A DNA stretch of 64,000 nucleotides, from positions 39,720-103,719 of the forward strand of contig JANOCT010000043.1 of assembly GCA_031412335.1 (NCBI GenBank), given 5' to 3'. Below, one piece after another: positions 1 to 64,000 of the stretch. The notes below the pieces were generated by a model. The model searched no databases and had not been told where the DNA came from. It saw only the letters and a list, made by a program, of their open reading frames with translations. Every line of letters starts with the position of its first letter. Position 1 is the first letter of the stretch. The stretch comes from a bacterium. GTDB lineage: Bacteria > Bacteroidota > Bacteroidia > Sphingobacteriales > Sphingobacteriaceae. The position numbers and the translations under genes are program-made.

Positions 1-191
1 ATATACGTATTGGGTATGCCTGGCCATTGATTTCTATATGACATTCCTAACCTTGTTTGTTCAGAACTACCAGTTAACGCTGGATTTAAATATGTAGGTT
101 GTGAGTAAAATTGAGAAAAGTGTACATCCTGTGCGTTTGCGTTTTGTAAAAAAAGGAGTACATAAATAATGAGTAAAAGTTTTATCCTCAT
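1..191 (-). CDS. PorP/SprF-family type IX secretion membrane protein, N-terminal part (gene runs off the window start)
   Basis: Not in the ORF track. The reverse complement of 1-191 reads MRIKLLLIIYVLLFLQNANA QDVHFSQFYSQPTYLNPALTGSSEQTRLGMSYRNQWPGIPNTY. That is a signal peptide followed by the QD.HFSQ[FY]..P..LNPA.TG....R....YRNQW signature of PorP/SprF proteins. It lies directly downstream of a type-B-CTD giant protein, as sprF lies after sprB. Confidence 0.75.
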   Translation of the reverse strand, partial: MRIKLLLIIYVLLFLQNANAQDVHFSQFYSQPTYLNPALTGSSEQTRLGMSYRNQWPGIPNTY

Positions 192-299
192 AGCTATCAG
201 TAAATTATTCGAAACAAATACAGCAATTTTTTCAAAAAGAATCAATTACCTGAGAGCGAGATTCAACTTGTAAGCGTATACTTCTATTGAAGGAAAAAT

Positions 300-336
300 G
301 TTACTTTATTGCAAAGAATTAGCGCAATAAAGTAAC
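300..336 (-). terminator. Perfect 13-bp hairpin at the 3' end of the giant gene, with its stop codon in the loop; possible partial terminator or attenuator before the PorP/SprF gene
   Basis: Arms gttactttattgc (300-312) and gcaataaagtaac (324-336) are exact reverse complements. The loop holds the TAA (319-321 on the minus strand). On the minus strand the stem is followed by ATTTTTCC. Confidence 0.45.
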
Positions 337-3300
337 GTCTCCTAGTTTGGCAAACTTTCTGCCATCCACAAATACTCCATCTACTTTCCATACATATACA
401 TCCTGCATACACATTTCATTTCTGTAGTATCCATCCCATCCTACTTGTTGATCGAAACTTTCGAAAATGAGTTCTCCCCAACGATTAAATACTGTTAAAT
501 GAAATTGCTCTGCTCCGATTATTACTGGATAGAAAATATCATTACTCATGTCATTCGGATTTATTAATCCACCTGAAGGCCCTGAAGGATTTGGAGTAAA
601 TGCATTTGGAACACTTACTTCACCTTTGCTTTCTGCCACTACAGCATTTTCTAAAACATAGGTATCAATACAACCAGCAGCATTAGTTACTTTTAATGTA
701 ATGGTAAATGAGCCAACTTTCTTGTAATAATGTTCCGGAGATTCTTCAAAAGAAGTATTTCCATCTCCAAAATCCCATTCGTATGTACTTCCTACATCAT
801 CAGTTGATAAGTTATAAAATACAGCAGGCTTATCTGGAAGAAATACGATAGTTGGATTTACAACAAACAATGCAGTTGGTAATTCAAATACTTCAATGCT
901 ATCCAATTGTACCTTTTCACTTTTACCACCTGGCCCTATTGCTGTTAATTTTACTGCATATTTACCAGGGCGGTAGTACACATAACTTGGATCGGATTGA
1001 GTAGAAGTTCCACCATCACCAAATTCCCAGAAAAACTCAGTAGCATAAGTAGATGTATTCGAGAATTGAACAATAACTGGCTTACAACCCGATGCTTCGC
1101 CTTTAAAATTTGCAACCGGCAATGCAGGATTTATTCGTAAAGTTTGTTTTGTAGTATCAGCACAGTATTGGCTCTTCTGAATTAATACAATTTCAAAATC
1201 TCCATAGGTAAGATATGTATGAGTTCCAGGATCTTTTAAAGTTGAAAAAGTTCCATCGCCCCATGACCATTTATAAGTCCAATTCCCTGCTTTACTTTTA
1301 TTTGTAACTATTGCTGTCGTGTTTGGCTGCATTAGTTCATCACCATCAATTTTAAATGCAGCTTTTGGAGAAGGAGCCACAACTATACTCTTAAATGTAG
1401 TGTCAATACACCCAAAAGGAGAAATAGCAATCATTCGAACATTAAATATTGTATCAGCAATTCCATTATTATAAAAAGTATGAACTGGATTAGCGACCAC
1501 ATCATTTTTCCCATCTCCAAAATTCCACTGGTAACCTGTAGCTCCTATACTTGAATTTACAAAAGATGCTGTTACTGGCGAGCAGTCATTTTTATTAAAA
1601 GAATAAGCTGCTTTCAACACTGGCAAAACAGTTATAGACTTGGAAGATGTATCAGAACATCCTTGTAAATTATCAACTCTTACTGTTATTTTATAATTAA
1701 TAGGAACTAAAGAGCTATGGCTATAACTATGTGTAATAATCGAATCTGTTGATTGAATTGAATTTCCATCTCCAAAATCCCAAGTTTGATTTGTTGCGCC
1801 TATTGTTTTATTTCTGATGGTAACAATATATGGTTGGCAACCAGAATTACCAGATAATAAAAAGTCGATTTTTGGCGATGGATGAACTGTAATTGCTTTA
1901 TAAGCAGTATCATAACAACCATAAACAGAACTAGAAATTAATCGTACATTAAAGGTTGTATCACTGTCACTATTGTTTATAAAAGTATGCTTAGTGTTTT
2001 TCAATACATCCGTAAAGCCATCTCCGAAATCCCATAAATAATTTGCCGTACCTTCTGATAAGTTGTTAAGATCAACTTTATAAGGTGAACAACCAATGCT
2101 ATCGCTAGTAAACCTAGCAGAAAGTTTAGGATTTACCTTAACTAATCTGTTCATCGTATCAGTACACCCGTTTATATTGGTTATGAGCAGTTTAACATTA
2201 TATTGGATTGGACTAACTGAGTTATGCTCATAAGTATGTCGGATAATTTTTGCTGTATCGTTTACTATTACTCCATCTCCAAAATCCCATCTTGATTGAT
2301 TAGCACCAACTGAAGTGTTGGTAAATTCTGCATTAAAAGGTTGGCAACCTGATAACTCTGCTGCAATAAATTCAGCATCAGGTTTAGGGAAAATAGTTAC
2401 GTTTTTTGAAATTGTATCCTGACAACCAGATAGAGAAGTTACAATTAATTTAACTTCATAAACAATAGTAGCTTGTGTAAAGTTGGTAAATGTATGAGTA
2501 GGATTAGTGGTAACTTCAATAAAACCATCTCCAAAATCCCATTGACTATTAATGTACCCTGTTGATTCATTGGTAAAACCAATTGTTATTGGTGCGCATC
2601 CTGAATCTGTTCCAATAAATTTGGCTTCAATTTTTGGAAAAACTGTTATAGCTTGCTTTATCGTATCAGTACATCCATTCAATGATATGGTTATAAGTTT
2701 AACCTGAAATATTTGAGGCACTGGAGAATTATGAACAAATGTATGATCGAATGTTGAAGCAGAAGATGTAGAAGTACTTCCATCACCAAAATCCCACAAA
2801 TAGCTAATCGCATTTTGAGTTGTATTGGTAAAATTAACTAGCAAAGGTTGACATCCAGTTTGTAAATCTGTTGAAAATGCAGGTTTCGTTTCTGGGTAAA
2901 CCGTAATAATTTTCTGCATGGTATCACTACATCCAGATGCGGCTGTACTGATTAAAATGACATTAAATGTTTGGGTTACTAATGAATTATTTACAAAAGT
3001 ATGTACAGGATTGGTACTTGAATTTACATTTCCATCTCCAAAATCCCATAAATAACTGTTTGCGCCAGTTGAGTTGTTGGTAAATACAACTTTAAGAGGC
3101 GAACAACCATCGTTAATACTACTAAATACAGCATTTATTTTAGGCTGAACAAGTATTTGCTGTGTGCTTGTATCGGCACAACCGTTGGTTGTATTTGTTA
3201 TTAATGTAACGGTGTAGTTTACAGGCGTTGGAAAATTATGGGTGTAAATATGGTTTATTGTACTAGCTGTAGAAGTTAATGTGGTTCCATCTCCAAAATT

Positions 3301-6300
3301 CCAATAGCTTGTACTAGCTCCAACAGAATTATTTGAAAAAGTAACATCCAAAGGCTGACAACCACTTGTTTTATCTGCACTGAAAATTGATTGAGATGCT
3401 GGATAAACAGTTATCTGACTAGTGATAGTATCTTTACAGCCAGAACTTGCTGTAGCAATTAAGGTTACAGTAAATACCTGAGTTGCCTGGGTTAGATTTA
3501 TAAAAGTATGAGAAGGATTAGCATTCGCATCTGTGGTAGCATCTCCAAAATCCCATAAATAACTTACTGCACCTATTGAAGAATTAGTAAACTTTACTTT
3601 AAGCGGAGCACATCCATTTGTGATGCTTGTGAAGCCTGCAATAATTTTTGGTTGAACAACAATATTTTGAGTAGCAGTGTCAGCACAGCCATTGGATGAA
3701 ATTGTAATTAAACTAACCAAATAAGTAGTTGCTGTGGCTTGATTATTTACAAATGTATGCGACAAAGTGGAAGCGGAAGATGATGAAGTAGCTCCATCTC
3801 CAAAATTCCAAAAATAGGAAGATGCTCCAACCGAATTATTGGTAAATTGAACATTTAATGGCTCGCAACCACCTGTTTTATCAACTGTAAATGATGCAAA
3901 AGATGCAGGATATACCGTAATAACTTTTGTTGAAGTATCCTTACATCCCGATATTGCTGTTGAAATTAAAGTGACGGTATAGTTTTGAGTTACTAAAGTT
4001 GAATTCGTAAATGTATGTAGTGGATTAGCACTAACATCAGTAGTTGCATCACCAAAATCCCATAAATAACTTATCGCTCCAGTTGAAGAATTGGTAAATT
4101 TGACTTTCAACGGAGAACACCCATTATTTATACTTGTAAAGCCTGAAACAACTTTAGGCTGAACTAAAATTTGCTGTGTTGCTGTATCTGAACACCCTCT
4201 GGATGATATGGTAATTAAAGTAACGGTAAATGTTACTGGAATTGTTTGTGTATTAATAAATGTGTGCGATAAATAGGTTGAAGCCGAAGCAGAGGTAGAT
4301 CCATCTCCAAAATTCCATAAATAAGAAGACGCACCAGTTGAAGTATTTGTAAAATTAACTTTTACAGGGGTACAACCACTTGTATTATCAACAGTAAAAG
4401 CAGCAACAGATGCAGGATATACAGTTATTACTTTTGTAGCAGTATCCTTACAACCTGATATTGCAGTAGAAATTAAGGTAACAGTATATACCTGATTAAT
4501 TAAGGTAAGATTATTATAAGTGTGGGTAGGGTTTTGAGAAACAGAAATATTTCCATCTCCAAAATCCCATAAATAACTGTTTGCACCTGTTGAGTTGTTG
4601 GCAAATGCAACTTTAAGCGGCGAACAACCATTATTGATAGATGTAAATGCAGCATTTATTTTAGGCTGAACAAGTATTTGTTGGGTGCTTGTATCGGCAC
4701 AGCCATTGGTTGTATTTGTTATTAATGTAACAGTGTAGTTTATCGGGGTTGGAAAATTATGCGTGTAAATATGGTTTATGCTACTAGCTGTAGAACTTAA
4801 TGTGGTTCCATCTCCAAAATTCCAATAGCTTGTGCCAGCTCCAACAGAATTATTCGAAAAAGTAACATCTAAAGGCTGACAACCACTTATTTTATCTGCA
4901 CTGAAAATTGATTGAGATGCAGGATAAACAGTTATCTGACTGGTGATAGTATCTTTACAGCCAGAACTTGCTGTAGCAATTAAGGTTACCGTAAATACCT
5001 GAGTTGCCTGAGTTAGATTTATAAAAGTATGTGTAGGATTAGCATTCGCATCCGTGGAAGCATCACCAAAATCCCATAAATAACTTACTGCGCCTGTTGA
5101 AGAATTAGTAAACTTTACTTTTAGCGGAGCACATCCATTTGTAATACTTGAGAAGCCAGCAATAATTTTTGGTTGAACAACAATATTTTGAGTAGCAGTG
5201 TCAGCACAGCCATTGGATGAAATTGTAATTAAACTAACTAAATAAGTAGTTGCTGTAGCTTGATTGTTTACAAAAGTATGCGACAACGTAGAAGAAGCAG
5301 ATACTGAAGTAGTCCCATTGCCAAAATTCCATAAATAAGAAGACGCGCCAGTTGAAGTATTTGTAAAATTAACTTTTAATGGAGTACAACCACTTGTATT
5401 ATCAACAGTAAAAGCAGCAACAGATGCAGGATATACAGTTATTACTTTTGTTGCAGTGTCTTTACACCCTGATATTGCAGTAGAAATTAAGGTAACAGTA
5501 TATACCTGATTGCTTGAGGTAATATTATTATAAGTATGGGTTGGGTTTTGAGAAACAGAAACATTTCCATCTCCAAAATTCCATAAATAACTATTAGCAC
5601 CTGTCGAATTATTGGTAAAAGTTACTTTTAGTGGCGAACAACCATTATTAATAGAAGTAAATGCAGATGTTACAATTGGTTGAACCAAAACAGTTTGAGT
5701 AGTTGTATCTGCACACCCAGTGCTATTATTGGTTATTAATCGTATGGTATAATTTATACTCGAAGTCGAAGTATGAGTATAGGTATGAGCAATAGTGCTC
5801 GCAGATGATGTAGATGTAGTTCCATCTCCAAAATCCCAAGAAAATATGGTTGCATTGCTCGAAGTATTGTTAATAAGAATTGATAAAGGTTGACATCCTC
5901 CAAGTTTATCAACGGTAAAAGCTGCCAAAGAAGAAGGATTAACAGTAATTAAAGTAGTTGCAGTATCAGAGCATCCAGAAATTGCTGTGGCAATCATCGA
6001 AACTGTATAAGTTATTGGGGTTGAACCTGAATTAACATAAACATGTGTTGGATTGGCAGATGCATCAACTCCTCCATCTCCAAAATCCCAGAAGTAACTT
6101 AATGCACCAACAGATTTGTTGATGAAATTAACATTAAGCGGAGTACAACCTGTTTGATTGCTGGAAAACAATGCAGTGATTTTAGGTTGAACAAGAATAA
6201 CTTGTTGGCTAGTATCCGCACATCCATTTATCGTATTCGTTATTAATGTTACTGTATAGGATGTAGCAGTTGGAGAATTATGAGAATAAGTATGCTTAAT

Positions 6301-9300
6301 TGTTGATGCAGATGAAGTTGAAGTAGTCCCATCTCCAAAGTTCCATAAAATGGTATTTGCATTAACAGAATTATTGGTAAAGGTAACTTCCAGAGGCTGA
6401 CAGCCATTTTGTACATCCGAAGTAAATATTGATTGCGATGAAGGAAAAACAGTAATTGCAGTAAAAACAGAATCCTGACAACCGTTTGACGAAGTTGAAA
6501 TTAACAATACATTATATATAATGGTAGAACTGGTTAGGTTTACAAAATTATGTGTTGGGTTAATACCAGCGTCAACAAAACCATCTCCAAAATCCCAAAA
6601 ATAGGTAGAAGCTCCGGAACTTTGATTCTTAAATTTAACTCTTAAAGGACTACAGCCAATGGTATTGCTGGTAAAAGCAGCTGATATTTTCGGGAAAACA
6701 GTTACTGCTTTGGTTGTTGTTTTAACACATCCAAAAGGACTGGTAGCCGTTAATCGAATAGTGTAAGTAATTGGAGAAGTTGAATTATGTGAATAAGTAT
6801 GGGTAAATAATGCATTAGTTGTGGTACTCGTATTTCCATCTCCAAAATCCCATAAGTAACTTGTAGCTCCAGTAGTGGTGTTAGTAATGGTAACTTCAAA
6901 TGGCTGGCAACCTGAAACTTTATCCACATCAAAACCCACCGCCGGATTCGGATGAACAGTGATCAATCGAATAGCTGTATCTTGACAACCACTTGAATTA
7001 GTTGTAATTAAGGTTACGCTATATATACTATCAACAGTTCCATTGTTTATAAAAGTATGGCTTGGGTTAGCTGCTGCGCTGATAAAACCATCACCAAAAT
7101 TCCAGAAACTTGAACTTCCGGTGGTTGATTGATTGATAAAACTAATTGGTAAAGGCGAACATCCAACACTATCGCTTGTAAACTTGGCCTTAACAACCGG
7201 AAATACTTTTATAATTTTCGTAGTACTATCCTTACATCCACCATTGGATGTTACAACCAACTTTACGGTATAATTTACAGCAACATTAATGGTATGAGTG
7301 TACACATGATTTAAAATGGAAGCTGTTGAAGTTGAGGTTGTTCCATCTCCAAAATCCCAAAACACAGAAGTTGCAGCAATAGAATTATTCTGAAATTGAA
7401 CATCAAGGGGCTGACAGCCAGCAGTTTTATTTATTGAAAAATTAGCTGTGGGATTTGGATAAACAGTTACAGTAGTGTAAGCAGTGTCTTTACATCCAAA
7501 AGCATTGGTCGCAATAAGGCGAATTGTATAAATTTTATCATTAGTAGTATTATTTAGAAAACTATGTGTAGGTGTAGGGCTAGTCGAAGTTACTCCATCT
7601 CCAAAATCCCAGTCATAAATTACTGCTCCAATTATAGAAGGAAAAACAATTTTTAAAGGACTACAACCCGAATCTGGAACTAAGGCAAAACCAAAATTTG
7701 GCTCTGGAAAAACTCCAACTTGTTTAGTTATTGTGTCTTTACACCCATTGGCTGAAGTTCCAATTAACACCACATTAAAATTGATCATGAATAAGGTGTT
7801 GTTGGTATATTGATGAGTAGGATTAGTTACCGTGCTAGTTGTACCATCCCCAAAATCCCACATATAGCTAACAGCAGAAGTACTTAAATTAGTAAAACTC
7901 ACAATTAATGGCGCACATGCAGGAGCACCATTAAAGCTAAAATCTAAATTAGGAGCTGGATAAACTTCAATTGTATCTCTAAAATTGGTGGAACAGCCAA
8001 AAGCGTTGCTTGCTGTCATGTTCACCACAAAATATACAATACTACTGGTTGTATTTACAAAAGTATGAGTTGGATTGGTTTGTGTGCTGGTATTTCCATC
8101 ACCAAAATTCCATAAATAAGTTGCACCAAATAAGGAAGTATTGGTAAATCTAACTTGAAGTGGTGTACATCCAGTAACAGGAGTTGCAGTAAAAGAAGCT
8201 ATTGGCTTTTGTTGAACTGTAATACTTTTTACAATTGTCTTTGTACAATTTGCTGTGTTTACTTTTAAGGTAACAAGATAAGTACCTGCTAGTAAATAAG
8301 TATGGGTAGGATTCGTTGCTGTACTAGTACCTCCATCACCGAAATTCCATGCGTTTGATGTAATTGGTTGCCCTGAAACTGTAGTAGAGGTATTTACAAA
8401 TGTAGCTAGCGAACCAACGCAAACATTTAATGCTGTAAAGTTTGCTACCGGAGTTTTATAAACTCTAACCGTTTTTGAATTTGAATGAGTACAGCCTTGA
8501 GCATTAGTTACCACTACCTTAACAATATAAGTACCTGATGCTGTATACAGCATTGGAGGAGGATTCTGTAAAGTTGATGTCTGTCCGTTTCCAAATGTCC
8601 AGAAATAGGAAACAATATTCGCCCCAGATGAACTATTATTAAAAGCTACTAATACTGTATCGCAACCACTTGAATTATTTATGGTAAATAAAGCATTGGG
8701 TTTAGCCAATACAACAATGTTTTTCTGAACAGTGTCTCTACATGATGAGGTTCCTCCCGCTACATTAATAGCAAATTTTACGATGTAATTTCCGGGGGTT
8801 GCATACGTATAATTTTGAGAGCCACTACCGGTGCTAATCCAACCACCTCCTGCGCCAAAATTCCAACTATACTGATTAGCTCCACCTGTACTTAAATTAT
8901 TAAATGTAGCTACACTTCCAGCGCATACTGTATCTGGTCCAGACATAGCTGCAATTGGTGGCGCAACAATATTTACAGTAATATAAGCAGTATCTCTACC
9001 ACATAAATTACTGTCAATCATCATTACATTATACGTTCCAATTCCTGGATAAGCTATTGTATAGCCAATTCTAATTGGTGGATCAAAAGGTAACCAATTA
9101 ATTATTGAATCAGTTCCTTTTCCCCAATAATTACCAAAATTCCAGTATTCATATCGTTGATTGGTGTTTCCTTGTGGTACACAATTTTTAATCGTTTGGT
9201 TTTTAAAGCGTACTGTAGTATCCGGGTAACAAAGGAAGGTTCTATCTGCTGCGACTACTGCTGTATCAACATCCCAAATTTGTATAGGATAAAAAGTTGC

Positions 9301-9927
9301 TAAAGTTGGATTTCCAAAACTGCAATAATTTTCAGCAGATAATATTACACTTGTTTCGCAACTAACCGTATTTTTAAGATAAGTGTGGTTTACAATTTGC
9401 CCAGCATTGGTCCAATCATAATATTCTAATGGCGATCCATCACCAAAATTCCAGATAAATCGGGTAGTTTTAGAAACGTTGGTACTTGAGTTAATAAATT
9501 GCAAGGTTGCTGGAGCACAAGTAGCTGTTACCCCTCCAACTGGAATTTGAATGGATGCATTTACATTTTTTTCCATTACAACTTTACCGATGATCGTGCA
9601 TCCGCTCGCAGTTATTATTGTCACATTGAATGTGTCAATTGTAGATGGATAGGAATGGGAAACAAAAGCAGGAGGAATTAGACCAGGGTAAGAAGCAACT
9701 GGCGATCCATCTCCAAAATTTACAGTAAATGGACCAATGGTTACATTAGACTGTAAAATTAAGTTATAGCTTGTACCTGAACAACTTACCCACAAAGGAT
9801 TTGAAGATAATGCAAGAGTCCCATCGAAAAATCTGGGACATTGAGCTGAAGCAAAACCAGCACTAAAGAGTAGCGAAAAGAGAAATAAGGTAAAAACGTT
9901 AAACCTTTTACGTGTAGAATTGAACAT
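319..9927 (-). CDS. Giant secreted cell-surface protein: about 36 PKD-like repeats plus a T9SS type-B (gliding-motility-associated) C-terminal sorting domain
   Basis: 3202-aa ORF with an N-terminal signal peptide (FSLLFSAGFASAQ). I counted about 36 W.FGDG-type repeat motifs with GC..(L/P) and GC.DT pairs about 85 aa apart. The C-terminus VPNAFTPN...FNRWGELIFES...WDGYY...GDVTLLR matches the type-B CTD. Confidence 0.9.
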   Translation of the reverse strand: MFNSTRKRFNVFTLFLFSLLFSAGFASAQCPRFFDGTLALSSNPLWVSCSGTSYNLILQSNVTIGPFTVNFGDGSPVASYPGLIPPAFVSHSYPSTIDTFNVTIITASGCTIIGKVVMEKNVNASIQIPVGGVTATCAPATLQFINSSTNVSKTTRFIWNFGDGSPLEYYDWTNAGQIVNHTYLKNTVSCETSVILSAENYCSFGNPTLATFYPIQIWDVDTAVVAADRTFLCYPDTTVRFKNQTIKNCVPQGNTNQRYEYWNFGNYWGKGTDSIINWLPFDPPIRIGYTIAYPGIGTYNVMMIDSNLCGRDTAYITVNIVAPPIAAMSGPDTVCAGSVATFNNLSTGGANQYSWNFGAGGGWISTGSGSQNYTYATPGNYIVKFAINVAGGTSSCRDTVQKNIVVLAKPNALFTINNSSGCDTVLVAFNNSSSGANIVSYFWTFGNGQTSTLQNPPPMLYTASGTYIVKVVVTNAQGCTHSNSKTVRVYKTPVANFTALNVCVGSLATFVNTSTTVSGQPITSNAWNFGDGGTSTATNPTHTYLLAGTYLVTLKVNTANCTKTIVKSITVQQKPIASFTATPVTGCTPLQVRFTNTSLFGATYLWNFGDGNTSTQTNPTHTFVNTTSSIVYFVVNMTASNAFGCSTNFRDTIEVYPAPNLDFSFNGAPACAPLIVSFTNLSTSAVSYMWDFGDGTTSTVTNPTHQYTNNTLFMINFNVVLIGTSANGCKDTITKQVGVFPEPNFGFALVPDSGCSPLKIVFPSIIGAVIYDWDFGDGVTSTSPTPTHSFLNNTTNDKIYTIRLIATNAFGCKDTAYTTVTVYPNPTANFSINKTAGCQPLDVQFQNNSIAATSVFWDFGDGTTSTSTASILNHVYTHTINVAVNYTVKLVVTSNGGCKDSTTKIIKVFPVVKAKFTSDSVGCSPLPISFINQSTTGSSSFWNFGDGFISAAANPSHTFINNGTVDSIYSVTLITTNSSGCQDTAIRLITVHPNPAVGFDVDKVSGCQPFEVTITNTTTGATSYLWDFGDGNTSTTTNALFTHTYSHNSTSPITYTIRLTATSPFGCVKTTTKAVTVFPKISAAFTSNTIGCSPLRVKFKNQSSGASTYFWDFGDGFVDAGINPTHNFVNLTSSTIIYNVLLISTSSNGCQDSVFTAITVFPSSQSIFTSDVQNGCQPLEVTFTNNSVNANTILWNFGDGTTSTSSASTIKHTYSHNSPTATSYTVTLITNTINGCADTSQQVILVQPKITALFSSNQTGCTPLNVNFINKSVGALSYFWDFGDGGVDASANPTHVYVNSGSTPITYTVSMIATAISGCSDTATTLITVNPSSLAAFTVDKLGGCQPLSILINNTSSNATIFSWDFGDGTTSTSSASTIAHTYTHTSTSSINYTIRLITNNSTGCADTTTQTVLVQPIVTSAFTSINNGCSPLKVTFTNNSTGANSYLWNFGDGNVSVSQNPTHTYNNITSSNQVYTVTLISTAISGCKDTATKVITVYPASVAAFTVDNTSGCTPLKVNFTNTSTGASSYLWNFGNGTTSVSASSTLSHTFVNNQATATTYLVSLITISSNGCADTATQNIVVQPKIIAGFSSITNGCAPLKVKFTNSSTGAVSYLWDFGDASTDANANPTHTFINLTQATQVFTVTLIATASSGCKDTITSQITVYPASQSIFSADKISGCQPLDVTFSNNSVGAGTSYWNFGDGTTLSSTASSINHIYTHNFPTPINYTVTLITNTTNGCADTSTQQILVQPKINAAFTSINNGCSPLKVAFANNSTGANSYLWDFGDGNISVSQNPTHTYNNLTLINQVYTVTLISTAISGCKDTATKVITVYPASVAAFTVDNTSGCTPVKVNFTNTSTGASSYLWNFGDGSTSASASTYLSHTFINTQTIPVTFTVTLITISSRGCSDTATQQILVQPKVVSGFTSINNGCSPLKVKFTNSSTGAISYLWDFGDATTDVSANPLHTFTNSTLVTQNYTVTLISTAISGCKDTSTKVITVYPASFASFTVDKTGGCEPLNVQFTNNSVGASSYFWNFGDGATSSSSASTLSHTFVNNQATATTYLVSLITISSNGCADTATQNIVVQPKIIAGFTSITNGCAPLKVKFTNSSIGAVSYLWDFGDATTDANANPSHTFINLTQATQVFTVTLIATASSGCKDTITSQITVYPASQSIFSADKTSGCQPLDVTFSNNSVGASTSYWNFGDGTTLTSTASTINHIYTHNFPTPVNYTVTLITNTTNGCADTSTQQILVQPKINAVFSSINDGCSPLKVVFTNNSTGANSYLWDFGDGNVNSSTNPVHTFVNNSLVTQTFNVILISTAASGCSDTMQKIITVYPETKPAFSTDLQTGCQPLLVNFTNTTQNAISYLWDFGDGSTSTSSASTFDHTFVHNSPVPQIFQVKLITISLNGCTDTIKQAITVFPKIEAKFIGTDSGCAPITIGFTNESTGYINSQWDFGDGFIEVTTNPTHTFTNFTQATIVYEVKLIVTSLSGCQDTISKNVTIFPKPDAEFIAAELSGCQPFNAEFTNTSVGANQSRWDFGDGVIVNDTAKIIRHTYEHNSVSPIQYNVKLLITNINGCTDTMNRLVKVNPKLSARFTSDSIGCSPYKVDLNNLSEGTANYLWDFGDGFTDVLKNTKHTFINNSDSDTTFNVRLISSSVYGCYDTAYKAITVHPSPKIDFLLSGNSGCQPYIVTIRNKTIGATNQTWDFGDGNSIQSTDSIITHSYSHSSLVPINYKITVRVDNLQGCSDTSSKSITVLPVLKAAYSFNKNDCSPVTASFVNSSIGATGYQWNFGDGKNDVVANPVHTFYNNGIADTIFNVRMIAISPFGCIDTTFKSIVVAPSPKAAFKIDGDELMQPNTTAIVTNKSKAGNWTYKWSWGDGTFSTLKDPGTHTYLTYGDFEIVLIQKSQYCADTTKQTLRINPALPVANFKGEASGCKPVIVQFSNTSTYATEFFWEFGDGGTSTQSDPSYVYYRPGKYAVKLTAIGPGGKSEKVQLDSIEVFELPTALFVVNPTIVFLPDKPAVFYNLSTDDVGSTYEWDFGDGNTSFEESPEHYYKKVGSFTITLKVTNAAGCIDTYVLENAVVAESKGEVSVPNAFTPNPSGPSGGLINPNDMSNDIFYPVIIGAEQFHLTVFNRWGELIFESFDQQVGWDGYYRNEMCMQDVYVWKVDGVFVDGRKFAKLGDVTLLR
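3030..5615. repeat. Near-identical in-frame intragenic DNA duplications inside the giant gene
   Basis: Block about 3031-3765 recurs at about 4552-5286. The offset is exactly 1521 nt (507 codons), measured at two anchors: tccatctcca 3031 vs 4552, and cagcacagcc 3681 vs 5202. Block about 4307-4585 recurs at about 5321-5599, offset 1014 nt (338 codons). Confidence 0.85.
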
Positions 9928-10019
9928 AGGCCACTGTATTATTAGTCGCCCTTTGTACGGTTGATGTTTTAAAAAGTTATAGTAGATTGTTAATAACTAT
10001 TTTTCTAAGAATCAGCCTA

Positions 10020-10649
10020 TTAATTAAGGTTAAGTTTTTTTCTAAAAACAAAGTTTGATATTTGAATAGTAGTTTCAAGTTCTAATTTTTTCAAAATTCT
10101 TGATTTGAATGTTGCAACCGTGGCTACTCCAATATTTAATTCCTCTGCAATGGCTGCTGTAGTTTTTCCTTTAGAAATAAGCATCATAACTTGATATTCT
10201 CTTTTTGATAACAAATCAACTTTGAATTTATCATTACTGCTAAATTCGTTTGAATCTTCCCCAAGACCAGAAATAATAAAATTCTCCTTCTTCAGGATTC
10301 TTCTGATTGATTTAACTAATTTATCACTTGCTACATCTTTGGCTACGTATGCTTTAGCTCCATTTTTAAAAGCTCGTTCAGCATATTTCTCTTCTGAATG
10401 CATACTTAACACTACAATTTTTAAATTTGGATATTGCTTATTTAAATCTGATATTATTTCCAAACCGTTTCTTCCTGGAAGTGAAATATCCAGCAATAAA
10501 ACATCTGCTTTTTTTAAAAGTTTAAGTGCAAATAATTCTTCTGAACTACCTGCCTCACCTATTACTTTCATATCGACTTCTTCTGCTAAAATTTTTTTAA
10601 GACCGTCTCGAACTATCGTGTGATCATCCGTCAAAATAATTTTTACCAT
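10020..10649 (-). CDS. Response regulator, NarL/LuxR family (receiver + LuxR-type HTH)
   Basis: Receiver motifs (ILTDDH, LLLDISLPG, K in AKAYVAKD). C-terminal LSKREYQVMMLISKGKTTAAIAEELNIGVATVATFKSRILKKL is a LuxR-type HTH. Confidence 0.9.
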   Translation of the reverse strand: MVKIILTDDHTIVRDGLKKILAEEVDMKVIGEAGSSEELFALKLLKKADVLLLDISLPGRNGLEIISDLNKQYPNLKIVVLSMHSEEKYAERAFKNGAKAYVAKDVASDKLVKSIRRILKKENFIISGLGEDSNEFSSNDKFKVDLLSKREYQVMMLISKGKTTAAIAEELNIGVATVATFKSRILKKLELETTIQISNFVFRKKLNLN

Positions 10650-10652
10650 TTT

Positions 10653-11693
10653 TTAATTTTTAATTGGAAGATCAATAATTACTCGTGTACCGCTTAGCTT
10701 TCCTGGTTGAAATCGTATTGTTCCATTAGCTGTATTTACACGTTCTTTCATTCCAATAATTCCTAATGAGTCATTTGAAAATATAATTGGAGAGTTCATT
10801 CCAATACCATTATCTGCAATTTCAATTTTTAGTTTTTCATTGATAGTTCTTATCTTAATGTTCACTTTCATGGCTTTTGAATGCTTTGCAACATTGGTTA
10901 AACTCTCTTGAATTAATCGATATGCAGTCGTTGTTAAATCATCAGAAAGTAATTCATCTGCCTGTTTTAAGGTAAGTTTATATTTGATAGCAGATTTTTT
11001 TGAAAAATCCTGAACATACCATTTTATAGCATCAGTAAATCCCAATTCTTCAATTCGTACAGGCTTTAACTCAGTCGCAATCTTTTTTACTGATTTTATG
11101 GTATCATTTATATAACCCATTATATCTATTAGTTCGTCATCTATTTCAATTATAGATAAACGGGTAAATTTTCGCCCGAACAAAGATATTCTTATTTTTA
11201 AAGCAGTAAGTACTTGGCCAAGTTCATCGTGGATTTCTCTTGAAACTCTATTTCGCTCTACTTCCTGAATTTTTTCAATTCTATTGTAAAGCGCACGCAA
11301 TTGAAGATTTGCATTAATCTCTTGATTTTTAGCAAGAACTTGATAATTTACATCAAGACTAGTTAATAAATAATCAAATGATTTTCCTTTTTTGGTTTTT
11401 TGAATATAAGAATCTAGGTATATTTCTGTCCCATTTTTATCATAAATCTTAGAAACTCCTAAACTAAAAGGTTTTTCAGTAATTTTTTTTGAATGTTCCT
11501 TAATCCTCTTTGTCAACTCTTCACCTATAAAATTTGAAACTGAATAAGGTAAGGCAATTTCCTTATTGAAATTAAAAAGCCTCTTACCCTCTTCATTTAT
11601 TTCAATTAGGTGTAAACTATCATTCGCAAAAATTACCATTGCCGAACAATTGTTTTTAAAAAAAGCATTGCAGAGTTCTTCGTTATAATCCAC
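10653..11693 (-). CDS. Cytoplasmic sensor histidine kinase, HisKA_3 (NarX/DegS-like) type, with an N-terminal PAS-like region
   Basis: H-box REIHDELGQVLTALK. HATPase region LIQESLTNVAKHS...IADNGIGM...GIIGMKERV. No TM segment is visible. It lies 3 nt upstream of the regulator gene. Confidence 0.85.
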   Translation of the reverse strand: MDYNEELCNAFFKNNCSAMVIFANDSLHLIEINEEGKRLFNFNKEIALPYSVSNFIGEELTKRIKEHSKKITEKPFSLGVSKIYDKNGTEIYLDSYIQKTKKGKSFDYLLTSLDVNYQVLAKNQEINANLQLRALYNRIEKIQEVERNRVSREIHDELGQVLTALKIRISLFGRKFTRLSIIEIDDELIDIMGYINDTIKSVKKIATELKPVRIEELGFTDAIKWYVQDFSKKSAIKYKLTLKQADELLSDDLTTTAYRLIQESLTNVAKHSKAMKVNIKIRTINEKLKIEIADNGIGMNSPIIFSNDSLGIIGMKERVNTANGTIRFQPGKLSGTRVIIDLPIKN

Positions 11694-11765
11694 TGAAAGT
11701 ATTAGAGATTAATTTAAAACTAACGATAAATTATTCTTGAAATTAAAATATGATCATTAATATGC

Positions 11766-11792
11766 AAAAAAAAAGCTGGATAAACCAGCTTT
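11766..11792 (-). terminator. Rho-independent terminator after the 11801-12457 regulator gene
   Basis: The minus strand reads aaagctgg-tttat-ccagcttt followed by a T-run (plus-strand A-run 11766-11774). It begins 8 nt after the stop codon. Confidence 0.65.
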
Positions 11793-11800
11793 CAATTAGT

Positions 11801-12457
11801 TTAAATATAACATTGCTGAATGGCGTATTTGAGTAAGCCAATATTCTTTTTTATATTTAGTTTAATCATCATATTTCTTCGATGTGTATCAACCGTTCTT
11901 GCGCTTATATTTAGTAAATCAGCGATTTTTTTAGTAGGAAATTCATTCGAAATATATTTTAGAATTTCTATTTCACGCTCTGTAAGCATGATATTTTCTG
12001 CATTACTCTTCTTAGGTTCATTATTTTTCGTCAAATATCTTGACACAATAACTTCAGATATTTCTTTTTGCAAATAAGCGTTGCCTTTATAAACCTCTTC
12101 AATGGCAACAGTCAGTTCATCTTTACCCAAGGTTTTTAATAAGTAACCATTGGCCCCTGCTTGCAACATTTTATCAATATTAGTATAATTGTCTAGCATT
12201 GACAATGCAATTACTTTAATATGATTGTGGCTTTTTTTCAACAAAGACGTGGCCTCTAGTCCATCCATTATTGGCATATTGATGTCAATCAAAACGACAT
12301 CAACTTCAATAGTATTTATTAAATCGAGTACTTCTTTGCCATTTTCAGCTTCGCCTACAATGGATATGTTTTTCGCTCCTTTTAGTATTGCTTTTAATCC
12401 ATGACGCATCATTTTATGGTCATCTGCGATTATTAAACGGATTTGAGTATTAGACAT
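11801..12457 (-). CDS. Response regulator, NarL/LuxR family
   Basis: Receiver (IIADDH, VLIDINMPIMDG, K in ANGYLLK). LuxR HTH LTEREIEILKYISNEFPTKKIADLLNISARTVDTHRRNMMIKL. Confidence 0.9.
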   Translation of the reverse strand: MSNTQIRLIIADDHKMMRHGLKAILKGAKNISIVGEAENGKEVLDLINTIEVDVVLIDINMPIMDGLEATSLLKKSHNHIKVIALSMLDNYTNIDKMLQAGANGYLLKTLGKDELTVAIEEVYKGNAYLQKEISEVIVSRYLTKNNEPKKSNAENIMLTEREIEILKYISNEFPTKKIADLLNISARTVDTHRRNMMIKLNIKKNIGLLKYAIQQCYI

Positions 12458-12917
12458 GATAGATTTCTTTAACGTGAGATGTTAATCAATTGTTAAGCCT
12501 CTTTACGTAGTAAGGAAAGAAATGGATACATATTTTATTTTTAATCATAAAAGGTTTATTAAAAACTATTCAAAAATCAATTGTTTAACAGAATCTACTT
12601 TTATTCAAACATTCAAAAATAATAAAATTTACGTAAGTAATAATACGTATTTGAAAATCATTTAATACTTAGAAAATATACACGAAATAGCGTATTGATG
12701 GCATTTAAAGCCCTATTTACCTTTGAAATAATTAATCTACTCCTTTTCTAAATACTTAATCGCTAATTCAACAAAAATGAAAAACCTACTTTTTATCAAC
12801 AAATTTTCACAAAAAATAATTCTTCACACTACTATATCTCTTATGTTGATAATGGTTGGAAACACTTTATCTCTTTATGTGTAAGCTTGTTTAATGATTT
12901 TAAAAATCTTTAACCGC

Positions 12918-12986
12918 TCATTCCTCTTGATTGTTTTATTCAAATCAAATAATGAATAATTTTTCAAGAGGAATGATTTTTGCAAT
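12918..12986 (+). promoter_or_regulatory. 13-bp perfect inverted repeat overlapping a weak sigma-54-like -24/-12 element upstream of the receiver gene
   Basis: tcattcctcttga (12918-12930) and tcaagaggaatga (12964-12976) are exact reverse complements with a 33-nt spacer. aGGaatgatttTTGCAat has GG (12970-71) and GC (12982-83) at the canonical 10-nt spacing, about 25 nt before the ATG at 13009. Confidence 0.3.
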
Positions 12987-13008
12987 ATATTTTTCATATT
13001 GTTGCTAA

Positions 13009-13407
13009 ATGTCTGAACACCCAATCCTGATTATTGATGACGAGAAGGACATTTGTCAGCTTCTCAGTATTGCACTTAGAAAGAAAAAATTTACCGTTTA
13101 TTCTGCTAATAGTATTAAAGATGGGCTTGTTTTGATTGATACCATTTATCCTGAATATTTATTTCTAGATGTAAACTTGCCCGATGGATCTGGCTTATCG
13201 CTAATTTCTCAAATTCGTATAAAGTACCCCAAAGCTGGGATTATTGTAATAAGTGCGTACGACAATCAAAAAGACAAAATTATTGCCTTGCAAAATGGAG
13301 CAGATATTTATGTAAGTAAGCCCTTCAATAATTCTACAATCTATGAATCTATCAATCATATTTCAAGTAAATATGGTGGCTCCAGAATAAACGAATTATC
13401 AAATTAG
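13009..13407 (+). CDS. Stand-alone CheY-like receiver protein
   Basis: 132 aa, receiver domain only (ILIIDDE, LFLDVNLPDGSG, K in ADIYVSKPF). Confidence 0.85.
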   Translation: MSEHPILIIDDEKDICQLLSIALRKKKFTVYSANSIKDGLVLIDTIYPEYLFLDVNLPDGSGLSLISQIRIKYPKAGIIVISAYDNQKDKIIALQNGADIYVSKPFNNSTIYESINHISSKYGGSRINELSN

Positions 13408-13504
13408 TAATTGATTATTGTTACTATTTTTTTCAAGTTATCGGTTTTCTATAAAATTTAATAAGTTTGGGGAATCTTAAATAAAATAGGATCTAAGGAT
13501 TTTA

Positions 13505-14884
13505 ATGAAAAAAATATTAATTGTTGACGACGAAGTAACAATTTGTCAGCTTTTGTCAAAATTTTTGACAAATAAAGGCTTTACAGTAGAAACAGCAGGA
13601 TCAGGTGCAAGAGCAGTCGAGATTTTAAAAAACGATATTTTTGATCTTGTTTTATGCGATTATAGACTAGGAGATACAGTTGGTGAGGAATTATTACTTA
13701 AAATAAAAGCATTAAACCCGAACGCTGCAGTTATAATTATAACAGGCTATTCCGACATAAAAATTGCTGTAAAAGTAATTAAATTAGGTGCTTTTGATTA
13801 TGTAACCAAACCGCTTTTCCCCGACGAAATTCTTCATACAATAAAGAGAGCATTAGATACAAGTGATGTTGATGAAATAAACTTTCATCCAATTAAAGCT
13901 AAAATTAAATCAGGAAATGGTTTTCAGGACTCATCAGGTCAATTTGTTATTGGAGATAGTCCAGCAATAAAAGAAATTTATAAACAGATAGATTTGGTTG
14001 CTCCTACCAATTACAGTGTTATTATTTTTGGGGAAAGCGGAACAGGTAAGGAAAGTATCGCAAGAAGTATACATGAAAGAAGTCCAAGAAAAGATAAACC
14101 TTTTATCGCTATGGATTGTGGTTCATTGTCTAAGGAATTGGCTGGCAGTGAATTTTTTGGTCATGAAAAAGGATCATTCACTGGAGCATTCGCTACTAAA
14201 ATCGGACATTTTGAACTGGCTAATGGTGGTACTTTATTTTTAGATGAAGTAGGAAATCTTTCTTACGAAATTCAAGCATTACTCTTAAGAGTAGTGCAAG
14301 AACGAAAAGTGAAAAAAATTGGTGGTACAAAAGAATTGGATTTGGATGTAAGAATAATTGTAGCATCGAATGAAAACTTGCAGGAGGCATTTCAGAAAGG
14401 TAAATTCAGAGAAGATTTATTTCATCGTTTTAATGAGTTTGCAATGACTTTGCCTCCACTACGCGAACGTGGAAATGATATTTTAGCATTCGCCGATTTC
14501 TTTTTGCATGAAGCTAAAACAGATTTAGGAAGAAACGTAGAAGGTTTTTCTGCCGAAGTAAGAGAGAGTTTTTTAAACTACCAATGGCCTGGAAATATAA
14601 GAGAAATGAAAAATGTGATACGACGGGCGTGTTTATTATCTGATGGAAACCTTGTTGAATCCAAATCATTACCATCAGAAATTATTAATTTTTCTAAATT
14701 TCAATTTGTAACAGAAGATAGATCGGATAGAGCTCCCAATTTAAAGGCCACAGCTATGGAAGCAGAATTTGAAACTATTTTAAAGGTTTTGAAACAAGTG
14801 AATTATAATAAAACTAAAGCTGCTACCATATTGAATATTGACAGGAAAACCCTTTACAATAAAATGAAAGCATTTAATTTGTAA
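13505..14884 (+). CDS. Sigma-54-dependent transcriptional activator (NtrC family: receiver + AAA+ + Fis-type HTH)
   Basis: Receiver (ILIVDDE, LVLCDYRL). Walker A GESGTGKE. GAFTGA-type loop GSFTGA. Walker B LFLDEVG. C-terminal HTH NKTKAATILNIDRKTLYNKMK. Confidence 0.9.
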   Translation: MKKILIVDDEVTICQLLSKFLTNKGFTVETAGSGARAVEILKNDIFDLVLCDYRLGDTVGEELLLKIKALNPNAAVIIITGYSDIKIAVKVIKLGAFDYVTKPLFPDEILHTIKRALDTSDVDEINFHPIKAKIKSGNGFQDSSGQFVIGDSPAIKEIYKQIDLVAPTNYSVIIFGESGTGKESIARSIHERSPRKDKPFIAMDCGSLSKELAGSEFFGHEKGSFTGAFATKIGHFELANGGTLFLDEVGNLSYEIQALLLRVVQERKVKKIGGTKELDLDVRIIVASNENLQEAFQKGKFREDLFHRFNEFAMTLPPLRERGNDILAFADFFLHEAKTDLGRNVEGFSAEVRESFLNYQWPGNIREMKNVIRRACLLSDGNLVESKSLPSEIINFSKFQFVTEDRSDRAPNLKATAMEAEFETILKVLKQVNYNKTKAATILNIDRKTLYNKMKAFNL

Positions 14885-15094
14885 CTTATTTTATTCCAAT
14901 TTCCATTTTTTCTTTCATACAAAATTAACTTTAGCATTTTTTTAAAATCTGTTTTAAAAAACTATGTTCTGTTTTTTTGATTGTAGGCTTTGATCTTTTT
15001 ACCTTAATTAAGTAATTTTTTAATTACCAATACAGCCATTTACCCACTTTTGATAATAAAATCAATAGTTTAGAAAATTATTTTAATCGTATTA

Positions 15095-17404
15095 ATGCAA
15101 AAAATTTTTATCTCCGCTTTATTTTTACTCATTTTTCAAACAAATTTATTTAGCCAAGACAGTTACAATAAATCAAAATTTCATCAACTAGAAGAAATCT
15201 GGCCAACTCCAAATACTTATCGAACTGGTTCTGGTTCTCCAGGAGTTGAGTATTGGCAACAAAAAGCTGACTATGATATTAAAATTGAGTTAAATGATAA
15301 AAACCAAAGTGTAAAAGGATCTGAAACTATTACTTACACCAACAATTCACCAGATGCTTTAAGCTATTTGTGGGTTCAGTTAGATCAAAATATTTTTGAT
15401 CCAAACTCGATGACCTATTTAACAGAGACCAGAAATATAAGCGATAGCCTAAGTTTTGAAGGATTTGATATGCTTACCAGAAACTCATTTGATGGCGGTT
15501 ATAAAATTTCATCGGTAAAAGATGGTAAAGGAACTAAGCTAAAATTTACGATTAATAATACCATGATGCGGATTGATCTTTCTTCACCACTTAAAAGCAA
15601 AGGTGTTTTTCAGTTTTCAATTGATTGGGAAAACTTTATTAATAATGCAAGAACGAACGGAGGAAGAGGAGGCTATGAATATTTTAAAACAGATAATAAT
15701 TATTTGTACGAAATGGCACAATGGTTTCCTAGAATGGCAGTTTATGATGATGTAGATGGGTGGCAAAACAAGCAATATCTTGGAAATGGTGAATTTGCTT
15801 TAACGTTTGGCGATTATAAAGTTGCAATTACTGTTCCGGCAGATCATGTGGTTACCGCTACTGGAGTGCTTCAAAATGCAGGTTCAGTTTTAAGTAAATC
15901 ACAACAAAACCGATTAAAAGAAGCAGAAAACAGTAAAAAACCAATATTGGTTATTACTCCCGCAGAAGCACTAGAAAATGAAAAATCAAAATCCGAGTCC
16001 AAAAAAACATGGATTTTTAACGCTGAAAACGTTCGGGATTTTGCTTGGGCCTCGTCCAAAAAGTTTATTTGGGATGCATTGGGTGTAAAAGTTGGAAACA
16101 AAACTGTTATGGCGATGTCCTTATATCCAAAAGAAGGAAATCCACTTTGGGAATTATATTCAACTCAAGCAATTGCTCAAACTTTACTGACCTATTCTCG
16201 CTATACTGTCAATTATCCATATCCTGTTGCAATTTCTGTAAACGGACCAATAGGCGGAATGGAATATCCGATGATTTGTTTCAATGGACCTCGGCCAGAA
16301 ACAGATGGAACGTATTCTTCAAGTACAAAATATGACTTAATCGGTGTTGTAATTCATGAAGTTGGCCATAATTACTTTCCAATGATTATCAATTCAGATG
16401 AGCGGCAATGGACTTGGATGGATGAAGGTTTGAATACTTTTTGCCAATATTTAACCGAACAAGAATGGGAAGAAAATTACCCTTCCAGTCGTGGTGAAGC
16501 CAGAAACATTGTCAATTATATGTCATCCAATAAAGATGTTTTAGATCCGATCATGACTAATTCTGAATCGATTCTGCAATTTGGAAATAATGCATATGGA
16601 AAACCAGCAACAGCCTTAAATATTTTGCGTGAAACCGTGATGGGTAGAGAATTATTCGATTTTGCATTCAAACAATATGCTGAAAAATGGGCCTTTAAAC
16701 ATCCTATGCCATCAGATTTTTTTAGAACGATGGAAGATGCTTCGGCGGTTGATTTAGATTGGTTTTGGAGAGGTTGGTTTTATGGAACAGATCCTGTAGA
16801 TATTTCTTTGAAAAAGGTTTCTACCTATAAAATTGACACTCGGAACCCAGAAAAAGAAAAAACAAACAAAAAGCAAAAACGAGATAGTGAGCCATTATCT
16901 ATTTCTGAGCAACGAAATAAAACATCTATCAAAAAATATCGTGTAGAAGATTATCCTGAGCTTTCAGATTTCTATTCAAAGTACGATGCTTTAGATGTAA
17001 CTGATTATGATAAAGGAAAGTACAAAACCTATTATGATGCTCTTGACGAAAAACAACGTAAAAAATTAGAGTCGGGAATGTATTATTATGTATTGGATTT
17101 AGAGAATGTTGGTGGCTTAGTTTCGCCGGTAATTATAGAGCTTGAATTTGCCAATGGAGAAAAAGAAGTACAAAGAATACCTGCAGAAATTTGGCGTAAA
17201 AATTCACAAAAAGTATCTAAATTGTTGATAACTGATAAAGCTGTAAAACAATTTTCTTTAGATCCATTTCAAGAAACTGCAGATATTAATCGAAATAATA
17301 ACTTTTATCCAGCAAAAACCTTGGAAACTCCATTTCAACTTTTCAAGGAACGACAAATTAAACAGCAAAATTTAATGCAGTTGAAGCGAGATGGTAAACT
17401 TTAA
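15095..17404 (+). CDS. M1-family zinc metallopeptidase (aminopeptidase N-like), secreted
   Basis: Signal peptide. HEVGHNYF ... WMDEGLNTF gives the HExxH-x18-E zinc site. Confidence 0.85.
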   Translation: MQKIFISALFLLIFQTNLFSQDSYNKSKFHQLEEIWPTPNTYRTGSGSPGVEYWQQKADYDIKIELNDKNQSVKGSETITYTNNSPDALSYLWVQLDQNIFDPNSMTYLTETRNISDSLSFEGFDMLTRNSFDGGYKISSVKDGKGTKLKFTINNTMMRIDLSSPLKSKGVFQFSIDWENFINNARTNGGRGGYEYFKTDNNYLYEMAQWFPRMAVYDDVDGWQNKQYLGNGEFALTFGDYKVAITVPADHVVTATGVLQNAGSVLSKSQQNRLKEAENSKKPILVITPAEALENEKSKSESKKTWIFNAENVRDFAWASSKKFIWDALGVKVGNKTVMAMSLYPKEGNPLWELYSTQAIAQTLLTYSRYTVNYPYPVAISVNGPIGGMEYPMICFNGPRPETDGTYSSSTKYDLIGVVIHEVGHNYFPMIINSDERQWTWMDEGLNTFCQYLTEQEWEENYPSSRGEARNIVNYMSSNKDVLDPIMTNSESILQFGNNAYGKPATALNILRETVMGRELFDFAFKQYAEKWAFKHPMPSDFFRTMEDASAVDLDWFWRGWFYGTDPVDISLKKVSTYKIDTRNPEKEKTNKKQKRDSEPLSISEQRNKTSIKKYRVEDYPELSDFYSKYDALDVTDYDKGKYKTYYDALDEKQRKKLESGMYYYVLDLENVGGLVSPVIIELEFANGEKEVQRIPAEIWRKNSQKVSKLLITDKAVKQFSLDPFQETADINRNNNFYPAKTLETPFQLFKERQIKQQNLMQLKRDGKL

Positions 17405-17888
17405 ATTTGTAGGCAGTTTAATTATTTGTTTGTTTTTGACGAGCAAAGTACCAGCAACTCATAAATTTTACACATCCATTACTCAAATAGATTACAACGA
17501 AAAGTCTAAATCATTTGAAATTATCATGCGTGTTTTTGTTGATGATCTGGAAAAGTCAATTACAGTCCAGAGAAAAAAAAATTATAAAATTGCTAATGAT
17601 TTAGATAATAAATTATTGATCAACTATTTATCTGATAAATTTTTAATTCAAGCGAATCAAAAAACCTTACAAACAAAAGTAATCGGAACTGAACTGGAAC
17701 GTGATATTTTAATTATTTATTTAGAAACTTCATCATCTTCAAATGCGAATACTTTACGAATTAAAAACTCCGTTTTGACAGAACTTTTCCCCAGTCAAAC
17801 CAATATTGTAAACATTAATTTTATTCAAAAAAAAGAAACATTCGTTTGCAATGCAGATCAGCCTGAAAAAGTTTTACTTTATCATTAA
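17391..17888 (+). CDS. Small secreted protein of unknown function (resembles the DUF6702-type partner often found after Bacteroidota M1 peptidases)
   Basis: 165 aa with a signal peptide. Overlaps the peptidase stop by 14 nt. The family assignment is from memory of the HKFY.S.TQI.YN motif only. Confidence 0.45.
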   Translation: MVNFKFVGSLIICLFLTSKVPATHKFYTSITQIDYNEKSKSFEIIMRVFVDDLEKSITVQRKKNYKIANDLDNKLLINYLSDKFLIQANQKTLQTKVIGTELERDILIIYLETSSSSNANTLRIKNSVLTELFPSQTNIVNINFIQKKETFVCNADQPEKVLLYH

Positions 17889-18028
17889 AACTGACTATTT
17901 TTCAGTTTACTTGCTATTTTTTGTTGAATTTATTTGTTGGCATACGGCTTGTTTACTTTAAGCCCATATTCAATTTTTCTGTTTTATTCATTATAACTGT
18001 CAGTTTGACGGTTTCATAAATCTCATCC

Positions 18029-20518
18029 ATGAGCTATTTCGATCCTTTTGATAAATTAAACGGTCCGCCGTCCTACATAAATGAAGATACTGAGTTTTTT
18101 CCGTTAATGACGGCTGAAGACGAGGAGGAAATGAATGCCGAACAAACTCCAGAAACATTATCAATTTTACCATTAAGAAATACCGTCCTTTTTCCAGGTG
18201 TCGTTATTCCAATTACAGTTGGAAGAGACAAATCCATAAAACTGATAAAAGATGCCTACAAAGGCAAAAAAGTTATTGGCGTTGTTTCTCAAAAAGATGT
18301 TTCTGTTGAAGATCCTACTGTAGAAGACCTAAATAAAATAGGAACAGTAGCTTATATTGTTAAAATGTTGCAAATGCCAGATGGCAATACAACTGTAATA
18401 ATACAAGGCAAGCGAAGATTTGAAATTGTTGATGTAACGAATACAGATCCATATGTAAAAGCTATAATTCAGCCGATCGACGACATTAAACCAAAAAAAG
18501 ATAAAGAGTTTACTGCCTTAGTATCATCGTTGAAAGAATTATCTACACAGATTATTCAATTCTCGCCAAACATACCAACAGAAGCTGCATTTGCAATTAA
18601 AAACATTGAAAGCCCTTCATTTCTAATCAATTTCATATCATCAAATATGAATGCAGAAGTTGCTGAAAAGCAACGAATTCTGGAAATTGCAGATTTAAGA
18701 CAGCGAGCTCAATTAGTATTAGAGCACCTAACTCGTGATTTGCAGATGCTAGAGCTTAAAAATCAAATTCAATCGAAAGTTAGAATTGATATTGATAAAC
18801 AACAGCGTGAATATTTTCTAAATCAGCAATTAAAAACAATTCAAGAAGAACTGGGTGGCGATAATCCTGATTATGAAATTGCTAATCTTCGAGAAAGAGG
18901 CACTAAAAAGAAATGGTCTAAAGAAATTAATGAAACATTTAATAAGGAATTAGACAAGTTGCAACGAATGAATCCTGCAGCTGCAGATTATTCTGTTTTA
19001 TATAATTATGTAGAATTACTTTTAGAATTGCCTTGGGGAGAATTTACCAAAGATAATTTTGATTTAAGCCGTGCTCAAAAAGTACTTGATAAAGATCATT
19101 ATGGTTTAGATAAAGTAAAAACGCGTATCCTAGAATATCTTGCTGTGTTGAAATTGAAAAACAACATGAAAGCGCCTATTTTATGTTTGGTTGGCCCTCC
19201 TGGAGTTGGAAAAACTTCATTAGGAAAATCTATTGCAAAAGCATTAAACAGAAAATATGTACGAATTGCCTTAGGTGGTATTAGGGATGAGGCTGATATT
19301 CGTGGACATCGGAAAACGTATATTGGAGCTATGCCTGGTAGAATAATTCAGTCCTTGAAAAAGGCCCAAACCAGCAATCCTGTATTTGTTTTAGACGAAA
19401 TAGATAAAGTTGGAAATGACTTTAGAGGCGATCCATCATCTGCTTTATTAGAAGTTTTGGATCCTGAACAAAACATTGCTTTTTATGATCATTATGTAGA
19501 ACAGGATTACGATTTATCCAATGTAATGTTCATTGCAACTGCAAATTCATTAAGTAATATTCATCCAGCATTAATAGACAGACTGGAGATAATAGAAGTA
19601 AACGGATATACGGTTGAAGAAAAAATTGAAATTGCCAAACAACATTTAATTCCTAAACAGCGAGAAGCTCATGGTTTAAAACCCAAAGATATTACCATAA
19701 AATCAGATATTGTTGAAATGGTTATCGAAGATTACACGCGTGAATCAGGAGTGCGTGGTTTGGAGAAAAAACTGGCAACACTTACTCGTGGAGTTGCAAA
19801 AAGCGTTGCGGTTGAAGAAAAATATAATAAAGTTGTACTGAAAAAAGATGTAGAGCGCATTTTAGGCGTAGCAGATTACGAGAAAGATTCTTATCAAGAT
19901 AATCATACTGCTGGTGTAGTTACTGGTTTAGCATGGACATCCGTTGGTGGCGATATATTATTTATCGAAGTAAGCCTTTCAAGAGGTAAAGGTAAACTTA
20001 CCCTCACCGGAAATTTAGGTGATGTAATGAAAGAATCAGCAGTAATTGCCTTGGCATATTTGCGTGCACATTCTAATTTAATTGGTCTACCAGTAAAAAT
20101 ATTTGATCAGTGGGATATACATGTGCATGTACCAGCTGGTGCGGTTCCCAAAGATGGCCCTTCTGCTGGTATTACAATGTTAACTGCCTTAACTTCAGCA
20201 TTTACTCAGAAAAAGGTAAAGCCAAATCTGGCAATGACTGGCGAAATAACCTTGCGAGGTAGAGTTTTACCGGTTGGAGGTATTAAAGAAAAAATACTAG
20301 CAGCCAAACGAGCAAATATTAAAGAAATCATTTTATCAAAATCTAATAGGAAAGATATTGAGGATATTAAAGCAAGCTATATTTCTGACATGAAGTTTCA
20401 TTATGTAACCGATATGAAAGAAGTTGTACAATTAGCTTTAATGGATGAAAAGGTTGAAAATGCAATTGATATCAGTATAATTGAAGAAACTACTCCATTG
20501 AATTCGGCAGTTTTATAG
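18029..20518 (+). CDS. lon: ATP-dependent Lon protease
   Basis: 829 aa. Walker [10 protein letters not shown]. Proteolytic-site motif [14 protein letters not shown]-terminal domain present. Confidence 0.95.
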
Positions 20519-20608
20519 AATATCATTTTAGCGTTTGTCTATGTAAGTTAAATAGTATTTTTATGTGAATAAAATATTCTTTAACTTACATGTTCTAAAT
20601 CTATTGAA

Positions 20609-21505
20609 ATGGTTATTAGCGAAAAAAAATCCGAAATTTTATACCATGGTATAGGATTCGGGCTCATCGTTTCAATTTTAAATATACTGATTAGTGTATT
20701 TATTTTCTTTCAAACAATTAATTCAAGTTTTGCACAGCAAAAACCTCCTTACAAAATTTATAAAACATTTGAGGAAGCATTTGCAAATCCATTGGAAGTA
20801 AAACACCTTCGGGTTTCGTATGATAAACTTACTTCCATTCCGGCAGAAATTGGCACGCTTAATAACTTAGAGATTCTTGAATTAAACAATAATTTGATTG
20901 TAGAGCTTTGCCCGGAAATTGGAAAATTAACAAAACTAAAACGCTTAAATCTTTTTAGAAATAAACTTAGAAGCTTACCGAAAGAGATTGGAAATTTAAT
21001 AGAACTGGAAGAATTTATTGCAAGTAGCTGCCAAATAGAACAAGTTCCAAAAGAAATAGGAAATCTTCAAAAGTTAAAAAGACTTTCCTTGAAGTTTAAT
21101 AAACTAACCTCATTACCCGATGAGATTTGTGAACTATCATTATTAGAATATTTTGATGTCAGCTTCAACGAACTTAGTTCAATACCAGACCAGATTGGAA
21201 ATTTGGAAGAATTAAAATTCTTTTATTTAGGCAATAATTTTATTTTATCTATTCCACCATCTATTGGTAATCTTCACCGAATCAACCAGTTATATATTGG
21301 TAGAAATAGTTTAGAAGAATTACCAGATGAACTCATTAATCTAACCAGCATGAAAGAATTGGACGTTGCCAATAGTGGTGTTTTGCTCAGGCTGCCAGAA
21401 GGCGGAGGTCAATTACGAAATCTAGAATATTTGTACCGCGATGGAAATACGATAGTGCCATATTCTTATTATTCAAATACGAGATTGAAAACTATTTATC
21501 GTTGA
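20609..21505 (+). CDS. Leucine-rich-repeat protein with an N-terminal membrane anchor
   Basis: About 9 tandem 23-aa LRRs (L..L..L.L..N.L..LP.EIG.L). N-terminal hydrophobic segment. Confidence 0.8.
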   Translation: MVISEKKSEILYHGIGFGLIVSILNILISVFIFFQTINSSFAQQKPPYKIYKTFEEAFANPLEVKHLRVSYDKLTSIPAEIGTLNNLEILELNNNLIVELCPEIGKLTKLKRLNLFRNKLRSLPKEIGNLIELEEFIASSCQIEQVPKEIGNLQKLKRLSLKFNKLTSLPDEICELSLLEYFDVSFNELSSIPDQIGNLEELKFFYLGNNFILSIPPSIGNLHRINQLYIGRNSLEELPDELINLTSMKELDVANSGVLLRLPEGGGQLRNLEYLYRDGNTIVPYSYYSNTRLKTIYR

Positions 21506-21508
21506 TTT

Positions 21509-21925
21509 TTATAAATCTTTCGGATTTACCTTTTTCCTCATCAATTTTTTATCACCCAAAAACTCTTTATTCTTTAGTCGTTCTCTTACCGATCCTTTAG
21601 TTGGGTTGGTTGCTTTTCGTGGTTTTTGAACTTTAAAAGCATTTATTAACAATAAATGTATTTTTTGAATCGCTTGCTGTTTGTTTAAATATTGCGATCG
21701 TTCCGTATCACACGTTACACGCAATTCGCCAGCCTTACTTATTTTATTTTTTAGTTTTTCAGCAAGTATTAATTTTTCATCTTCACTAAAGATTGCTGAT
21801 TCGTGCACCACAAATACAACTTCTATACGCGTGCTTACCTTGTTTACATGCTGCCCTCCGCTTCCACTGCTTCGTGTTGCAAAAAATTTTAATTCAGGAA
21901 GTAAATCGGCTCTAGTAATTTTCAT
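21509..21925 (-). CDS. arfB: Alternative ribosome-rescue factor ArfB (GGQ peptidyl-tRNA hydrolase)
   Basis: 138 aa. SGSGGQHVNK GGQ motif and a basic C-terminal tail. Confidence 0.85.
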   Translation of the reverse strand: MKITRADLLPELKFFATRSSGSGGQHVNKVSTRIEVVFVVHESAIFSEDEKLILAEKLKNKISKAGELRVTCDTERSQYLNKQQAIQKIHLLLINAFKVQKPRKATNPTKGSVRERLKNKEFLGDKKLMRKKVNPKDL

Positions 21926-22012
21926 GAATGAGAATAACCAAAACTAAACACTGGAAAAGTAAAAACAAGCAATACATTAAAATAATATCTTTGGGAGTAC
22001 GTTTTTTCCTTT

Positions 22013-23083
22013 TTGCTAAAAATCTTGAAATACAAATTTCTACTCCTGTTTCTTTTTATCAGTTCATTGTCTCAAGCCCAAATTGGTGGTCGTGGTATAT
22101 ATAAATTTATGGATCTGCCAGCTTCTGCCAAGCAATCTGCATTAGGTGGCATATTGATTACAACTCGTGATTACGATGTAAACAATGGTTACCAAAATCC
22201 TGCCTTGTTGAATAAAGAAATGCACAATCATTTCGCATTCAATACCATGAACTATTTTAATGACATCAGATTTGGATATATTGGCTACGGAAGGCACTAT
22301 GATAATATTGGTACTTTTTCTGCGGGAATTCAATCCATTAATTATGGAAACTTTATTGAAACCGATGAAAGTGGCAAGGAAACAGGAAATACATTCAAGG
22401 CAGGCGAATACGCTTTAAACCTCGGTTATGGAAGAAATTATTTACCAAATCTGAGTATTGGAACCAATTTAAGAATCATTACGTCTAATCTCGGTGATTA
22501 TAGTTCAGTAGGTTTAGCAGCCGATTTAGGTTTATGTTATTTCGATACTGCTAAAAATTTAAGCGTTGGATTTGTAATAAAAAATTTAGGTACTCAATTA
22601 AGCACATACCGACCAGGAAATACAGAAAATCTGGCAACTGATATTCAATTAGCAATTTCTAAACGATTAAAATATGCTCCTTTACGGTATACAATTACCT
22701 TGCATGATTTACAACGATTTGATTTAAGTTATACCGATCCAAACGATCCAAACCGTGAAATTGATTTGCAAACTGGAGAACCTATTGTTAAAGAAATTAA
22801 TATTGCTGATAAACTAGCTAGACATTTAATTGTCGGCGCTGAATTACTTTTTTCTAAAAATTTCAATATAAGACTTGGATACGATCATCAAAAAAGAAAA
22901 GAATTGGCCTTAAGCAGCAAAGGTTCAACGGTTGGTTTTTCTTTTGGCTTTGGCATTAAAATAAAGAAAATAGATTTTAGTTATGCTTCTGCCAAATATC
23001 ACTTAGCAGGTTCTACCAATCACTTCAGCATTGCCGCTAATCTTTCTAATTTTAATAAAAAGAAGAAAGCTGTGTTGAATTAA
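22013..23083 (+). CDS. porQ: Probable type IX secretion system protein PorQ (outer-membrane beta-barrel)
   Basis: 356 aa with a signal peptide. N-terminal GGRGIYKFMDLPASAKQSALGG...NPALL resembles PorQ family proteins. Aromatic-rich alternating beta-strand pattern. Called from memory of the family, not searched. Confidence 0.55.
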   Translation: MLKILKYKFLLLFLFISSLSQAQIGGRGIYKFMDLPASAKQSALGGILITTRDYDVNNGYQNPALLNKEMHNHFAFNTMNYFNDIRFGYIGYGRHYDNIGTFSAGIQSINYGNFIETDESGKETGNTFKAGEYALNLGYGRNYLPNLSIGTNLRIITSNLGDYSSVGLAADLGLCYFDTAKNLSVGFVIKNLGTQLSTYRPGNTENLATDIQLAISKRLKYAPLRYTITLHDLQRFDLSYTDPNDPNREIDLQTGEPIVKEINIADKLARHLIVGAELLFSKNFNIRLGYDHQKRKELALSSKGSTVGFSFGFGIKIKKIDFSYASAKYHLAGSTNHFSIAANLSNFNKKKKAVLN

Positions 23084-23141
23084 GTCTAGCATTTTAAGAA
23101 TTATAGTACATTTGATGCTATCAAAAAAGCGTCGAAGGAAT

Positions 23142-23810
23142 ATGAATGAACACATGATCGTTGCCATCGACGGTTATTCTTCTTGCGGCAAAAGCACGCT
23201 GGCAAAGACTTTAGCTACTGAGCTTCATTATACCTATATTGACTCTGGTGCTATGTACAGAGCTGTAACCTATTATTTTTTGAAAAATAATATTGACCTC
23301 GACAATCCAGAAGAAATAAAAAAAGCTTTAGAAGAAATTCATTTAAGTTTCAAAAAACAACAAATTGAGTTAAATGGAGAAAACATTGCGGATGAAATAA
23401 GGCAAATGTATATTTCGAGTAATGTAAGTGAAGTAAGTGCACTAAAGCCTGTACGGGAAGCAATGGTAGCTTTGCAACAAAAAATGTCGAAAAAAGGACA
23501 CGTGGTAATGGACGGCAGAGATATTGGAACTACGGTATTTCCGCATGCACAATTAAAAATATTTATGACCGCTGATCCAGAAATAAGAGCACAAAGAAGG
23601 TTTAGAGAATTATTATTAAAAGGCGTAAAAGTGAGTTATCAAGAGGTTTATGATAACCTTACTCAGCGCGATAAACAAGACACAACCAGAACCGAAAGTC
23701 CATTAAAAATGGCATCAGATGCTATAATTTTAGACAATTCGCACCTAAATGAGGAGGAACAACTTGATTTCGTTCACCACATAATTATTGATAAGCATAT
23801 TCAACTCTGA
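23142..23810 (+). CDS. cmk: Cytidylate kinase
   Basis: IAIDGYSSCGKST P-loop, DSGAMYR, DGRDIGT. The ORF is open from 23112 (TTG) and 23115 (ATG). I chose the ATG at 23142 by N-terminal length, so the start is uncertain. Confidence 0.88.
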   Translation: MNEHMIVAIDGYSSCGKSTLAKTLATELHYTYIDSGAMYRAVTYYFLKNNIDLDNPEEIKKALEEIHLSFKKQQIELNGENIADEIRQMYISSNVSEVSALKPVREAMVALQQKMSKKGHVVMDGRDIGTTVFPHAQLKIFMTADPEIRAQRRFRELLLKGVKVSYQEVYDNLTQRDKQDTTRTESPLKMASDAIILDNSHLNEEEQLDFVHHIIIDKHIQL

Positions 23811-23863
23811 TTTGCTGATAATTAAAGATTTAAAAATTAATTTTCACGAAAAGTTTTAATTCC

Positions 23864-23871
23864 TATCTTTG
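23864..23871 (+). promoter_or_regulatory. Bacteroidota-type -7 promoter box (TAnnTTTG) upstream of rpsA
   Basis: tatctttg lies 32 nt before the rpsA ATG. Confidence 0.4.
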
Positions 23872-23902
23872 CAGTCCCTTACGAAAGGAGACTCAATTAT
23901 TA

Positions 23903-26227
23903 ATGACACAAAAAACAACTGAAGAAAATTTCGAGGCATCAGAAATGAAGGCTGAAATTGAAAAAACCCAGGTAGAAGAAACATCTTCAACCACTGAACA
24001 AACACCGGATTCAACCCCAGAAACCGAGGAAGTAAAGCCAGCTGAGGCTCAAATAGAAAGCAAAACTGAAGAAATTCAACCAGAAGTAACAGCCGAAGAA
24101 GTTGTTGCAGAAGCAAAAGCTGAAGAAGTTGTTGCGGAAGTAAAAGCAGCACCTGTTGAAGAAGAAGAAACAGAAGATTTCGTGGATGAAAAACCGATTA
24201 GAATCGAACGATTAAAAGATCCGGTAATGATTCCTGATGCTGATTTCGACTGGGATGCAGACGAAAAAGGTTTTGGAAATTACAGTTCGACAGAGCGAGT
24301 AAAACTAGAAGCATTGTACACTACAACGCTAAGTTCTATTAACAAAGATGAAATTGTAACCGGAACTGTTGTACACATCAACAGTAAAGATGTTGTATTA
24401 AACATTGGATTCAAATCTGATGGATTGGTACCTCTTTCTGAATTTAGAGACACTCCTGATTTAAAAATCGGAGACACAGTAGAAGTGTATGTAGAAGATC
24501 AAGAAGACAAAAACGGTCAACTTGCTTTATCTAGAAAAAGAGCAAAAACTCAACGATCATGGGATGATATTAATAAAGCCCTTGAAGAAGACACCATTAT
24601 TGAAGGTTTTGTAAAAAGCCGAACTAAAGGTGGTTTGATTGTAGATGTTGCTGGTGTAGAAGCATTTTTACCAGGTTCGCAGATTGATATTAAACCAATC
24701 CGTGACTATGATATTTATGTAGGAAAAACAATGGAATTCAAAGTGGTAAAAATTAACCACGAATTCAAGAATGTTGTTGTTTCGCATAAAGTATTGATTG
24801 AAGACGATTTAGAAAGTCAAAAATTAGAAATAATCAGCAAACTTGAAAAAGGACAAGTACTTGAAGGAACTGTTAAAAACATTACAGCTTTCGGAGTATT
24901 TATTGACCTTGGTGGTGTTGATGGATTATTGCATATCACAGATATTTCTTGGGGTAGAATTGATCATCCAGAAGAAGTATTGAAATTGGATGAAAAATTA
25001 AATGTAGTTGTACTTGATTTCGATGATGAGAAAAAGAGAATTGCATTAGGTTTAAAACAATTAACTCCACATCCTTGGGAATCTATTTCTGAAAGCATAG
25101 AAGTTGGAAGTAAATTAAAAGGTAAAATAGTAACCGTTGCAGATTATGGTGCATTCCTTGAAATCGCTCCAGGCGTAGAAGGTTTGATTCACGTATCTGA
25201 AATGTCGTGGTCACAGCATTTACGATCGCCACAAGAATTCATGAAAGTTGGAGACGAACTGGAAGCAGTAGTTCTTACACTTGATAAAGCAGATCGTAAA
25301 ATGTCATTAGGTGTTAAACAACTTACTCCAGACCCTTGGGTTGAGATCGTTGAAAAATATCCAGTTGGCAGCAAGCACAAAGCTATTGTTAAAAACATGA
25401 CCAATTTTGGTGTTTTCGTAGAAACTGAAGAAGGAATTGATGGGTTAATCCACATTTCTGACCTTTCTTGGGCTAAGAAAATCAACCATCCTCATGAGTT
25501 TACCAAAGTAGGCGAAACTCTTGATGTGATTGTGTTAGAAGTTGATGCTGAAGGCAGACGTTTATCTCTTGGACACAAGCAATTGGAAGAAAATCCTTGG
25601 GATACATTTGAAACCATATTCCACTTGGACTCAGTTCATGTTGGAACCGTGCTGAAAGTAACTGACAAAGGAGCAATTGTTGCATTACCTTACGGATTAG
25701 AAGGCTTTGCGCCAACTAAACATAGCGTGAAAGAAAATGGAGCAAGTCTTGTAGCAGATGAGCAAACAGATTTCATGGTAATTGAATTCAACAAAGATTC
25801 TAAGCGAATTGTATTATCTCATAGCAAAATACACGAAGCAGCGAAAGCAGCAGAAAAGCGTGTAGAAGCTGACACAAAAAAGAAAGAAACTAATGAAACA
25901 GTGAAAGCTGTTAAAAAAGTTAAAGATTCTGTAGAGAAAAATACATTGGGCGATTTAGATGTATTATCTGCATTAAAATCATCTCTTGAAACTTCTGAAG
26001 CGAAAGCAAGTGCTAAGAAAATGGCAAAAAAGGAAGAAGATAAAGTAGAGAAACCAGTAGCAGAAGCAAAAGCGGAAGTTGTTGCAAGCCCGGAAGCGGA
26101 AGCAACGACAGAAGTAAATGCAGAAGCAAAGACAGAAGCAAAAGCTAAAAAAGCTAAGCCAGCAGCAGAAGAAAAAACAGATGCAGTTGATGAAGTTAAA
26201 GCTGATGACGAAGCAAAAGCTGAATAA
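23903..26227 (+). CDS. rpsA: 30S ribosomal protein S1 with low-complexity N- and C-terminal extensions
   Basis: Six S1 motifs (for example GTVVHINSKDVVLNIGFKSDG, VLEGTVKNITAFGVFIDLGGVDGLLH, KLKGKIVTVADYGAFLEI). It follows cmk, as in many bacteria. Confidence 0.92.
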   Translation: MTQKTTEENFEASEMKAEIEKTQVEETSSTTEQTPDSTPETEEVKPAEAQIESKTEEIQPEVTAEEVVAEAKAEEVVAEVKAAPVEEEETEDFVDEKPIRIERLKDPVMIPDADFDWDADEKGFGNYSSTERVKLEALYTTTLSSINKDEIVTGTVVHINSKDVVLNIGFKSDGLVPLSEFRDTPDLKIGDTVEVYVEDQEDKNGQLALSRKRAKTQRSWDDINKALEEDTIIEGFVKSRTKGGLIVDVAGVEAFLPGSQIDIKPIRDYDIYVGKTMEFKVVKINHEFKNVVVSHKVLIEDDLESQKLEIISKLEKGQVLEGTVKNITAFGVFIDLGGVDGLLHITDISWGRIDHPEEVLKLDEKLNVVVLDFDDEKKRIALGLKQLTPHPWESISESIEVGSKLKGKIVTVADYGAFLEIAPGVEGLIHVSEMSWSQHLRSPQEFMKVGDELEAVVLTLDKADRKMSLGVKQLTPDPWVEIVEKYPVGSKHKAIVKNMTNFGVFVETEEGIDGLIHISDLSWAKKINHPHEFTKVGETLDVIVLEVDAEGRRLSLGHKQLEENPWDTFETIFHLDSVHVGTVLKVTDKGAIVALPYGLEGFAPTKHSVKENGASLVADEQTDFMVIEFNKDSKRIVLSHSKIHEAAKAAEKRVEADTKKKETNETVKAVKKVKDSVEKNTLGDLDVLSALKSSLETSEAKASAKKMAKKEEDKVEKPVAEAKAEVVASPEAEATTEVNAEAKTEAKAKKAKPAAEEKTDAVDEVKADDEAKAE

Positions 26228-26244
26228 TTTTAAGTACCTTTTGG

Positions 26245-26274
26245 AAAAACCCTGCTTCGGCGGGGTTTTTTTTT
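26245..26274 (+). terminator. Rho-independent terminator of rpsA
   Basis: ccctgc-ttcg-gcgggg stem-loop (26250-26265) followed by T9. Confidence 0.85.
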
Positions 26275-26448
26275 GATCTTTATTTTGATTTCAAAATATA
26301 CTTGTGGAGGTATATGTTGTAGTTTATTTAATATTGTCAATATTTATTAGAAATATAATCCGGCGCTTGGCTTAAATAAATATTTTTTAATTGGTTTATT
26401 TTACATAATTGATTTAAAACCTTTTAAAAATTATTTTGGGCTTATCTT

Positions 26449-26583
26449 GTCTCGTCTTGTCAATTATTACAAGACGAGATCGGGCTTTCAGCTTAATCTT
26501 TTTTGCGGTCAGCTTACCCTAAATTTGGATATTTGATTTAGCAAAAAAGGATATCGCTTCAATCCATAAGCCAAAGCACTCCG
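26449..26583 (+). repeat. Structured intergenic repeat, copy A of a three-copy family
   Basis: 11-bp hairpin tctcgtcttgt/acaagacgaga, then cgggctttcagc..tttttgc...aaaaaagga...cgcttcaatccataagcc..gcactccg. The same modules occur at 31611-31760 (inverted) and 41030-41144. Confidence 0.55.
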
Positions 26584-26638
26584 ATGTTAATTTATTGTAA
26601 TATGAATCAAAACCTATAATTAATAAACGATTATTAAA

Positions 26639-27031
26639 ATGAATTTAAAAATAACAGGACTACATCATATTGCCATTATTTGCAGCGATTATTCAACATC
26701 CAAAGATTTCTATTTAAATATTTTGGGTTTTACCTTAAAAGCCGAAGTATTTAGAGTGGAACGAAATTCATGGAAAGCCGATCTTGAATTAAATGGAAAT
26801 TATTTGATTGAACTATTTTCTTTTCCTGATGCTCCTCCCCGACCATCATACCCAGAAGCACAAGGGTTAAGGCATTTAGCTTTTTCGGTTATTGATGTCT
26901 TACAAACTCAGCTTGCATTACATTCTTTTGGAATTGAATGCGAAGAAATAAGAACAGATGAATATACTGGAAAGCAATTTTTCTTTATTCAAGATCCGGA
27001 TGGGTTGCAGGTAGAGCTTTATGAATTGTAA
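26639..27031 (+). CDS. VOC (glyoxalase/bleomycin-resistance/dioxygenase) family protein
   Basis: 130 aa. GLHHIAII...GLRHLAF...DPDGLQVELYE is the typical paired beta-alpha-beta-beta-beta VOC pattern. Confidence 0.8.
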   Translation: MNLKITGLHHIAIICSDYSTSKDFYLNILGFTLKAEVFRVERNSWKADLELNGNYLIELFSFPDAPPRPSYPEAQGLRHLAFSVIDVLQTQLALHSFGIECEEIRTDEYTGKQFFFIQDPDGLQVELYEL

Positions 27032-27039
27032 GGAAAGAA

Positions 27040-27365
27040 TGAACCATAAAGGGAACTTCTGAAAAATTGAACCACAAAGGCAAATTCTGAAAAAAATGAA
27101 CTACGAAGGCACGAAGACACGAATTTTTAAAAAAGAAAATGAAGAAGATTAAAAAAAATCAGCAATAATTCCATCAAAACACAAATTTGCTATCAATTAA
27201 AAAAGCGATTTGTTTATTTTTTCTTTGAGCCTTAGAGTCTTCGTGGTTCAAAAAACTTTAATTCTACTTCTTGTCTTCGTGGTTCAAAAAACTTTATTTC
27301 TTCTTTGAGCCTTCGTGGTTCTAAATACTTATTTCAACTTCTTGTTTTCGTGGTTCAAAAAAACC
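27040..27365. repeat. Opposed arrays of a TGAACCACGAAG-core repeat flanking an A-rich spacer
   Basis: Three forward cores (27040-27123: tgaaccataaaggg, ttgaaccacaaaggc, atgaactacgaaggcacgaagacacgaa). Four reverse cores cttcgtggttc (27238-27365), organised as two ~70-80-nt superunits each starting ttctttgagcc (27221, 27301). Confidence 0.7.
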
Positions 27366-27410
27366 CTTCCAATCATCGTTCAAACTTCCAACCGATGCCG
27401 ATATTTTTTT

Positions 27411-27418
27411 TACTTTTG
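27411..27418 (+). promoter_or_regulatory. -7 promoter box TACTTTTG upstream of the transketolase N-terminal subunit gene
   Basis: tacttttg lies 16 nt before the ATG at 27434. The identical octamer precedes the C-terminal subunit gene at 31866. Confidence 0.4.
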
Positions 27419-27433
27419 AAAAAATCAAGGAAA

Positions 27434-28276
27434 ATGGCAGATATAGCAAAACTTCAGGAAATTGCACAACAAGTGCGTAGAGATATAGTGAGAATGGTGC
27501 ATGCCGTTCAATCCGGGCATCCGGGTGGTTCGCTGGGTTGTGCTGATTATTTTACAGCATTGTATTTTGAAGTAATGAATCATAACCATGCTTTTGCAAT
27601 GGATGGAAAAAATGAAGATGTTTTCTTTTTATCAAACGGACATATTTCTCCGGTTTGGTACAGTGTGCTTGCTAGATCTGGTTATTTTGATGTAGCTGAG
27701 TTAAGTACTTTCCGAAAACTAGATTCTCGTTTGCAAGGTCATCCGGCAACTGCCGAGCATTTACCTGGAATTCGAATTGCTTCTGGTTCATTAGGACAAG
27801 GCCTTTCAGTGGCTTTGGGAGTAGCAATGGCTAAAAAAATGGACGGTGACGATAAATTAATTTATACATTGATGGGCGATGGGGAATTGCAAGAAGGACA
27901 AAACTGGGAAGCTATCATGTTTGCTGCACACAACAAAGTAGATAATATAATTGCAACCGTTGATGTAAACGGACAACAGATTGATGGTTCTACAGCTCAT
28001 GTGCTTTCCTTACAAAACCTCGACGAAAAATGGAAATCATTTGGTTGGGAGGTGTTGAAAATGGATGGAAACCAAATGGAGGATGTAGTAAATACCTTGG
28101 CAAAAGCAAAAACCGAATGTGGTAAAGGCAAACCTGTTGTTATTTTAATGCATACGGAAATGGGCGCAGGAGTCGATTTTATGATGGGAAGTCACAAATG
28201 GCATGGTGTTGCCCCGAATGATGAGCAATTGGCAAACTCTTTGTCACAATTGCATGAAACGCTCGGAGATTATTGA
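27434..28276 (+). CDS. Transketolase, N-terminal (TPP-binding) subunit
   Basis: MADIAKLQEIAQQVRRDIVRMVH..SGHPGGSLG...GDGELQEGQNWEA. The track ORF starts at 27305, but its first 43 codons read through the repeat array. Confidence 0.9.
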   Translation: MADIAKLQEIAQQVRRDIVRMVHAVQSGHPGGSLGCADYFTALYFEVMNHNHAFAMDGKNEDVFFLSNGHISPVWYSVLARSGYFDVAELSTFRKLDSRLQGHPATAEHLPGIRIASGSLGQGLSVALGVAMAKKMDGDDKLIYTLMGDGELQEGQNWEAIMFAAHNKVDNIIATVDVNGQQIDGSTAHVLSLQNLDEKWKSFGWEVLKMDGNQMEDVVNTLAKAKTECGKGKPVVILMHTEMGAGVDFMMGSHKWHGVAPNDEQLANSLSQLHETLGDY

Positions 28277-28329
28277 TTGATCATGTTTGCTGATAACAAG
28301 GCAACGAAATTTATCGTTAAACTTACCTG

Positions 28330-29694
28330 ATGCCTATCTATAAAAAACTAGTTTTCCTATTTCTAATTTTTCCAGTATTTGCAAGCGCTCAAAACCCTGC
28401 AAAGTCCGATAAAGCAAATATTTTATTCTTGCTGGATGCCTCTGGAAGTATGAATGATGTTTGGCAAAGCCAAAAGAAATTTGAATCGGCTAAAAAAGTG
28501 CTTTTTCAAATGATGGATTCATTAACTCAAAAATCTAATATCCAAACTGCTGTTCGTATTTTTGGGCATCAATCACCTCGTGATCAGAAAAATTGCTTGG
28601 ACTCAAAACTGGAAATTCCATTCGGAAAACACACCATGGCAGAAATTCAGCAAAAAATAAATAGTCTGATTCCACAAGGGCAAACTCCGATTGCTTATTC
28701 ATTAACGCAATCAGCAACAGATTTTCCTAAAACAGCCGGAACCAGAAATGTAATTATTTTAATATCCGATGGAATAGAAAATTGCGATGGAGATCCATGC
28801 GAAACTTCTAATGCTTTGCAACGAAATGGAATTTTTTACAAGCCTTATATTATTGGATTAGGACTTAATGAAACAGAAAAAAAAAATTTGGATTGTGTAG
28901 GTAAAATGTATGAAGTAAATGATGAAAAAATTGTAGCAGAAGTCACAAAAGTGGTAATTACTTCATTTTTAAATCCAACAACTTTACAAATAAACTTGCT
29001 GAATGATTATGGAAAACCTACTGAAACAGATGTAGATATGACATTTTATGATCATCAGTCAAAAGAAATACGCTATAATTACTACCACAAACTTACCCCA
29101 TCTGGTTTGCCAGATACTTTGAAAACTGATGCACAACTAACATACGATGTTGTAGTTCATAGTTTGCCACCCGTAAAATTAGATGAAGTAAAATTAAGTC
29201 CCGGGAAACACACCACAAGAGCAGTTGATGCCGGACAAGGAACATTGCAGGTTAAAATAACCGGGTTAATGAAATATAATAATCTTAAAATAATTGTTCA
29301 CGGCAAAAACAACGAGATAATAAATGTTCAGGATATCAATACAGCAAAAAAATACCTGACAGATACATATTCGTTAGATGTATTGACCTTGCCCGTTACA
29401 CATTTTGACAATGTAGAAATCAGCCAATCTAAAATAAAATTGATTGATATACCCGCTCCAGGTTCATTGATTGTAAACTCTTCTAAACTTGGCCATACGA
29501 TTGTTTATTCTGCTGATGGACCGAGGCTTGAAAAAGTCCATACATTTAATCCTGACATTTTGCGAGAAACATTAATTATTCAACCCGGAAATTATTTGGT
29601 TGTATATCGTGAAAAAATAAATGCAAATAGTTTTGAAACCAAGGAGCGTGTGGTAAAAATAAATTCTTCAATGACTACTAATGTAATTTTTTGA
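28330..29694 (+). CDS. Secreted von Willebrand factor A (vWA) domain protein, paralog 1
   Basis: Signal peptide. MIDAS motif LLDASGSM. GQTPIAYSL, ILISDGIENCDGDPC. About 230-aa beta-rich C-terminal region. Confidence 0.8.
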   Translation: MPIYKKLVFLFLIFPVFASAQNPAKSDKANILFLLDASGSMNDVWQSQKKFESAKKVLFQMMDSLTQKSNIQTAVRIFGHQSPRDQKNCLDSKLEIPFGKHTMAEIQQKINSLIPQGQTPIAYSLTQSATDFPKTAGTRNVIILISDGIENCDGDPCETSNALQRNGIFYKPYIIGLGLNETEKKNLDCVGKMYEVNDEKIVAEVTKVVITSFLNPTTLQINLLNDYGKPTETDVDMTFYDHQSKEIRYNYYHKLTPSGLPDTLKTDAQLTYDVVVHSLPPVKLDEVKLSPGKHTTRAVDAGQGTLQVKITGLMKYNNLKIIVHGKNNEIINVQDINTAKKYLTDTYSLDVLTLPVTHFDNVEISQSKIKLIDIPAPGSLIVNSSKLGHTIVYSADGPRLEKVHTFNPDILRETLIIQPGNYLVVYREKINANSFETKERVVKINSSMTTNVIF

Positions 29695-31079
29695 TGAAAA
29701 GAATTAGCTATTTGTTCGTTTTAATAACCTGTATTTGCTTAGGTACTAATTTATCTGCTCAGGTTAAAAAAAAGGTAATACCACCTAAAACCCGTATTTT
29801 ATTTTTATTGGATTGCTCTGGCAGTATGCTTACTTCGTTTGATAACAGCAACCGGATGAATGTGGCAAAAAAAGTAATGTACAGCATTATTGATTCGTTG
29901 GAAAATTATCCTGAAGTTGAAATCGGATTGAGGTTGTTTGGCAGCCAATCCTCTTTAAGTGCTAATGATTGTAAAGACTCCAAGTTAGAAGTACCTGTAA
30001 AGATTAAAAACCATGCTTTAATTAAAGAAAAAATAGAAGATATAAATCCAAAAGGAATTACTCCGATTGCGTGGTCGCTATTACAAAGTGCTGATGATTT
30101 TCCATATACAACATCAGATAAAAGAAATATATTAATTTTAATAACGGATGGTATTGAATCATGCGGTGGAGATCCATGTGCAGTATCGCTAAAAATGCAA
30201 AAACAAGGTTTAATTTTAAAGCCATTTATTATTGGATTAGGATCTACTCCTGAATTTGAAAAGGCATTTAGTTGCATGGGGAAATATTATGATGCAACCA
30301 ACGAGAAAGCATTTAAAAAAATTCTGGAGAATGTTGTAAATCAAGTGATAAGCTCTACTACCGTGCAGGTAAATTTATTAGATATAAACGATAAACCAAC
30401 CGAAACAAATGTTGGAATTACCTTAGAAGATGCAGTTACTGGAAAAGTTAAATATAATTTTATACATACCTTAAATGCTCGCGGAGTGCCAGATACCATG
30501 GTTATTGATCAGGTAAATACCTACAATTTGCTGGTACATACCACACCACAAGTCGAAAAGAGAAAATTTGATTTGGAACCTGGGGTACATAATATAATTT
30601 CGGTCAATGCTGCTCAAGGCTTCCTTACTTTCAATATTCCAGGTGCTGATTCCAGAAAAATACAAGCAATAGTTTATGACCAAAGTGGCAAGAAATTTAT
30701 TAGCACCTTAGAAGAATCTTCACCATCAAAATTACTGCTTGGGAAATATAAAGTCGAGGTACTTACCTTACCAAAAACTACAGTCGACAATGTTGAAATT
30801 TCGCAAAGCAAAACAACTACACTCACCATACCAACCTCTGGACTTCTCACTGTTTTAAATACAGATGCAGTGCCCGTTTTCGCTAGTATTTATGAAGAAA
30901 ACGGCCGCGAATTAAATTGGGTGGCAGATTTAACAGGAAACATTACTACCGAAACTTTTGCTTTGCAACCTGGCAAATACCGCTTGGTTTATAGGAACCG
31001 CGCTGCTAAAAAATCAGATTCAACCAAAGAATTTTCATTCGGAATTATTTCAGGAAAATCAATTTCTTTTAAATTGTAA
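29694..31079 (+). CDS. Secreted vWA domain protein, paralog 2
   Basis: Collinear with paralog 1 (LLDCSGSM, GITPIAWSL, ILITDGIESCGGDPC, VLTLPKTTVDNVEISQSK). The ATG at 29694 overlaps the upstream TGA (TGATG); the track start at 29691 is a TTG. Confidence 0.8.
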   Translation: MKRISYLFVLITCICLGTNLSAQVKKKVIPPKTRILFLLDCSGSMLTSFDNSNRMNVAKKVMYSIIDSLENYPEVEIGLRLFGSQSSLSANDCKDSKLEVPVKIKNHALIKEKIEDINPKGITPIAWSLLQSADDFPYTTSDKRNILILITDGIESCGGDPCAVSLKMQKQGLILKPFIIGLGSTPEFEKAFSCMGKYYDATNEKAFKKILENVVNQVISSTTVQVNLLDINDKPTETNVGITLEDAVTGKVKYNFIHTLNARGVPDTMVIDQVNTYNLLVHTTPQVEKRKFDLEPGVHNIISVNAAQGFLTFNIPGADSRKIQAIVYDQSGKKFISTLEESSPSKLLLGKYKVEVLTLPKTTVDNVEISQSKTTTLTIPTSGLLTVLNTDAVPVFASIYEENGRELNWVADLTGNITTETFALQPGKYRLVYRNRAAKKSDSTKEFSFGIISGKSISFKL

Positions 31080-31096
31080 TTATCTTATTTGGATTA

Positions 31097-31451
31097 TTAA
31101 TAGTTTTGAATCAATACATTAGTTGGGATATTTAACCTTTCATGAATTTGTCTGATCATTGCCAATGATAATTTCCTTTTTCGATTTAAAATTTCACTTG
31201 CTCTACTTTTTAGTCCTACAATGTTTGCTAAATCATTTTGTGTAACCCATTTGTTCCATACGAAATTTAATTGCCTCAATCGGATCTGGCAAACCAATAG
31301 GAAAATGCTCATTTTCGTATTGATTAATTAATATTGCTAAAACTTCTAATTCATCACCTTCAGAAGTTCCGGCTTTTGCATCAAAAATTATTTCTAATCT
31401 TTTTAGTGCTTCATTGTAATCAAGCTCTGATTTTATAGGCTTTATTTCCAT
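31097..31451 (-). pseudogene. Frameshifted HigA-like (XRE-type HTH) antitoxin gene
   Basis: ORF 31233-31451 gives MEIKPIKSELDYNEALKRLEIIFDA..GDELEVLAILINQYENEHFPIGLPDPIEAIKFRMEQMGYTK*. The other frame continues TQNDLANIVGLKSRASEILNRKRKLSLAMIRQIHERLNIPTNVLI. Together they form one HigA-type protein, broken near 31240-31250. Confidence 0.7.
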
Positions 31452-31610
31452 ATTTATATTTTTGCAATATTATTTAATTCTTTTGATAACTACTTAAAGA
31501 ACAAACGGTATTATGTCTTTTAATAGATTTATTATAAAGAGTTTAATAAAAAATAAATTAAATAATAATACTCCTTATGTAGTTTAATTCAATAAAAAAT
31601 AATTTAACAT

Positions 31611-31760
31611 CAGAGCGATAAGGCTTAGGGATAGTAGCGGTCTAGTCATTTCTGACGAGATCTTTTAAAAAACATTTAAATAAAGATTCTTCGTTTCTCT
31701 CAGAATGGCAAAAAGCGGAAAGCCCGACCCGTTTTTCATCTCGTCAGAAATGACGAGACC
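31611..31760 (-). repeat. Structured intergenic repeat, copy B (inverted relative to A and C)
   Basis: Its reverse complement aligns with copy A module by module (gacgagat..cgggctttccgc..tttttgc...cgctactatccctaagcc..tcgctctg). It contains a perfect 17-bp inverted repeat gtcatttctgacgagat (31645-31661) / atctcgtcagaaatgac (31738-31754). Confidence 0.55.
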
Positions 31761-31865
31761 TAATAATTTAAAAAATATTGTATTTCAATTAAAATTAGCA
31801 ATACAAAACTAAAAAAGAAAAAAAACACAAACTTCGAGTTTATCATCCCCTTTCAAATTTTCTTC

Positions 31866-31873
31866 TACTTTTG
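31866..31873 (+). promoter_or_regulatory. -7 promoter box TACTTTTG upstream of the transketolase C-terminal subunit gene
   Basis: tacttttg lies 17 nt before the ATG at 31890. Confidence 0.4.
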
Positions 31874-31889
31874 CAATCAAATAAATTGA

Positions 31890-32843
31890 ATGAAAAAATA
31901 TACGTTTAGTGAGAAAAAGGATACCCGTTCTGGATTTGGAGCTGGATTATCAGAGTTAGGCAAAAGCAATGAAAACGTAGTGGCACTTTGCGCCGATTTG
32001 ACCGGTTCGTTGAAAATGGATGCATTTGCAAAAGAACACCCTGAACGATTTGTACAAGTTGGTATTGCAGAAGCTAATATGATGGGACTTGCCGCTGGCT
32101 TTGCAACCGCAGGTAAAATACCTTTCACTGGAACGTTTGCCAACTTTTCAACTGGTAGAGTATATGATCAAATCCGTCAATCTATAGCTTACTCGAATAA
32201 AAACGTAAAAATTTGTGCATCACATGCCGGATTATCTTTGGGAGAAGATGGAGCAACACATCAAATTCTGGAAGATTTGGGCATGATGAAAATGCTGCCA
32301 AACATGGTGGTTATTAATCCTTGCGATTACAACCAAACTAAAGCAGCAACTATTGCCATTGCTGATTATGTTGGTCCAGTTTATTTACGTTTCGGTCGGC
32401 CAGCAGTACCTAACTTTACCCCTGCCGATCAGATTTTTGAAATCGGAAAAGCAGTTTTATTAAATGAAGGAAAAGATGTGAGCATTTTTGCAACTGGCCA
32501 TTTGGTTTGGCAAGCCATAGAAGCTGGCCAAATGCTTGCAGAATTAGGCATTAGTGCAGAAATAATTAATATTCATACAATTAAACCTCTGGATGAAAAA
32601 GCCGTCCTACAATCGGTAAAAAAAACAAGATGTGTGGTAACAGCCGAAGAACATCAAATGAATGGAGGATTGGGCGATAGTATTGCTCAACTTTTAGCCA
32701 GAAACAATCCTACACCTATTGAATATGTTGGGGTGAATGATAGTTTTGGTGAAAGTGGCACTCCTGACCAATTGATGACAAAATACGGATTGGATGCAGC
32801 ACATATTGTAAATGCTGTACATAAAGTACTTGGCAGAAAATAA
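31890..32843 (+). CDS. Transketolase, C-terminal (pyrimidine-binding) subunit
   Basis: 317 aa. ERFVQVGIAEANMMGLAAG, GEDGATHQ, and a C-terminal transketolase domain. Confidence 0.9.
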   Translation: MKKYTFSEKKDTRSGFGAGLSELGKSNENVVALCADLTGSLKMDAFAKEHPERFVQVGIAEANMMGLAAGFATAGKIPFTGTFANFSTGRVYDQIRQSIAYSNKNVKICASHAGLSLGEDGATHQILEDLGMMKMLPNMVVINPCDYNQTKAATIAIADYVGPVYLRFGRPAVPNFTPADQIFEIGKAVLLNEGKDVSIFATGHLVWQAIEAGQMLAELGISAEIINIHTIKPLDEKAVLQSVKKTRCVVTAEEHQMNGGLGDSIAQLLARNNPTPIEYVGVNDSFGESGTPDQLMTKYGLDAAHIVNAVHKVLGRK

Positions 32844-32891
32844 TTTTTTACTGAGTAAAGAGTAATAAGTACATCATAACTTTTTAAACTT

Positions 32892-33437
32892 TTGCATCAG
32901 GAAGACGCAGCCATTCTGGCTAATTTTAAAAATCAAAATACCCGGAATCAGGCTTTTGATAGTCTGCTGAAAAAGTATCAGCAGCGCGTTTACTGGCATG
33001 TGAGGCGTATGGTATTGGATCATGATGATGCTAATGATCTGGTGCAGGATGTATTTATTAAAGTGTGGAAAAATCTGGATAATTTCAGGGAAGATTCAAA
33101 ACTATATACTTGGCTTTATAGAATTGCAAGCAATGAATGTATTACTTTTTTAAACCGAAAAAAACTTCGTCCGACTGTTTCTTTTGATGATGTAAGCCAT
33201 GATCTTGCTGATAAATTAGTAGATGGAGCTTATCTGGATGGTAATAAAATTCAACTAGCGTTACAAAAAGCCATATTAACACTGCCCGACAAGCAGCGTT
33301 TAGTTTTCAACATGAAATATTTTGAAGAAATGAAATATGAAGAAATTTCAGAAGTAGTAGGCACTAGCGTTGGCGCTTTAAAAGCATCATACCACTTTGC
33401 AGTGAAAAAAATTGAAAAATTATTAAAGGAAGATTAA
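32892..33437 (+). CDS. ECF-type RNA polymerase sigma-70 family factor
   Basis: Region 2 (DANDLVQDVFIKVW...WLYRIASNECI) and region 4 (LPDKQRLVFNMKYFEEMKYEEISEVVGTSVGALKASYHFAVKKI). TTG start as given by the track. Confidence 0.85.
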   Translation: MHQEDAAILANFKNQNTRNQAFDSLLKKYQQRVYWHVRRMVLDHDDANDLVQDVFIKVWKNLDNFREDSKLYTWLYRIASNECITFLNRKKLRPTVSFDDVSHDLADKLVDGAYLDGNKIQLALQKAILTLPDKQRLVFNMKYFEEMKYEEISEVVGTSVGALKASYHFAVKKIEKLLKED

Positions 33438-33470
33438 ACCAATTCAAATAAAAAGTATCGTAATAATATT

Positions 33471-33917
33471 ATGCAATCACATTTAACACCAAACGACGAC
33501 GAAGAATACCTGCCAGATTTTGGTAATGCCGATAAAAGTAATCCATTTGTAGTACCTGAAAATTATTTTTCAACATTACGAATTGATACACTTAAAAAAA
33601 TTGAAGGCATTGCTAAGCAAACGGAAGTTCAAACTTTTACTTTCTCAAAATATGCGAGAATTGCCGCTTTAGTTTGCTTATTTATTTTAGGTGGTGCTTC
33701 TATTTTTATCATTAGCAAACAAAACTCTACTCTTGATTTTAAACAGGCTTCAATTAGTTTTGATGATATACCGACTGAAGATTTTGATAATCGCTTACTA
33801 GAAGAAACCTATACCTCTATTTATTTAGCATCTGAAAAAACAGGTGATAATTTAACTGAAGAAGAATTAATTCTTCTTGATTTTATTGATGAAAAAACGT
33901 TGACTGAACAATTATGA
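33471..33917 (+). CDS. Single-pass membrane protein, possible anti-sigma factor
   Basis: 148 aa with one TM segment (IAALVCLFILGGASIFIIS). The call rests on position after the ECF sigma gene only. Confidence 0.35.
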   Translation: MQSHLTPNDDEEYLPDFGNADKSNPFVVPENYFSTLRIDTLKKIEGIAKQTEVQTFTFSKYARIAALVCLFILGGASIFIISKQNSTLDFKQASISFDDIPTEDFDNRLLEETYTSIYLASEKTGDNLTEEELILLDFIDEKTLTEQL

Positions 33918-34354
33918 AAAAAATATTAATAACATTTTTACTGCTGTTTTTAATGAGGGGATTAACTTCTGCTCAAACAAACCGAATAGGTGAAAATATC
34001 GAAAATTTTAAAATTGCCTATTTTACTAGACAGTTAGAGCTAAGTAGTGATGAAGCTAAAACCTTTTGGCCTGTTTATAATGATTTTCAACGTGAACTTG
34101 AACTCATCCGAAAAGACCGCAGATTTGGAATTAGGGATGCGAAAGAAAATATGGATGATTTAAAAGATAAAGAAATTGAATTGGTGGTAGACAATGAAAT
34201 CTTATTCAGACAAAAAGAATTAGACATTGAAAAAAAGTATCATAGCCGCTTCAAATCGATATTACCAATAAGAAAAGTCGCAAAACTATACGCTGCAGAG
34301 CAGAGCTACAAAAGAGCTTTATTAAAAAAGATACAGGAAAGTAGAAAAAACTAA
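33914..34354 (+). CDS. Small periplasmic helical protein (Spy/CpxP-like)
   Basis: Signal peptide. The LELSSDEAKTFWPVYNDFQRELE motif resembles periplasmic Spy/CpxP-like proteins that follow ECF sigma pairs in Bacteroidota. 4-nt overlap with the upstream gene. Confidence 0.4.
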   Translation: MKKILITFLLLFLMRGLTSAQTNRIGENIENFKIAYFTRQLELSSDEAKTFWPVYNDFQRELELIRKDRRFGIRDAKENMDDLKDKEIELVVDNEILFRQKELDIEKKYHSRFKSILPIRKVAKLYAAEQSYKRALLKKIQESRKN

Positions 34355-34374
34355 TTGTGGTTTGAGTTGGTTTT

Positions 34375-34411
34375 AGGCTTGCAGATAGTGGTTTCTGCAA
34401 GCCTTTTTTTA
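34375..34411 (+). terminator. Rho-independent terminator of the ECF sigma operon
   Basis: aggcttgcag (34375-84) / ctgcaagcct (34395-404), a 10-bp stem followed by T7. Confidence 0.75.
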
Positions 34412-34422
34412 TTTTTACACCA

Positions 34423-35631
34423 ATGAAAACCCTTCGCCAATTATTTCTGGAGCATAACGCCCAAACAACCGACTTTCCGCTTATGCTTGAAATTGCAAAA
34501 GCTGAAGGCATATACCTTTATGATCAGGAAGGTAAAAAATACTTCGATCTGATTTCTGGAATTGGGGTAAGTAATATTGGACATAGCAACCCAAAAGTAA
34601 TAGATGCCATAAGCAAACAAGCGGCAGATTATATGCACTTGATGGTTTATGGAGAATATATACAAACACCACAAGTTCGCTATGCAGAAGCATTAGCTAA
34701 ATTTTTACCCGAAAGTTTAAATGCTATATATTTCCTAAACTCAGGTTCGGAAGCCATAGAAGGCGCAATGAAACTGGCTAAAAGAGTAACCGGAAGAACA
34801 GAAATTATTGCCTGCAAAAACTCCTACCATGGCAGCAGCCAAGGCTCATTGAGTATCATGGGAAATGAAGAATACAAGATGGCATATCGCCCCTTACTCC
34901 CAGATATTTCTTTCATCCGCTACAATGAGATAGAAGATATTTCATTAATTACCAGCCTAACTGCCGCAGTATTTATTGAAACCATACAAGGGGAATCGGG
35001 TGTTACCATCCCCACTAAAGAATATTTACAAGCCTTACGAAAGCGCTGTGATGAAACCTGTACTTTATTAGTTTTTGACGAAATACAATGTGCTTTTGGT
35101 CGCACCGGAAAGTTATTTGCTTTTGAAAACTTTGATGTAATTCCAGATGTGTTGGTACTGGCAAAAGCGCTGGGTGGTGGAATGCCTTTAGGTGCATTTT
35201 GTGCTTCAAGCAAATTAATATCGGTATTAAAAGAAAATCCAATATTAGGTCACATCTCCACTTTTGGTGGTCACCCAGTTTGTTGTGCTGCTGGCTTAGC
35301 CGCATTTACTTTTTTAACTGAAAATAAATTGCCCCAATCTGTCGCACGGAAATCTGAATTATTCAAAGAATTATTAGTTCACCCACTCATCAGCGAATTT
35401 AGAGGAATTGGCCTAATGATGGCACTCCAACTCCCTGATTTTGAAACACTCAAGAACGTTATTGATCGCAGCATACAAAAAGGAGTAATCACAGATTGGT
35501 TTCTGCACAATAACAATAGCATGAGATTGGCTCCACCATTAATTATAACAGAAGATGAGATAAGGGAGGCTTGTGGGGTGATATTGGATGGGTTGGATGA
35601 GAAGGAAACTAATAGATTAACTTTTAAATAA
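34423..35631 (+). CDS. Class-III PLP-dependent aminotransferase (acetylornithine/ornithine aminotransferase-like)
   Basis: SGSEAIEGAMKLAK, DEIQCAFGRTGKLFAFE, PLP-lysine context VLAKALGGGMPLGAF. Confidence 0.9.
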   Translation: MKTLRQLFLEHNAQTTDFPLMLEIAKAEGIYLYDQEGKKYFDLISGIGVSNIGHSNPKVIDAISKQAADYMHLMVYGEYIQTPQVRYAEALAKFLPESLNAIYFLNSGSEAIEGAMKLAKRVTGRTEIIACKNSYHGSSQGSLSIMGNEEYKMAYRPLLPDISFIRYNEIEDISLITSLTAAVFIETIQGESGVTIPTKEYLQALRKRCDETCTLLVFDEIQCAFGRTGKLFAFENFDVIPDVLVLAKALGGGMPLGAFCASSKLISVLKENPILGHISTFGGHPVCCAAGLAAFTFLTENKLPQSVARKSELFKELLVHPLISEFRGIGLMMALQLPDFETLKNVIDRSIQKGVITDWFLHNNNSMRLAPPLIITEDEIREACGVILDGLDEKETNRLTFK

Positions 35632-35671
35632 AATTAAACGAGAATTGATATTAAAAAGAATTTGATTACTA

Positions 35672-36253
35672 ATGAACATACAAAATAAACTTAAAGACCT
35701 TAAGGACCAAAAAAGTTATAGTAGTCCAGCAAAAAGAGTTATGGAACATTTGCAACCTATCCTCAACAAATCAAACGACTTGCGACAAAGATGGATGTGG
35801 GAATTACTTCAAAATGCAAGTGACTTAGGAGACAATGTAAAAGCAAGGTTTGAAATAAATACTGATAAATTAAAATTCAGTCATAACGGAAAACCATTCA
35901 CTTTAATCGAAGCATATAATTTAATTATGCCGGACTCTAATAAAGATGATGAAGCTACACATAAGAAGAGTGTTATCGGACAGTTTGGAACAGGTTTTAT
36001 TTCAACACATATACTTTCCAAAATTATTCAGATCGAAGGAATAATAGAAGATGAAGAGCAACTTTACGGTTTCAACTTTCAACTTGACAGAAGCGAACGA
36101 AACGATAAAGACTTTCTAATTCAATCAATTAAAAACTCAGAAGCACAGTATTGGGAAAATCCTAAAGAAATTGACGAGCTTCCAGATGATGAATTTCAAA
36201 CTTCATTTACTTATTACATTGACAACACCTACTCATCTTTGATAGGGCAATAA
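35672..36253 (+). CDS. GHKL (sacsin/NO VEIN-like) ATPase domain; N-terminal fragment of an interrupted gene
   Basis: Bergerat-fold motifs: N-box WELLQNASD, SHNGKPF, G-box GQFGTGFIS. It ends at a TAA that is in frame with the next ORF. Confidence 0.7.
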   Translation: MNIQNKLKDLKDQKSYSSPAKRVMEHLQPILNKSNDLRQRWMWELLQNASDLGDNVKARFEINTDKLKFSHNGKPFTLIEAYNLIMPDSNKDDEATHKKSVIGQFGTGFISTHILSKIIQIEGIIEDEEQLYGFNFQLDRSERNDKDFLIQSIKNSEAQYWENPKEIDELPDDEFQTSFTYYIDNTYSSLIGQ

Positions 36254-36286
36254 ATCGTTGATGACGGAATTGAAAGTTTTATAGAA

Positions 36287-38131
36287 TTGATATCTTATGT
36301 TTTTGCCTTTAGGTCACAATTGTTAGAAATAGAAATAATTGATTATAGAATTGAAACTTCTAAATTAATGTTTAAAAGAGAAGAGTTGAAAAGTGAAATT
36401 CATAACAGTTTAATAATAATAAAAACTATTTGTTATAAAAACGACAAACATTTCGAAGATAAATTAATAGGAAATATTCTTGAAGGCGAAACTGAAATTG
36501 CTTTTCCAATCGAAGAAATAGAAGGAGGAAAATTTCTTCTTCTTCCTTTCCCTAAGAATTGTCCAAAGCTTTTTTGTGCGTTTCCTATGATAGGAACTAG
36601 TGAGTTCAATTTTCCAGTTGTACTTCATAGTGAAAAGTTTGTTCCAAACATAAATAGAGATGGAATTGAACTTTCAAAATTTGATAAAGAAAATAGGGAA
36701 AGGCTTTTGGAAGCAAAGAAAGCATTCAAAATCCTACTGGAAATTGTTGAGAAAAACCAATGGAAAGAAACCTACAATATTTGCAATATCACAAATCCTG
36801 ATATAAAAGAAATAGAGACAAAAGAATGGTTCATGAAAGAAGTATTTAATCCTATTAAGGAAGGTATTTTTAATACTAATTTGATTGAACTTGAGCCATC
36901 TTTAAATTTAAATATTCATAGGAAAGCCTTAAGTTCTATTTATATTCCATATGTAGAAAGAAAAATAAAAGAACCGCAAATTACTATTGAAATTATTTAC
37001 AATTTAGGATTTAAATTAATTCCTGAACAGCTTCCAAAGAAAGATCATATATTAAATTGGTATCAAATTATCAATTTTGAAATATTTAATGAAATTAAAT
37101 TAGATATTGACAAACTGTGTGAAATCGTTGCAAATCCAGAAAAAATAAGTAAACTTTCCATAAAGTATCTTTATGATCTTGTGACATTTATAATTTCAAA
37201 AGATAGAAAAGACCTATTAGATAAATACGGTTTGCTATCAAATCAAAAACTTCAATTAAAAAAAATAAAATTATTAAAGAATGACAGAACAAAACATAAA
37301 AGTTTAAAAGAAAGTGATAGTGAAAAGCTAAAAGATATTTATAATTCAATATCTGGCAAAGATTGTAGAGAAAATCTCCTTCATAAGGAATTCGAGACAA
37401 TAGAGAACATAATTGAGAATGATTGTAAATACGATTTTGAAGATCTTGCTAAAAACACTGACGAAGAGCTTAGAAATTATGAAGGGAACTTTCAAGATGA
37501 AGGATTCTTGTTAATATTAAAAGACCTTTTTAATTGGTTCACCACTTGCGAACTTTCAGAAGATACCTTAATAAATTTATTTCCATACTTCTCGCAAAAC
37601 AAAGCTCAATTATACTTAAATACAAAAACATCACAAGAACTGGAATATGCTTTTGACATTGAAATAAGTGGAAAAAGTGAGGTATTGGCAAAACTTGCTA
37701 AAAGTTCGCTTTCTATTTCAGATTTAGACATTATTGCTGAAAATTCTAGCTCATTTTTAGATTTTGTAAAGTTTCTTAACAGTAAACAAGAAGATAATCC
37801 AAATGAAGAATTGGGTCAAATTGGAGAAGAGTTTTTACATAATCATTTAATTCAGGTTTTTGGAAAAGATAAAGTACTATGGGAAAACACTTCGGAATAT
37901 GATTTTAGAATATTAGAGAACGATTTGATCAATACGAAATATTATATAGATGCAAAAACCACGGGAAAAGGAATTTCGAACAGTGATAATGTACCATTCT
38001 TTATGAGAATTGCACAATGGACTTTCTTAGATAAAAACGAAGCAAGTGATAAGTATATCATTGCAAGAATTTTTAAAAATGAAAATACAATTGATGTAAA
38101 ATATTTAAAATTAGATACCAAAATTTTATAG
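36287..38131 (+). CDS. C-terminal fragment of the same gene: long helical middle region plus a DUF3883 (NO VEIN C-terminal, PD-(D/E)xK-like) domain
   Basis: Same frame as 35672-36253 and open from 36254. The C-terminus GQIGEEFLHNHL...EYDFRILE...YYIDAKTT...FFMRIAQWTF...YIIARIF fits the DUF3883 pattern G..GE...YD[FI]...[IV][ED].K.T. Confidence 0.65.
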   Translation: MISYVFAFRSQLLEIEIIDYRIETSKLMFKREELKSEIHNSLIIIKTICYKNDKHFEDKLIGNILEGETEIAFPIEEIEGGKFLLLPFPKNCPKLFCAFPMIGTSEFNFPVVLHSEKFVPNINRDGIELSKFDKENRERLLEAKKAFKILLEIVEKNQWKETYNICNITNPDIKEIETKEWFMKEVFNPIKEGIFNTNLIELEPSLNLNIHRKALSSIYIPYVERKIKEPQITIEIIYNLGFKLIPEQLPKKDHILNWYQIINFEIFNEIKLDIDKLCEIVANPEKISKLSIKYLYDLVTFIISKDRKDLLDKYGLLSNQKLQLKKIKLLKNDRTKHKSLKESDSEKLKDIYNSISGKDCRENLLHKEFETIENIIENDCKYDFEDLAKNTDEELRNYEGNFQDEGFLLILKDLFNWFTTCELSEDTLINLFPYFSQNKAQLYLNTKTSQELEYAFDIEISGKSEVLAKLAKSSLSISDLDIIAENSSSFLDFVKFLNSKQEDNPNEELGQIGEEFLHNHLIQVFGKDKVLWENTSEYDFRILENDLINTKYYIDAKTTGKGISNSDNVPFFMRIAQWTFLDKNEASDKYIIARIFKNENTIDVKYLKLDTKIL

Positions 38132-38267
38132 AATTTTAGTATATTTTAATACACCTAAATAAAATTTTGAAAAAATATTTAAACTAATTTTAGCTCTTTC
38201 TTTTGCAAAACATGACTTATCCGAAATAATTATAATTAAAATGAATACCTAGATACTTATAATAACA

Positions 38268-39260
38268 ATGACATTTAAAATAGAAGAATTAATAATTAAA
38301 AATGACAGCGAAACTGAACAGGTAAGATCTAAAGAGATATTTGAAACACTTAAGAACAAAGCAATTAGAGGAAAAACTCTATCAGAACATGAGAAAAATT
38401 TCTTCTGTAAAGGAGTTCAACTTTCAAAATTAAATGTTGGAATTTTGGAAGATTATTATTGTTGTAAGAATTATAAGTTTAAATATATCTACTTATGTTA
38501 CTTTTATGACTTAGCTGGTGGTAGTATATTTTATAAAAGAAATAGAGCTGAAATTTACAAAGTTGAACAAATTGAAGCCGAAATTGACCTTAAATATTTA
38601 TATACAACAGCTGAAGATTGGAAATTAATTATACAAAAGACAAACCATAAGGATAAAGTACTACAAGAAATTTCAATAGAAACTAGGAAAGGATTAAAAG
38701 AATTATCAAATCTACCGGAAGTTTTGAATGGTTTTTGGCGGAAAGGATCAAATCATTATATTTTAATGGAGAGAGAAATCCTTTTAAGTTTAAAGTTTAT
38801 TTATTGTATAGTAATTGAAGTGTTTGAAACAATTGAATTAAATGACTTAATATTAAAAGTTAATTCAATTAAAATTGAATTTAATGAATACAGTTTAATA
38901 CATATTTTAAATAGACATTTTTCTGCAATAACTAAAGCTTATGACACTAAAAAATCATTTCACAATGAACAATTTAAACCGAGAATTATTATTTCTCAAA
39001 TAAAAGAAATACTTACTCAAATAGATAATTCTCAATTTTTAAAGAATTCAACTATTGACAAAATTGGCTTTCGACAAAATGGAATAGACTATTTGATTTG
39101 GACAAAAGAAAAAAATAGGTCAATTAAAGGAATCAATGAAATTTACAGACGACTAGAAACATTTTATATAGTTACTGATGAAAATGAAAAAATTAAACTT
39201 GTTTCTGATTATAATCTTAAAACAGTAAATAACTTTTTGTCAGTATACGTGCCGAAATAA
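38268..39260 (+). CDS. Hypothetical protein with no recognisable family
   Basis: 330-aa ORF, very AT-rich, no signal peptide or TM segment, Lys/Ile/Glu/Asn-rich, same strand as the GHKL gene. The only motif-like string is SLIHILNRHF. Confidence 0.5.
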   Translation: MTFKIEELIIKNDSETEQVRSKEIFETLKNKAIRGKTLSEHEKNFFCKGVQLSKLNVGILEDYYCCKNYKFKYIYLCYFYDLAGGSIFYKRNRAEIYKVEQIEAEIDLKYLYTTAEDWKLIIQKTNHKDKVLQEISIETRKGLKELSNLPEVLNGFWRKGSNHYILMEREILLSLKFIYCIVIEVFETIELNDLILKVNSIKIEFNEYSLIHILNRHFSAITKAYDTKKSFHNEQFKPRIIISQIKEILTQIDNSQFLKNSTIDKIGFRQNGIDYLIWTKEKNRSIKGINEIYRRLETFYIVTDENEKIKLVSDYNLKTVNNFLSVYVPK

Positions 39261-39506
39261 TCTATAATTGCTTTAATTTTTAAAATTATCAAAACTCTTT
39301 AAATTCGTTAATAAAAAGCATTAATCTCTCGTATTTTATTTATTATTTCAGAAAGAGATTATTTAAAAAAGATAGAAAATAATTCAAGGAAGTCTTGGCT
39401 GACATTTAACTTCGAAATTAAAATTTAAATGACAGTTTTAAATAGATTTTGAAATTTTTCAAGGTAGTTTAAGATTACTAATTAATACGAAAACAACCAA
39501 CACCCC

Positions 39507-40415
39507 CTACCTCATCCTCCCCCTCTTAATCATATACGCATTCAACACTCCCGAAAAGCCATCTTTTATATCTGCATCAATTAAGTCAATGCGGTATTGA
39601 GCACATTTAGTTTCTAATTCTTTGCGGTGCATGGTTATGGCTTTCAAGTATTCTTCTTTTACTTGGTCGGGAAATAATTTCACTTTTTCACCCGATTCCA
39701 CATCTACAAATATGTATGGACGGTTGGGGAAATCGAAGTCCACTTCTTGCTCTTTTTGGGTAACATTAAATACCACTACTTCATGTTTGTTATGCTTCAA
39801 ATGTTGCAGGGCAGCAAAAACAGATTCACTTTCGCCTACATTTTCAAACGTATCGGTAAACAAAATAATGAGCGAACGCTTATGTACACTTTCTGCTATT
39901 TGGTGCAAAGCAGCAGAAATTCCAGTTTTACGCTGCACATTCGTTTTTAACATTTTCTCTAACTGATTGAAAATCAATTTTTGATGCACAGTTGTAGATT
40001 TTGCTTCCGAATGAAAATCAATTTCTTCCGAAAAAACGCTTAATCCAAAAGCATCTCGTTGTTTTTTTAGCAAATAAACCAGCGCAGCAGCAGCTTCTAC
40101 TGCAAATTGTATTTTAGAATATCCTACTGTTGGGTAGTACATCGACGATGATTGATCGATTACAAGCTGGCAACGCAAATTTGTTTCTTCCTCAAATCGT
40201 TTTACAAACAATTTATCGGTGCGGGCATACAACTTCCAATCAATGTTTTTTATCGACTGGCCTGAATTGTAAGATCGGTGTTCGGCAAACTCAACCGAAA
40301 AACCGTGAAATGGACTTTTATGCAATCCCGTTATGAATCCCTCAACTACCTGAGCAGCCAATAGTTCCAGGTTTTCAAAATTTCGGATACCTGCCTCTTG
40401 GTGAAAACTTTCCAT
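39507..40415 (-). CDS. DUF58 domain protein (vWA-fold, usually MoxR-associated)
   Basis: HKSPFHGFSVEFAEHRSYNSGQSIKNIDWKLYARTDKLFVKRFEEETN is the DUF58 signature. vWA-like LVIDQSSSM follows. Confidence 0.8.
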   Translation of the reverse strand: MESFHQEAGIRNFENLELLAAQVVEGFITGLHKSPFHGFSVEFAEHRSYNSGQSIKNIDWKLYARTDKLFVKRFEEETNLRCQLVIDQSSSMYYPTVGYSKIQFAVEAAAALVYLLKKQRDAFGLSVFSEEIDFHSEAKSTTVHQKLIFNQLEKMLKTNVQRKTGISAALHQIAESVHKRSLIILFTDTFENVGESESVFAALQHLKHNKHEVVVFNVTQKEQEVDFDFPNRPYIFVDVESGEKVKLFPDQVKEEYLKAITMHRKELETKCAQYRIDLIDADIKDGFSGVLNAYMIKRGRMR

Positions 40416-40460
40416 ACCTTAAATAACGAAAATATTTTAACGAATTTCATAAGCTGCTAT

Positions 40461-40490
40461 AAAAAAAATCCTGCCTTTTGAGCAGGATTT
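40461..40490 (-). terminator. Rho-independent terminator of trxA
   Basis: The minus strand reads aaatcctgc-tcaaaag-gcaggattt followed by T8. Confidence 0.75.
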
Positions 40491-40509
40491 ATCTTTTACT
40501 TAAACAAGC

Positions 40510-40830
40510 TTATACCAATTGAGCATCCAGTTTACCAGCCAAAACCGACTTAGGTACTGCACCAATTTGCTTGTCTACAATTTCCCCATTCTTGAAATAA
40601 AGTAATGCAGGAATATTTCTGATACCGAATTTCATTGAAATTTCCGGGTTTGTATCTACGTTTACTTTTCCTACAACGGCCTTGCCATCGTAATCTTTCG
40701 CAATTTCTTCAACCAATGGACCTACCATGCGGCATGGTCCACACCATTCTGCCCAAAAATCTACCAAAACTGGTTTGTCTGATTTCAACACTAATTCGTC
40801 GAAGTTTGCGTCTGTAAATTCTAATGCCAT
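40510..40830 (-). CDS. trxA: Thioredoxin
   Basis: 106 aa with the WCGPC active site. Confidence 0.95.
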
Positions 40831-41029
40831 TTTATTTATTGATTTTATATAATGAATACCTTATTTATTGTTCAACTGTTTGTATCAAAATCAAGCCAAA
40901 TAGCATAATCAAGCAATTAAACTACAATTTGAATCTGATTTTTAAAAATAACAAATACTTGCTGAATTTATTCGCCATTTTGTCAGTTATTTTTTTGCAC
41001 ATGTTAACGATGCTGAATTTTTGGAGCTA

Positions 41030-41144
41030 ATCCGGCTTTACGCTATATCTTTTTTAAATTTAATTGTTTTTTAATTGAAAAAAAGGAACTTGTCCCGTTA
41101 TTTCAGACGAGATGCCGCTTCAATCCGGGCTAAAGGCAGCTCTG
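41030..41144 (+). repeat. Structured intergenic repeat, copy C (rearranged or partial)
   Basis: atccggctttacgc..tctttttt...aaaaaagga...cagacgagatgccgcttcaatccgggctaaaggcagctctg shares the modules of copies A and B. Confidence 0.5.
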
Positions 41145-41155
41145 AATTATATCAC

Positions 41156-44100
41156 TTACATCAATTTATACTGAATATCCTGATCGCTTTGTATTTGATC
41201 CAACACATGTTGGTTCATTTCTATTTTCAATGATCTGGAAGTCATTTCCACAACTACATTATCTACTGGATCGGTAAATTTAAATCGCACAGGCAAATTT
41301 CCTGGATTGCTTTTTACCATTTCTGCAATTACATTCATCTGATTTTCAAACGATTTGCCCAAGGGTAACATAAAAACTACTCCTTTAGCCATTTTGTCTT
41401 TTATTTCGGCCAACAATTGAATGTTGTAAATCGCAATTTCCCATTCATCATTAAATTTTCTTTTTTCCGCTTTCGCTTGTACAAATAAAAATAATCCGGT
41501 TGAAACATTTAATGGATCCAAGAAATGTTTCCATTTCAAGTATTTTTCAGAAAATAAAGTCAATGAAATGTTATCACTCAAATCTTCAATTGTGAAATTC
41601 CCAAAAGGATTTCCATTTTTTTGAGAAATACGATGGCTTACTGAAGAAACCATTCCTCCGAATTTGAGATCTTTTCCTTTTAAAGCAGCTGGATCTTTCA
41701 ATTCTGCAATGCTCACATTACAAAAATTCTCCAACTCCATTCTATAGGCATCAAGCGGATGACCAGAAAGGTATATTCCGATCATTTCTTTTTCATGCGC
41801 TAACTTTTCTTGATTGCGCCACTCCTCAAAATATGGTAAAGATGGTTCTGCAATATCCATTGCACTCGAATCGCCAAAAAGTGAATTCTGAGAGCTGGCC
41901 AAATTATTCTGATAATCTGATCCGTATTTTATCAGTTTTTCAATTCCGTTCAATCTATCGCTGCCAACTACTCCAAAATATTGAGCTCGGTTTATTTCTT
42001 TAAAAGAATCGAAAGAACCACTGTAAACGAGGTTTTCGATGGATTTTTTATTCACCGTTCGCATATTATTCCTGCGCACAAATTCAAAAACTGAGCGAAA
42101 TGGTCCAGCATTTTCTCGTTCGGCAATTATGGCATCCACAGCTTTTTCTCCCACTCCTTTTATTCCAGTAAGTCCAAATCGAATTTCGCCTTTTGCATTC
42201 ACCGCAAAACCATAACTACTTTCATTTACATCTGGACCAAGTACTGGTATTCGTATTTTGCGACATTCCTCCATAAAAAATGTCACATCTTCAATATTAT
42301 TTTGGCTATTCAACGTAGCAGCCATATATTCTGCCGGGTAATGTGCTTTTAGATAAGCAGTCTGAAAAGCAATAAATGAATAGCAAGTAGCATGCGATTT
42401 ATTAAATGCGTATGATGCAAATGCTTCCCAATCTACCCAAACCTTTTCTGCAATTTTCAAATCATGCCCATTTGCTTTGCAACCGTCCAAAAACTTGGGT
42501 TTCATTTTGTCCAATACATCTTTCTGTTTTTTACCCATTGCTTTTCGCAAAGTGTCTGCATCGCCTTTGGTAAAATTGGCCAATAACTGTGAAAGCAACA
42601 TCACTTGTTCCTGATATACCGTAACTCCATACGTTTCTTTCAAAAGATCAGCTGTTACTTCAAAATCATAACTGGTTTCTTCTAATCCATGTTTTCGTTT
42701 AATAAATTTAGGAATATGTTCCATCGGACCTGGTCGGTACAAGGCGTTCATGGCAATTAAATCTTCAAATTTATCGGGTTTCAGATCTTTCAAATATTTC
42801 TGCATTCCCGGACTTTCAAACTGGAAAATTGCAACGGTATCTCCCCGTTGAAAAAGTTCATACGTCTTTTGATCATCCAACGGAACAGTGTCAATATCGA
42901 TTTTCACCTGATGGTTTTTTTCGATTAAGTCTAATGCCGTTTTTATAATGGTAAGGGTTTTTAATCCTAAAAAGTCCATTTTAAGTAGTCCAGCATCTTC
43001 AATTATTTTTCCATCAAATTGAGTAACCAATAAATCTGAATCTTTAGCAACTGTCAATGGAATATATTCCATCAAATCATGAGGTGCAATTATAACTGCG
43101 GATGCATGTATTCCGGTATTACGCACAGAGCCTTCCAATTTGAGTGCTTCTTTCAAAACATTAGCCTGTGGAGTATTACCATCTGAAATAATTTTTCGGA
43201 GTTGTTTTACATTAGCTAAATCATCCGCATTAATCTCTTCCGCTACTTTTTCTATGGGCGAAGTCATTAAAAAAACTAAATTCGAACCTGCTTTATCTGG
43301 AACTAATTTGGTTAAAGAAGTTGAATCGGCAAGTGGCAAGTTTAGAACCCTAGCCACATCTTTGATAGCAGATTTTGCTGCCATGGTACCGTAGTTTATG
43401 ATTTGGGCTACTTGATTTCTGCCATATTTTTCCACCACATAATCCAAAACTTTTTGCCTGCCAACATCATCAAAGTCCGTATCAATATCGGGCATTGATT
43501 TTCGCTCAGGGTTTAAGAAACGCTCGAAAAGTAATGCGTATTTTATGGGGTCGATATTGGTGATTCCGATACAATAAGCAACTGCGGATCCGGCTGCAGA
43601 ACCACGGCCAGGACCAATAATCACTCCCATATCACGTCCTTCGCGGATAAAATCTGCAACAATCAGAAAATAACCAGGGAAACCCATGGTTTTTATAACA
43701 TGTAATTCAAAATTAAGTCGTTCCTCAATTTCTGCTGAAAGATTACTATATCTTTCTGCTGCTCCTTTAAACGTTAGATGCCGTAGATAATCGTCGCCAT
43801 CCAAATATCCAGGCGGAATCGGAAAATTTGGAACTAGAATATCCCGTTTCAACGAAAATTCTGAAACTTTATCTACAATCTCATTGGTATTATCTAAAGA
43901 TTGCGGCAAGTCGTGAAAGAGTTTTTCCATTTGAGAGGTCGTTTTAAAGAAAAACTCATCATTTGGAAAACCAAAACGATAGCCTTTGCCACCCTCTTCA
44001 TCGGTTGCTTTTGGGGTTTCTTGCAAATCGCCAGTATTCACACATAATAAAATATCATGTGCATTGGCATCTTCCTGATCCACATAATGTGAATCGTTGG

Positions 44101-44710
44101 AGCAAATAATTTTAACATTGTATTTTTTAGCAAACTTTAATAAAACGATGTTCACTTTTTCTTGATCATCAATTCCATGGCGTTGAAGTTCGATGTAGTA
44201 ATCTTCACCAAAAATATCCAGATACCATTTAAATATTTTTTCTCCCTCTTCTTCTCCTTTACTTAAAATAGTTCTAGGCACTTCGGCACCTAAACAACAG
44301 GTTGTAGCAATTAATCCTTTATGGTATTTGAGTAATAATTCCTTATCAATTCTTGGCCATTTACTATACAAACCTTCAATAAAGCCTAAAGAACATAGTT
44401 TTGAAAGGTTTTTATACCCTTCATGATCTTTGGCCAATAATAATTGATGAAAACGCTGATCTTTATTTTCTTTGGTAAACTGCTTTTTATGCCGATCGGC
44501 AACCATATAAAATTCGCAGCCTACTATTGGTTTTATGCCATTCTTTTGAGCTTCGGCAACAAACTTAAACGCACCAAACATGTTTCCATGGTCAGTCATT
44601 GCAATTGCTTTCATTCCATCAGCTTTTGCTTTATGCATTAGTTTAGAAATATCTGCAGCTCCATCAAGAAGCGAAAACTGAGTATGTACGTGGAGGTGGG
44701 TGAACTGCAT
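41156..44710 (-). CDS. dnaE: DNA polymerase III alpha subunit
   Basis: 1184 aa. PHP domain FTHLHVHTQFSLLDGA, polymerase core, OB-fold C-terminus. Confidence 0.95.
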   Translation of the reverse strand: MQFTHLHVHTQFSLLDGAADISKLMHKAKADGMKAIAMTDHGNMFGAFKFVAEAQKNGIKPIVGCEFYMVADRHKKQFTKENKDQRFHQLLLAKDHEGYKNLSKLCSLGFIEGLYSKWPRIDKELLLKYHKGLIATTCCLGAEVPRTILSKGEEEGEKIFKWYLDIFGEDYYIELQRHGIDDQEKVNIVLLKFAKKYNVKIICSNDSHYVDQEDANAHDILLCVNTGDLQETPKATDEEGGKGYRFGFPNDEFFFKTTSQMEKLFHDLPQSLDNTNEIVDKVSEFSLKRDILVPNFPIPPGYLDGDDYLRHLTFKGAAERYSNLSAEIEERLNFELHVIKTMGFPGYFLIVADFIREGRDMGVIIGPGRGSAAGSAVAYCIGITNIDPIKYALLFERFLNPERKSMPDIDTDFDDVGRQKVLDYVVEKYGRNQVAQIINYGTMAAKSAIKDVARVLNLPLADSTSLTKLVPDKAGSNLVFLMTSPIEKVAEEINADDLANVKQLRKIISDGNTPQANVLKEALKLEGSVRNTGIHASAVIIAPHDLMEYIPLTVAKDSDLLVTQFDGKIIEDAGLLKMDFLGLKTLTIIKTALDLIEKNHQVKIDIDTVPLDDQKTYELFQRGDTVAIFQFESPGMQKYLKDLKPDKFEDLIAMNALYRPGPMEHIPKFIKRKHGLEETSYDFEVTADLLKETYGVTVYQEQVMLLSQLLANFTKGDADTLRKAMGKKQKDVLDKMKPKFLDGCKANGHDLKIAEKVWVDWEAFASYAFNKSHATCYSFIAFQTAYLKAHYPAEYMAATLNSQNNIEDVTFFMEECRKIRIPVLGPDVNESSYGFAVNAKGEIRFGLTGIKGVGEKAVDAIIAERENAGPFRSVFEFVRRNNMRTVNKKSIENLVYSGSFDSFKEINRAQYFGVVGSDRLNGIEKLIKYGSDYQNNLASSQNSLFGDSSAMDIAEPSLPYFEEWRNQEKLAHEKEMIGIYLSGHPLDAYRMELENFCNVSIAELKDPAALKGKDLKFGGMVSSVSHRISQKNGNPFGNFTIEDLSDNISLTLFSEKYLKWKHFLDPLNVSTGLFLFVQAKAEKRKFNDEWEIAIYNIQLLAEIKDKMAKGVVFMLPLGKSFENQMNVIAEMVKSNPGNLPVRFKFTDPVDNVVVEMTSRSLKIEMNQHVLDQIQSDQDIQYKLM

Positions 44711-44806
44711 TGAATAAAATTAATGGATTGCAAAGTTAATGATTGTGCACGCTTTGCTGCCAGAACTTTTCAACAGCTGAATGAGCGTTAACTGTTTTAA
44801 CTACTT

Positions 44807-45376
44807 TTGAATATGTCAGTATCGAAACTTTTTTTTATAATATTTTTTGCCCTTTTCTCAATATATGCTTGTAAGCAACAAGTTGACAATAAACAAAACA
44901 ATTCGATTGAATTGTACTTACCTCTATCAGAAGTAAATGCAAATAAGGCTACTGTTCTGTTCTTTTTGTCGCCTACTTGTCCACTTTGCATTGACTATGC
45001 ATTAACTATTTCCGACTTACAAAAAGAATTTCAGAGTGAAAAAATAAACATGAAAGGTATTTTCAGTGGAAGCGATTATACAGAAGAAGAAAAACAAACA
45101 TACCTGCAAACTTACCAACCATTGATTCCGATAATAAATGATACTGCTAATTTGTTTGTTAAAAAATATAAGGCCACGATAACACCAGAAGTAATAGTAA
45201 TAAACCAAAACGGAAATATTGTTTACCGAGGAGCAATTGATAATTGGGTAATGGAATTAGGTAGAAGAAAACCTAAACCAACAAAATTTTATTTGAAAGA
45301 TGCAATAAGATCTATATTGGAAGAAAAAAATATTGCTGTTTCAGAAACTAATCCTATTGGTTGTTTAATTGAATAA
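44807..45376 (+). CDS. Thioredoxin-fold lipoprotein (CxxC)
   Basis: Lipobox FSIYAC. VLFFLSPTCPLC CxxC motif in a thioredoxin-like context. Confidence 0.65.
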   Translation: MNMSVSKLFFIIFFALFSIYACKQQVDNKQNNSIELYLPLSEVNANKATVLFFLSPTCPLCIDYALTISDLQKEFQSEKINMKGIFSGSDYTEEEKQTYLQTYQPLIPIINDTANLFVKKYKATITPEVIVINQNGNIVYRGAIDNWVMELGRRKPKPTKFYLKDAIRSILEEKNIAVSETNPIGCLIE

Positions 45377-46772
45377 TTTTAACATGAAGAAAATTAAACT
45401 CAAACATAAAAAGCTAATCGGTTTTTTACTTTTATTTATTACTTTCTCCTGCAAAGAAATTAAAAAAGATGTTGCATCCGAAACCAACAGAGAGGTAACG
45501 TTCAATCAAGATATTGCACCAATAATTCATCAAAATTGCACTCCATGCCATCGAAAAGGCGAGGCAGGGCCATTTGTACTAGAGACTTATAAAGATGTTG
45601 CAAAGCGATCTCGCATGATAAAAAAAGTAACTGAGGATAGATACATGCCACCTTGGCCGGCCGATCATACATACAGTAACTTTTGCGATGAACGTGTATT
45701 GGAACAATCAGAAATAGAATTAATTGCCCAATGGGTAAAACAAGGAAAAAAAGAAGGAGACAAAAAATTAATGCCCCCAATTCCAGTATTTTCTGCTTAT
45801 TCAAAGTTCGGCAAACCGGACATGGTATTGAGAATGCAAAAGCCGATTATAATAAAAGGAGATGGTGCTGAAAATTTTTATATAGTAAAAATTCCTTTTA
45901 CAATGAAAAAAGATACATTTGTGAAGTTTATCGAATTTGTACCCAATCAAAAAAATTTACTTCACCACATGAATGGATCTATAATCCAATATGAAAAACA
46001 AGCATCTTCCCGGATGTACAAAGAGCCATTCATATTAAATAGTGAAATAGAAAACGATAAATTTCTTTACCAAAAATTAGGTGTACTTTATGATGACGGA
46101 AGTTATCCTCTTCTTACTCCTTCTGTTTCCAATTATTTGCCAGGTGTATTTGCTTCCAGATATCCCGATGGAATTGGAGGGTTCAAGCTTCGTAAAAATG
46201 GAGTAATGATTCTTAGAGATTTGCATCTCGGCCCATCTGCAAAAAATGTAACGGAAAATTCGTATTTCAATTTTTATTTTGACAATAAACCACCAGTACG
46301 CCGAACAGTAGAAATCCAAATGGGAACGTATGGTGTTTCAGAAATAATTCCGAAACTAAGTATACCAGCAAATACGGTTAAATCGTTTACATCGGAATTA
46401 GGTGTACCAGTAGATATTTCGATTTTAACCATTAATCCACACATGCACCGAATTGGTAAAACATTCAAGGCTTTTGCTACTACACCCGAAGGAATTATTA
46501 TTCCTTTGATTAAAATAAACGACTGGGATTTCAGATGGCAATATTTTTACACCTTTCGTAAAATGTTAAAAATACCTAAAGGCTCTATAATTCGGGTAGA
46601 AGCCAGTTTTGACAATACGTTAAACAACGAAGATAATCCATTTGATCCACCTCAATTAATAGAAGAAAAAGAAGGAAGCATGCGATCTACCGATGAAATG
46701 TTACAATTTATAATTACCTACATGCCCTATAAAACTGGCGATGAAAACATCAGCCTGGAAAATAAAAAATGA
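45369..46772 (+). CDS. Cytochrome c domain fused to a copper type II (PHM/DBH-like) monooxygenase-like domain
   Basis: Lipobox ITFSC. Haem c site CTPCH followed by GPF.L..Y...MPPWPAD. Downstream LLHHMNG, NPHMHRIG and STDEM follow the HHM / H.H / (D)EM copper-ligand pattern. 8-nt overlap with the upstream gene; an alternative ATG lies at 45384. Confidence 0.55.
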   Translation: MNNFNMKKIKLKHKKLIGFLLLFITFSCKEIKKDVASETNREVTFNQDIAPIIHQNCTPCHRKGEAGPFVLETYKDVAKRSRMIKKVTEDRYMPPWPADHTYSNFCDERVLEQSEIELIAQWVKQGKKEGDKKLMPPIPVFSAYSKFGKPDMVLRMQKPIIIKGDGAENFYIVKIPFTMKKDTFVKFIEFVPNQKNLLHHMNGSIIQYEKQASSRMYKEPFILNSEIENDKFLYQKLGVLYDDGSYPLLTPSVSNYLPGVFASRYPDGIGGFKLRKNGVMILRDLHLGPSAKNVTENSYFNFYFDNKPPVRRTVEIQMGTYGVSEIIPKLSIPANTVKSFTSELGVPVDISILTINPHMHRIGKTFKAFATTPEGIIIPLIKINDWDFRWQYFYTFRKMLKIPKGSIIRVEASFDNTLNNEDNPFDPPQLIEEKEGSMRSTDEMLQFIITYMPYKTGDENISLENKK

Positions 46773-47635
46773 AATATCAACTACATTCTAAAAATCTCTC
46801 TATTGAGATTCAAAGTCACGGTGCAGAATTGTCAAGCGTTAAATCAATCGATGGGATTGAATATATATGGCAAGCCGACCCTGCCGTTTGGGGCCGACAT
46901 GCTCCTATTCTTTTTCCAATAGTTGGAAAACTTAAAGACAGCAAGTATAAATACGATCAAAAAGTTTATGAATTATCTCAGCATGGTTTTGCAAGAGATA
47001 GCAAATTTACGTTAATCGGAAAAACGAGTAATTCGTTGGTATTCTTATTACGATGGAGTAATGAAAGTTTGAAAATGTATCCGTTCAAATTTGAATTAAT
47101 GATCTTTTATACCTTATCAGATAAAACTTTATCTATAAAATATGAAGTTCTGAATTCTGATACGAAGGAAATGCTTTTTTCAATTGGTGCTCATCCAGCA
47201 TTTAAAATGCCTTTATTTAAAGATGAGCGTTATGATAATTACTACTTAGAGTTTGACAAAGAGGAAGAAATAAACCAATGGGAGTTAAATGCTGGTTTAC
47301 TATCAGGTAAACAAAAAACTATTACACTTGAGGATCAAAAATTACACTTAAGCCACAGCTTATTTGCTTCAGATGCCATTGTGCTTAAAAATATAAAATC
47401 TAACGAAATAACTATTCGAAATCAAAACCACCAACATGGTATTCGGTTTCAATTTCAAAATTTTCCATATTTCGGAATTTGGAGTAAAAACAATGCTGAT
47501 TTTGTATGTCTGGAACCTTGGAATGGAATCACCGACTCACAAAATGCAACAGGTGAAATGACTGAAAAAGAAGGTATTTTAAAACTTGCTCCACACGAAT
47601 CGTTTACTTGTAGCTATGCCATAGAGTTTTTCTAA
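46769..47635 (+). CDS. Aldose 1-epimerase family protein (LacX-like)
   Basis: GAELSSV...YIWQADPAVWGRHAPILFPIVGKL...LSQHGFARD is typical of the family. 4-nt overlap with the upstream gene. Confidence 0.8.
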   Translation: MKYQLHSKNLSIEIQSHGAELSSVKSIDGIEYIWQADPAVWGRHAPILFPIVGKLKDSKYKYDQKVYELSQHGFARDSKFTLIGKTSNSLVFLLRWSNESLKMYPFKFELMIFYTLSDKTLSIKYEVLNSDTKEMLFSIGAHPAFKMPLFKDERYDNYYLEFDKEEEINQWELNAGLLSGKQKTITLEDQKLHLSHSLFASDAIVLKNIKSNEITIRNQNHQHGIRFQFQNFPYFGIWSKNNADFVCLEPWNGITDSQNATGEMTEKEGILKLAPHESFTCSYAIEFF

Positions 47636-47768
47636 AAATATTTTACATGATTTTCTATTCTTTCTGTAAGAAATAACCAACCTACAAATCGGACTTTGAT
47701 ATAATTTTAAAGTTTTATGAAATTTCCTAGAGTTTCCATAAAATAAAAACAATGAAATTAAAAAATCA

Positions 47769-47799
47769 TTTGACTATTAGCCGATAAAAATTAACTTTG
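47769..47799 (+). promoter_or_regulatory. Bacteroidota-type promoter (TTTG -33 / TAnnTTTG -7) for atpDC
   Basis: tttg (47769-72), 19 nt, then taactttg (47792-99), 66 nt before the atpD ATG. Confidence 0.45.
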
Positions 47800-47844
47800 C
47801 ACCATTAACAAAAATGCCTTAATGATTATAAAAAAGGTGATTAA

Positions 47845-49368
<1,524 letters not shown>

Positions 49369-49444
49369 ATTAAAAACTGTTTTTATTTTAATAAAATAAA
49401 AGTTTTGAACTATACTTATTGAATTTACACTTAATAAAACACAA

Positions 49445-49690
49445 ATGATTCTCGACATATTAACCCCTGATAAAAAAATATATTCAGGAGAAATAATTTC
49501 AGTTCAGGTGCCAGGCACATCCGGATCTTTTGAGATTTTGAAAAATCACGTAGCTATTATTTCAACATTAGAAAAAGGTAAGGTGAAAGTAAAATCTAAA
49601 ACTGGAACAGAAGTTTTTTTAATTGAAGGTGGAGTAATTGAAGTGGTAAAAAATAAAGTAACACTTTTGGCCGAAGGTATAAGCAACTAA
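49445..49690 (+). CDS. atpC: F1 ATP synthase epsilon subunit (short form)
   Basis: 81 aa. Position after atpD. Beta-sandwich pattern VQVPGTSGSFEILKNH. Confidence 0.85.
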   Translation: MILDILTPDKKIYSGEIISVQVPGTSGSFEILKNHVAIISTLEKGKVKVKSKTGTEVFLIEGGVIEVVKNKVTLLAEGISN

Positions 49691-49717
49691 AATTTAAAAT
49701 GTTTTAGCCATAAAAAA

Positions 49718-49748
49718 GCCCATTTGAGTAAATCAAATGGGCTTTTTT
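49718..49748. terminator. Bidirectional rho-independent terminator between the convergent atpC and T9SS cargo genes
   Basis: gcccatttga (49718-27) / tcaaatgggc (49733-42), with an A6 run upstream and a T6 run downstream. Confidence 0.85.
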
Positions 49749-49764
49749 GGCTTATATATGTTCT

Positions 49765-50715
49765 TTATTGTTTTAATATAATGAAATTCCCTTTAGCTAA
49801 GTTGTTGCCAGTTTGTAATTGGTAATAATAAATACCGTTAGTTTTATCGCTTGTATTAATTGATATTTCTTGCATACCAGCATTACCTTCTACAAGTTTC
49901 TTTTCAACCAATTGACCTAATTTATTGTAAATAAATAACTCTACTTCAGAAGACTTTTTTAAGTTATAACTAATCTTTAACATATCTCCACTTACAGGAT
50001 TAGGAAAAATAGAAGAAGAAGTTATTATATCGTTAAAAGAGTTAATACCAGTAGTAGGTACTGAACCAAAAAATGCAAAATTATCTACAAACATGGTAAC
50101 TCCCAAAGGAGCAGAAAACAAAGTTGAAGTGTCTAATAAATTATTAAATCCTTTGGTTGTACTTACAGCTATAATTGCAGTGTCCGGAGAATCGTTAGCA
50201 GTATAAATAATAGGAATAGAAAATGAAGTATATAACGAAGCTGGACCAAACAATTTTATTCCTCCTCCTACGGGCAAAGACTGGCCAATAGTTGCATTAT
50301 ACTTAGTCAGAATTACTGTAATTAAACCAGAATCTGGAGCATTTGTAAAAGAATATTTATACGAGCCACGCAATTCTGCAGAGCGATTGGAATAAGCAAA
50401 ACCTGGTTTAAATGTTTGAGCAGTTATATTTACCGAACCAGTAAACATTGCTCCTGGAACGCCAACTGTATCTCCCGCATTTTGAGGATATGATTCAAGT
50501 TTAGCAGCAAAACTTCCAGAAAATTTATCATTGCTTTTAAAAACATTAGGTCTAGGACTACCTGCAGTTAAGATAAAGGCAAAATTTGTGCTTACATATC
50601 CTTCTGGTTCTTGATAGATAAAGTAATTAGTCCATTGCTCAAAACCAGGGTTGATTTGGGCAAAAGAATTGAAAAAACAAACAATAACACTCATCAATAG
50701 AAGGATTTTTTTCAT
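49765..50715 (-). CDS. Secreted protein with a T9SS type-A C-terminal sorting domain
   Basis: The C-terminus FPNPVSGDMLKISYNL...ELFIYNKLGQLV...NGIYYYQLQ...GNFIILKQ is Por_Secre_tail-like. The likely start is MKKILLLMSV at 50715, because the track's 50757 start reads through the upstream terminator hairpin. Confidence 0.75.
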   Translation of the reverse strand: MKKILLLMSVIVCFFNSFAQINPGFEQWTNYFIYQEPEGYVSTNFAFILTAGSPRPNVFKSNDKFSGSFAAKLESYPQNAGDTVGVPGAMFTGSVNITAQTFKPGFAYSNRSAELRGSYKYSFTNAPDSGLITVILTKYNATIGQSLPVGGGIKLFGPASLYTSFSIPIIYTANDSPDTAIIAVSTTKGFNNLLDTSTLFSAPLGVTMFVDNFAFFGSVPTTGINSFNDIITSSSIFPNPVSGDMLKISYNLKKSSEVELFIYNKLGQLVEKKLVEGNAGMQEISINTSDKTNGIYYYQLQTGNNLAKGNFIILKQ

Positions 50716-50742
50716 TAGTTTATATATTAAAAGTCTAAAGAT

Positions 50743-50776
50743 AAAAAAAGGGAACATGTTTCCATATTCCCTTTTT
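50743..50776 (-). terminator. Terminator hairpin after the 50805-51827 gene
   Basis: aaaaagggaa (50745-54) / ttcccttttt (50767-76), a perfect 10-bp inverted repeat. A T-run follows on the minus strand. Confidence 0.55.
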
Positions 50777-50804
50777 ATTATAAAATCGTAAACTAAAACA
50801 CTTG

Positions 50805-51827
50805 TTAGAAGCCTCCGAAAGAAATTCCAAATGAAACTGGAGTTAATTTAGTCGGATCGCTGTCTTGAAATAAATCGTTTAACGCATATTTTCCATAGAA
50901 CGAGAAATTCTGATAAGCAATTCTGGCTACAGCTCCATATCTAAATGCTTGCAAATTATAATCGTCTCGTTGCTTTTGTTTTCCATTTTTTTCACTTTTC
51001 TGCTTTGATTTTCCACCAAGCAAGTATCCAAATTCCATTCCGGCTGCAATTCTAAAACCTTCTTTACCCTTTTTGGTCGAGTTTGCTTGAAATTGCAACA
51101 TCAATGGAACTTCTAGATAAGTTGCGGTCAATTTATTTTTCGAAAGATTTACATTCTGGTCAATGGTATACGAAAAAACGCTGGTGTCCTTTTTTGGTGT
51201 AATGTCTTTTTCAAATCGATAGTTGTACCATGATATACCTAAACCTGGAATGAAATTTACTCTTTTATTAATTATATTAATTTTTTTATGATAAATTAAC
51301 GCAACATGTGATGATTTGCCAGGTCGCAATTCCAGATCATTGTTTTTTAAATCGAAACTGCCATTATCTAAATATGAGGTAAATCCTAAGTCTAGTCCAA
51401 AATAACTTTTCTCATACTTATCACTTTTCTTTCCGATAGAAATTGAGTTTTTGCCATCCGATGTTGTATCCTCGTCGGTATAAATTTTATCGACTTTAGA
51501 ATCTCCAATTACTACAATCCGCGTTTTGCCTATTTTAATTTCAGTTGTATCATTCTTTCGAATAATAGTTGTATCATCTGAATTCGTGGTATCTGCTTTC
51601 CAGTCGGTATAAGTATCGTCAATTTTAATAATTTTTTCAGAACCAGCTTTCTTTATGTTAATGACTGGTGTTTGAAATGTTTTGATCATTTTAACTTCTG
51701 AATTCTTTTTATCACTTGATTTGAATTTAACCGTTTGAGCATAACTTTGCATGCTAGTCAAACCTAAAATGATTATGATTACAATTTTTCGCATTACTTT
51801 TTCCGTTTTAATTAATAGTGGTTTCAT
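50805..51827 (-). CDS. Outer-membrane beta-barrel protein (porin-like), function unknown
   Basis: Signal peptide (probable start MRKIVIII at 51794). The C-terminal half has alternating aromatic beta-strand patterns and ends with a terminal F. Confidence 0.5.
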   Translation of the reverse strand: MKPLLIKTEKVMRKIVIIIILGLTSMQSYAQTVKFKSSDKKNSEVKMIKTFQTPVINIKKAGSEKIIKIDDTYTDWKADTTNSDDTTIIRKNDTTEIKIGKTRIVVIGDSKVDKIYTDEDTTSDGKNSISIGKKSDKYEKSYFGLDLGFTSYLDNGSFDLKNNDLELRPGKSSHVALIYHKKINIINKRVNFIPGLGISWYNYRFEKDITPKKDTSVFSYTIDQNVNLSKNKLTATYLEVPLMLQFQANSTKKGKEGFRIAAGMEFGYLLGGKSKQKSEKNGKQKQRDDYNLQAFRYGAVARIAYQNFSFYGKYALNDLFQDSDPTKLTPVSFGISFGGF

Positions 51828-51862
51828 AATTTATATCCTTTTTTTTTAATTTATTTTATTAT

Positions 51863-52708
51863 TTAGTTTCTTGATTTTTTTACTTTGAATAGTCCTAAAT
51901 CTAATTGGTAGGAATATCCTTCATTTTGCCCGGCATTTTTATTTATGCTAAAGAATTTTTCTTCCCGTTTGTCTAATTTGCCAGCCACATAGTTTGCTGC
52001 ATCTGCAAAATTTAATATGCTTGTTTTAGTGCCTTCATTATCTTTGTTTAAGTAAGATTTACTATTTGCATTTTGCTTTGCTATCGCAATATTTTTAGGT
52101 AATTCAACTGGATTTAATTCATTTTTATCAGGAACTGTATCAATTTGGTTTTGTACTATTTGGACATTTTCCTGATTACTTTTATCTACATTTATAATTA
52201 TCTCTGGAACTTCTTTGTCTAAAATCGGTACATATTTTTCGGCAATTAGAGGTACATCATTTACATTAATCTCTTTTACGTTATTCTCTTTTTTATCACT
52301 TTTACCTTTGTTTCTAGCTAATTTATTATCAGCAATAGTTGAATTATTTTTTAAAGATTTCTCTATATCATTATTTAAATCATTTAATTCAACTTTTTTT
52401 ACTTCCTTACCATTAGCTATCGAATCATTTGATATGATAGTTCCCTTTTTATTCTTGTCAATAGATTCTTTTTTGGCGGCTAATTCAGTTTTTAATTTTT
52501 GGTTTCCAATAAAATAATAACCTGCAAATAGCATTAGCAAAATAGAAGCTGCTGCTGCATATCTGAAAAAGTAAACTGTTCTTTTTGCACGTCGATTAGT
52601 AGTTATTTTCTCTTCAATAGCCACCCACGAATTATTCATTGGCTCTATCTCAAAATCTTGAAACGAATTTTTAAATAGTTCGTCTACTTTATTTGGTTGA
52701 TCTTTCAT
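51863..52708 (-). CDS. Single-pass membrane protein, probable anti-sigma factor
   Basis: One TM segment (AAAASILLMLFAGYYFIG). Overlaps the ECF sigma gene by 20 nt. Lys/Asn-rich extracytoplasmic part. Confidence 0.4.
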   Translation of the reverse strand: MKDQPNKVDELFKNSFQDFEIEPMNNSWVAIEEKITTNRRAKRTVYFFRYAAAASILLMLFAGYYFIGNQKLKTELAAKKESIDKNKKGTIISNDSIANGKEVKKVELNDLNNDIEKSLKNNSTIADNKLARNKGKSDKKENNVKEINVNDVPLIAEKYVPILDKEVPEIIINVDKSNQENVQIVQNQIDTVPDKNELNPVELPKNIAIAKQNANSKSYLNKDNEGTKTSILNFADAANYVAGKLDKREEKFFSINKNAGQNEGYSYQLDLGLFKVKKSRN

Positions 52709-53258
52709 TTGATATTCCCTCCATTTGTAATACTTGTTCTTTTAAAATTCCTCTAGCTCTTGCTAGTTGTGATTTAGATGTTCCTTCACTTATTGCCAAT
52801 TCTTTTGCAATTTCTTTATGCGAATACCCTTCAATTGCATACATGTTAAAAACAATTCGGTAACCTGGCGATAATTTCTGAATTAGATTTAATAATTCCT
52901 GAGTATTCAATCGGCTATCTGCCATTTCCCATCCTTTTACATTATCTTCAAATTCGTCGCTAGCAACTACAGGCAACATTCTTAGTTTCTTTCTATAAAA
53001 TCCAATTGAGGTGGTAACCATAATTCTTTTTAACCATCCTTCAAAAGAACCTTCACCTCTAAAATCTTGAATTTTCTCAAACATTCTAACAAAAGCAACC
53101 TGCATCATATCTTCTGCTTCCGATCTGTCAGTTGCGTATCTGGCGCAAATTCCTAACATCTTACCGGCAAACATGCTGTATAACATTTCCTGCGAACGAT
53201 TTTTACCAGCTTTGCAGCCTTGTATAATTTCTTCAAGTATGTTTTTGTTAGATGTCAT
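52689..53258 (-). CDS. ECF-type RNA polymerase sigma-70 family factor
   Basis: Region 2 (SEAEDMMQVAFVRMF) and region 4 (SPGYRIVFNMYAIEGYSHKEIAKELAISEGTSKSQLARAR). The likely start is MTSNKN; the track ORF extends to 53306. Confidence 0.85.
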   Translation of the reverse strand: MTSNKNILEEIIQGCKAGKNRSQEMLYSMFAGKMLGICARYATDRSEAEDMMQVAFVRMFEKIQDFRGEGSFEGWLKRIMVTTSIGFYRKKLRMLPVVASDEFEDNVKGWEMADSRLNTQELLNLIQKLSPGYRIVFNMYAIEGYSHKEIAKELAISEGTSKSQLARARGILKEQVLQMEGISNERSTK

Positions 53259-53395
53259 TTGAGCGTTTCTATTTACAAGAAGCCTGGCAACACAAAATGG
53301 TTGCATGGCATTGAAAAAAAAAATTATTCAGCAATTGTGTTAATAAACCTAATTTAACAAGGAAATGGAAAATTTAAAAAAGGAAAAATTCCAAT

Positions 53396-54526
53396 CTAAC
53401 GGATTTTACGAATGAAAAAATCTTCATTGAAAATTAGAAAAAGGCTATTGGAAAACTGGAACTGATCTTTTGTTTTAAAATCAATATAGGGTTCGAAACG
53501 GGAACTTAAAACAAGATTTTTACTTAAATTAATATTTCCTATTAATCGAAAAATAATCAATTCTCTATTTTTTTGAGAATATCCAACATTATTAAACTGT
53601 TCTGAAACCGATTCATAAACTGGTGCACCTACAATACTTTCGAATCCAGATCCTTTAAAATAGGTAGTGTGAAAATCAAAATAATTTGTTCTGATCATCC
53701 CATTAAAGGAATATCCATACCCGGATTCAAAAATCTGATAGTTGGCTGGAGAAAATAATTTTTGATTTAAAAAATATCCTGATAATTGAACTTGCTTCAC
53801 AAATCCTTTTGTAGTGAACGTAAACTCAGAACCAACTGCTGTGTTTAACCTCGTTTGAATTGGAGCAGATAAGGTATCAATCTGCCCACCTTTATGAAAT
53901 GCAATTGCCTGTACAGGAAACTCCAATCTAATATTATTGAATTGAAAAGGTTTTATCCGACCTGAAAGCCCACCTGTAATTTCTTCCTGTTCGCTAGCTG
54001 GTTTATAAATCATCTTTTCCCAATTTACCCATAAATCAGAGTAAAAATATTTTTTGTTTACAATTAACTGAGTTCCGTATTCAAGCGGATCGAATATTTT
54101 TCGATCCTGATCATACAATACTTCCAAATAATTATGATCTGTTGTTCCTTGCAAAACTCCATTAATTAACTTCAGACTTTTCTTTTCGTAAATTATTGAA
54201 AAAACAGGTAGAACTTCATTAATTCCATCAAACCCGAAATCTTTTCGAATTAATATTCCAGCATTTATGGCAACATTTTCATTTGAATAAAAAGTAAGAG
54301 AAGGAATATTTTGTGTACCAAACCAAGTTAAACCATCAGCAAATTTGTTGAAGTATTCATAATTACGCTGATAATTATAACTATAAATGGATAATTCAAG
54401 CGTTCGACTTTTTGCAGAATCTGGAGTGATTTTATCGGAAAATGCAGAATTATCAATTTGCGCAAAAGACTTTAAACCAAAAAAAGAAAATAAAATAAAA
54501 ATGATACTAGCGTACTTTTTTTTCAT
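53396..54526 (-). CDS. Secreted, probably outer-membrane, protein of unknown function
   Basis: 376 aa with a signal peptide (FFGLKSFAQ), aromatic-rich. Its ATG overlaps the hemJ stop (ATGA). Confidence 0.45.
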   Translation of the reverse strand: MKKKYASIIFILFSFFGLKSFAQIDNSAFSDKITPDSAKSRTLELSIYSYNYQRNYEYFNKFADGLTWFGTQNIPSLTFYSNENVAINAGILIRKDFGFDGINEVLPVFSIIYEKKSLKLINGVLQGTTDHNYLEVLYDQDRKIFDPLEYGTQLIVNKKYFYSDLWVNWEKMIYKPASEQEEITGGLSGRIKPFQFNNIRLEFPVQAIAFHKGGQIDTLSAPIQTRLNTAVGSEFTFTTKGFVKQVQLSGYFLNQKLFSPANYQIFESGYGYSFNGMIRTNYFDFHTTYFKGSGFESIVGAPVYESVSEQFNNVGYSQKNRELIIFRLIGNINLSKNLVLSSRFEPYIDFKTKDQFQFSNSLFLIFNEDFFIRKIR

Positions 54527-55071
54527 TCTCCTTTTTTTAATCTAATTAATTTATAAATCCTTATGCCCAACATTAACAACAAACCTAAGGTAATTAAACC
54601 TAAAACTCCATAAACCCAACTAACAGCAGTTTTCAAAACAACTAAAAACACGATTGCAACTAAAAATAAAGTTGCCAATTCATTCCAAATCCTAAAAAAA
54701 GTTGAATTACGTTTGTTTATGTCATGTTTAAACTGCTTGATAAAATAAGTGCAGACAAAATGATAAGCGACTAATAAAAATACGAAACCCAATTTAACGT
54801 GCATCCATGGCTGTTGCAACCAATATGGTGCAAGATATAACATCCAAAAACCTGTGATCAATGTTAAAACCATCGCAGGATTTCCAATAATTGACCATAA
54901 TCGGTTTTCCATTATTTTATATTGCGCACTTAAAATACGCTGATCTGGTTCTGCTTTTTGCATTGCTTCTGTATGGTAAACAAAAAGGCGTACAATGTAA
55001 AATAAAGCAGCAAACCAGCTTACTAAAAATACTAAATGAACGGATTTTATGATGGAATACAGATCGGACAT
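54523..55071 (-). CDS. hemJ: HemJ-type protoporphyrinogen IX oxidase
   Basis: 182-aa protein with 4-5 TM segments. The N-terminus IKSVHLVFLVSWFAALFYIVRLFVYH matches the HemJ (UPF0093) signature. It sits in a haem-gene neighbourhood. Confidence 0.75.
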   Translation of the reverse strand: MSDLYSIIKSVHLVFLVSWFAALFYIVRLFVYHTEAMQKAEPDQRILSAQYKIMENRLWSIIGNPAMVLTLITGFWMLYLAPYWLQQPWMHVKLGFVFLLVAYHFVCTYFIKQFKHDINKRNSTFFRIWNELATLFLVAIVFLVVLKTAVSWVYGVLGLITLGLLLMLGIRIYKLIRLKKGE

Positions 55072-55100
55072 GAATCCTGTTTAGCTTTACTATTATGTAT

Positions 55101-56033
55101 TTATTTATTTCCTCTTAAACTTTCAACCACCTGTTTTACAGCCATTTCATTCGTAGTTGGTGTGAAATTAAAATGCTTATTAAATTTAGAACTATCGAAA
55201 AAATAATCCCGATCATATTGATAAAGCATTTCATGAGTTTCACGCAAAATAGGAATAAATAAACCTAAGATTTTTATTCCCCAAGCCGGAAGCGTAGTAA
55301 AACTGTTATCTGCTTTCATTTCTTTAGCAAATAACTGAATCCATTGTTCACCCGTAATTTTTTCACCAGAAGTAGGCAAATTCCATATTTGGCTATATGC
55401 ATCTTCTGTATTACCCAGCATGGCAAACCCTTTTGCCATATCAGGTGTGTAGCCACAATTATGAATTACTTTAGCATTACAAAACCATTGTGCCTTTTTA
55501 CCTTTTTCCAAATTATTATAAATCAAATTCATAATAATGCTGGTTCTGCCCAAATCGCTAAAAAAGTCTGCAGATCTGGCAATTATAGCTTTTAAACCTT
55601 TTTTATCTATTGCGTCCAGAATTAATCGATCTACTTCTGCACGTGTTTCTCCTTTTTTACTGCATGCACTTACTGGCGAACTTTCTGTAATATGTTTCAC
55701 ATTATCTCCACCAATGGCATATACATTATCAAAAAAAACTAGCTTAACATTAAATTTAAGGCAGGCATCAATAACATTTTTAATAAAAACTGGCCATAGC
55801 TCTTTCCATATTTTAGTAACATACGGAAAACCAACTACCACATAAACGATTTCACTTCCTTCAATTACCCTGAAAACTTCATCCCTAATTGTTAAATCAG
55901 CAGAAACCAACTCATCGGTTAAATTTACTTTTTGAGGGTTTCTACTTACTAATCTGATTTTATCGGTGTAGGATGGTAATGCCTTAGCAAGTTCAACCCC
56001 TATTGCACCGCCAGCTCCGAGTATTGTTTGCAT
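55101..56033 (-). CDS. NAD(P)-binding SDR/epimerase-family protein
   Basis: N-terminal Rossmann motif ILGAGGAIG; 310 aa. Confidence 0.7.
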   Translation of the reverse strand: MQTILGAGGAIGVELAKALPSYTDKIRLVSRNPQKVNLTDELVSADLTIRDEVFRVIEGSEIVYVVVGFPYVTKIWKELWPVFIKNVIDACLKFNVKLVFFDNVYAIGGDNVKHITESSPVSACSKKGETRAEVDRLILDAIDKKGLKAIIARSADFFSDLGRTSIIMNLIYNNLEKGKKAQWFCNAKVIHNCGYTPDMAKGFAMLGNTEDAYSQIWNLPTSGEKITGEQWIQLFAKEMKADNSFTTLPAWGIKILGLFIPILRETHEMLYQYDRDYFFDSSKFNKHFNFTPTTNEMAVKQVVESLRGNK

Positions 56034-56229
56034 TGTACAATTGATTAAAAATTTAAAGTATGCAAAATTTAAATTATTTTCCTAACTCGATAGTTGAATG
56101 TGAAATTATAAAATGATTTGAAGGTCCTGATCTCGAATTTATTAGGTTTTCTATTTTTATTTCATTTATTACCAGCTTTTCAATTTCTCTCAAATCAACA
56201 TTATTATAATTTTCTATTCGAATCTCTAA

Positions 56230-56955
56230 TTATTTTATAATCCTATATGCGAAAGTTAATGAAGCTCCAAAATTTGATAATCCAGAAATTCCAAAATTAT
56301 TCGATGTATTATCATTAGAATTTGTATTAATTATATTTGACGTATTATTAGAATTTTTTGATTCTGACTTTGACTTTGAATAACCATAATAAATGTTTGG
56401 AGCCAACTCCGCATAAATTAAAAACGCTGGACTAACGTTATAATAACCACCCAAATTTATACCAATGTTTGGGGATAAATTTTGATTTTCGCTTTTACTA
56501 AAATTAGTACTATTATATCCTGGATTACTTATACCAATAAATGTATTTGTTACTTCATTTTTTGAATAAGAATAATCAAATCCCAAAGAATATCCAAAAA
56601 ACAAACCAAATTTATCAGTAACCTTTTTTAGATTTAATATACTAAACTCTCCTCCTACATTAAAACTTACAGGAATTTTACTCTCAGTATTTGACAATGT
56701 TGTATTACTGGGTATAGAATCCTGACTTACAGTTTGACTACCCTTTGCTTCATCATTTGTAGACTGCCCACTAATTGTGCCTGTCATACGATAAATTCTA
56801 TTTTCATTTCCCCATCTATGTTGTAAAGAGAAACTATTTAGACTGTTAAGACCTACTCCATATTCCAAAATTTTAGCAGGTTCATTTTGAGCAAAAGCTG
56901 ATGCATAATTAAATAAAAGTGCCAGTGCAATAATCTTGATTGATTTTATTTTCAT
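56230..56955 (-). CDS. Small outer-membrane beta-barrel protein, function unknown
   Basis: Signal peptide (ASAFAQ), Asn/Ser/Gly/Tyr-rich alternating strands, C-terminal aromatic pattern. Confidence 0.45.
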   Translation of the reverse strand: MKIKSIKIIALALLFNYASAFAQNEPAKILEYGVGLNSLNSFSLQHRWGNENRIYRMTGTISGQSTNDEAKGSQTVSQDSIPSNTTLSNTESKIPVSFNVGGEFSILNLKKVTDKFGLFFGYSLGFDYSYSKNEVTNTFIGISNPGYNSTNFSKSENQNLSPNIGINLGGYYNVSPAFLIYAELAPNIYYGYSKSKSESKNSNNTSNIINTNSNDNTSNNFGISGLSNFGASLTFAYRIIK

Positions 56956-57131
56956 GATTTTGTGTTTTTCTGTTTAAGGATGTTTAGGTTTTTTATATTC
57001 AAGTAAAATAGAACGGTGAAAGATAATTAAAAAGTGTAATCGATACTGACAAAAAATATGTTATTTCAATTACACATTTCTTTCAAAACAATACTCTTAC
57101 ATTTTATAAAATCAAAAAGAAAATAAATTTT

Positions 57132-58157
57132 CTAATACTCAAACTCTCTTACAACCTCAAAAGCATACTGAACATTTTCAAACGGAATATCAGGCATAAT
57201 GCCATGACCAAGGTTGAAAATAAATCCATTCTCTCCACGCATATCTTCAAAAAGTTTATGAATTCTTTTTTTGATTACTGCTTTATCTGCATATAAAATA
57301 TGTGGGTCCAGATTACCTTGCACCGCTATATTTTCAGGTAACGATTTTTTAATGGTTAATAAATCAGCATTCCAATCAACAGAAATTACATCAGGTTTTG
57401 AATCAGCCATTAAAGGTGCAAAAACTGAACTTCCCTTACAAAAGGATATAACGGGTACATTATTTCTGGTTAATCTACTAATTATTTGCACATTATATTG
57501 ATGAGAAAACTCTTTATAATCATCCCAACTTAAAGCTAATGCCCAACTATCAAATAATTGAACAGCATCAACACCAGCAGCAATTTGCATATTTAAATAA
57601 TCAACAGTTACATCAGCAATTTTTTGCAATAAAATATGTGCTAATGCTGGTTGGTTATGAATAAAAAGTTTTGTCAATTTAAAATCTTTTGATGATTTAC
57701 CTTCTACTAAATAACTCATTACTGTAAATGGAGCACCAGCAAAACCTATTAATGGTAATTTATTATTTAGTTCAATTTTCACCATTTTAATCATGTCTTT
57801 AACATAAGCTAAAGATATTTCTACATCAGGTATAATTAATTTCTCTATATCTTGCTTATTTCGAACTGGATTTGCAAACACTGGGCCGACACCATTAGTA
57901 AATGTAAGTTGCCCTCCCATTGCTTCTGCAGTAACTAAAATATCTGAAAACATAATCGCTGCATCAGTCATTAATAGGTTAACCGGCAAAAGAGTAACTT
58001 CAGTAGCTAACTCAGGTGTTTTGCACATTTCCATAAAAGAATAACGGTTTTTAATATCCCAGTATTCTTTCATAAATCTTCCTGCTTGGCGCATCATCCA
58101 CACTGGAGGACGAGGAGTAGGTTTGCCAAAAGCTGCATCTAAAAATATATGACTCAT
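57132..58157 (-). CDS. hemE: Uroporphyrinogen decarboxylase
   Basis: PPVWMMRQAGR signature; 341 aa. Confidence 0.95.
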   Translation of the reverse strand: MSHIFLDAAFGKPTPRPPVWMMRQAGRFMKEYWDIKNRYSFMEMCKTPELATEVTLLPVNLLMTDAAIMFSDILVTAEAMGGQLTFTNGVGPVFANPVRNKQDIEKLIIPDVEISLAYVKDMIKMVKIELNNKLPLIGFAGAPFTVMSYLVEGKSSKDFKLTKLFIHNQPALAHILLQKIADVTVDYLNMQIAAGVDAVQLFDSWALALSWDDYKEFSHQYNVQIISRLTRNNVPVISFCKGSSVFAPLMADSKPDVISVDWNADLLTIKKSLPENIAVQGNLDPHILYADKAVIKKRIHKLFEDMRGENGFIFNLGHGIMPDIPFENVQYAFEVVREFEY

Positions 58158-58177
58158 TTAATTAATTTAGTAAATAT

Positions 58178-58870
58178 TTACTCTGTGAATTTATAACCCA
58201 CACCACGAATGGAATGGAAATGTTGTGGTACTTTTGGATCTATTTCAAAGTATTTCCTAAATACCAATATAAAATTATCTATGGTTCTAGTTGAAGGATA
58301 TACATCATAATTCCAAACCGTTTCTAAAATTTGTTCTCGAGATACTACATTATTCTTTCGCTCAATTAATAATTTGAGTAACATAGTTTCCTTTTTCGTA
58401 AGACTAAATTCATTATTGGAAGCATCTGTAAATTGAAAATTATCGAAATTTATGTTTTTATCATTTATCTTATAGGTAGATATTAAAGACATTGTTGACG
58501 ATGATAAGCTTCTTTTTACCAAGATTCCAACCCTTAGAATTAATTCTTCCAGATTAAAAGGCTTAACCAAATAATCATCTGCCCCTTTTTTAAGACCCAT
58601 TACTCGATCTTCAGTTGAATTTTTAGCTGTAAGAAATAAAATAGGAACTTGAGAATTTTCAAGTCGTATTGTTTCACAAACTTGAAAACCGTCCATCTCT
58701 GGGAGCATTACATCTAAAATAATTAAATTGAATCGCTCTTCTTTAAAGGATTTTAGAGCTTTTTTTCCATCTGTTGCTACAGAAACATGATATCCCTCTA
58801 ACTCTAAATTTAATTTAATTGCTTCGAGTAAATGTTCTTCATCTTCTACCAATAATATTCGAGAGATCAT
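58178..58870 (-). CDS. Response regulator, OmpR/PhoB family
   Basis: Receiver (ILLVEDE, IILDVMLPEMDG, K in DDYLVKPF) and a winged-helix C-terminus (IRGVGYKF). Confidence 0.9.
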   Translation of the reverse strand: MISRILLVEDEEHLLEAIKLNLELEGYHVSVATDGKKALKSFKEERFNLIILDVMLPEMDGFQVCETIRLENSQVPILFLTAKNSTEDRVMGLKKGADDYLVKPFNLEELILRVGILVKRSLSSSTMSLISTYKINDKNINFDNFQFTDASNNEFSLTKKETMLLKLLIERKNNVVSREQILETVWNYDVYPSTRTIDNFILVFRKYFEIDPKVPQHFHSIRGVGYKFTE

Positions 58871-59748
58871 ATTAGCGATAAATTTTTATCTTCGAAAACT
58901 GTTCTGAAAATAGTTCCTTTAGGCTCATTATTAAGCACTTTGATACTTGCTTGTTGATTTTGCAGAACTTCTTTTACAATAAATAGTCCTAACCCGGTAC
59001 CTTTAGTTTTTCTAGTATTTTCGTTTCCGATTCGATAAAACTTATTAAATATTTTAAGCTTCTCCGGATCAGTAATTCCATCACCTTGGTCTGCAACTTC
59101 AAATATTATATGATTTTTTAATTTCATTAAACGTACTGCAATTGTTGATGCTTCTGGTGAATATTTCATTGCATTTTCAATTAAATTAGACACAACAGAA
59201 CTCATTGCAAACCGATCTCCATTCAAAATAACATCGCTTTCAAGGCTAGTTTCAATTGTTCTTGATTTGCTTGCATGATTTTTATATCGATTAATTATTG
59301 CCAGTATTAATTCTGAAAAATTAAAATCCTCTTTAGGAAAAGAATAATTTTTACTGTCAATTCGTGTTGCAATTAGCATGTTTTCAACTAAATCATCTAA
59401 TCTATCAATATCTTGAATGGAATTTGAAATAAACTTTTTTTGTTGTGCTTTATCCAAATCCCTTTTTTCTAACGTTTCAAGATATAACTTAATAGCAGCC
59501 AAAGGTGACTTGAATTCATGAGTCACAGAAAGTAAAAAATTTTTATGACGATTTTGTAATGCTTCTTCATCACCAATTGCTTTTCGCATTCTGTAAGCAG
59601 CAAAAAGCAATAATGACAAAAATACTGCCCCTTCTCCAACAATCATCATCCACTTTTCTTTTTGCAATTCGACTAATAAAAATGCCCACCAGCAAAACTG
59701 AGCAAAAACATAACCTACAATTAAATAAAAAATAGTTAATGGTTTCAT
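58867..59748 (-). CDS. Membrane sensor histidine kinase with a minimal (intramembrane-type) input region
   Basis: Two TM helices joined by about 6 residues. H-box SVTHEFKSPLAAI. HATPase motifs NLIENAMKYS, DQGDGI, GTGLGL. Confidence 0.85.
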   Translation of the reverse strand: MKPLTIFYLIVGYVFAQFCWWAFLLVELQKEKWMMIVGEGAVFLSLLLFAAYRMRKAIGDEEALQNRHKNFLLSVTHEFKSPLAAIKLYLETLEKRDLDKAQQKKFISNSIQDIDRLDDLVENMLIATRIDSKNYSFPKEDFNFSELILAIINRYKNHASKSRTIETSLESDVILNGDRFAMSSVVSNLIENAMKYSPEASTIAVRLMKLKNHIIFEVADQGDGITDPEKLKIFNKFYRIGNENTRKTKGTGLGLFIVKEVLQNQQASIKVLNNEPKGTIFRTVFEDKNLSLI

Positions 59749-61115
59749 CGTTCAAAAACTTTATCAAGCGAATCAAAAATAGCTCTTTTTGCAATTTCTA
59801 ACTCAACTTTACTATGTGCTTGAGATACAAATCCAACCTCATAGCCAGAAGGACCTAAATAAATTCCTCTATTTAACAATTCGCGGTGCATTATCTTAAA
59901 TTTCTCCATGCTCGAATGTTCAATATCTTCAGATCGCGTTATTTCATTTTTATCAGTAAAGGCAAACCAAAAAATAGATCCAATGCTAAAAACTTTAAAG
60001 GAATAACTTTTTGCTGCTGCAAAACGATTAATTGCAGCAACAAAATCACTGGTACGAGTATTTAATTCTTTATAAAATCCCATTCTTAGCAATTCAGTAA
60101 GTTGCGCAATTCCTGCAGACATTGCTACCGGATTTCCAGATAGCGTACCAGCTTGATAAACAGCACCATCTGGAGAAATAAATGCCATAATTTTATTACT
60201 AGCACCATAGCAACCAACCGGTAAACCACCACCAATAATTTTTCCATATGTAATTATATCAGGTGCAATATTATAATACCCAGCTGCACCTTCAAAACCA
60301 ACTCTGAAACCAGATATAACTTCATCAAAAACTAATAGAATATTATTTTTTGTGCAAATATCCCGCAGAAATTGCAAATATTCAATGCTTTGTAATATCA
60401 ACCCATTATTTGCAGGAATGGGTTCAATTATAATACATGCGATTTCATCTTTATAATCAGCAATAGCTTTTTCTACAGCCTCTTTATCATTTAATGAAAG
60501 TACAATTGTTTCTTTAGCAACTGAATCTGGTATTCCAGCAGATGAGGTTTCACCCAAAGTAACCAAGCCTGAACCAGCTTTAACTAATAAAGAATCAAGA
60601 TGGCCATGATAACACCCTTCAAACTTTACAATCTTGTTTTTTCCAGTAAATCCTCTTGCCAATCGGATTGCCGACATTACTGCTTCTGTACCAGAACTCG
60701 TAAAGCGAATTTTTTCAATGAATTTATTATTTTTTAAAATCAATTCCGCTAATTCGTTTTCCAAAGGTGTTGGAGCACCAAAGGACATACCATTCGCAAT
60801 ATTTCTGGTTACATTTTCGCGAATTTTAGGATGATTATGACCTAAGATTAATGGCCCCCAAGAACAACAAAAATCAATAAACTTATTTCCATCAGCATCC
60901 CATAAAAATGGGCCATCTCCACGAGTAATAAATAATGGAGTTCCTGAAACAGATTTAAATGCACGTACAGGAGAATTTACTCCGCCAGGGAAATATGATT
61001 TCGCTTTTGCAAATAGCTCTGCAGATTTACTTCTGGAAATATCTGGCTTATCAGTTGTAGATAAAGGTCTCTCCAGTTCAGTTGTTGTAAATATTTTCTT
61101 TAAATTTTCAAGCAT
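59745..61115 (-). CDS. hemL: Glutamate-1-semialdehyde 2,1-aminomutase
   Basis: FPGGVNSPVRAF and PLP-lysine context TYGKIIGGGLP. The N-terminus is about 25 aa longer than I expect, so the start is uncertain. Confidence 0.93.
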   Translation of the reverse strand: MLENLKKIFTTTELERPLSTTDKPDISRSKSAELFAKAKSYFPGGVNSPVRAFKSVSGTPLFITRGDGPFLWDADGNKFIDFCCSWGPLILGHNHPKIRENVTRNIANGMSFGAPTPLENELAELILKNNKFIEKIRFTSSGTEAVMSAIRLARGFTGKNKIVKFEGCYHGHLDSLLVKAGSGLVTLGETSSAGIPDSVAKETIVLSLNDKEAVEKAIADYKDEIACIIIEPIPANNGLILQSIEYLQFLRDICTKNNILLVFDEVISGFRVGFEGAAGYYNIAPDIITYGKIIGGGLPVGCYGASNKIMAFISPDGAVYQAGTLSGNPVAMSAGIAQLTELLRMGFYKELNTRTSDFVAAINRFAAAKSYSFKVFSIGSIFWFAFTDKNEITRSEDIEHSSMEKFKIMHRELLNRGIYLGPSGYEVGFVSQAHSKVELEIAKRAIFDSLDKVFER

Positions 61116-61134
61116 ATTATTATTAAAACTTTTA

Positions 61135-62109
61135 TTAGCTATTTAGCCAATTATTTGCCAATATATCGTGTGCATGGTAGGTAATAATTATACCAGCTCC
61201 AGAGCGAACAAACGCATACATGTTTTCCATCACAATTTTCTTTTCATCAATCCAACCGTTTTGCGCCGCCGCCTTCACCATACTATACTCACCAGATACA
61301 TTATAACAAGCGACTGGTAAATTTGTATTCTCACGTACCGACTTAATTATATCTAAATAAGCTAGAGCTGGTTTAACCATAAGTATATCAGCACCTTCTA
61401 ACTCATCCATATTTGCCTCTATAATTGCTTCTTTACTATTTCGAAAATCCATTTGATACGATTTGCGGTCTCCTTTGCCTGGTGCGGAATCTGCTGCTTC
61501 TCGAAATGGACCATAGTAAGCAGAAGCAAATTTGACCGAATACGACATTATTAACGTGTTTTCAAATCCGTAGTTATCAAGCATTTCACGAATAGCTCCT
61601 ACTCTTCCGTCCATCATATCAGAAGGTGCAACCATATCTGCACCTGCTTGAGCATGACTTAAAGCCATTTTTGCTAAAACATCTAACGTTTTATCATTGA
61701 CAACGTACTCGTTTTCTAAAATACCACAATGCCCGTGAGTTGTGTAAGCACAAGCACATATATCTGTTATTATCAATAACTGATCTCCAAATTCTTTTCT
61801 TAATTCAGCAACTGCAGTTGCTATAATTGAACTTGCAGAATAAGAAGTACTTGCATTTTCAGTTTTAGCTTCACCCACTCCAAATAATAAAATTTTATTT
61901 AACCCCAGATTTAATTGAATGGCAACATCCTTAATTAGTTCATCACTAGAAAAGTGGTAAATACCTGGCATAGAATCTATAGCATGTTTAATTCCATTGC
62001 CAGCAACTACAAAATATGGGTAAATAAACATATCTGCCGAAAGCCTATTTTCTGCAACCATTTCTCTTATAATGGAATTCTTTCGTAAACGTCTAGGTCT
62101 GCTTATCAT
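61135..62109 (-). CDS. hemB: Porphobilinogen synthase (Zn-type)
   Basis: RPRRLR, Cys-rich Zn site DICACAYTTHGHCG, MVKPALAYLDI. Confidence 0.95.
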   Translation of the reverse strand: MISRPRRLRKNSIIREMVAENRLSADMFIYPYFVVAGNGIKHAIDSMPGIYHFSSDELIKDVAIQLNLGLNKILLFGVGEAKTENASTSYSASSIIATAVAELRKEFGDQLLIITDICACAYTTHGHCGILENEYVVNDKTLDVLAKMALSHAQAGADMVAPSDMMDGRVGAIREMLDNYGFENTLIMSYSVKFASAYYGPFREAADSAPGKGDRKSYQMDFRNSKEAIIEANMDELEGADILMVKPALAYLDIIKSVRENTNLPVACYNVSGEYSMVKAAAQNGWIDEKKIVMENMYAFVRSGAGIIITYHAHDILANNWLNS

Positions 62110-62112
62110 TAA

Positions 62113-63759
62113 TTATTTACATTTAAATATGGCCTCAGCTATACCAAAATCATCAGTTGTTCTACAAATTATCGGCTCATAAATACCGTTTTCATGCAAT
62201 TTTTTTGCCGTGCTTTTTCCAATTGATATTACCTTTTGCGTAGATTCAATATCGTTTTTTTCTAGATATGCCATAACATTAGATGGACTAGTGAAAATAA
62301 AAACATCGGGCATGTTTTCCAATTTAACGGGATTGGGAACGGTATCGTAAATTTCAATTTCTATAATCTGATTTTCTTTCAATTCTTTCTGAATACTACG
62401 TAAAGATTGCTTCCCAATTGGAAATAAAACAGTTTCATCAGTACATAGTTTTGCAAATTCAATCCCAGCTTGTTGAGGATCATTTCCTGTTCCTTCAAAA
62501 TCAACTGAAAACCCAAGTTCCTTGATTCGAAAAGCAGTTGAAGCTCCAATACATCCAATTTTAATGCTAGAAGGTATTTGGATTTCATATTCAATAAAAT
62601 AATCAATTGTATTTTTACTGCTAAAAAAAATCCAATTGCTAAGTTCCAAACTTCTTATAATACTTTCTCTATTATTTATAATTTTATCAAATTTAATAAA
62701 TGGAATAGCAGATAAAGTAAAATTCATGGATAATGCTATTCGACTTAAAAAACTAGTTGGGCTCTCATTTCTGGTAATTAAAACAGATGAAATTGTAGAA
62801 ATCTTTTCATAATTATTTACGATCATTTCTGCCGCACCATCCAGACTATCAATGAATTGAAATTGGCGTATTGGTACATCATTAGCTGAATCGGCTTTTG
62901 AAATAAAAACCTCATAACCATGATCAACTTCCTTACAATAAACACCTAAAGGCATGTGGCAACCACCTTCAAACAGGTTTAAAACTTTTCTTTCAACGCT
63001 AATTTCTTTCTGCACTTTTTTATTATTTATGGTTTGCAAAGCCAAAAATAAATTTTGATTTTTTTCATTTATCTGCAAAGCCAAAACACCTTGAGCTGGA
63101 GAGGGAATAAATATTTCTGGCTTTAATTCAATCTTTTCAAATTCAGATAGATCGAGATTTAAACGAATTACACCAGCGGAGGCAAGCATTATCGCATCAT
63201 ATTCTCCATTTCTAAGCTTGGCAATTCTGGTAGGTACATTTCCACGAATATCTTTTAAAATTAAGTCAGACCTAGATGCTAAAACTTGGGCTTTTCTTCT
63301 TGCAGAAGAAGAACCAAAAACAGCATTTTCTTTAAGTTTCCATTGTTTTTTTTCATCAACAGATGATTTTCTAATCAAAATCATATCCGATGGATTTTCA
63401 CGATCCGAAACCGCTGCAATCATTAAACCAGGAGGCGAATTAGTTGGTAAATCCTTGTGTGAATGAACAGCCAAATCAATCGTTCCAGCTAATAATTCTT
63501 CTTCTAATTCTTTTGTAAAAAAACCTTTTCCTTCTAATTTATCTAAACTCAAATGCTGAATTTTATCGCCTTGAGTTTTAATAATTTTAATAAATGATTC
63601 AATTCCTTGTTGTTTCAATAATGCTGAAACATGATATGCTTGCCAAAGCGCCAAATCACTCCCTCTTGAACCAATAATTATGGATTTAACGAGTTGATTA
63701 AATGAATTTTCTTGAGAAATGAGAGTTGATTCGGAATCCATTGAGCTGAGCGGCTGCAA
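62113..63759 (-). CDS. hemC/hemD: Fused hydroxymethylbilane synthase / uroporphyrinogen-III synthase
   Basis: The N-terminal ~320 aa are HemC-like (IGSRGSDLALWQA; cofactor-Cys motif FEGGCHMPLG). The C-terminal ~225 aa are HemD-like, in one uninterrupted frame. Confidence 0.85.
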   Translation of the reverse strand: MQPLSSMDSESTLISQENSFNQLVKSIIIGSRGSDLALWQAYHVSALLKQQGIESFIKIIKTQGDKIQHLSLDKLEGKGFFTKELEEELLAGTIDLAVHSHKDLPTNSPPGLMIAAVSDRENPSDMILIRKSSVDEKKQWKLKENAVFGSSSARRKAQVLASRSDLILKDIRGNVPTRIAKLRNGEYDAIMLASAGVIRLNLDLSEFEKIELKPEIFIPSPAQGVLALQINEKNQNLFLALQTINNKKVQKEISVERKVLNLFEGGCHMPLGVYCKEVDHGYEVFISKADSANDVPIRQFQFIDSLDGAAEMIVNNYEKISTISSVLITRNESPTSFLSRIALSMNFTLSAIPFIKFDKIINNRESIIRSLELSNWIFFSSKNTIDYFIEYEIQIPSSIKIGCIGASTAFRIKELGFSVDFEGTGNDPQQAGIEFAKLCTDETVLFPIGKQSLRSIQKELKENQIIEIEIYDTVPNPVKLENMPDVFIFTSPSNVMAYLEKNDIESTQKVISIGKSTAKKLHENGIYEPIICRTTDDFGIAEAIFKCK

Positions 63760-63775
63760 AATTGATTTGCGAAGC

Positions 63776-64000
63776 CTAAATTGTTTCTTGTACTAATATA
63801 TCTTTTGCCATTTTCATTGGCACACTTATGTATTTTTTTTCTAAATAATTAAGTACCTTTTCTAATACCAAACGTGATTGCGGATCCAATTTTTCGATAT
63901 CTTCAGCAAAAATTGAATCAATTGCTTGGTTCCTTATTTCCTTTATTTTTTCTGGAACAACTTTCATTGCAATTTCAACTTTTCGCTGTTTAATTATCGA
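63776..64000 (-). CDS. hemA: Glutamyl-tRNA reductase, C-terminal part (gene continues beyond the window end)
   Basis: The frame stays open upstream of the track's Met to position 64000 (...SIIKQRKVEIAMKVVPEKIKEIRNQAIDSIF...LEKKYISVPMKMAKD). It heads the haem operon and resembles the HemA dimerisation tail. Confidence 0.7.
   Translation of the reverse strand, partial: SIIKQRKVEIAMKVVPEKIKEIRNQAIDSIFAEDIEKLDPQSRLVLEKVLNYLEKKYISVPMKMAKDILVQETI

Follow-up and report, generated by a model that had tools for sequence, protein, structure and literature searches.

An AT-rich cargo segment at a defence hotspot of a Bacteroidota chromosome carries a TmtA-like gene with an in-frame stop and a solitary gene of an unannotated mobile family

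What is the AT-rich island that lies between an aminotransferase gene and a DUF58-like gene in the window (the whole stretch of DNA analysed, 64,000 nucleotides), and do its two genes belong together? An initial annotation had placed a foreign-looking, defence-type island at 35640-39506 and read its same-strand open reading frames (ORFs) as one candidate module. Nearly the same limits were obtained by blastn against a metagenome contig with flanks of 93 to 96% nucleotide identity (L062), in which homology ended at 35588 and came back at 39503. GC content was 26.2% in 35589-39502 and 33.4% in the remaining window; the segment was the minimum among all 3.9-kb windows and had a z-score of −3.7 relative to nonoverlapping windows (their minimum, 29.0%), so that the foreign-looking composition first noted from spot checks now has a statistical footing. 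GC3 was 0.22 in gene 1 and 0.16 in gene 2, compared to 0.26 to 0.35 in flanking genes. Both ORFs lay on the same strand where the initial annotation had put them, as did the two AT-rich noncoding stretches. The features of the locus are as follows.

34423..35631, + strand: class-III-type aminotransferase, left flank (tkt-sigma-orf-orf-AT synteny conserved)
35589..39502, no strand: variable cargo segment of 3914 bp at the aminotransferase/DUF58 junction (blastn, GC)
35672..38131, + strand: gene 1, Tiamat-family, TmtA-like by its match to PADLOC TmtA PDLC03967; 819 codons with one stop inside
38132..38267, no strand: AT-rich intergenic spacer between gene 1 and gene 2, 17.6% GC
38268..39260, + strand: gene 2, stand-alone protein of an unannotated mobile family, 330 aa (homologs, AF2)
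39261..39506, no strand: AT-rich noncoding tail of the island, 22.0% GC
39507..40415, − strand: DUF58-like protein, right flank (label from the initial annotation), with trxA and dnaE beyond

The spacer presumably carries gene 2's own promoter; a sigma-70 scan of it gave a score not above that of shuffled sequences. The tail contained no ORF and had no Rfam match.

The junction proved to be occupied differently in relatives. In one (L063; flanks 80 to 92% identical at the amino acid level) the site was empty, the aminotransferase gene directly abutting DUF58, and in L062 the same junction held a different cargo of 7 kb, comprising Type III Mod (E = 1e-177) and Res (E = 2e-167) together with PDC-M30A (E = 1e-129) and PDC-M30B (E = 6e-126), which constitute the PDC-M30 candidate. 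Because the site is empty in the one and filled with Type III restriction-modification (R-M) and PDC-M30 genes in the other, the junction is a hotspot for defence cargo, and 35589-39502 is exchangeable cargo of this chromosomal hotspot between the aminotransferase gene and DUF58-trxA-dnaE; the proposal of a foreign defence-type island was thus upheld. The aminotransferase gene reached into the variable segment with its final ~14 codons, which were unlike the versions of relatives (C termini ...ILDGLDEKETNRLTFK in the window, ...ILESMGEVMKSI in L062, and ...ILDSMDQVMESNV in L063), and the left crossover would have fallen within these codons. On the other side, homology restarted 4 nt outside the stop codon of the DUF58-like gene. 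As the initial annotation had also reported, there was no tRNA in the whole window, no integrase evident among the window ORFs, and no direct repeat at the boundaries of the segment, and it is solely from this that we infer the most likely route, exchange of cargo through homologous recombination between conserved flanks. Genomic-island hotspots between core genes in Pseudomonas (PMC12629846) likewise have junctions that stand empty in some relatives and hold other defence systems in others, and low cargo GC is common to both; unlike them, the aminotransferase/DUF58 slot lacks an integrase, a tRNA, and an island backbone, and it is a small slot (0, 3.9, or 7 kb) with its left breakpoint in the 3′ end of a housekeeping gene.

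Gene 1 had been recognised from its motifs as a GHKL ATPase with a PD-(D/E)xK nuclease fold, an architecture said to have no assigned bacterial function. This last statement no longer holds: gene 1 matched PADLOC TmtA PDLC03967 (E = 1.5e-111), as did all 27 of the family members examined, and Tiamat is already a named single-gene antiphage system, credited to Millman et al. 2022 in PMC12926258, where its mechanism is entered as unknown, and grouped elsewhere as a single-gene PD-(D/E)XK system (bioRxiv 10.1101/2024.10.26.620412). The match joined residues 1 to 546 of gene 1 to positions 1 to 545 of the 1063-position model. Taken by themselves, the C-terminal 280 residues matched no PADLOC model, TmtA included, and a Bacillus cereus plasmid relative had only the N-terminal ~445 residues in common with gene 1. 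Because the profile match is N-terminal only and not full-length, the gene 1 family represents a C-terminal variant within Tiamat. Its domains and the stop are as follows.

35672..37309, + strand: GHKL ATPase plus middle domain, residues 1 to 546 (TmtA profile region, NF047352, Foldseek)
36251..36253, + strand: in-frame TAA, codon 194, in the ATPase domain (homolog alignment)
37826..38104, + strand: NOV_C/DUF3883 PD-(D/E)xK nuclease-fold domain, residues 719 to 811 (Pfam, invariant residues, model)

Intact homologs of gene 1 were about 828 aa in length (60 to 72% identity). Gene 1 itself begins with the HSP90-type GHKL ATPase and its middle domain; a helical region comes next, and the NOV_C nuclease domain lies at the C terminus. 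All motifs named at the outset (WELLQNASD, SHNGKPF, GQFGTGFIS, EYDF, and IDAKTT) were found. The ATPase residues were E44, N48, D51, and G103xxGxG108, and the NOV_C residues, invariant in the family, were E719, D744, D760-x-K762, and Q782-W783; E44, N48, D51, G103, G106, G108, D744, D760, and K762 were invariant in the 27 members. The GHKL assignment stood firm, since NF047352 (P_loop_sacsin, NCBIfam) scored 63.5 bits, where the cutoff is 50, and the best 50 of 300 PDB matches (Foldseek, E ≤ 1e-3) of the AF2 model (pLDDT 85.2) all belonged to the HSP90 family (HSP90B, TRAP1, GRP94, and HtpG; E = 3e-9 to 4e-6). The nuclease assignment held for the family, NOV_C being matched by 19 of 27 homologs (best E = 1.4e-6), but not for the present copy by score (16.5 bits, under the gathering score of 22.1). 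Modelled elements of the domain were helices 712-730, 768-773, and 780-786 and strands 735-737, 745-748, 755-764, 795-802, and 807-813, the last two coming after all the others, and DUF3883 has been placed in the PD-(D/E)XK superfamily (PMC3424549).

Compared with Tiamat as defined by the PADLOC and DefenseFinder models (Millman et al. 2022), the gene 1 clade is likewise single-gene, has a PD-(D/E)XK nuclease, and has defence-island neighbours (Type I MTases [8], HsdS [5], Type IIG enzymes [6], and MADS components [5] among the nearest neighbours of 36 homolog loci), whereas its proteins are shorter, at about 820 to 830 aa, and the window copy has a premature stop. Like the HSP90 family (HtpG, TRAP1, and GRP94), gene 1 has matching N-terminal and middle domains with conserved Bergerat motifs, but at 10 to 15% identity and with a fused nuclease domain in place of the C-terminal dimerisation domain. 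The order of HSP90-like GHKL ATPase and NOV_C is identical to that in eukaryotic NO VEIN and sacsin-type proteins, and the model named "sacsin N-terminal ATP-binding-like" (NF047352) is the one above cutoff; only the domains are common, with no orthology. NO VEIN and sacsin act in plant development and as a neuronal chaperone, whereas the gene 1 family occurs in prokaryotic defence islands. Judged by sequence, gene 1 is a TmtA-like gene of the Tiamat family, in a Bacteroidota subfamily with putative antiphage activity. By analogy with other nuclease-fused GHKL clamps, the GHKL clamp of gene 1 would undergo ATP-dependent dimerisation or conformational switching on an infection cue and so license the nuclease, which would then cut DNA.

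The second gene is the interesting part of the island, having a confident predicted fold (AF2; pLDDT 91.6, pTM 0.88) that matches nothing known. The initial annotation had called it unassignable, and so it stayed: there was no significant match in Pfam, NCBIfam, PADLOC, or PHROG, and Foldseek found no neighbour of the model in the PDB (best E = 0.38) or BFVD (best E = 0.08). Fifty-five full-length homologs were found at 39 to 61% identity, and the family comprised about 348 clusters at 50% identity (E ≤ 1e-3), with no match in 50,697 GenBank phage records and 72,556 plasmids. One domain could be delimited.

38850..39257, + strand: candidate BECR-like RNase domain, gene 2 residues ~195 to 330 (invariants, PBECR3, model topology)

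This predicted alpha+beta domain contained the conserved residues H212, H217, K229, and T298, of which the two histidines were invariant in 87 family sequences with identities down to 22%. PBECR3 (PF18812) was the only Pfam family matched by more than one of the 87 members (7 members; best E = 0.0022), and the family consensus 184 to 302 aligned with PBECR3 positions 11 to 113 of 115 (E = 1.2), every match being far under the 30-bit gathering score. [quoted passage not shown] 2017, PMC5512222). In the modelled topology of the gene 2 domain, an invariant His lies on a helix, a beta-meander comes next, and a C-terminal strand bears a conserved Thr; this fits the description, and on this ground the domain resembles a BECR core. 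The gene 2 family also shares with PBECR3 its occurrence in conflict loci, in conjugative elements, and in phages. It differs in a second invariant His and an N-terminal helical domain of ~190 residues, neither of them described for PBECR, and in that its members are always solo proteins of ~330 aa and are never found within a polyvalent protein. Foldseek matched no BECR structure. The two invariant histidines and the repeated, if weak, PBECR3 matches thus suggest a BECR-like RNase domain at the C terminus. Our best guess, a tentative one, is that gene 2 may be a conflict effector, whose helical N-terminal domain would act as sensor or regulator and whose metal-independent BECR-like RNase domain, at the C terminus, would use His212 and His217 of the leading helix for catalysis, aided by Lys229 and Thr298.

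The gene 2 family travels alone and, within Bacteroidota, is met in prophages as well as in conjugative transposons and defence islands. Of 12 independent contexts, at least 8 had known genes of defence, toxin-antitoxin systems, or mobile elements within 8 to 10 kb, and two (L005/6 and L122) had housekeeping genes for the most part. The homologs were found upstream of GajA/GajB (L001), directly downstream of Old (L117), between Type II R-M and ZorA2 (L118), among RES, HEPN, and integrase genes (L119), and amid a Gabija-like pair, Shedu (SduA_C), and PycTM (L124), as well as within a conjugative transposon (L123), a mobilisable element (L007), a prophage with a TerL 58% identical to a Flavobacterium phage TerL (L125), and a prophage with a portal-like gene (L128). 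AbiEii and DarT/Macro genes were also seen near the homolog of L118.

Do the two genes then form one defence module, an ATPase-nuclease with a dedicated partner? They stand side by side on one strand with 136 bp between them, and both are low in GC inside one island, but the module reading is already largely refuted and we give it hardly any credence. No gene 2 homolog was found within 10 kb of any of 54 TmtA-like loci, no gene 1 homolog at the 7 gene 2 loci tested, and no HSP90-type ATPase in the Pfam tables of four further gene 2 loci; nor was any ORF conserved within 3 kb of gene 2 across 8 loci. The upstream neighbour of gene 2 varied (Old, Type II MTase, RES protein, pP_pnuc_1, or integrase fragment). 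The close TmtA-like clade, too, had no conserved neighbour. Gene 2 is an independent mobile gene, unrelated to gene 1 and not its partner, and the cargo is two independent single-gene units. Whether the first of these is intact turns on the TAA, which divides the frame into ORFs of 193 and 614 aa; six close homologs had GAA (Glu) and one had GAT at this position, and a single GAA-to-TAA change at codon 194 splits the ATPase domain. Probably the disrupted copy has only very recently become a pseudogene, or else the stop is a sequencing error. That a sequencing or assembly error hides an intact, functional Tiamat-type gene is unlikely, although by no means far-fetched: TAA is one base away from GAA, there was no frameshift, none of 63 family-invariant columns deviated, and of 266 columns that do not vary within the set of the 10 closest homologs, 19 had a private substitution, which is not excessive at 57 to 72% identity, these homologs having 1 to 41 each. 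Against it, the gene as called in the source assembly is the 614-aa fragment (P0056), so the TAA stands as deposited, and inactivated defence genes are commonly met.

For gene 2, a defence role is argued from guilt by association, and the same neighbourhoods could be read otherwise. It might instead serve mobile elements, as an offensive or antidefence effector or as a moron for superinfection exclusion, and have stayed behind in the window as cargo, given the homologs in prophages, a conjugative transposon, and a mobilisable element and given that PBECR domains have been described as effectors of phages and conjugative elements (PMC5512222). We consider this rather unlikely, since the contexts are mostly chromosomal defence islands beside Gabija, Old, Zorya, and R-M genes and the phage records, plasmids, and PHROGs yielded no match. 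Defence genes carried by prophages are common, and for this reason the prophage sites do not discriminate. It is improbable that gene 2 is unrelated to conflict, a niche accessory protein (regulator or small-molecule binder) whose His motif is no RNase site. This would agree with a family lacking significant sequence or structural matches of any kind and with its two housekeeping-like contexts, but not with the conflict-related and mobile neighbours of most others, nor with the R-M and PDC-M30 genes that fill the slot of gene 2 in the sister genome, nor with the two strictly invariant His residues, which share a compact alpha+beta domain with a conserved Lys and a conserved Thr in an arrangement typical of catalytic sites. 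As a whole, hotspot cargo made up of a Tiamat-family unit and a separate solo gene is the explanation that we think probable.

The ORF listing held two plus-strand coding regions between the aminotransferase and DUF58 genes, arranged as follows.

34423-35631, plus strand: aminotransferase gene (left flank)
35672-38131, plus strand: gene 1, a single reading frame broken by TAA into ORFs of 193 and 614 aa
36251-36253, plus strand: the in-frame TAA, at residue 194 of gene 1
38268-39260, plus strand: gene 2, 330 aa
39507-40415, minus strand: DUF58 gene (right flank)

GC content was 17.6% and 22.0% in the spacers at 38132-38267 and 39261-39506, and 26.2% over the 3.9-kb island compared to 33.4% in the remaining window (z = -3.7), making the island the lowest-GC segment of its size across the 64 kb. 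GC3 was 0.22 in gene 1, 0.16 in gene 2 and 0.26 to 0.35 in the flanks. The GC profile of the window therefore bore out the foreign-looking composition noted in the initial annotation. Structured RNA in the AT-rich spacers was ruled out (no Rfam match at E ≤ 1); promoter-like sites in the spacers did not exceed those in their shuffles, and no terminator-like sites were found at the island. The next lowest GC (0.28 to 0.30) lay at 10001-13000, a stretch whose AT skew is strongly negative and whose minus-strand ORFs encode 209, 346 and 218 aa; one giant minus-strand ORF (3202 aa) occupied 319-9927.

Relatives of the locus were found by scanning metagenome contigs with the aminotransferase protein, followed by tblastn and blastn, and two were informative. 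In the locus designated L063, whose flanking proteins were 80 to 92% identical to those of the window, the aminotransferase gene directly abutted the DUF58-trxA-dnaE block, and the junction is therefore an empty site. In the other (L062, contig OFCX01000120), the flanks were 93 to 96% identical at the nucleotide level. Its homology to the window by blastn ended at 35588 and restarted at 39503, which places the island at 35589-39502; the same junction held 7.0 kb of wholly different genes, listed here in coordinates of L062.

11167-18197: slot between aminotransferase and DUF58 genes, cargo all on the minus strand
11190-11924, minus strand: PDC-M30B (DUF5131), PADLOC candidate, E = 6e-126
11926-13026, minus strand: PDC-M30A (GMT-wHTH), PADLOC candidate, E = 1e-129
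13029-14948, minus strand: Type III methyltransferase (Mod), E = 1e-177
14935-17670, minus strand: Type III restriction enzyme (Res), E = 2e-167

The junction was thus empty in one relative and filled with other defence genes in another, and it is a hotspot for defence cargo. Three slot states were seen: empty, Tiamat with an orphan gene, and Type III restriction-modification (R-M) with PDC-M30. The site is a clean, small slot flanked by core genes, and its turnover an ordinary but tidy case of its kind.

The left breakpoint fell within the 3' end of the aminotransferase gene, the left crossover of the island having rewritten the end of this housekeeping gene. The final ~14 codons (35589-35631) lay in the variable segment, and the encoded C-terminus (...ILDGLDEKETNRLTFK) was unlike those of L062 (...ILESMGEVMKSI) and L063 (...ILDSMDQVMESNV). 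As the initial annotation had reported, there was no tRNA in a scan of the whole window, no direct repeat in a search of the island boundaries and no integrase among the listed ORFs, and site-specific integration was ruled out on these grounds. Since all three were absent, exchange of cargo by homologous recombination in the flanks would be the most economical route.

Gene 1 matched the PADLOC TmtA profile PDLC03967 (E = 1.5e-111, 372.6 bits) and, at E = 5e-10, a second TmtA profile (PDLC03968); all 27 aligned family members matched PDLC03967 (best E = 3e-129). Judged against these PADLOC profiles, gene 1 adds a new but disrupted member to a known system, Tiamat. PMC12926258 lists Tiamat among defence systems whose mechanism is unknown and credits it to Millman et al. 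2022, and bioRxiv 10.1101/2024.10.26.620412 places it with the single-gene PD-(D/E)XK systems; it has been detected by PADLOC in Flavobacterium (PMC12781566) and often occupies island hotspots of Pseudomonas (PMC12629846). The initial claim that this architecture has no assigned bacterial function is therefore out of date. Intact homologs of ~828 aa (60 to 72% identity, full coverage) were common in Bacteroidota genomes and metagenomes, and the close clade of gene 1 had no conserved neighbour, as expected of a single-gene system. Among the 126 ORFs surveyed (the two nearest on each side at 36 homolog loci) were eight Type I methyltransferases, five HsdS, six Type IIG enzymes and five MADS components, which supports a defence-island habitat for gene 1 homologs.

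The NO VEIN-like description of gene 1, a GHKL/HSP90-like ATPase with a NOV_C domain, was right, and every GHKL and nuclease motif quoted for it was found in the protein. The Bergerat residues E44, N48, D51 and G103xxGxG108 (G103, G106, G108) were invariant in the 27-member alignment. The ATPase fold was confirmed by NCBIfam NF047352, "sacsin N-terminal ATP-binding-like" (63.5 bits; cutoff, 50), and by the AlphaFold model (pLDDT 85.2), for which Foldseek returned 300 PDB chains at E ≤ 1e-3; among the matches listed, 50 of 50 were of the HSP90 family and spanned the N and middle domains. Pfam HATPase_c and HATPase_c_3, the latter proposed at the outset, did not match the window copy. The nuclease assignment stood at the level of the family: Pfam NOV_C (PF13020) scored 16.5 bits on the window protein, below its gathering threshold of 22.1, and matched 19 of 27 homologs (best E = 1.4e-6), several of which carry a precomputed PF13020 annotation. 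The PD-(D/E)xK signature E719, D744, D760-x-K762 and Q782-W783 was invariant, and Steczkiewicz et al. (PMC3424549) have placed DUF3883 in the PD-(D/E)XK superfamily; the nuclease domain by which Tiamat is classed is thus present in this family.

The window copy lacks an intact ORF. Its TAA aligned with a Glu codon, GAA, in six close homologs and with GAT in one, and lay within the ATPase fold just ahead of model helix 196-213, so that products of 193 and 614 aa would split the domain; P0056, the protein called in the source assembly itself, corresponds to the 614-aa fragment. Programmed recoding was rejected, as no feature supported it and homologs encode Glu (GAA). Comparison of alignment columns with the homologs revealed no decay beyond the TAA: none of 63 family-invariant columns deviated, and private substitutions (19 in the 266 columns that do not vary among the ten closest homologs) were within the range of other members. 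We consider the TAA probably a very recent nonsense mutation in an otherwise well-kept gene; that it is a base-call error, in which case the Glu codon of the homologs would stand here too, seems rather unlikely. About 11 residues of close homologs were missing in frame at 37190-37230 (alignment columns ~548-560), a variable helical region. Taken alone, gene 1 is routine: another copy, probably defunct, of a defence gene already catalogued.

The best stretch of the PDLC03967 match paired residues 1-546 with positions 1-545 of a 1063-position model, short of full-length correspondence, and residues 540-819 alone matched nothing in PADLOC at E ≤ 1e-3. A 799-aa "HSP90-like ATPase family protein" encoded on a Bacillus cereus FM1 plasmid (CP009368.1, 319566-321965), next to AbiH, a KAP P-loop NTPase and a "divergent AAA" gene, resembled the window family over its first ~445 residues alone (31% identity), its C-terminus being unrelated. 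Because of these three results, we take the HSP90-like N and middle part to be the conserved Tiamat module and the Bacteroidota clade to be a C-terminal variant with NOV_C; TmtA-like proteins seem to exchange C-terminal modules. Gene 1 does show that the ~828-aa Bacteroidota proteins annotated as "sacsin N-terminal ATP-binding-like" or "hypothetical" are relatives of Tiamat, with a NOV_C nuclease replacing the C-terminus that PADLOC models.

Within a distant TmtA-like clade (27 to 32% identity, many from gut Bacteroidales MAGs), a conserved neighbour of ~180 to 210 aa was observed, in 13 of 54 loci overall (L025-L029, L031-L033, L037, L040, L045, L052 and L059; e.g., L025:9423-9950 and L027:12430-13056), in most of them immediately up- or downstream of the TmtA-like gene; it was absent from the window and the close clade. 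As Tiamat is described as single-gene, this clade may be a two-gene subtype. At five loci (L024, L036, L040, L044 and L045), the TmtA-like gene lay just downstream of two conserved ORFs (~370 to 410 and ~480 to 490 aa) situated ~1.2 to 2.6 kb upstream of it. These ORFs and the Type I methyltransferases and HsdS among the surveyed neighbours suggest that several distant TmtA-like genes are embedded in operons of Type I R-M systems.

Gene 1 and gene 2 are not partners. By tblastn, no gene 2 homolog lay within 10 kb of the TmtA-like gene at any of 54 loci, gene 1 homologs were absent from all seven gene 2 loci tested, and none of the ORFs up to 3 kb away from gene 2 was conserved across the eight loci compared. 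The two-gene module originally envisaged was rejected on this evidence. The gene 2 family comprised 348 clusters (50% identity, E ≤ 1e-3), its full-length members nearly all being single matches of 290 to 380 aa; 55 full-length homologs were 39 to 61% identical, and all those with a source name were from Bacteroidota. Twelve independent contexts were compared.

Contexts of gene 2 and its homologs (L numbers denote comparison loci)
Window: slot between aminotransferase and DUF58 genes, following the TmtA-like gene
L001: integrase fragments; GajA (E = 3e-179), GajB (E = 6e-135); HEPN/MNT; Fic
L002-4: Tox-URI2 and antitoxin
L005/6: mostly housekeeping neighbours
L007: relaxase, MobC, serine recombinase, reverse transcriptase
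L117: full-length Old nuclease (E = 8e-233) 62 bp upstream
L118: upstream, Type II REase and MTase; downstream, ZorA2 and OmpA-like gene; also AbiEii and DarT/Macro
L119: RES, HEPN, integrase
L120: integrase, HsdR
L122: housekeeping neighbours
L123: conjugative transposon with TraM, TraO, TraQ and integrases
L124: Gabija-like pair, Shedu SduA_C, PycTM

Members of the family recurred in the company of Gabija, Old, Zorya, Shedu and R-M genes, as well as in prophages. Homologs were present on four IMG/VR contigs, and those of L125 and L128 are accessory genes within Bacteroidota prophages: in L125 the homolog (8001-8990) accompanied a TerL gene (11893-13422) whose product, a large terminase, shared 58% identity with its counterpart in Flavobacterium phage pippi8-1, and in L128 the homolog (7893-8903) accompanied a portal-like ORF (3515-4867). 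Searches of GenBank phages and PLSDB plasmids with gene 2 gave no match. An OLD/GajA-type AAA_15/AAA_21 ATPase lay near the gene 2 homolog, on either side, at 4 of 11 independent loci (L001:11875-13551, L117:6167-7939, L123:5009-6883 and L124:9501-11123); this proximity could be chance within defence islands or a loose functional link.

That gene 2 resembles nothing recognised held throughout: Pfam, NCBIfam, PADLOC and PHROGs yielded nothing above noise (PADLOC v2.0.0, no family at E ≤ 1), the confident AlphaFold model (pLDDT 91.6, pTM 0.88) matched no structure of PDB (best E = 0.38, TM ≤ 0.19) or BFVD by Foldseek at E ≤ 1e-3, and a profile of the 87-member alignment found only noise among PDB sequences. 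In this alignment, whose members reach down to 22% identity, H212 and H217 were invariant and E42, F71, W118, E138, K229 and Y275 nearly so; the histidines lie in the motif S-x-x-H-[IL]-x-x-R-H-[FY]-A...K-[ST]-[FY]. At least 90% of the closer homologs retained T298. The model places H212 and H217 on helix 207-222, followed by an extra helix, strands at 265-301 (with T298) and two more strands at 315-329.

Among Pfam families, only PBECR3 (PF18812), phage-Barnase-EndoU-ColicinE5/D-RelE-like nuclease 3, matched multiple members (7 of the 87; the best at E = 0.0022). The family consensus aligned at 184-302 with positions 11-113 of the 115-position model (9.5 bits, E = 1.2) and the comparison protein P0287 scored 12.1 bits, below the gathering threshold of 30 bits, which the family did not reach; the window protein itself had no match to PBECR3, and no BECR structure was among the Foldseek matches of its model. 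The BECR fold consists of an N-terminal helix with a catalytic His, then four to five strands and a C-terminal Thr/Ser, and PBECR nucleases occur in phages and conjugative elements (PMC5512222). Given the PBECR3 signal and the succession of helix 207-222 with H212/H217 and strands with T298, gene 2 might be a ~190-residue helical domain followed by a BECR-like metal-independent RNase domain, a tentative reading of weak signals. HEPN was rejected, R216 being directly next to H217 where the motif is Rx4-6H, and the DUF4930 match, which a single member gave at E = 0.006, was put down to chance.

Gene 2, a solo mobile gene of defence islands, conjugative transposons and prophages, is a plausible candidate, so far unproven, for a novel effector of defence or counter-defence. 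It makes a concrete and cheap-to-test one because of its ~348 clusters, its solo ~330-aa form, its confident but unmatched fold, the lack of any Pfam, NCBIfam, PADLOC or PHROGs entry and its settings among defence genes and in prophages. The main value of the locus lies here, with the invariant H212 and H217 as ready mutation targets. A bolder proposal, which we hold to be improbable as a whole, is that the family is a new single-gene abortive-infection-type anti-phage system widespread in Bacteroidota. The N-terminal helical domain would sense infection and then release the C-terminal BECR-like His-His RNase, and the gene would move alone among defence hotspots, conjugative transposons and prophages; the RNase would then be a previously unrecognised one, with an overall fold that has no counterpart in PDB or BFVD. 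In the N-terminal helical domain, C47, C66 and H127 (residues 47, 65-66 and 127; 38406-38408, 38460-38465 and 38646-38648) were conserved or nearly invariant among closer homologs and may form a metal site.
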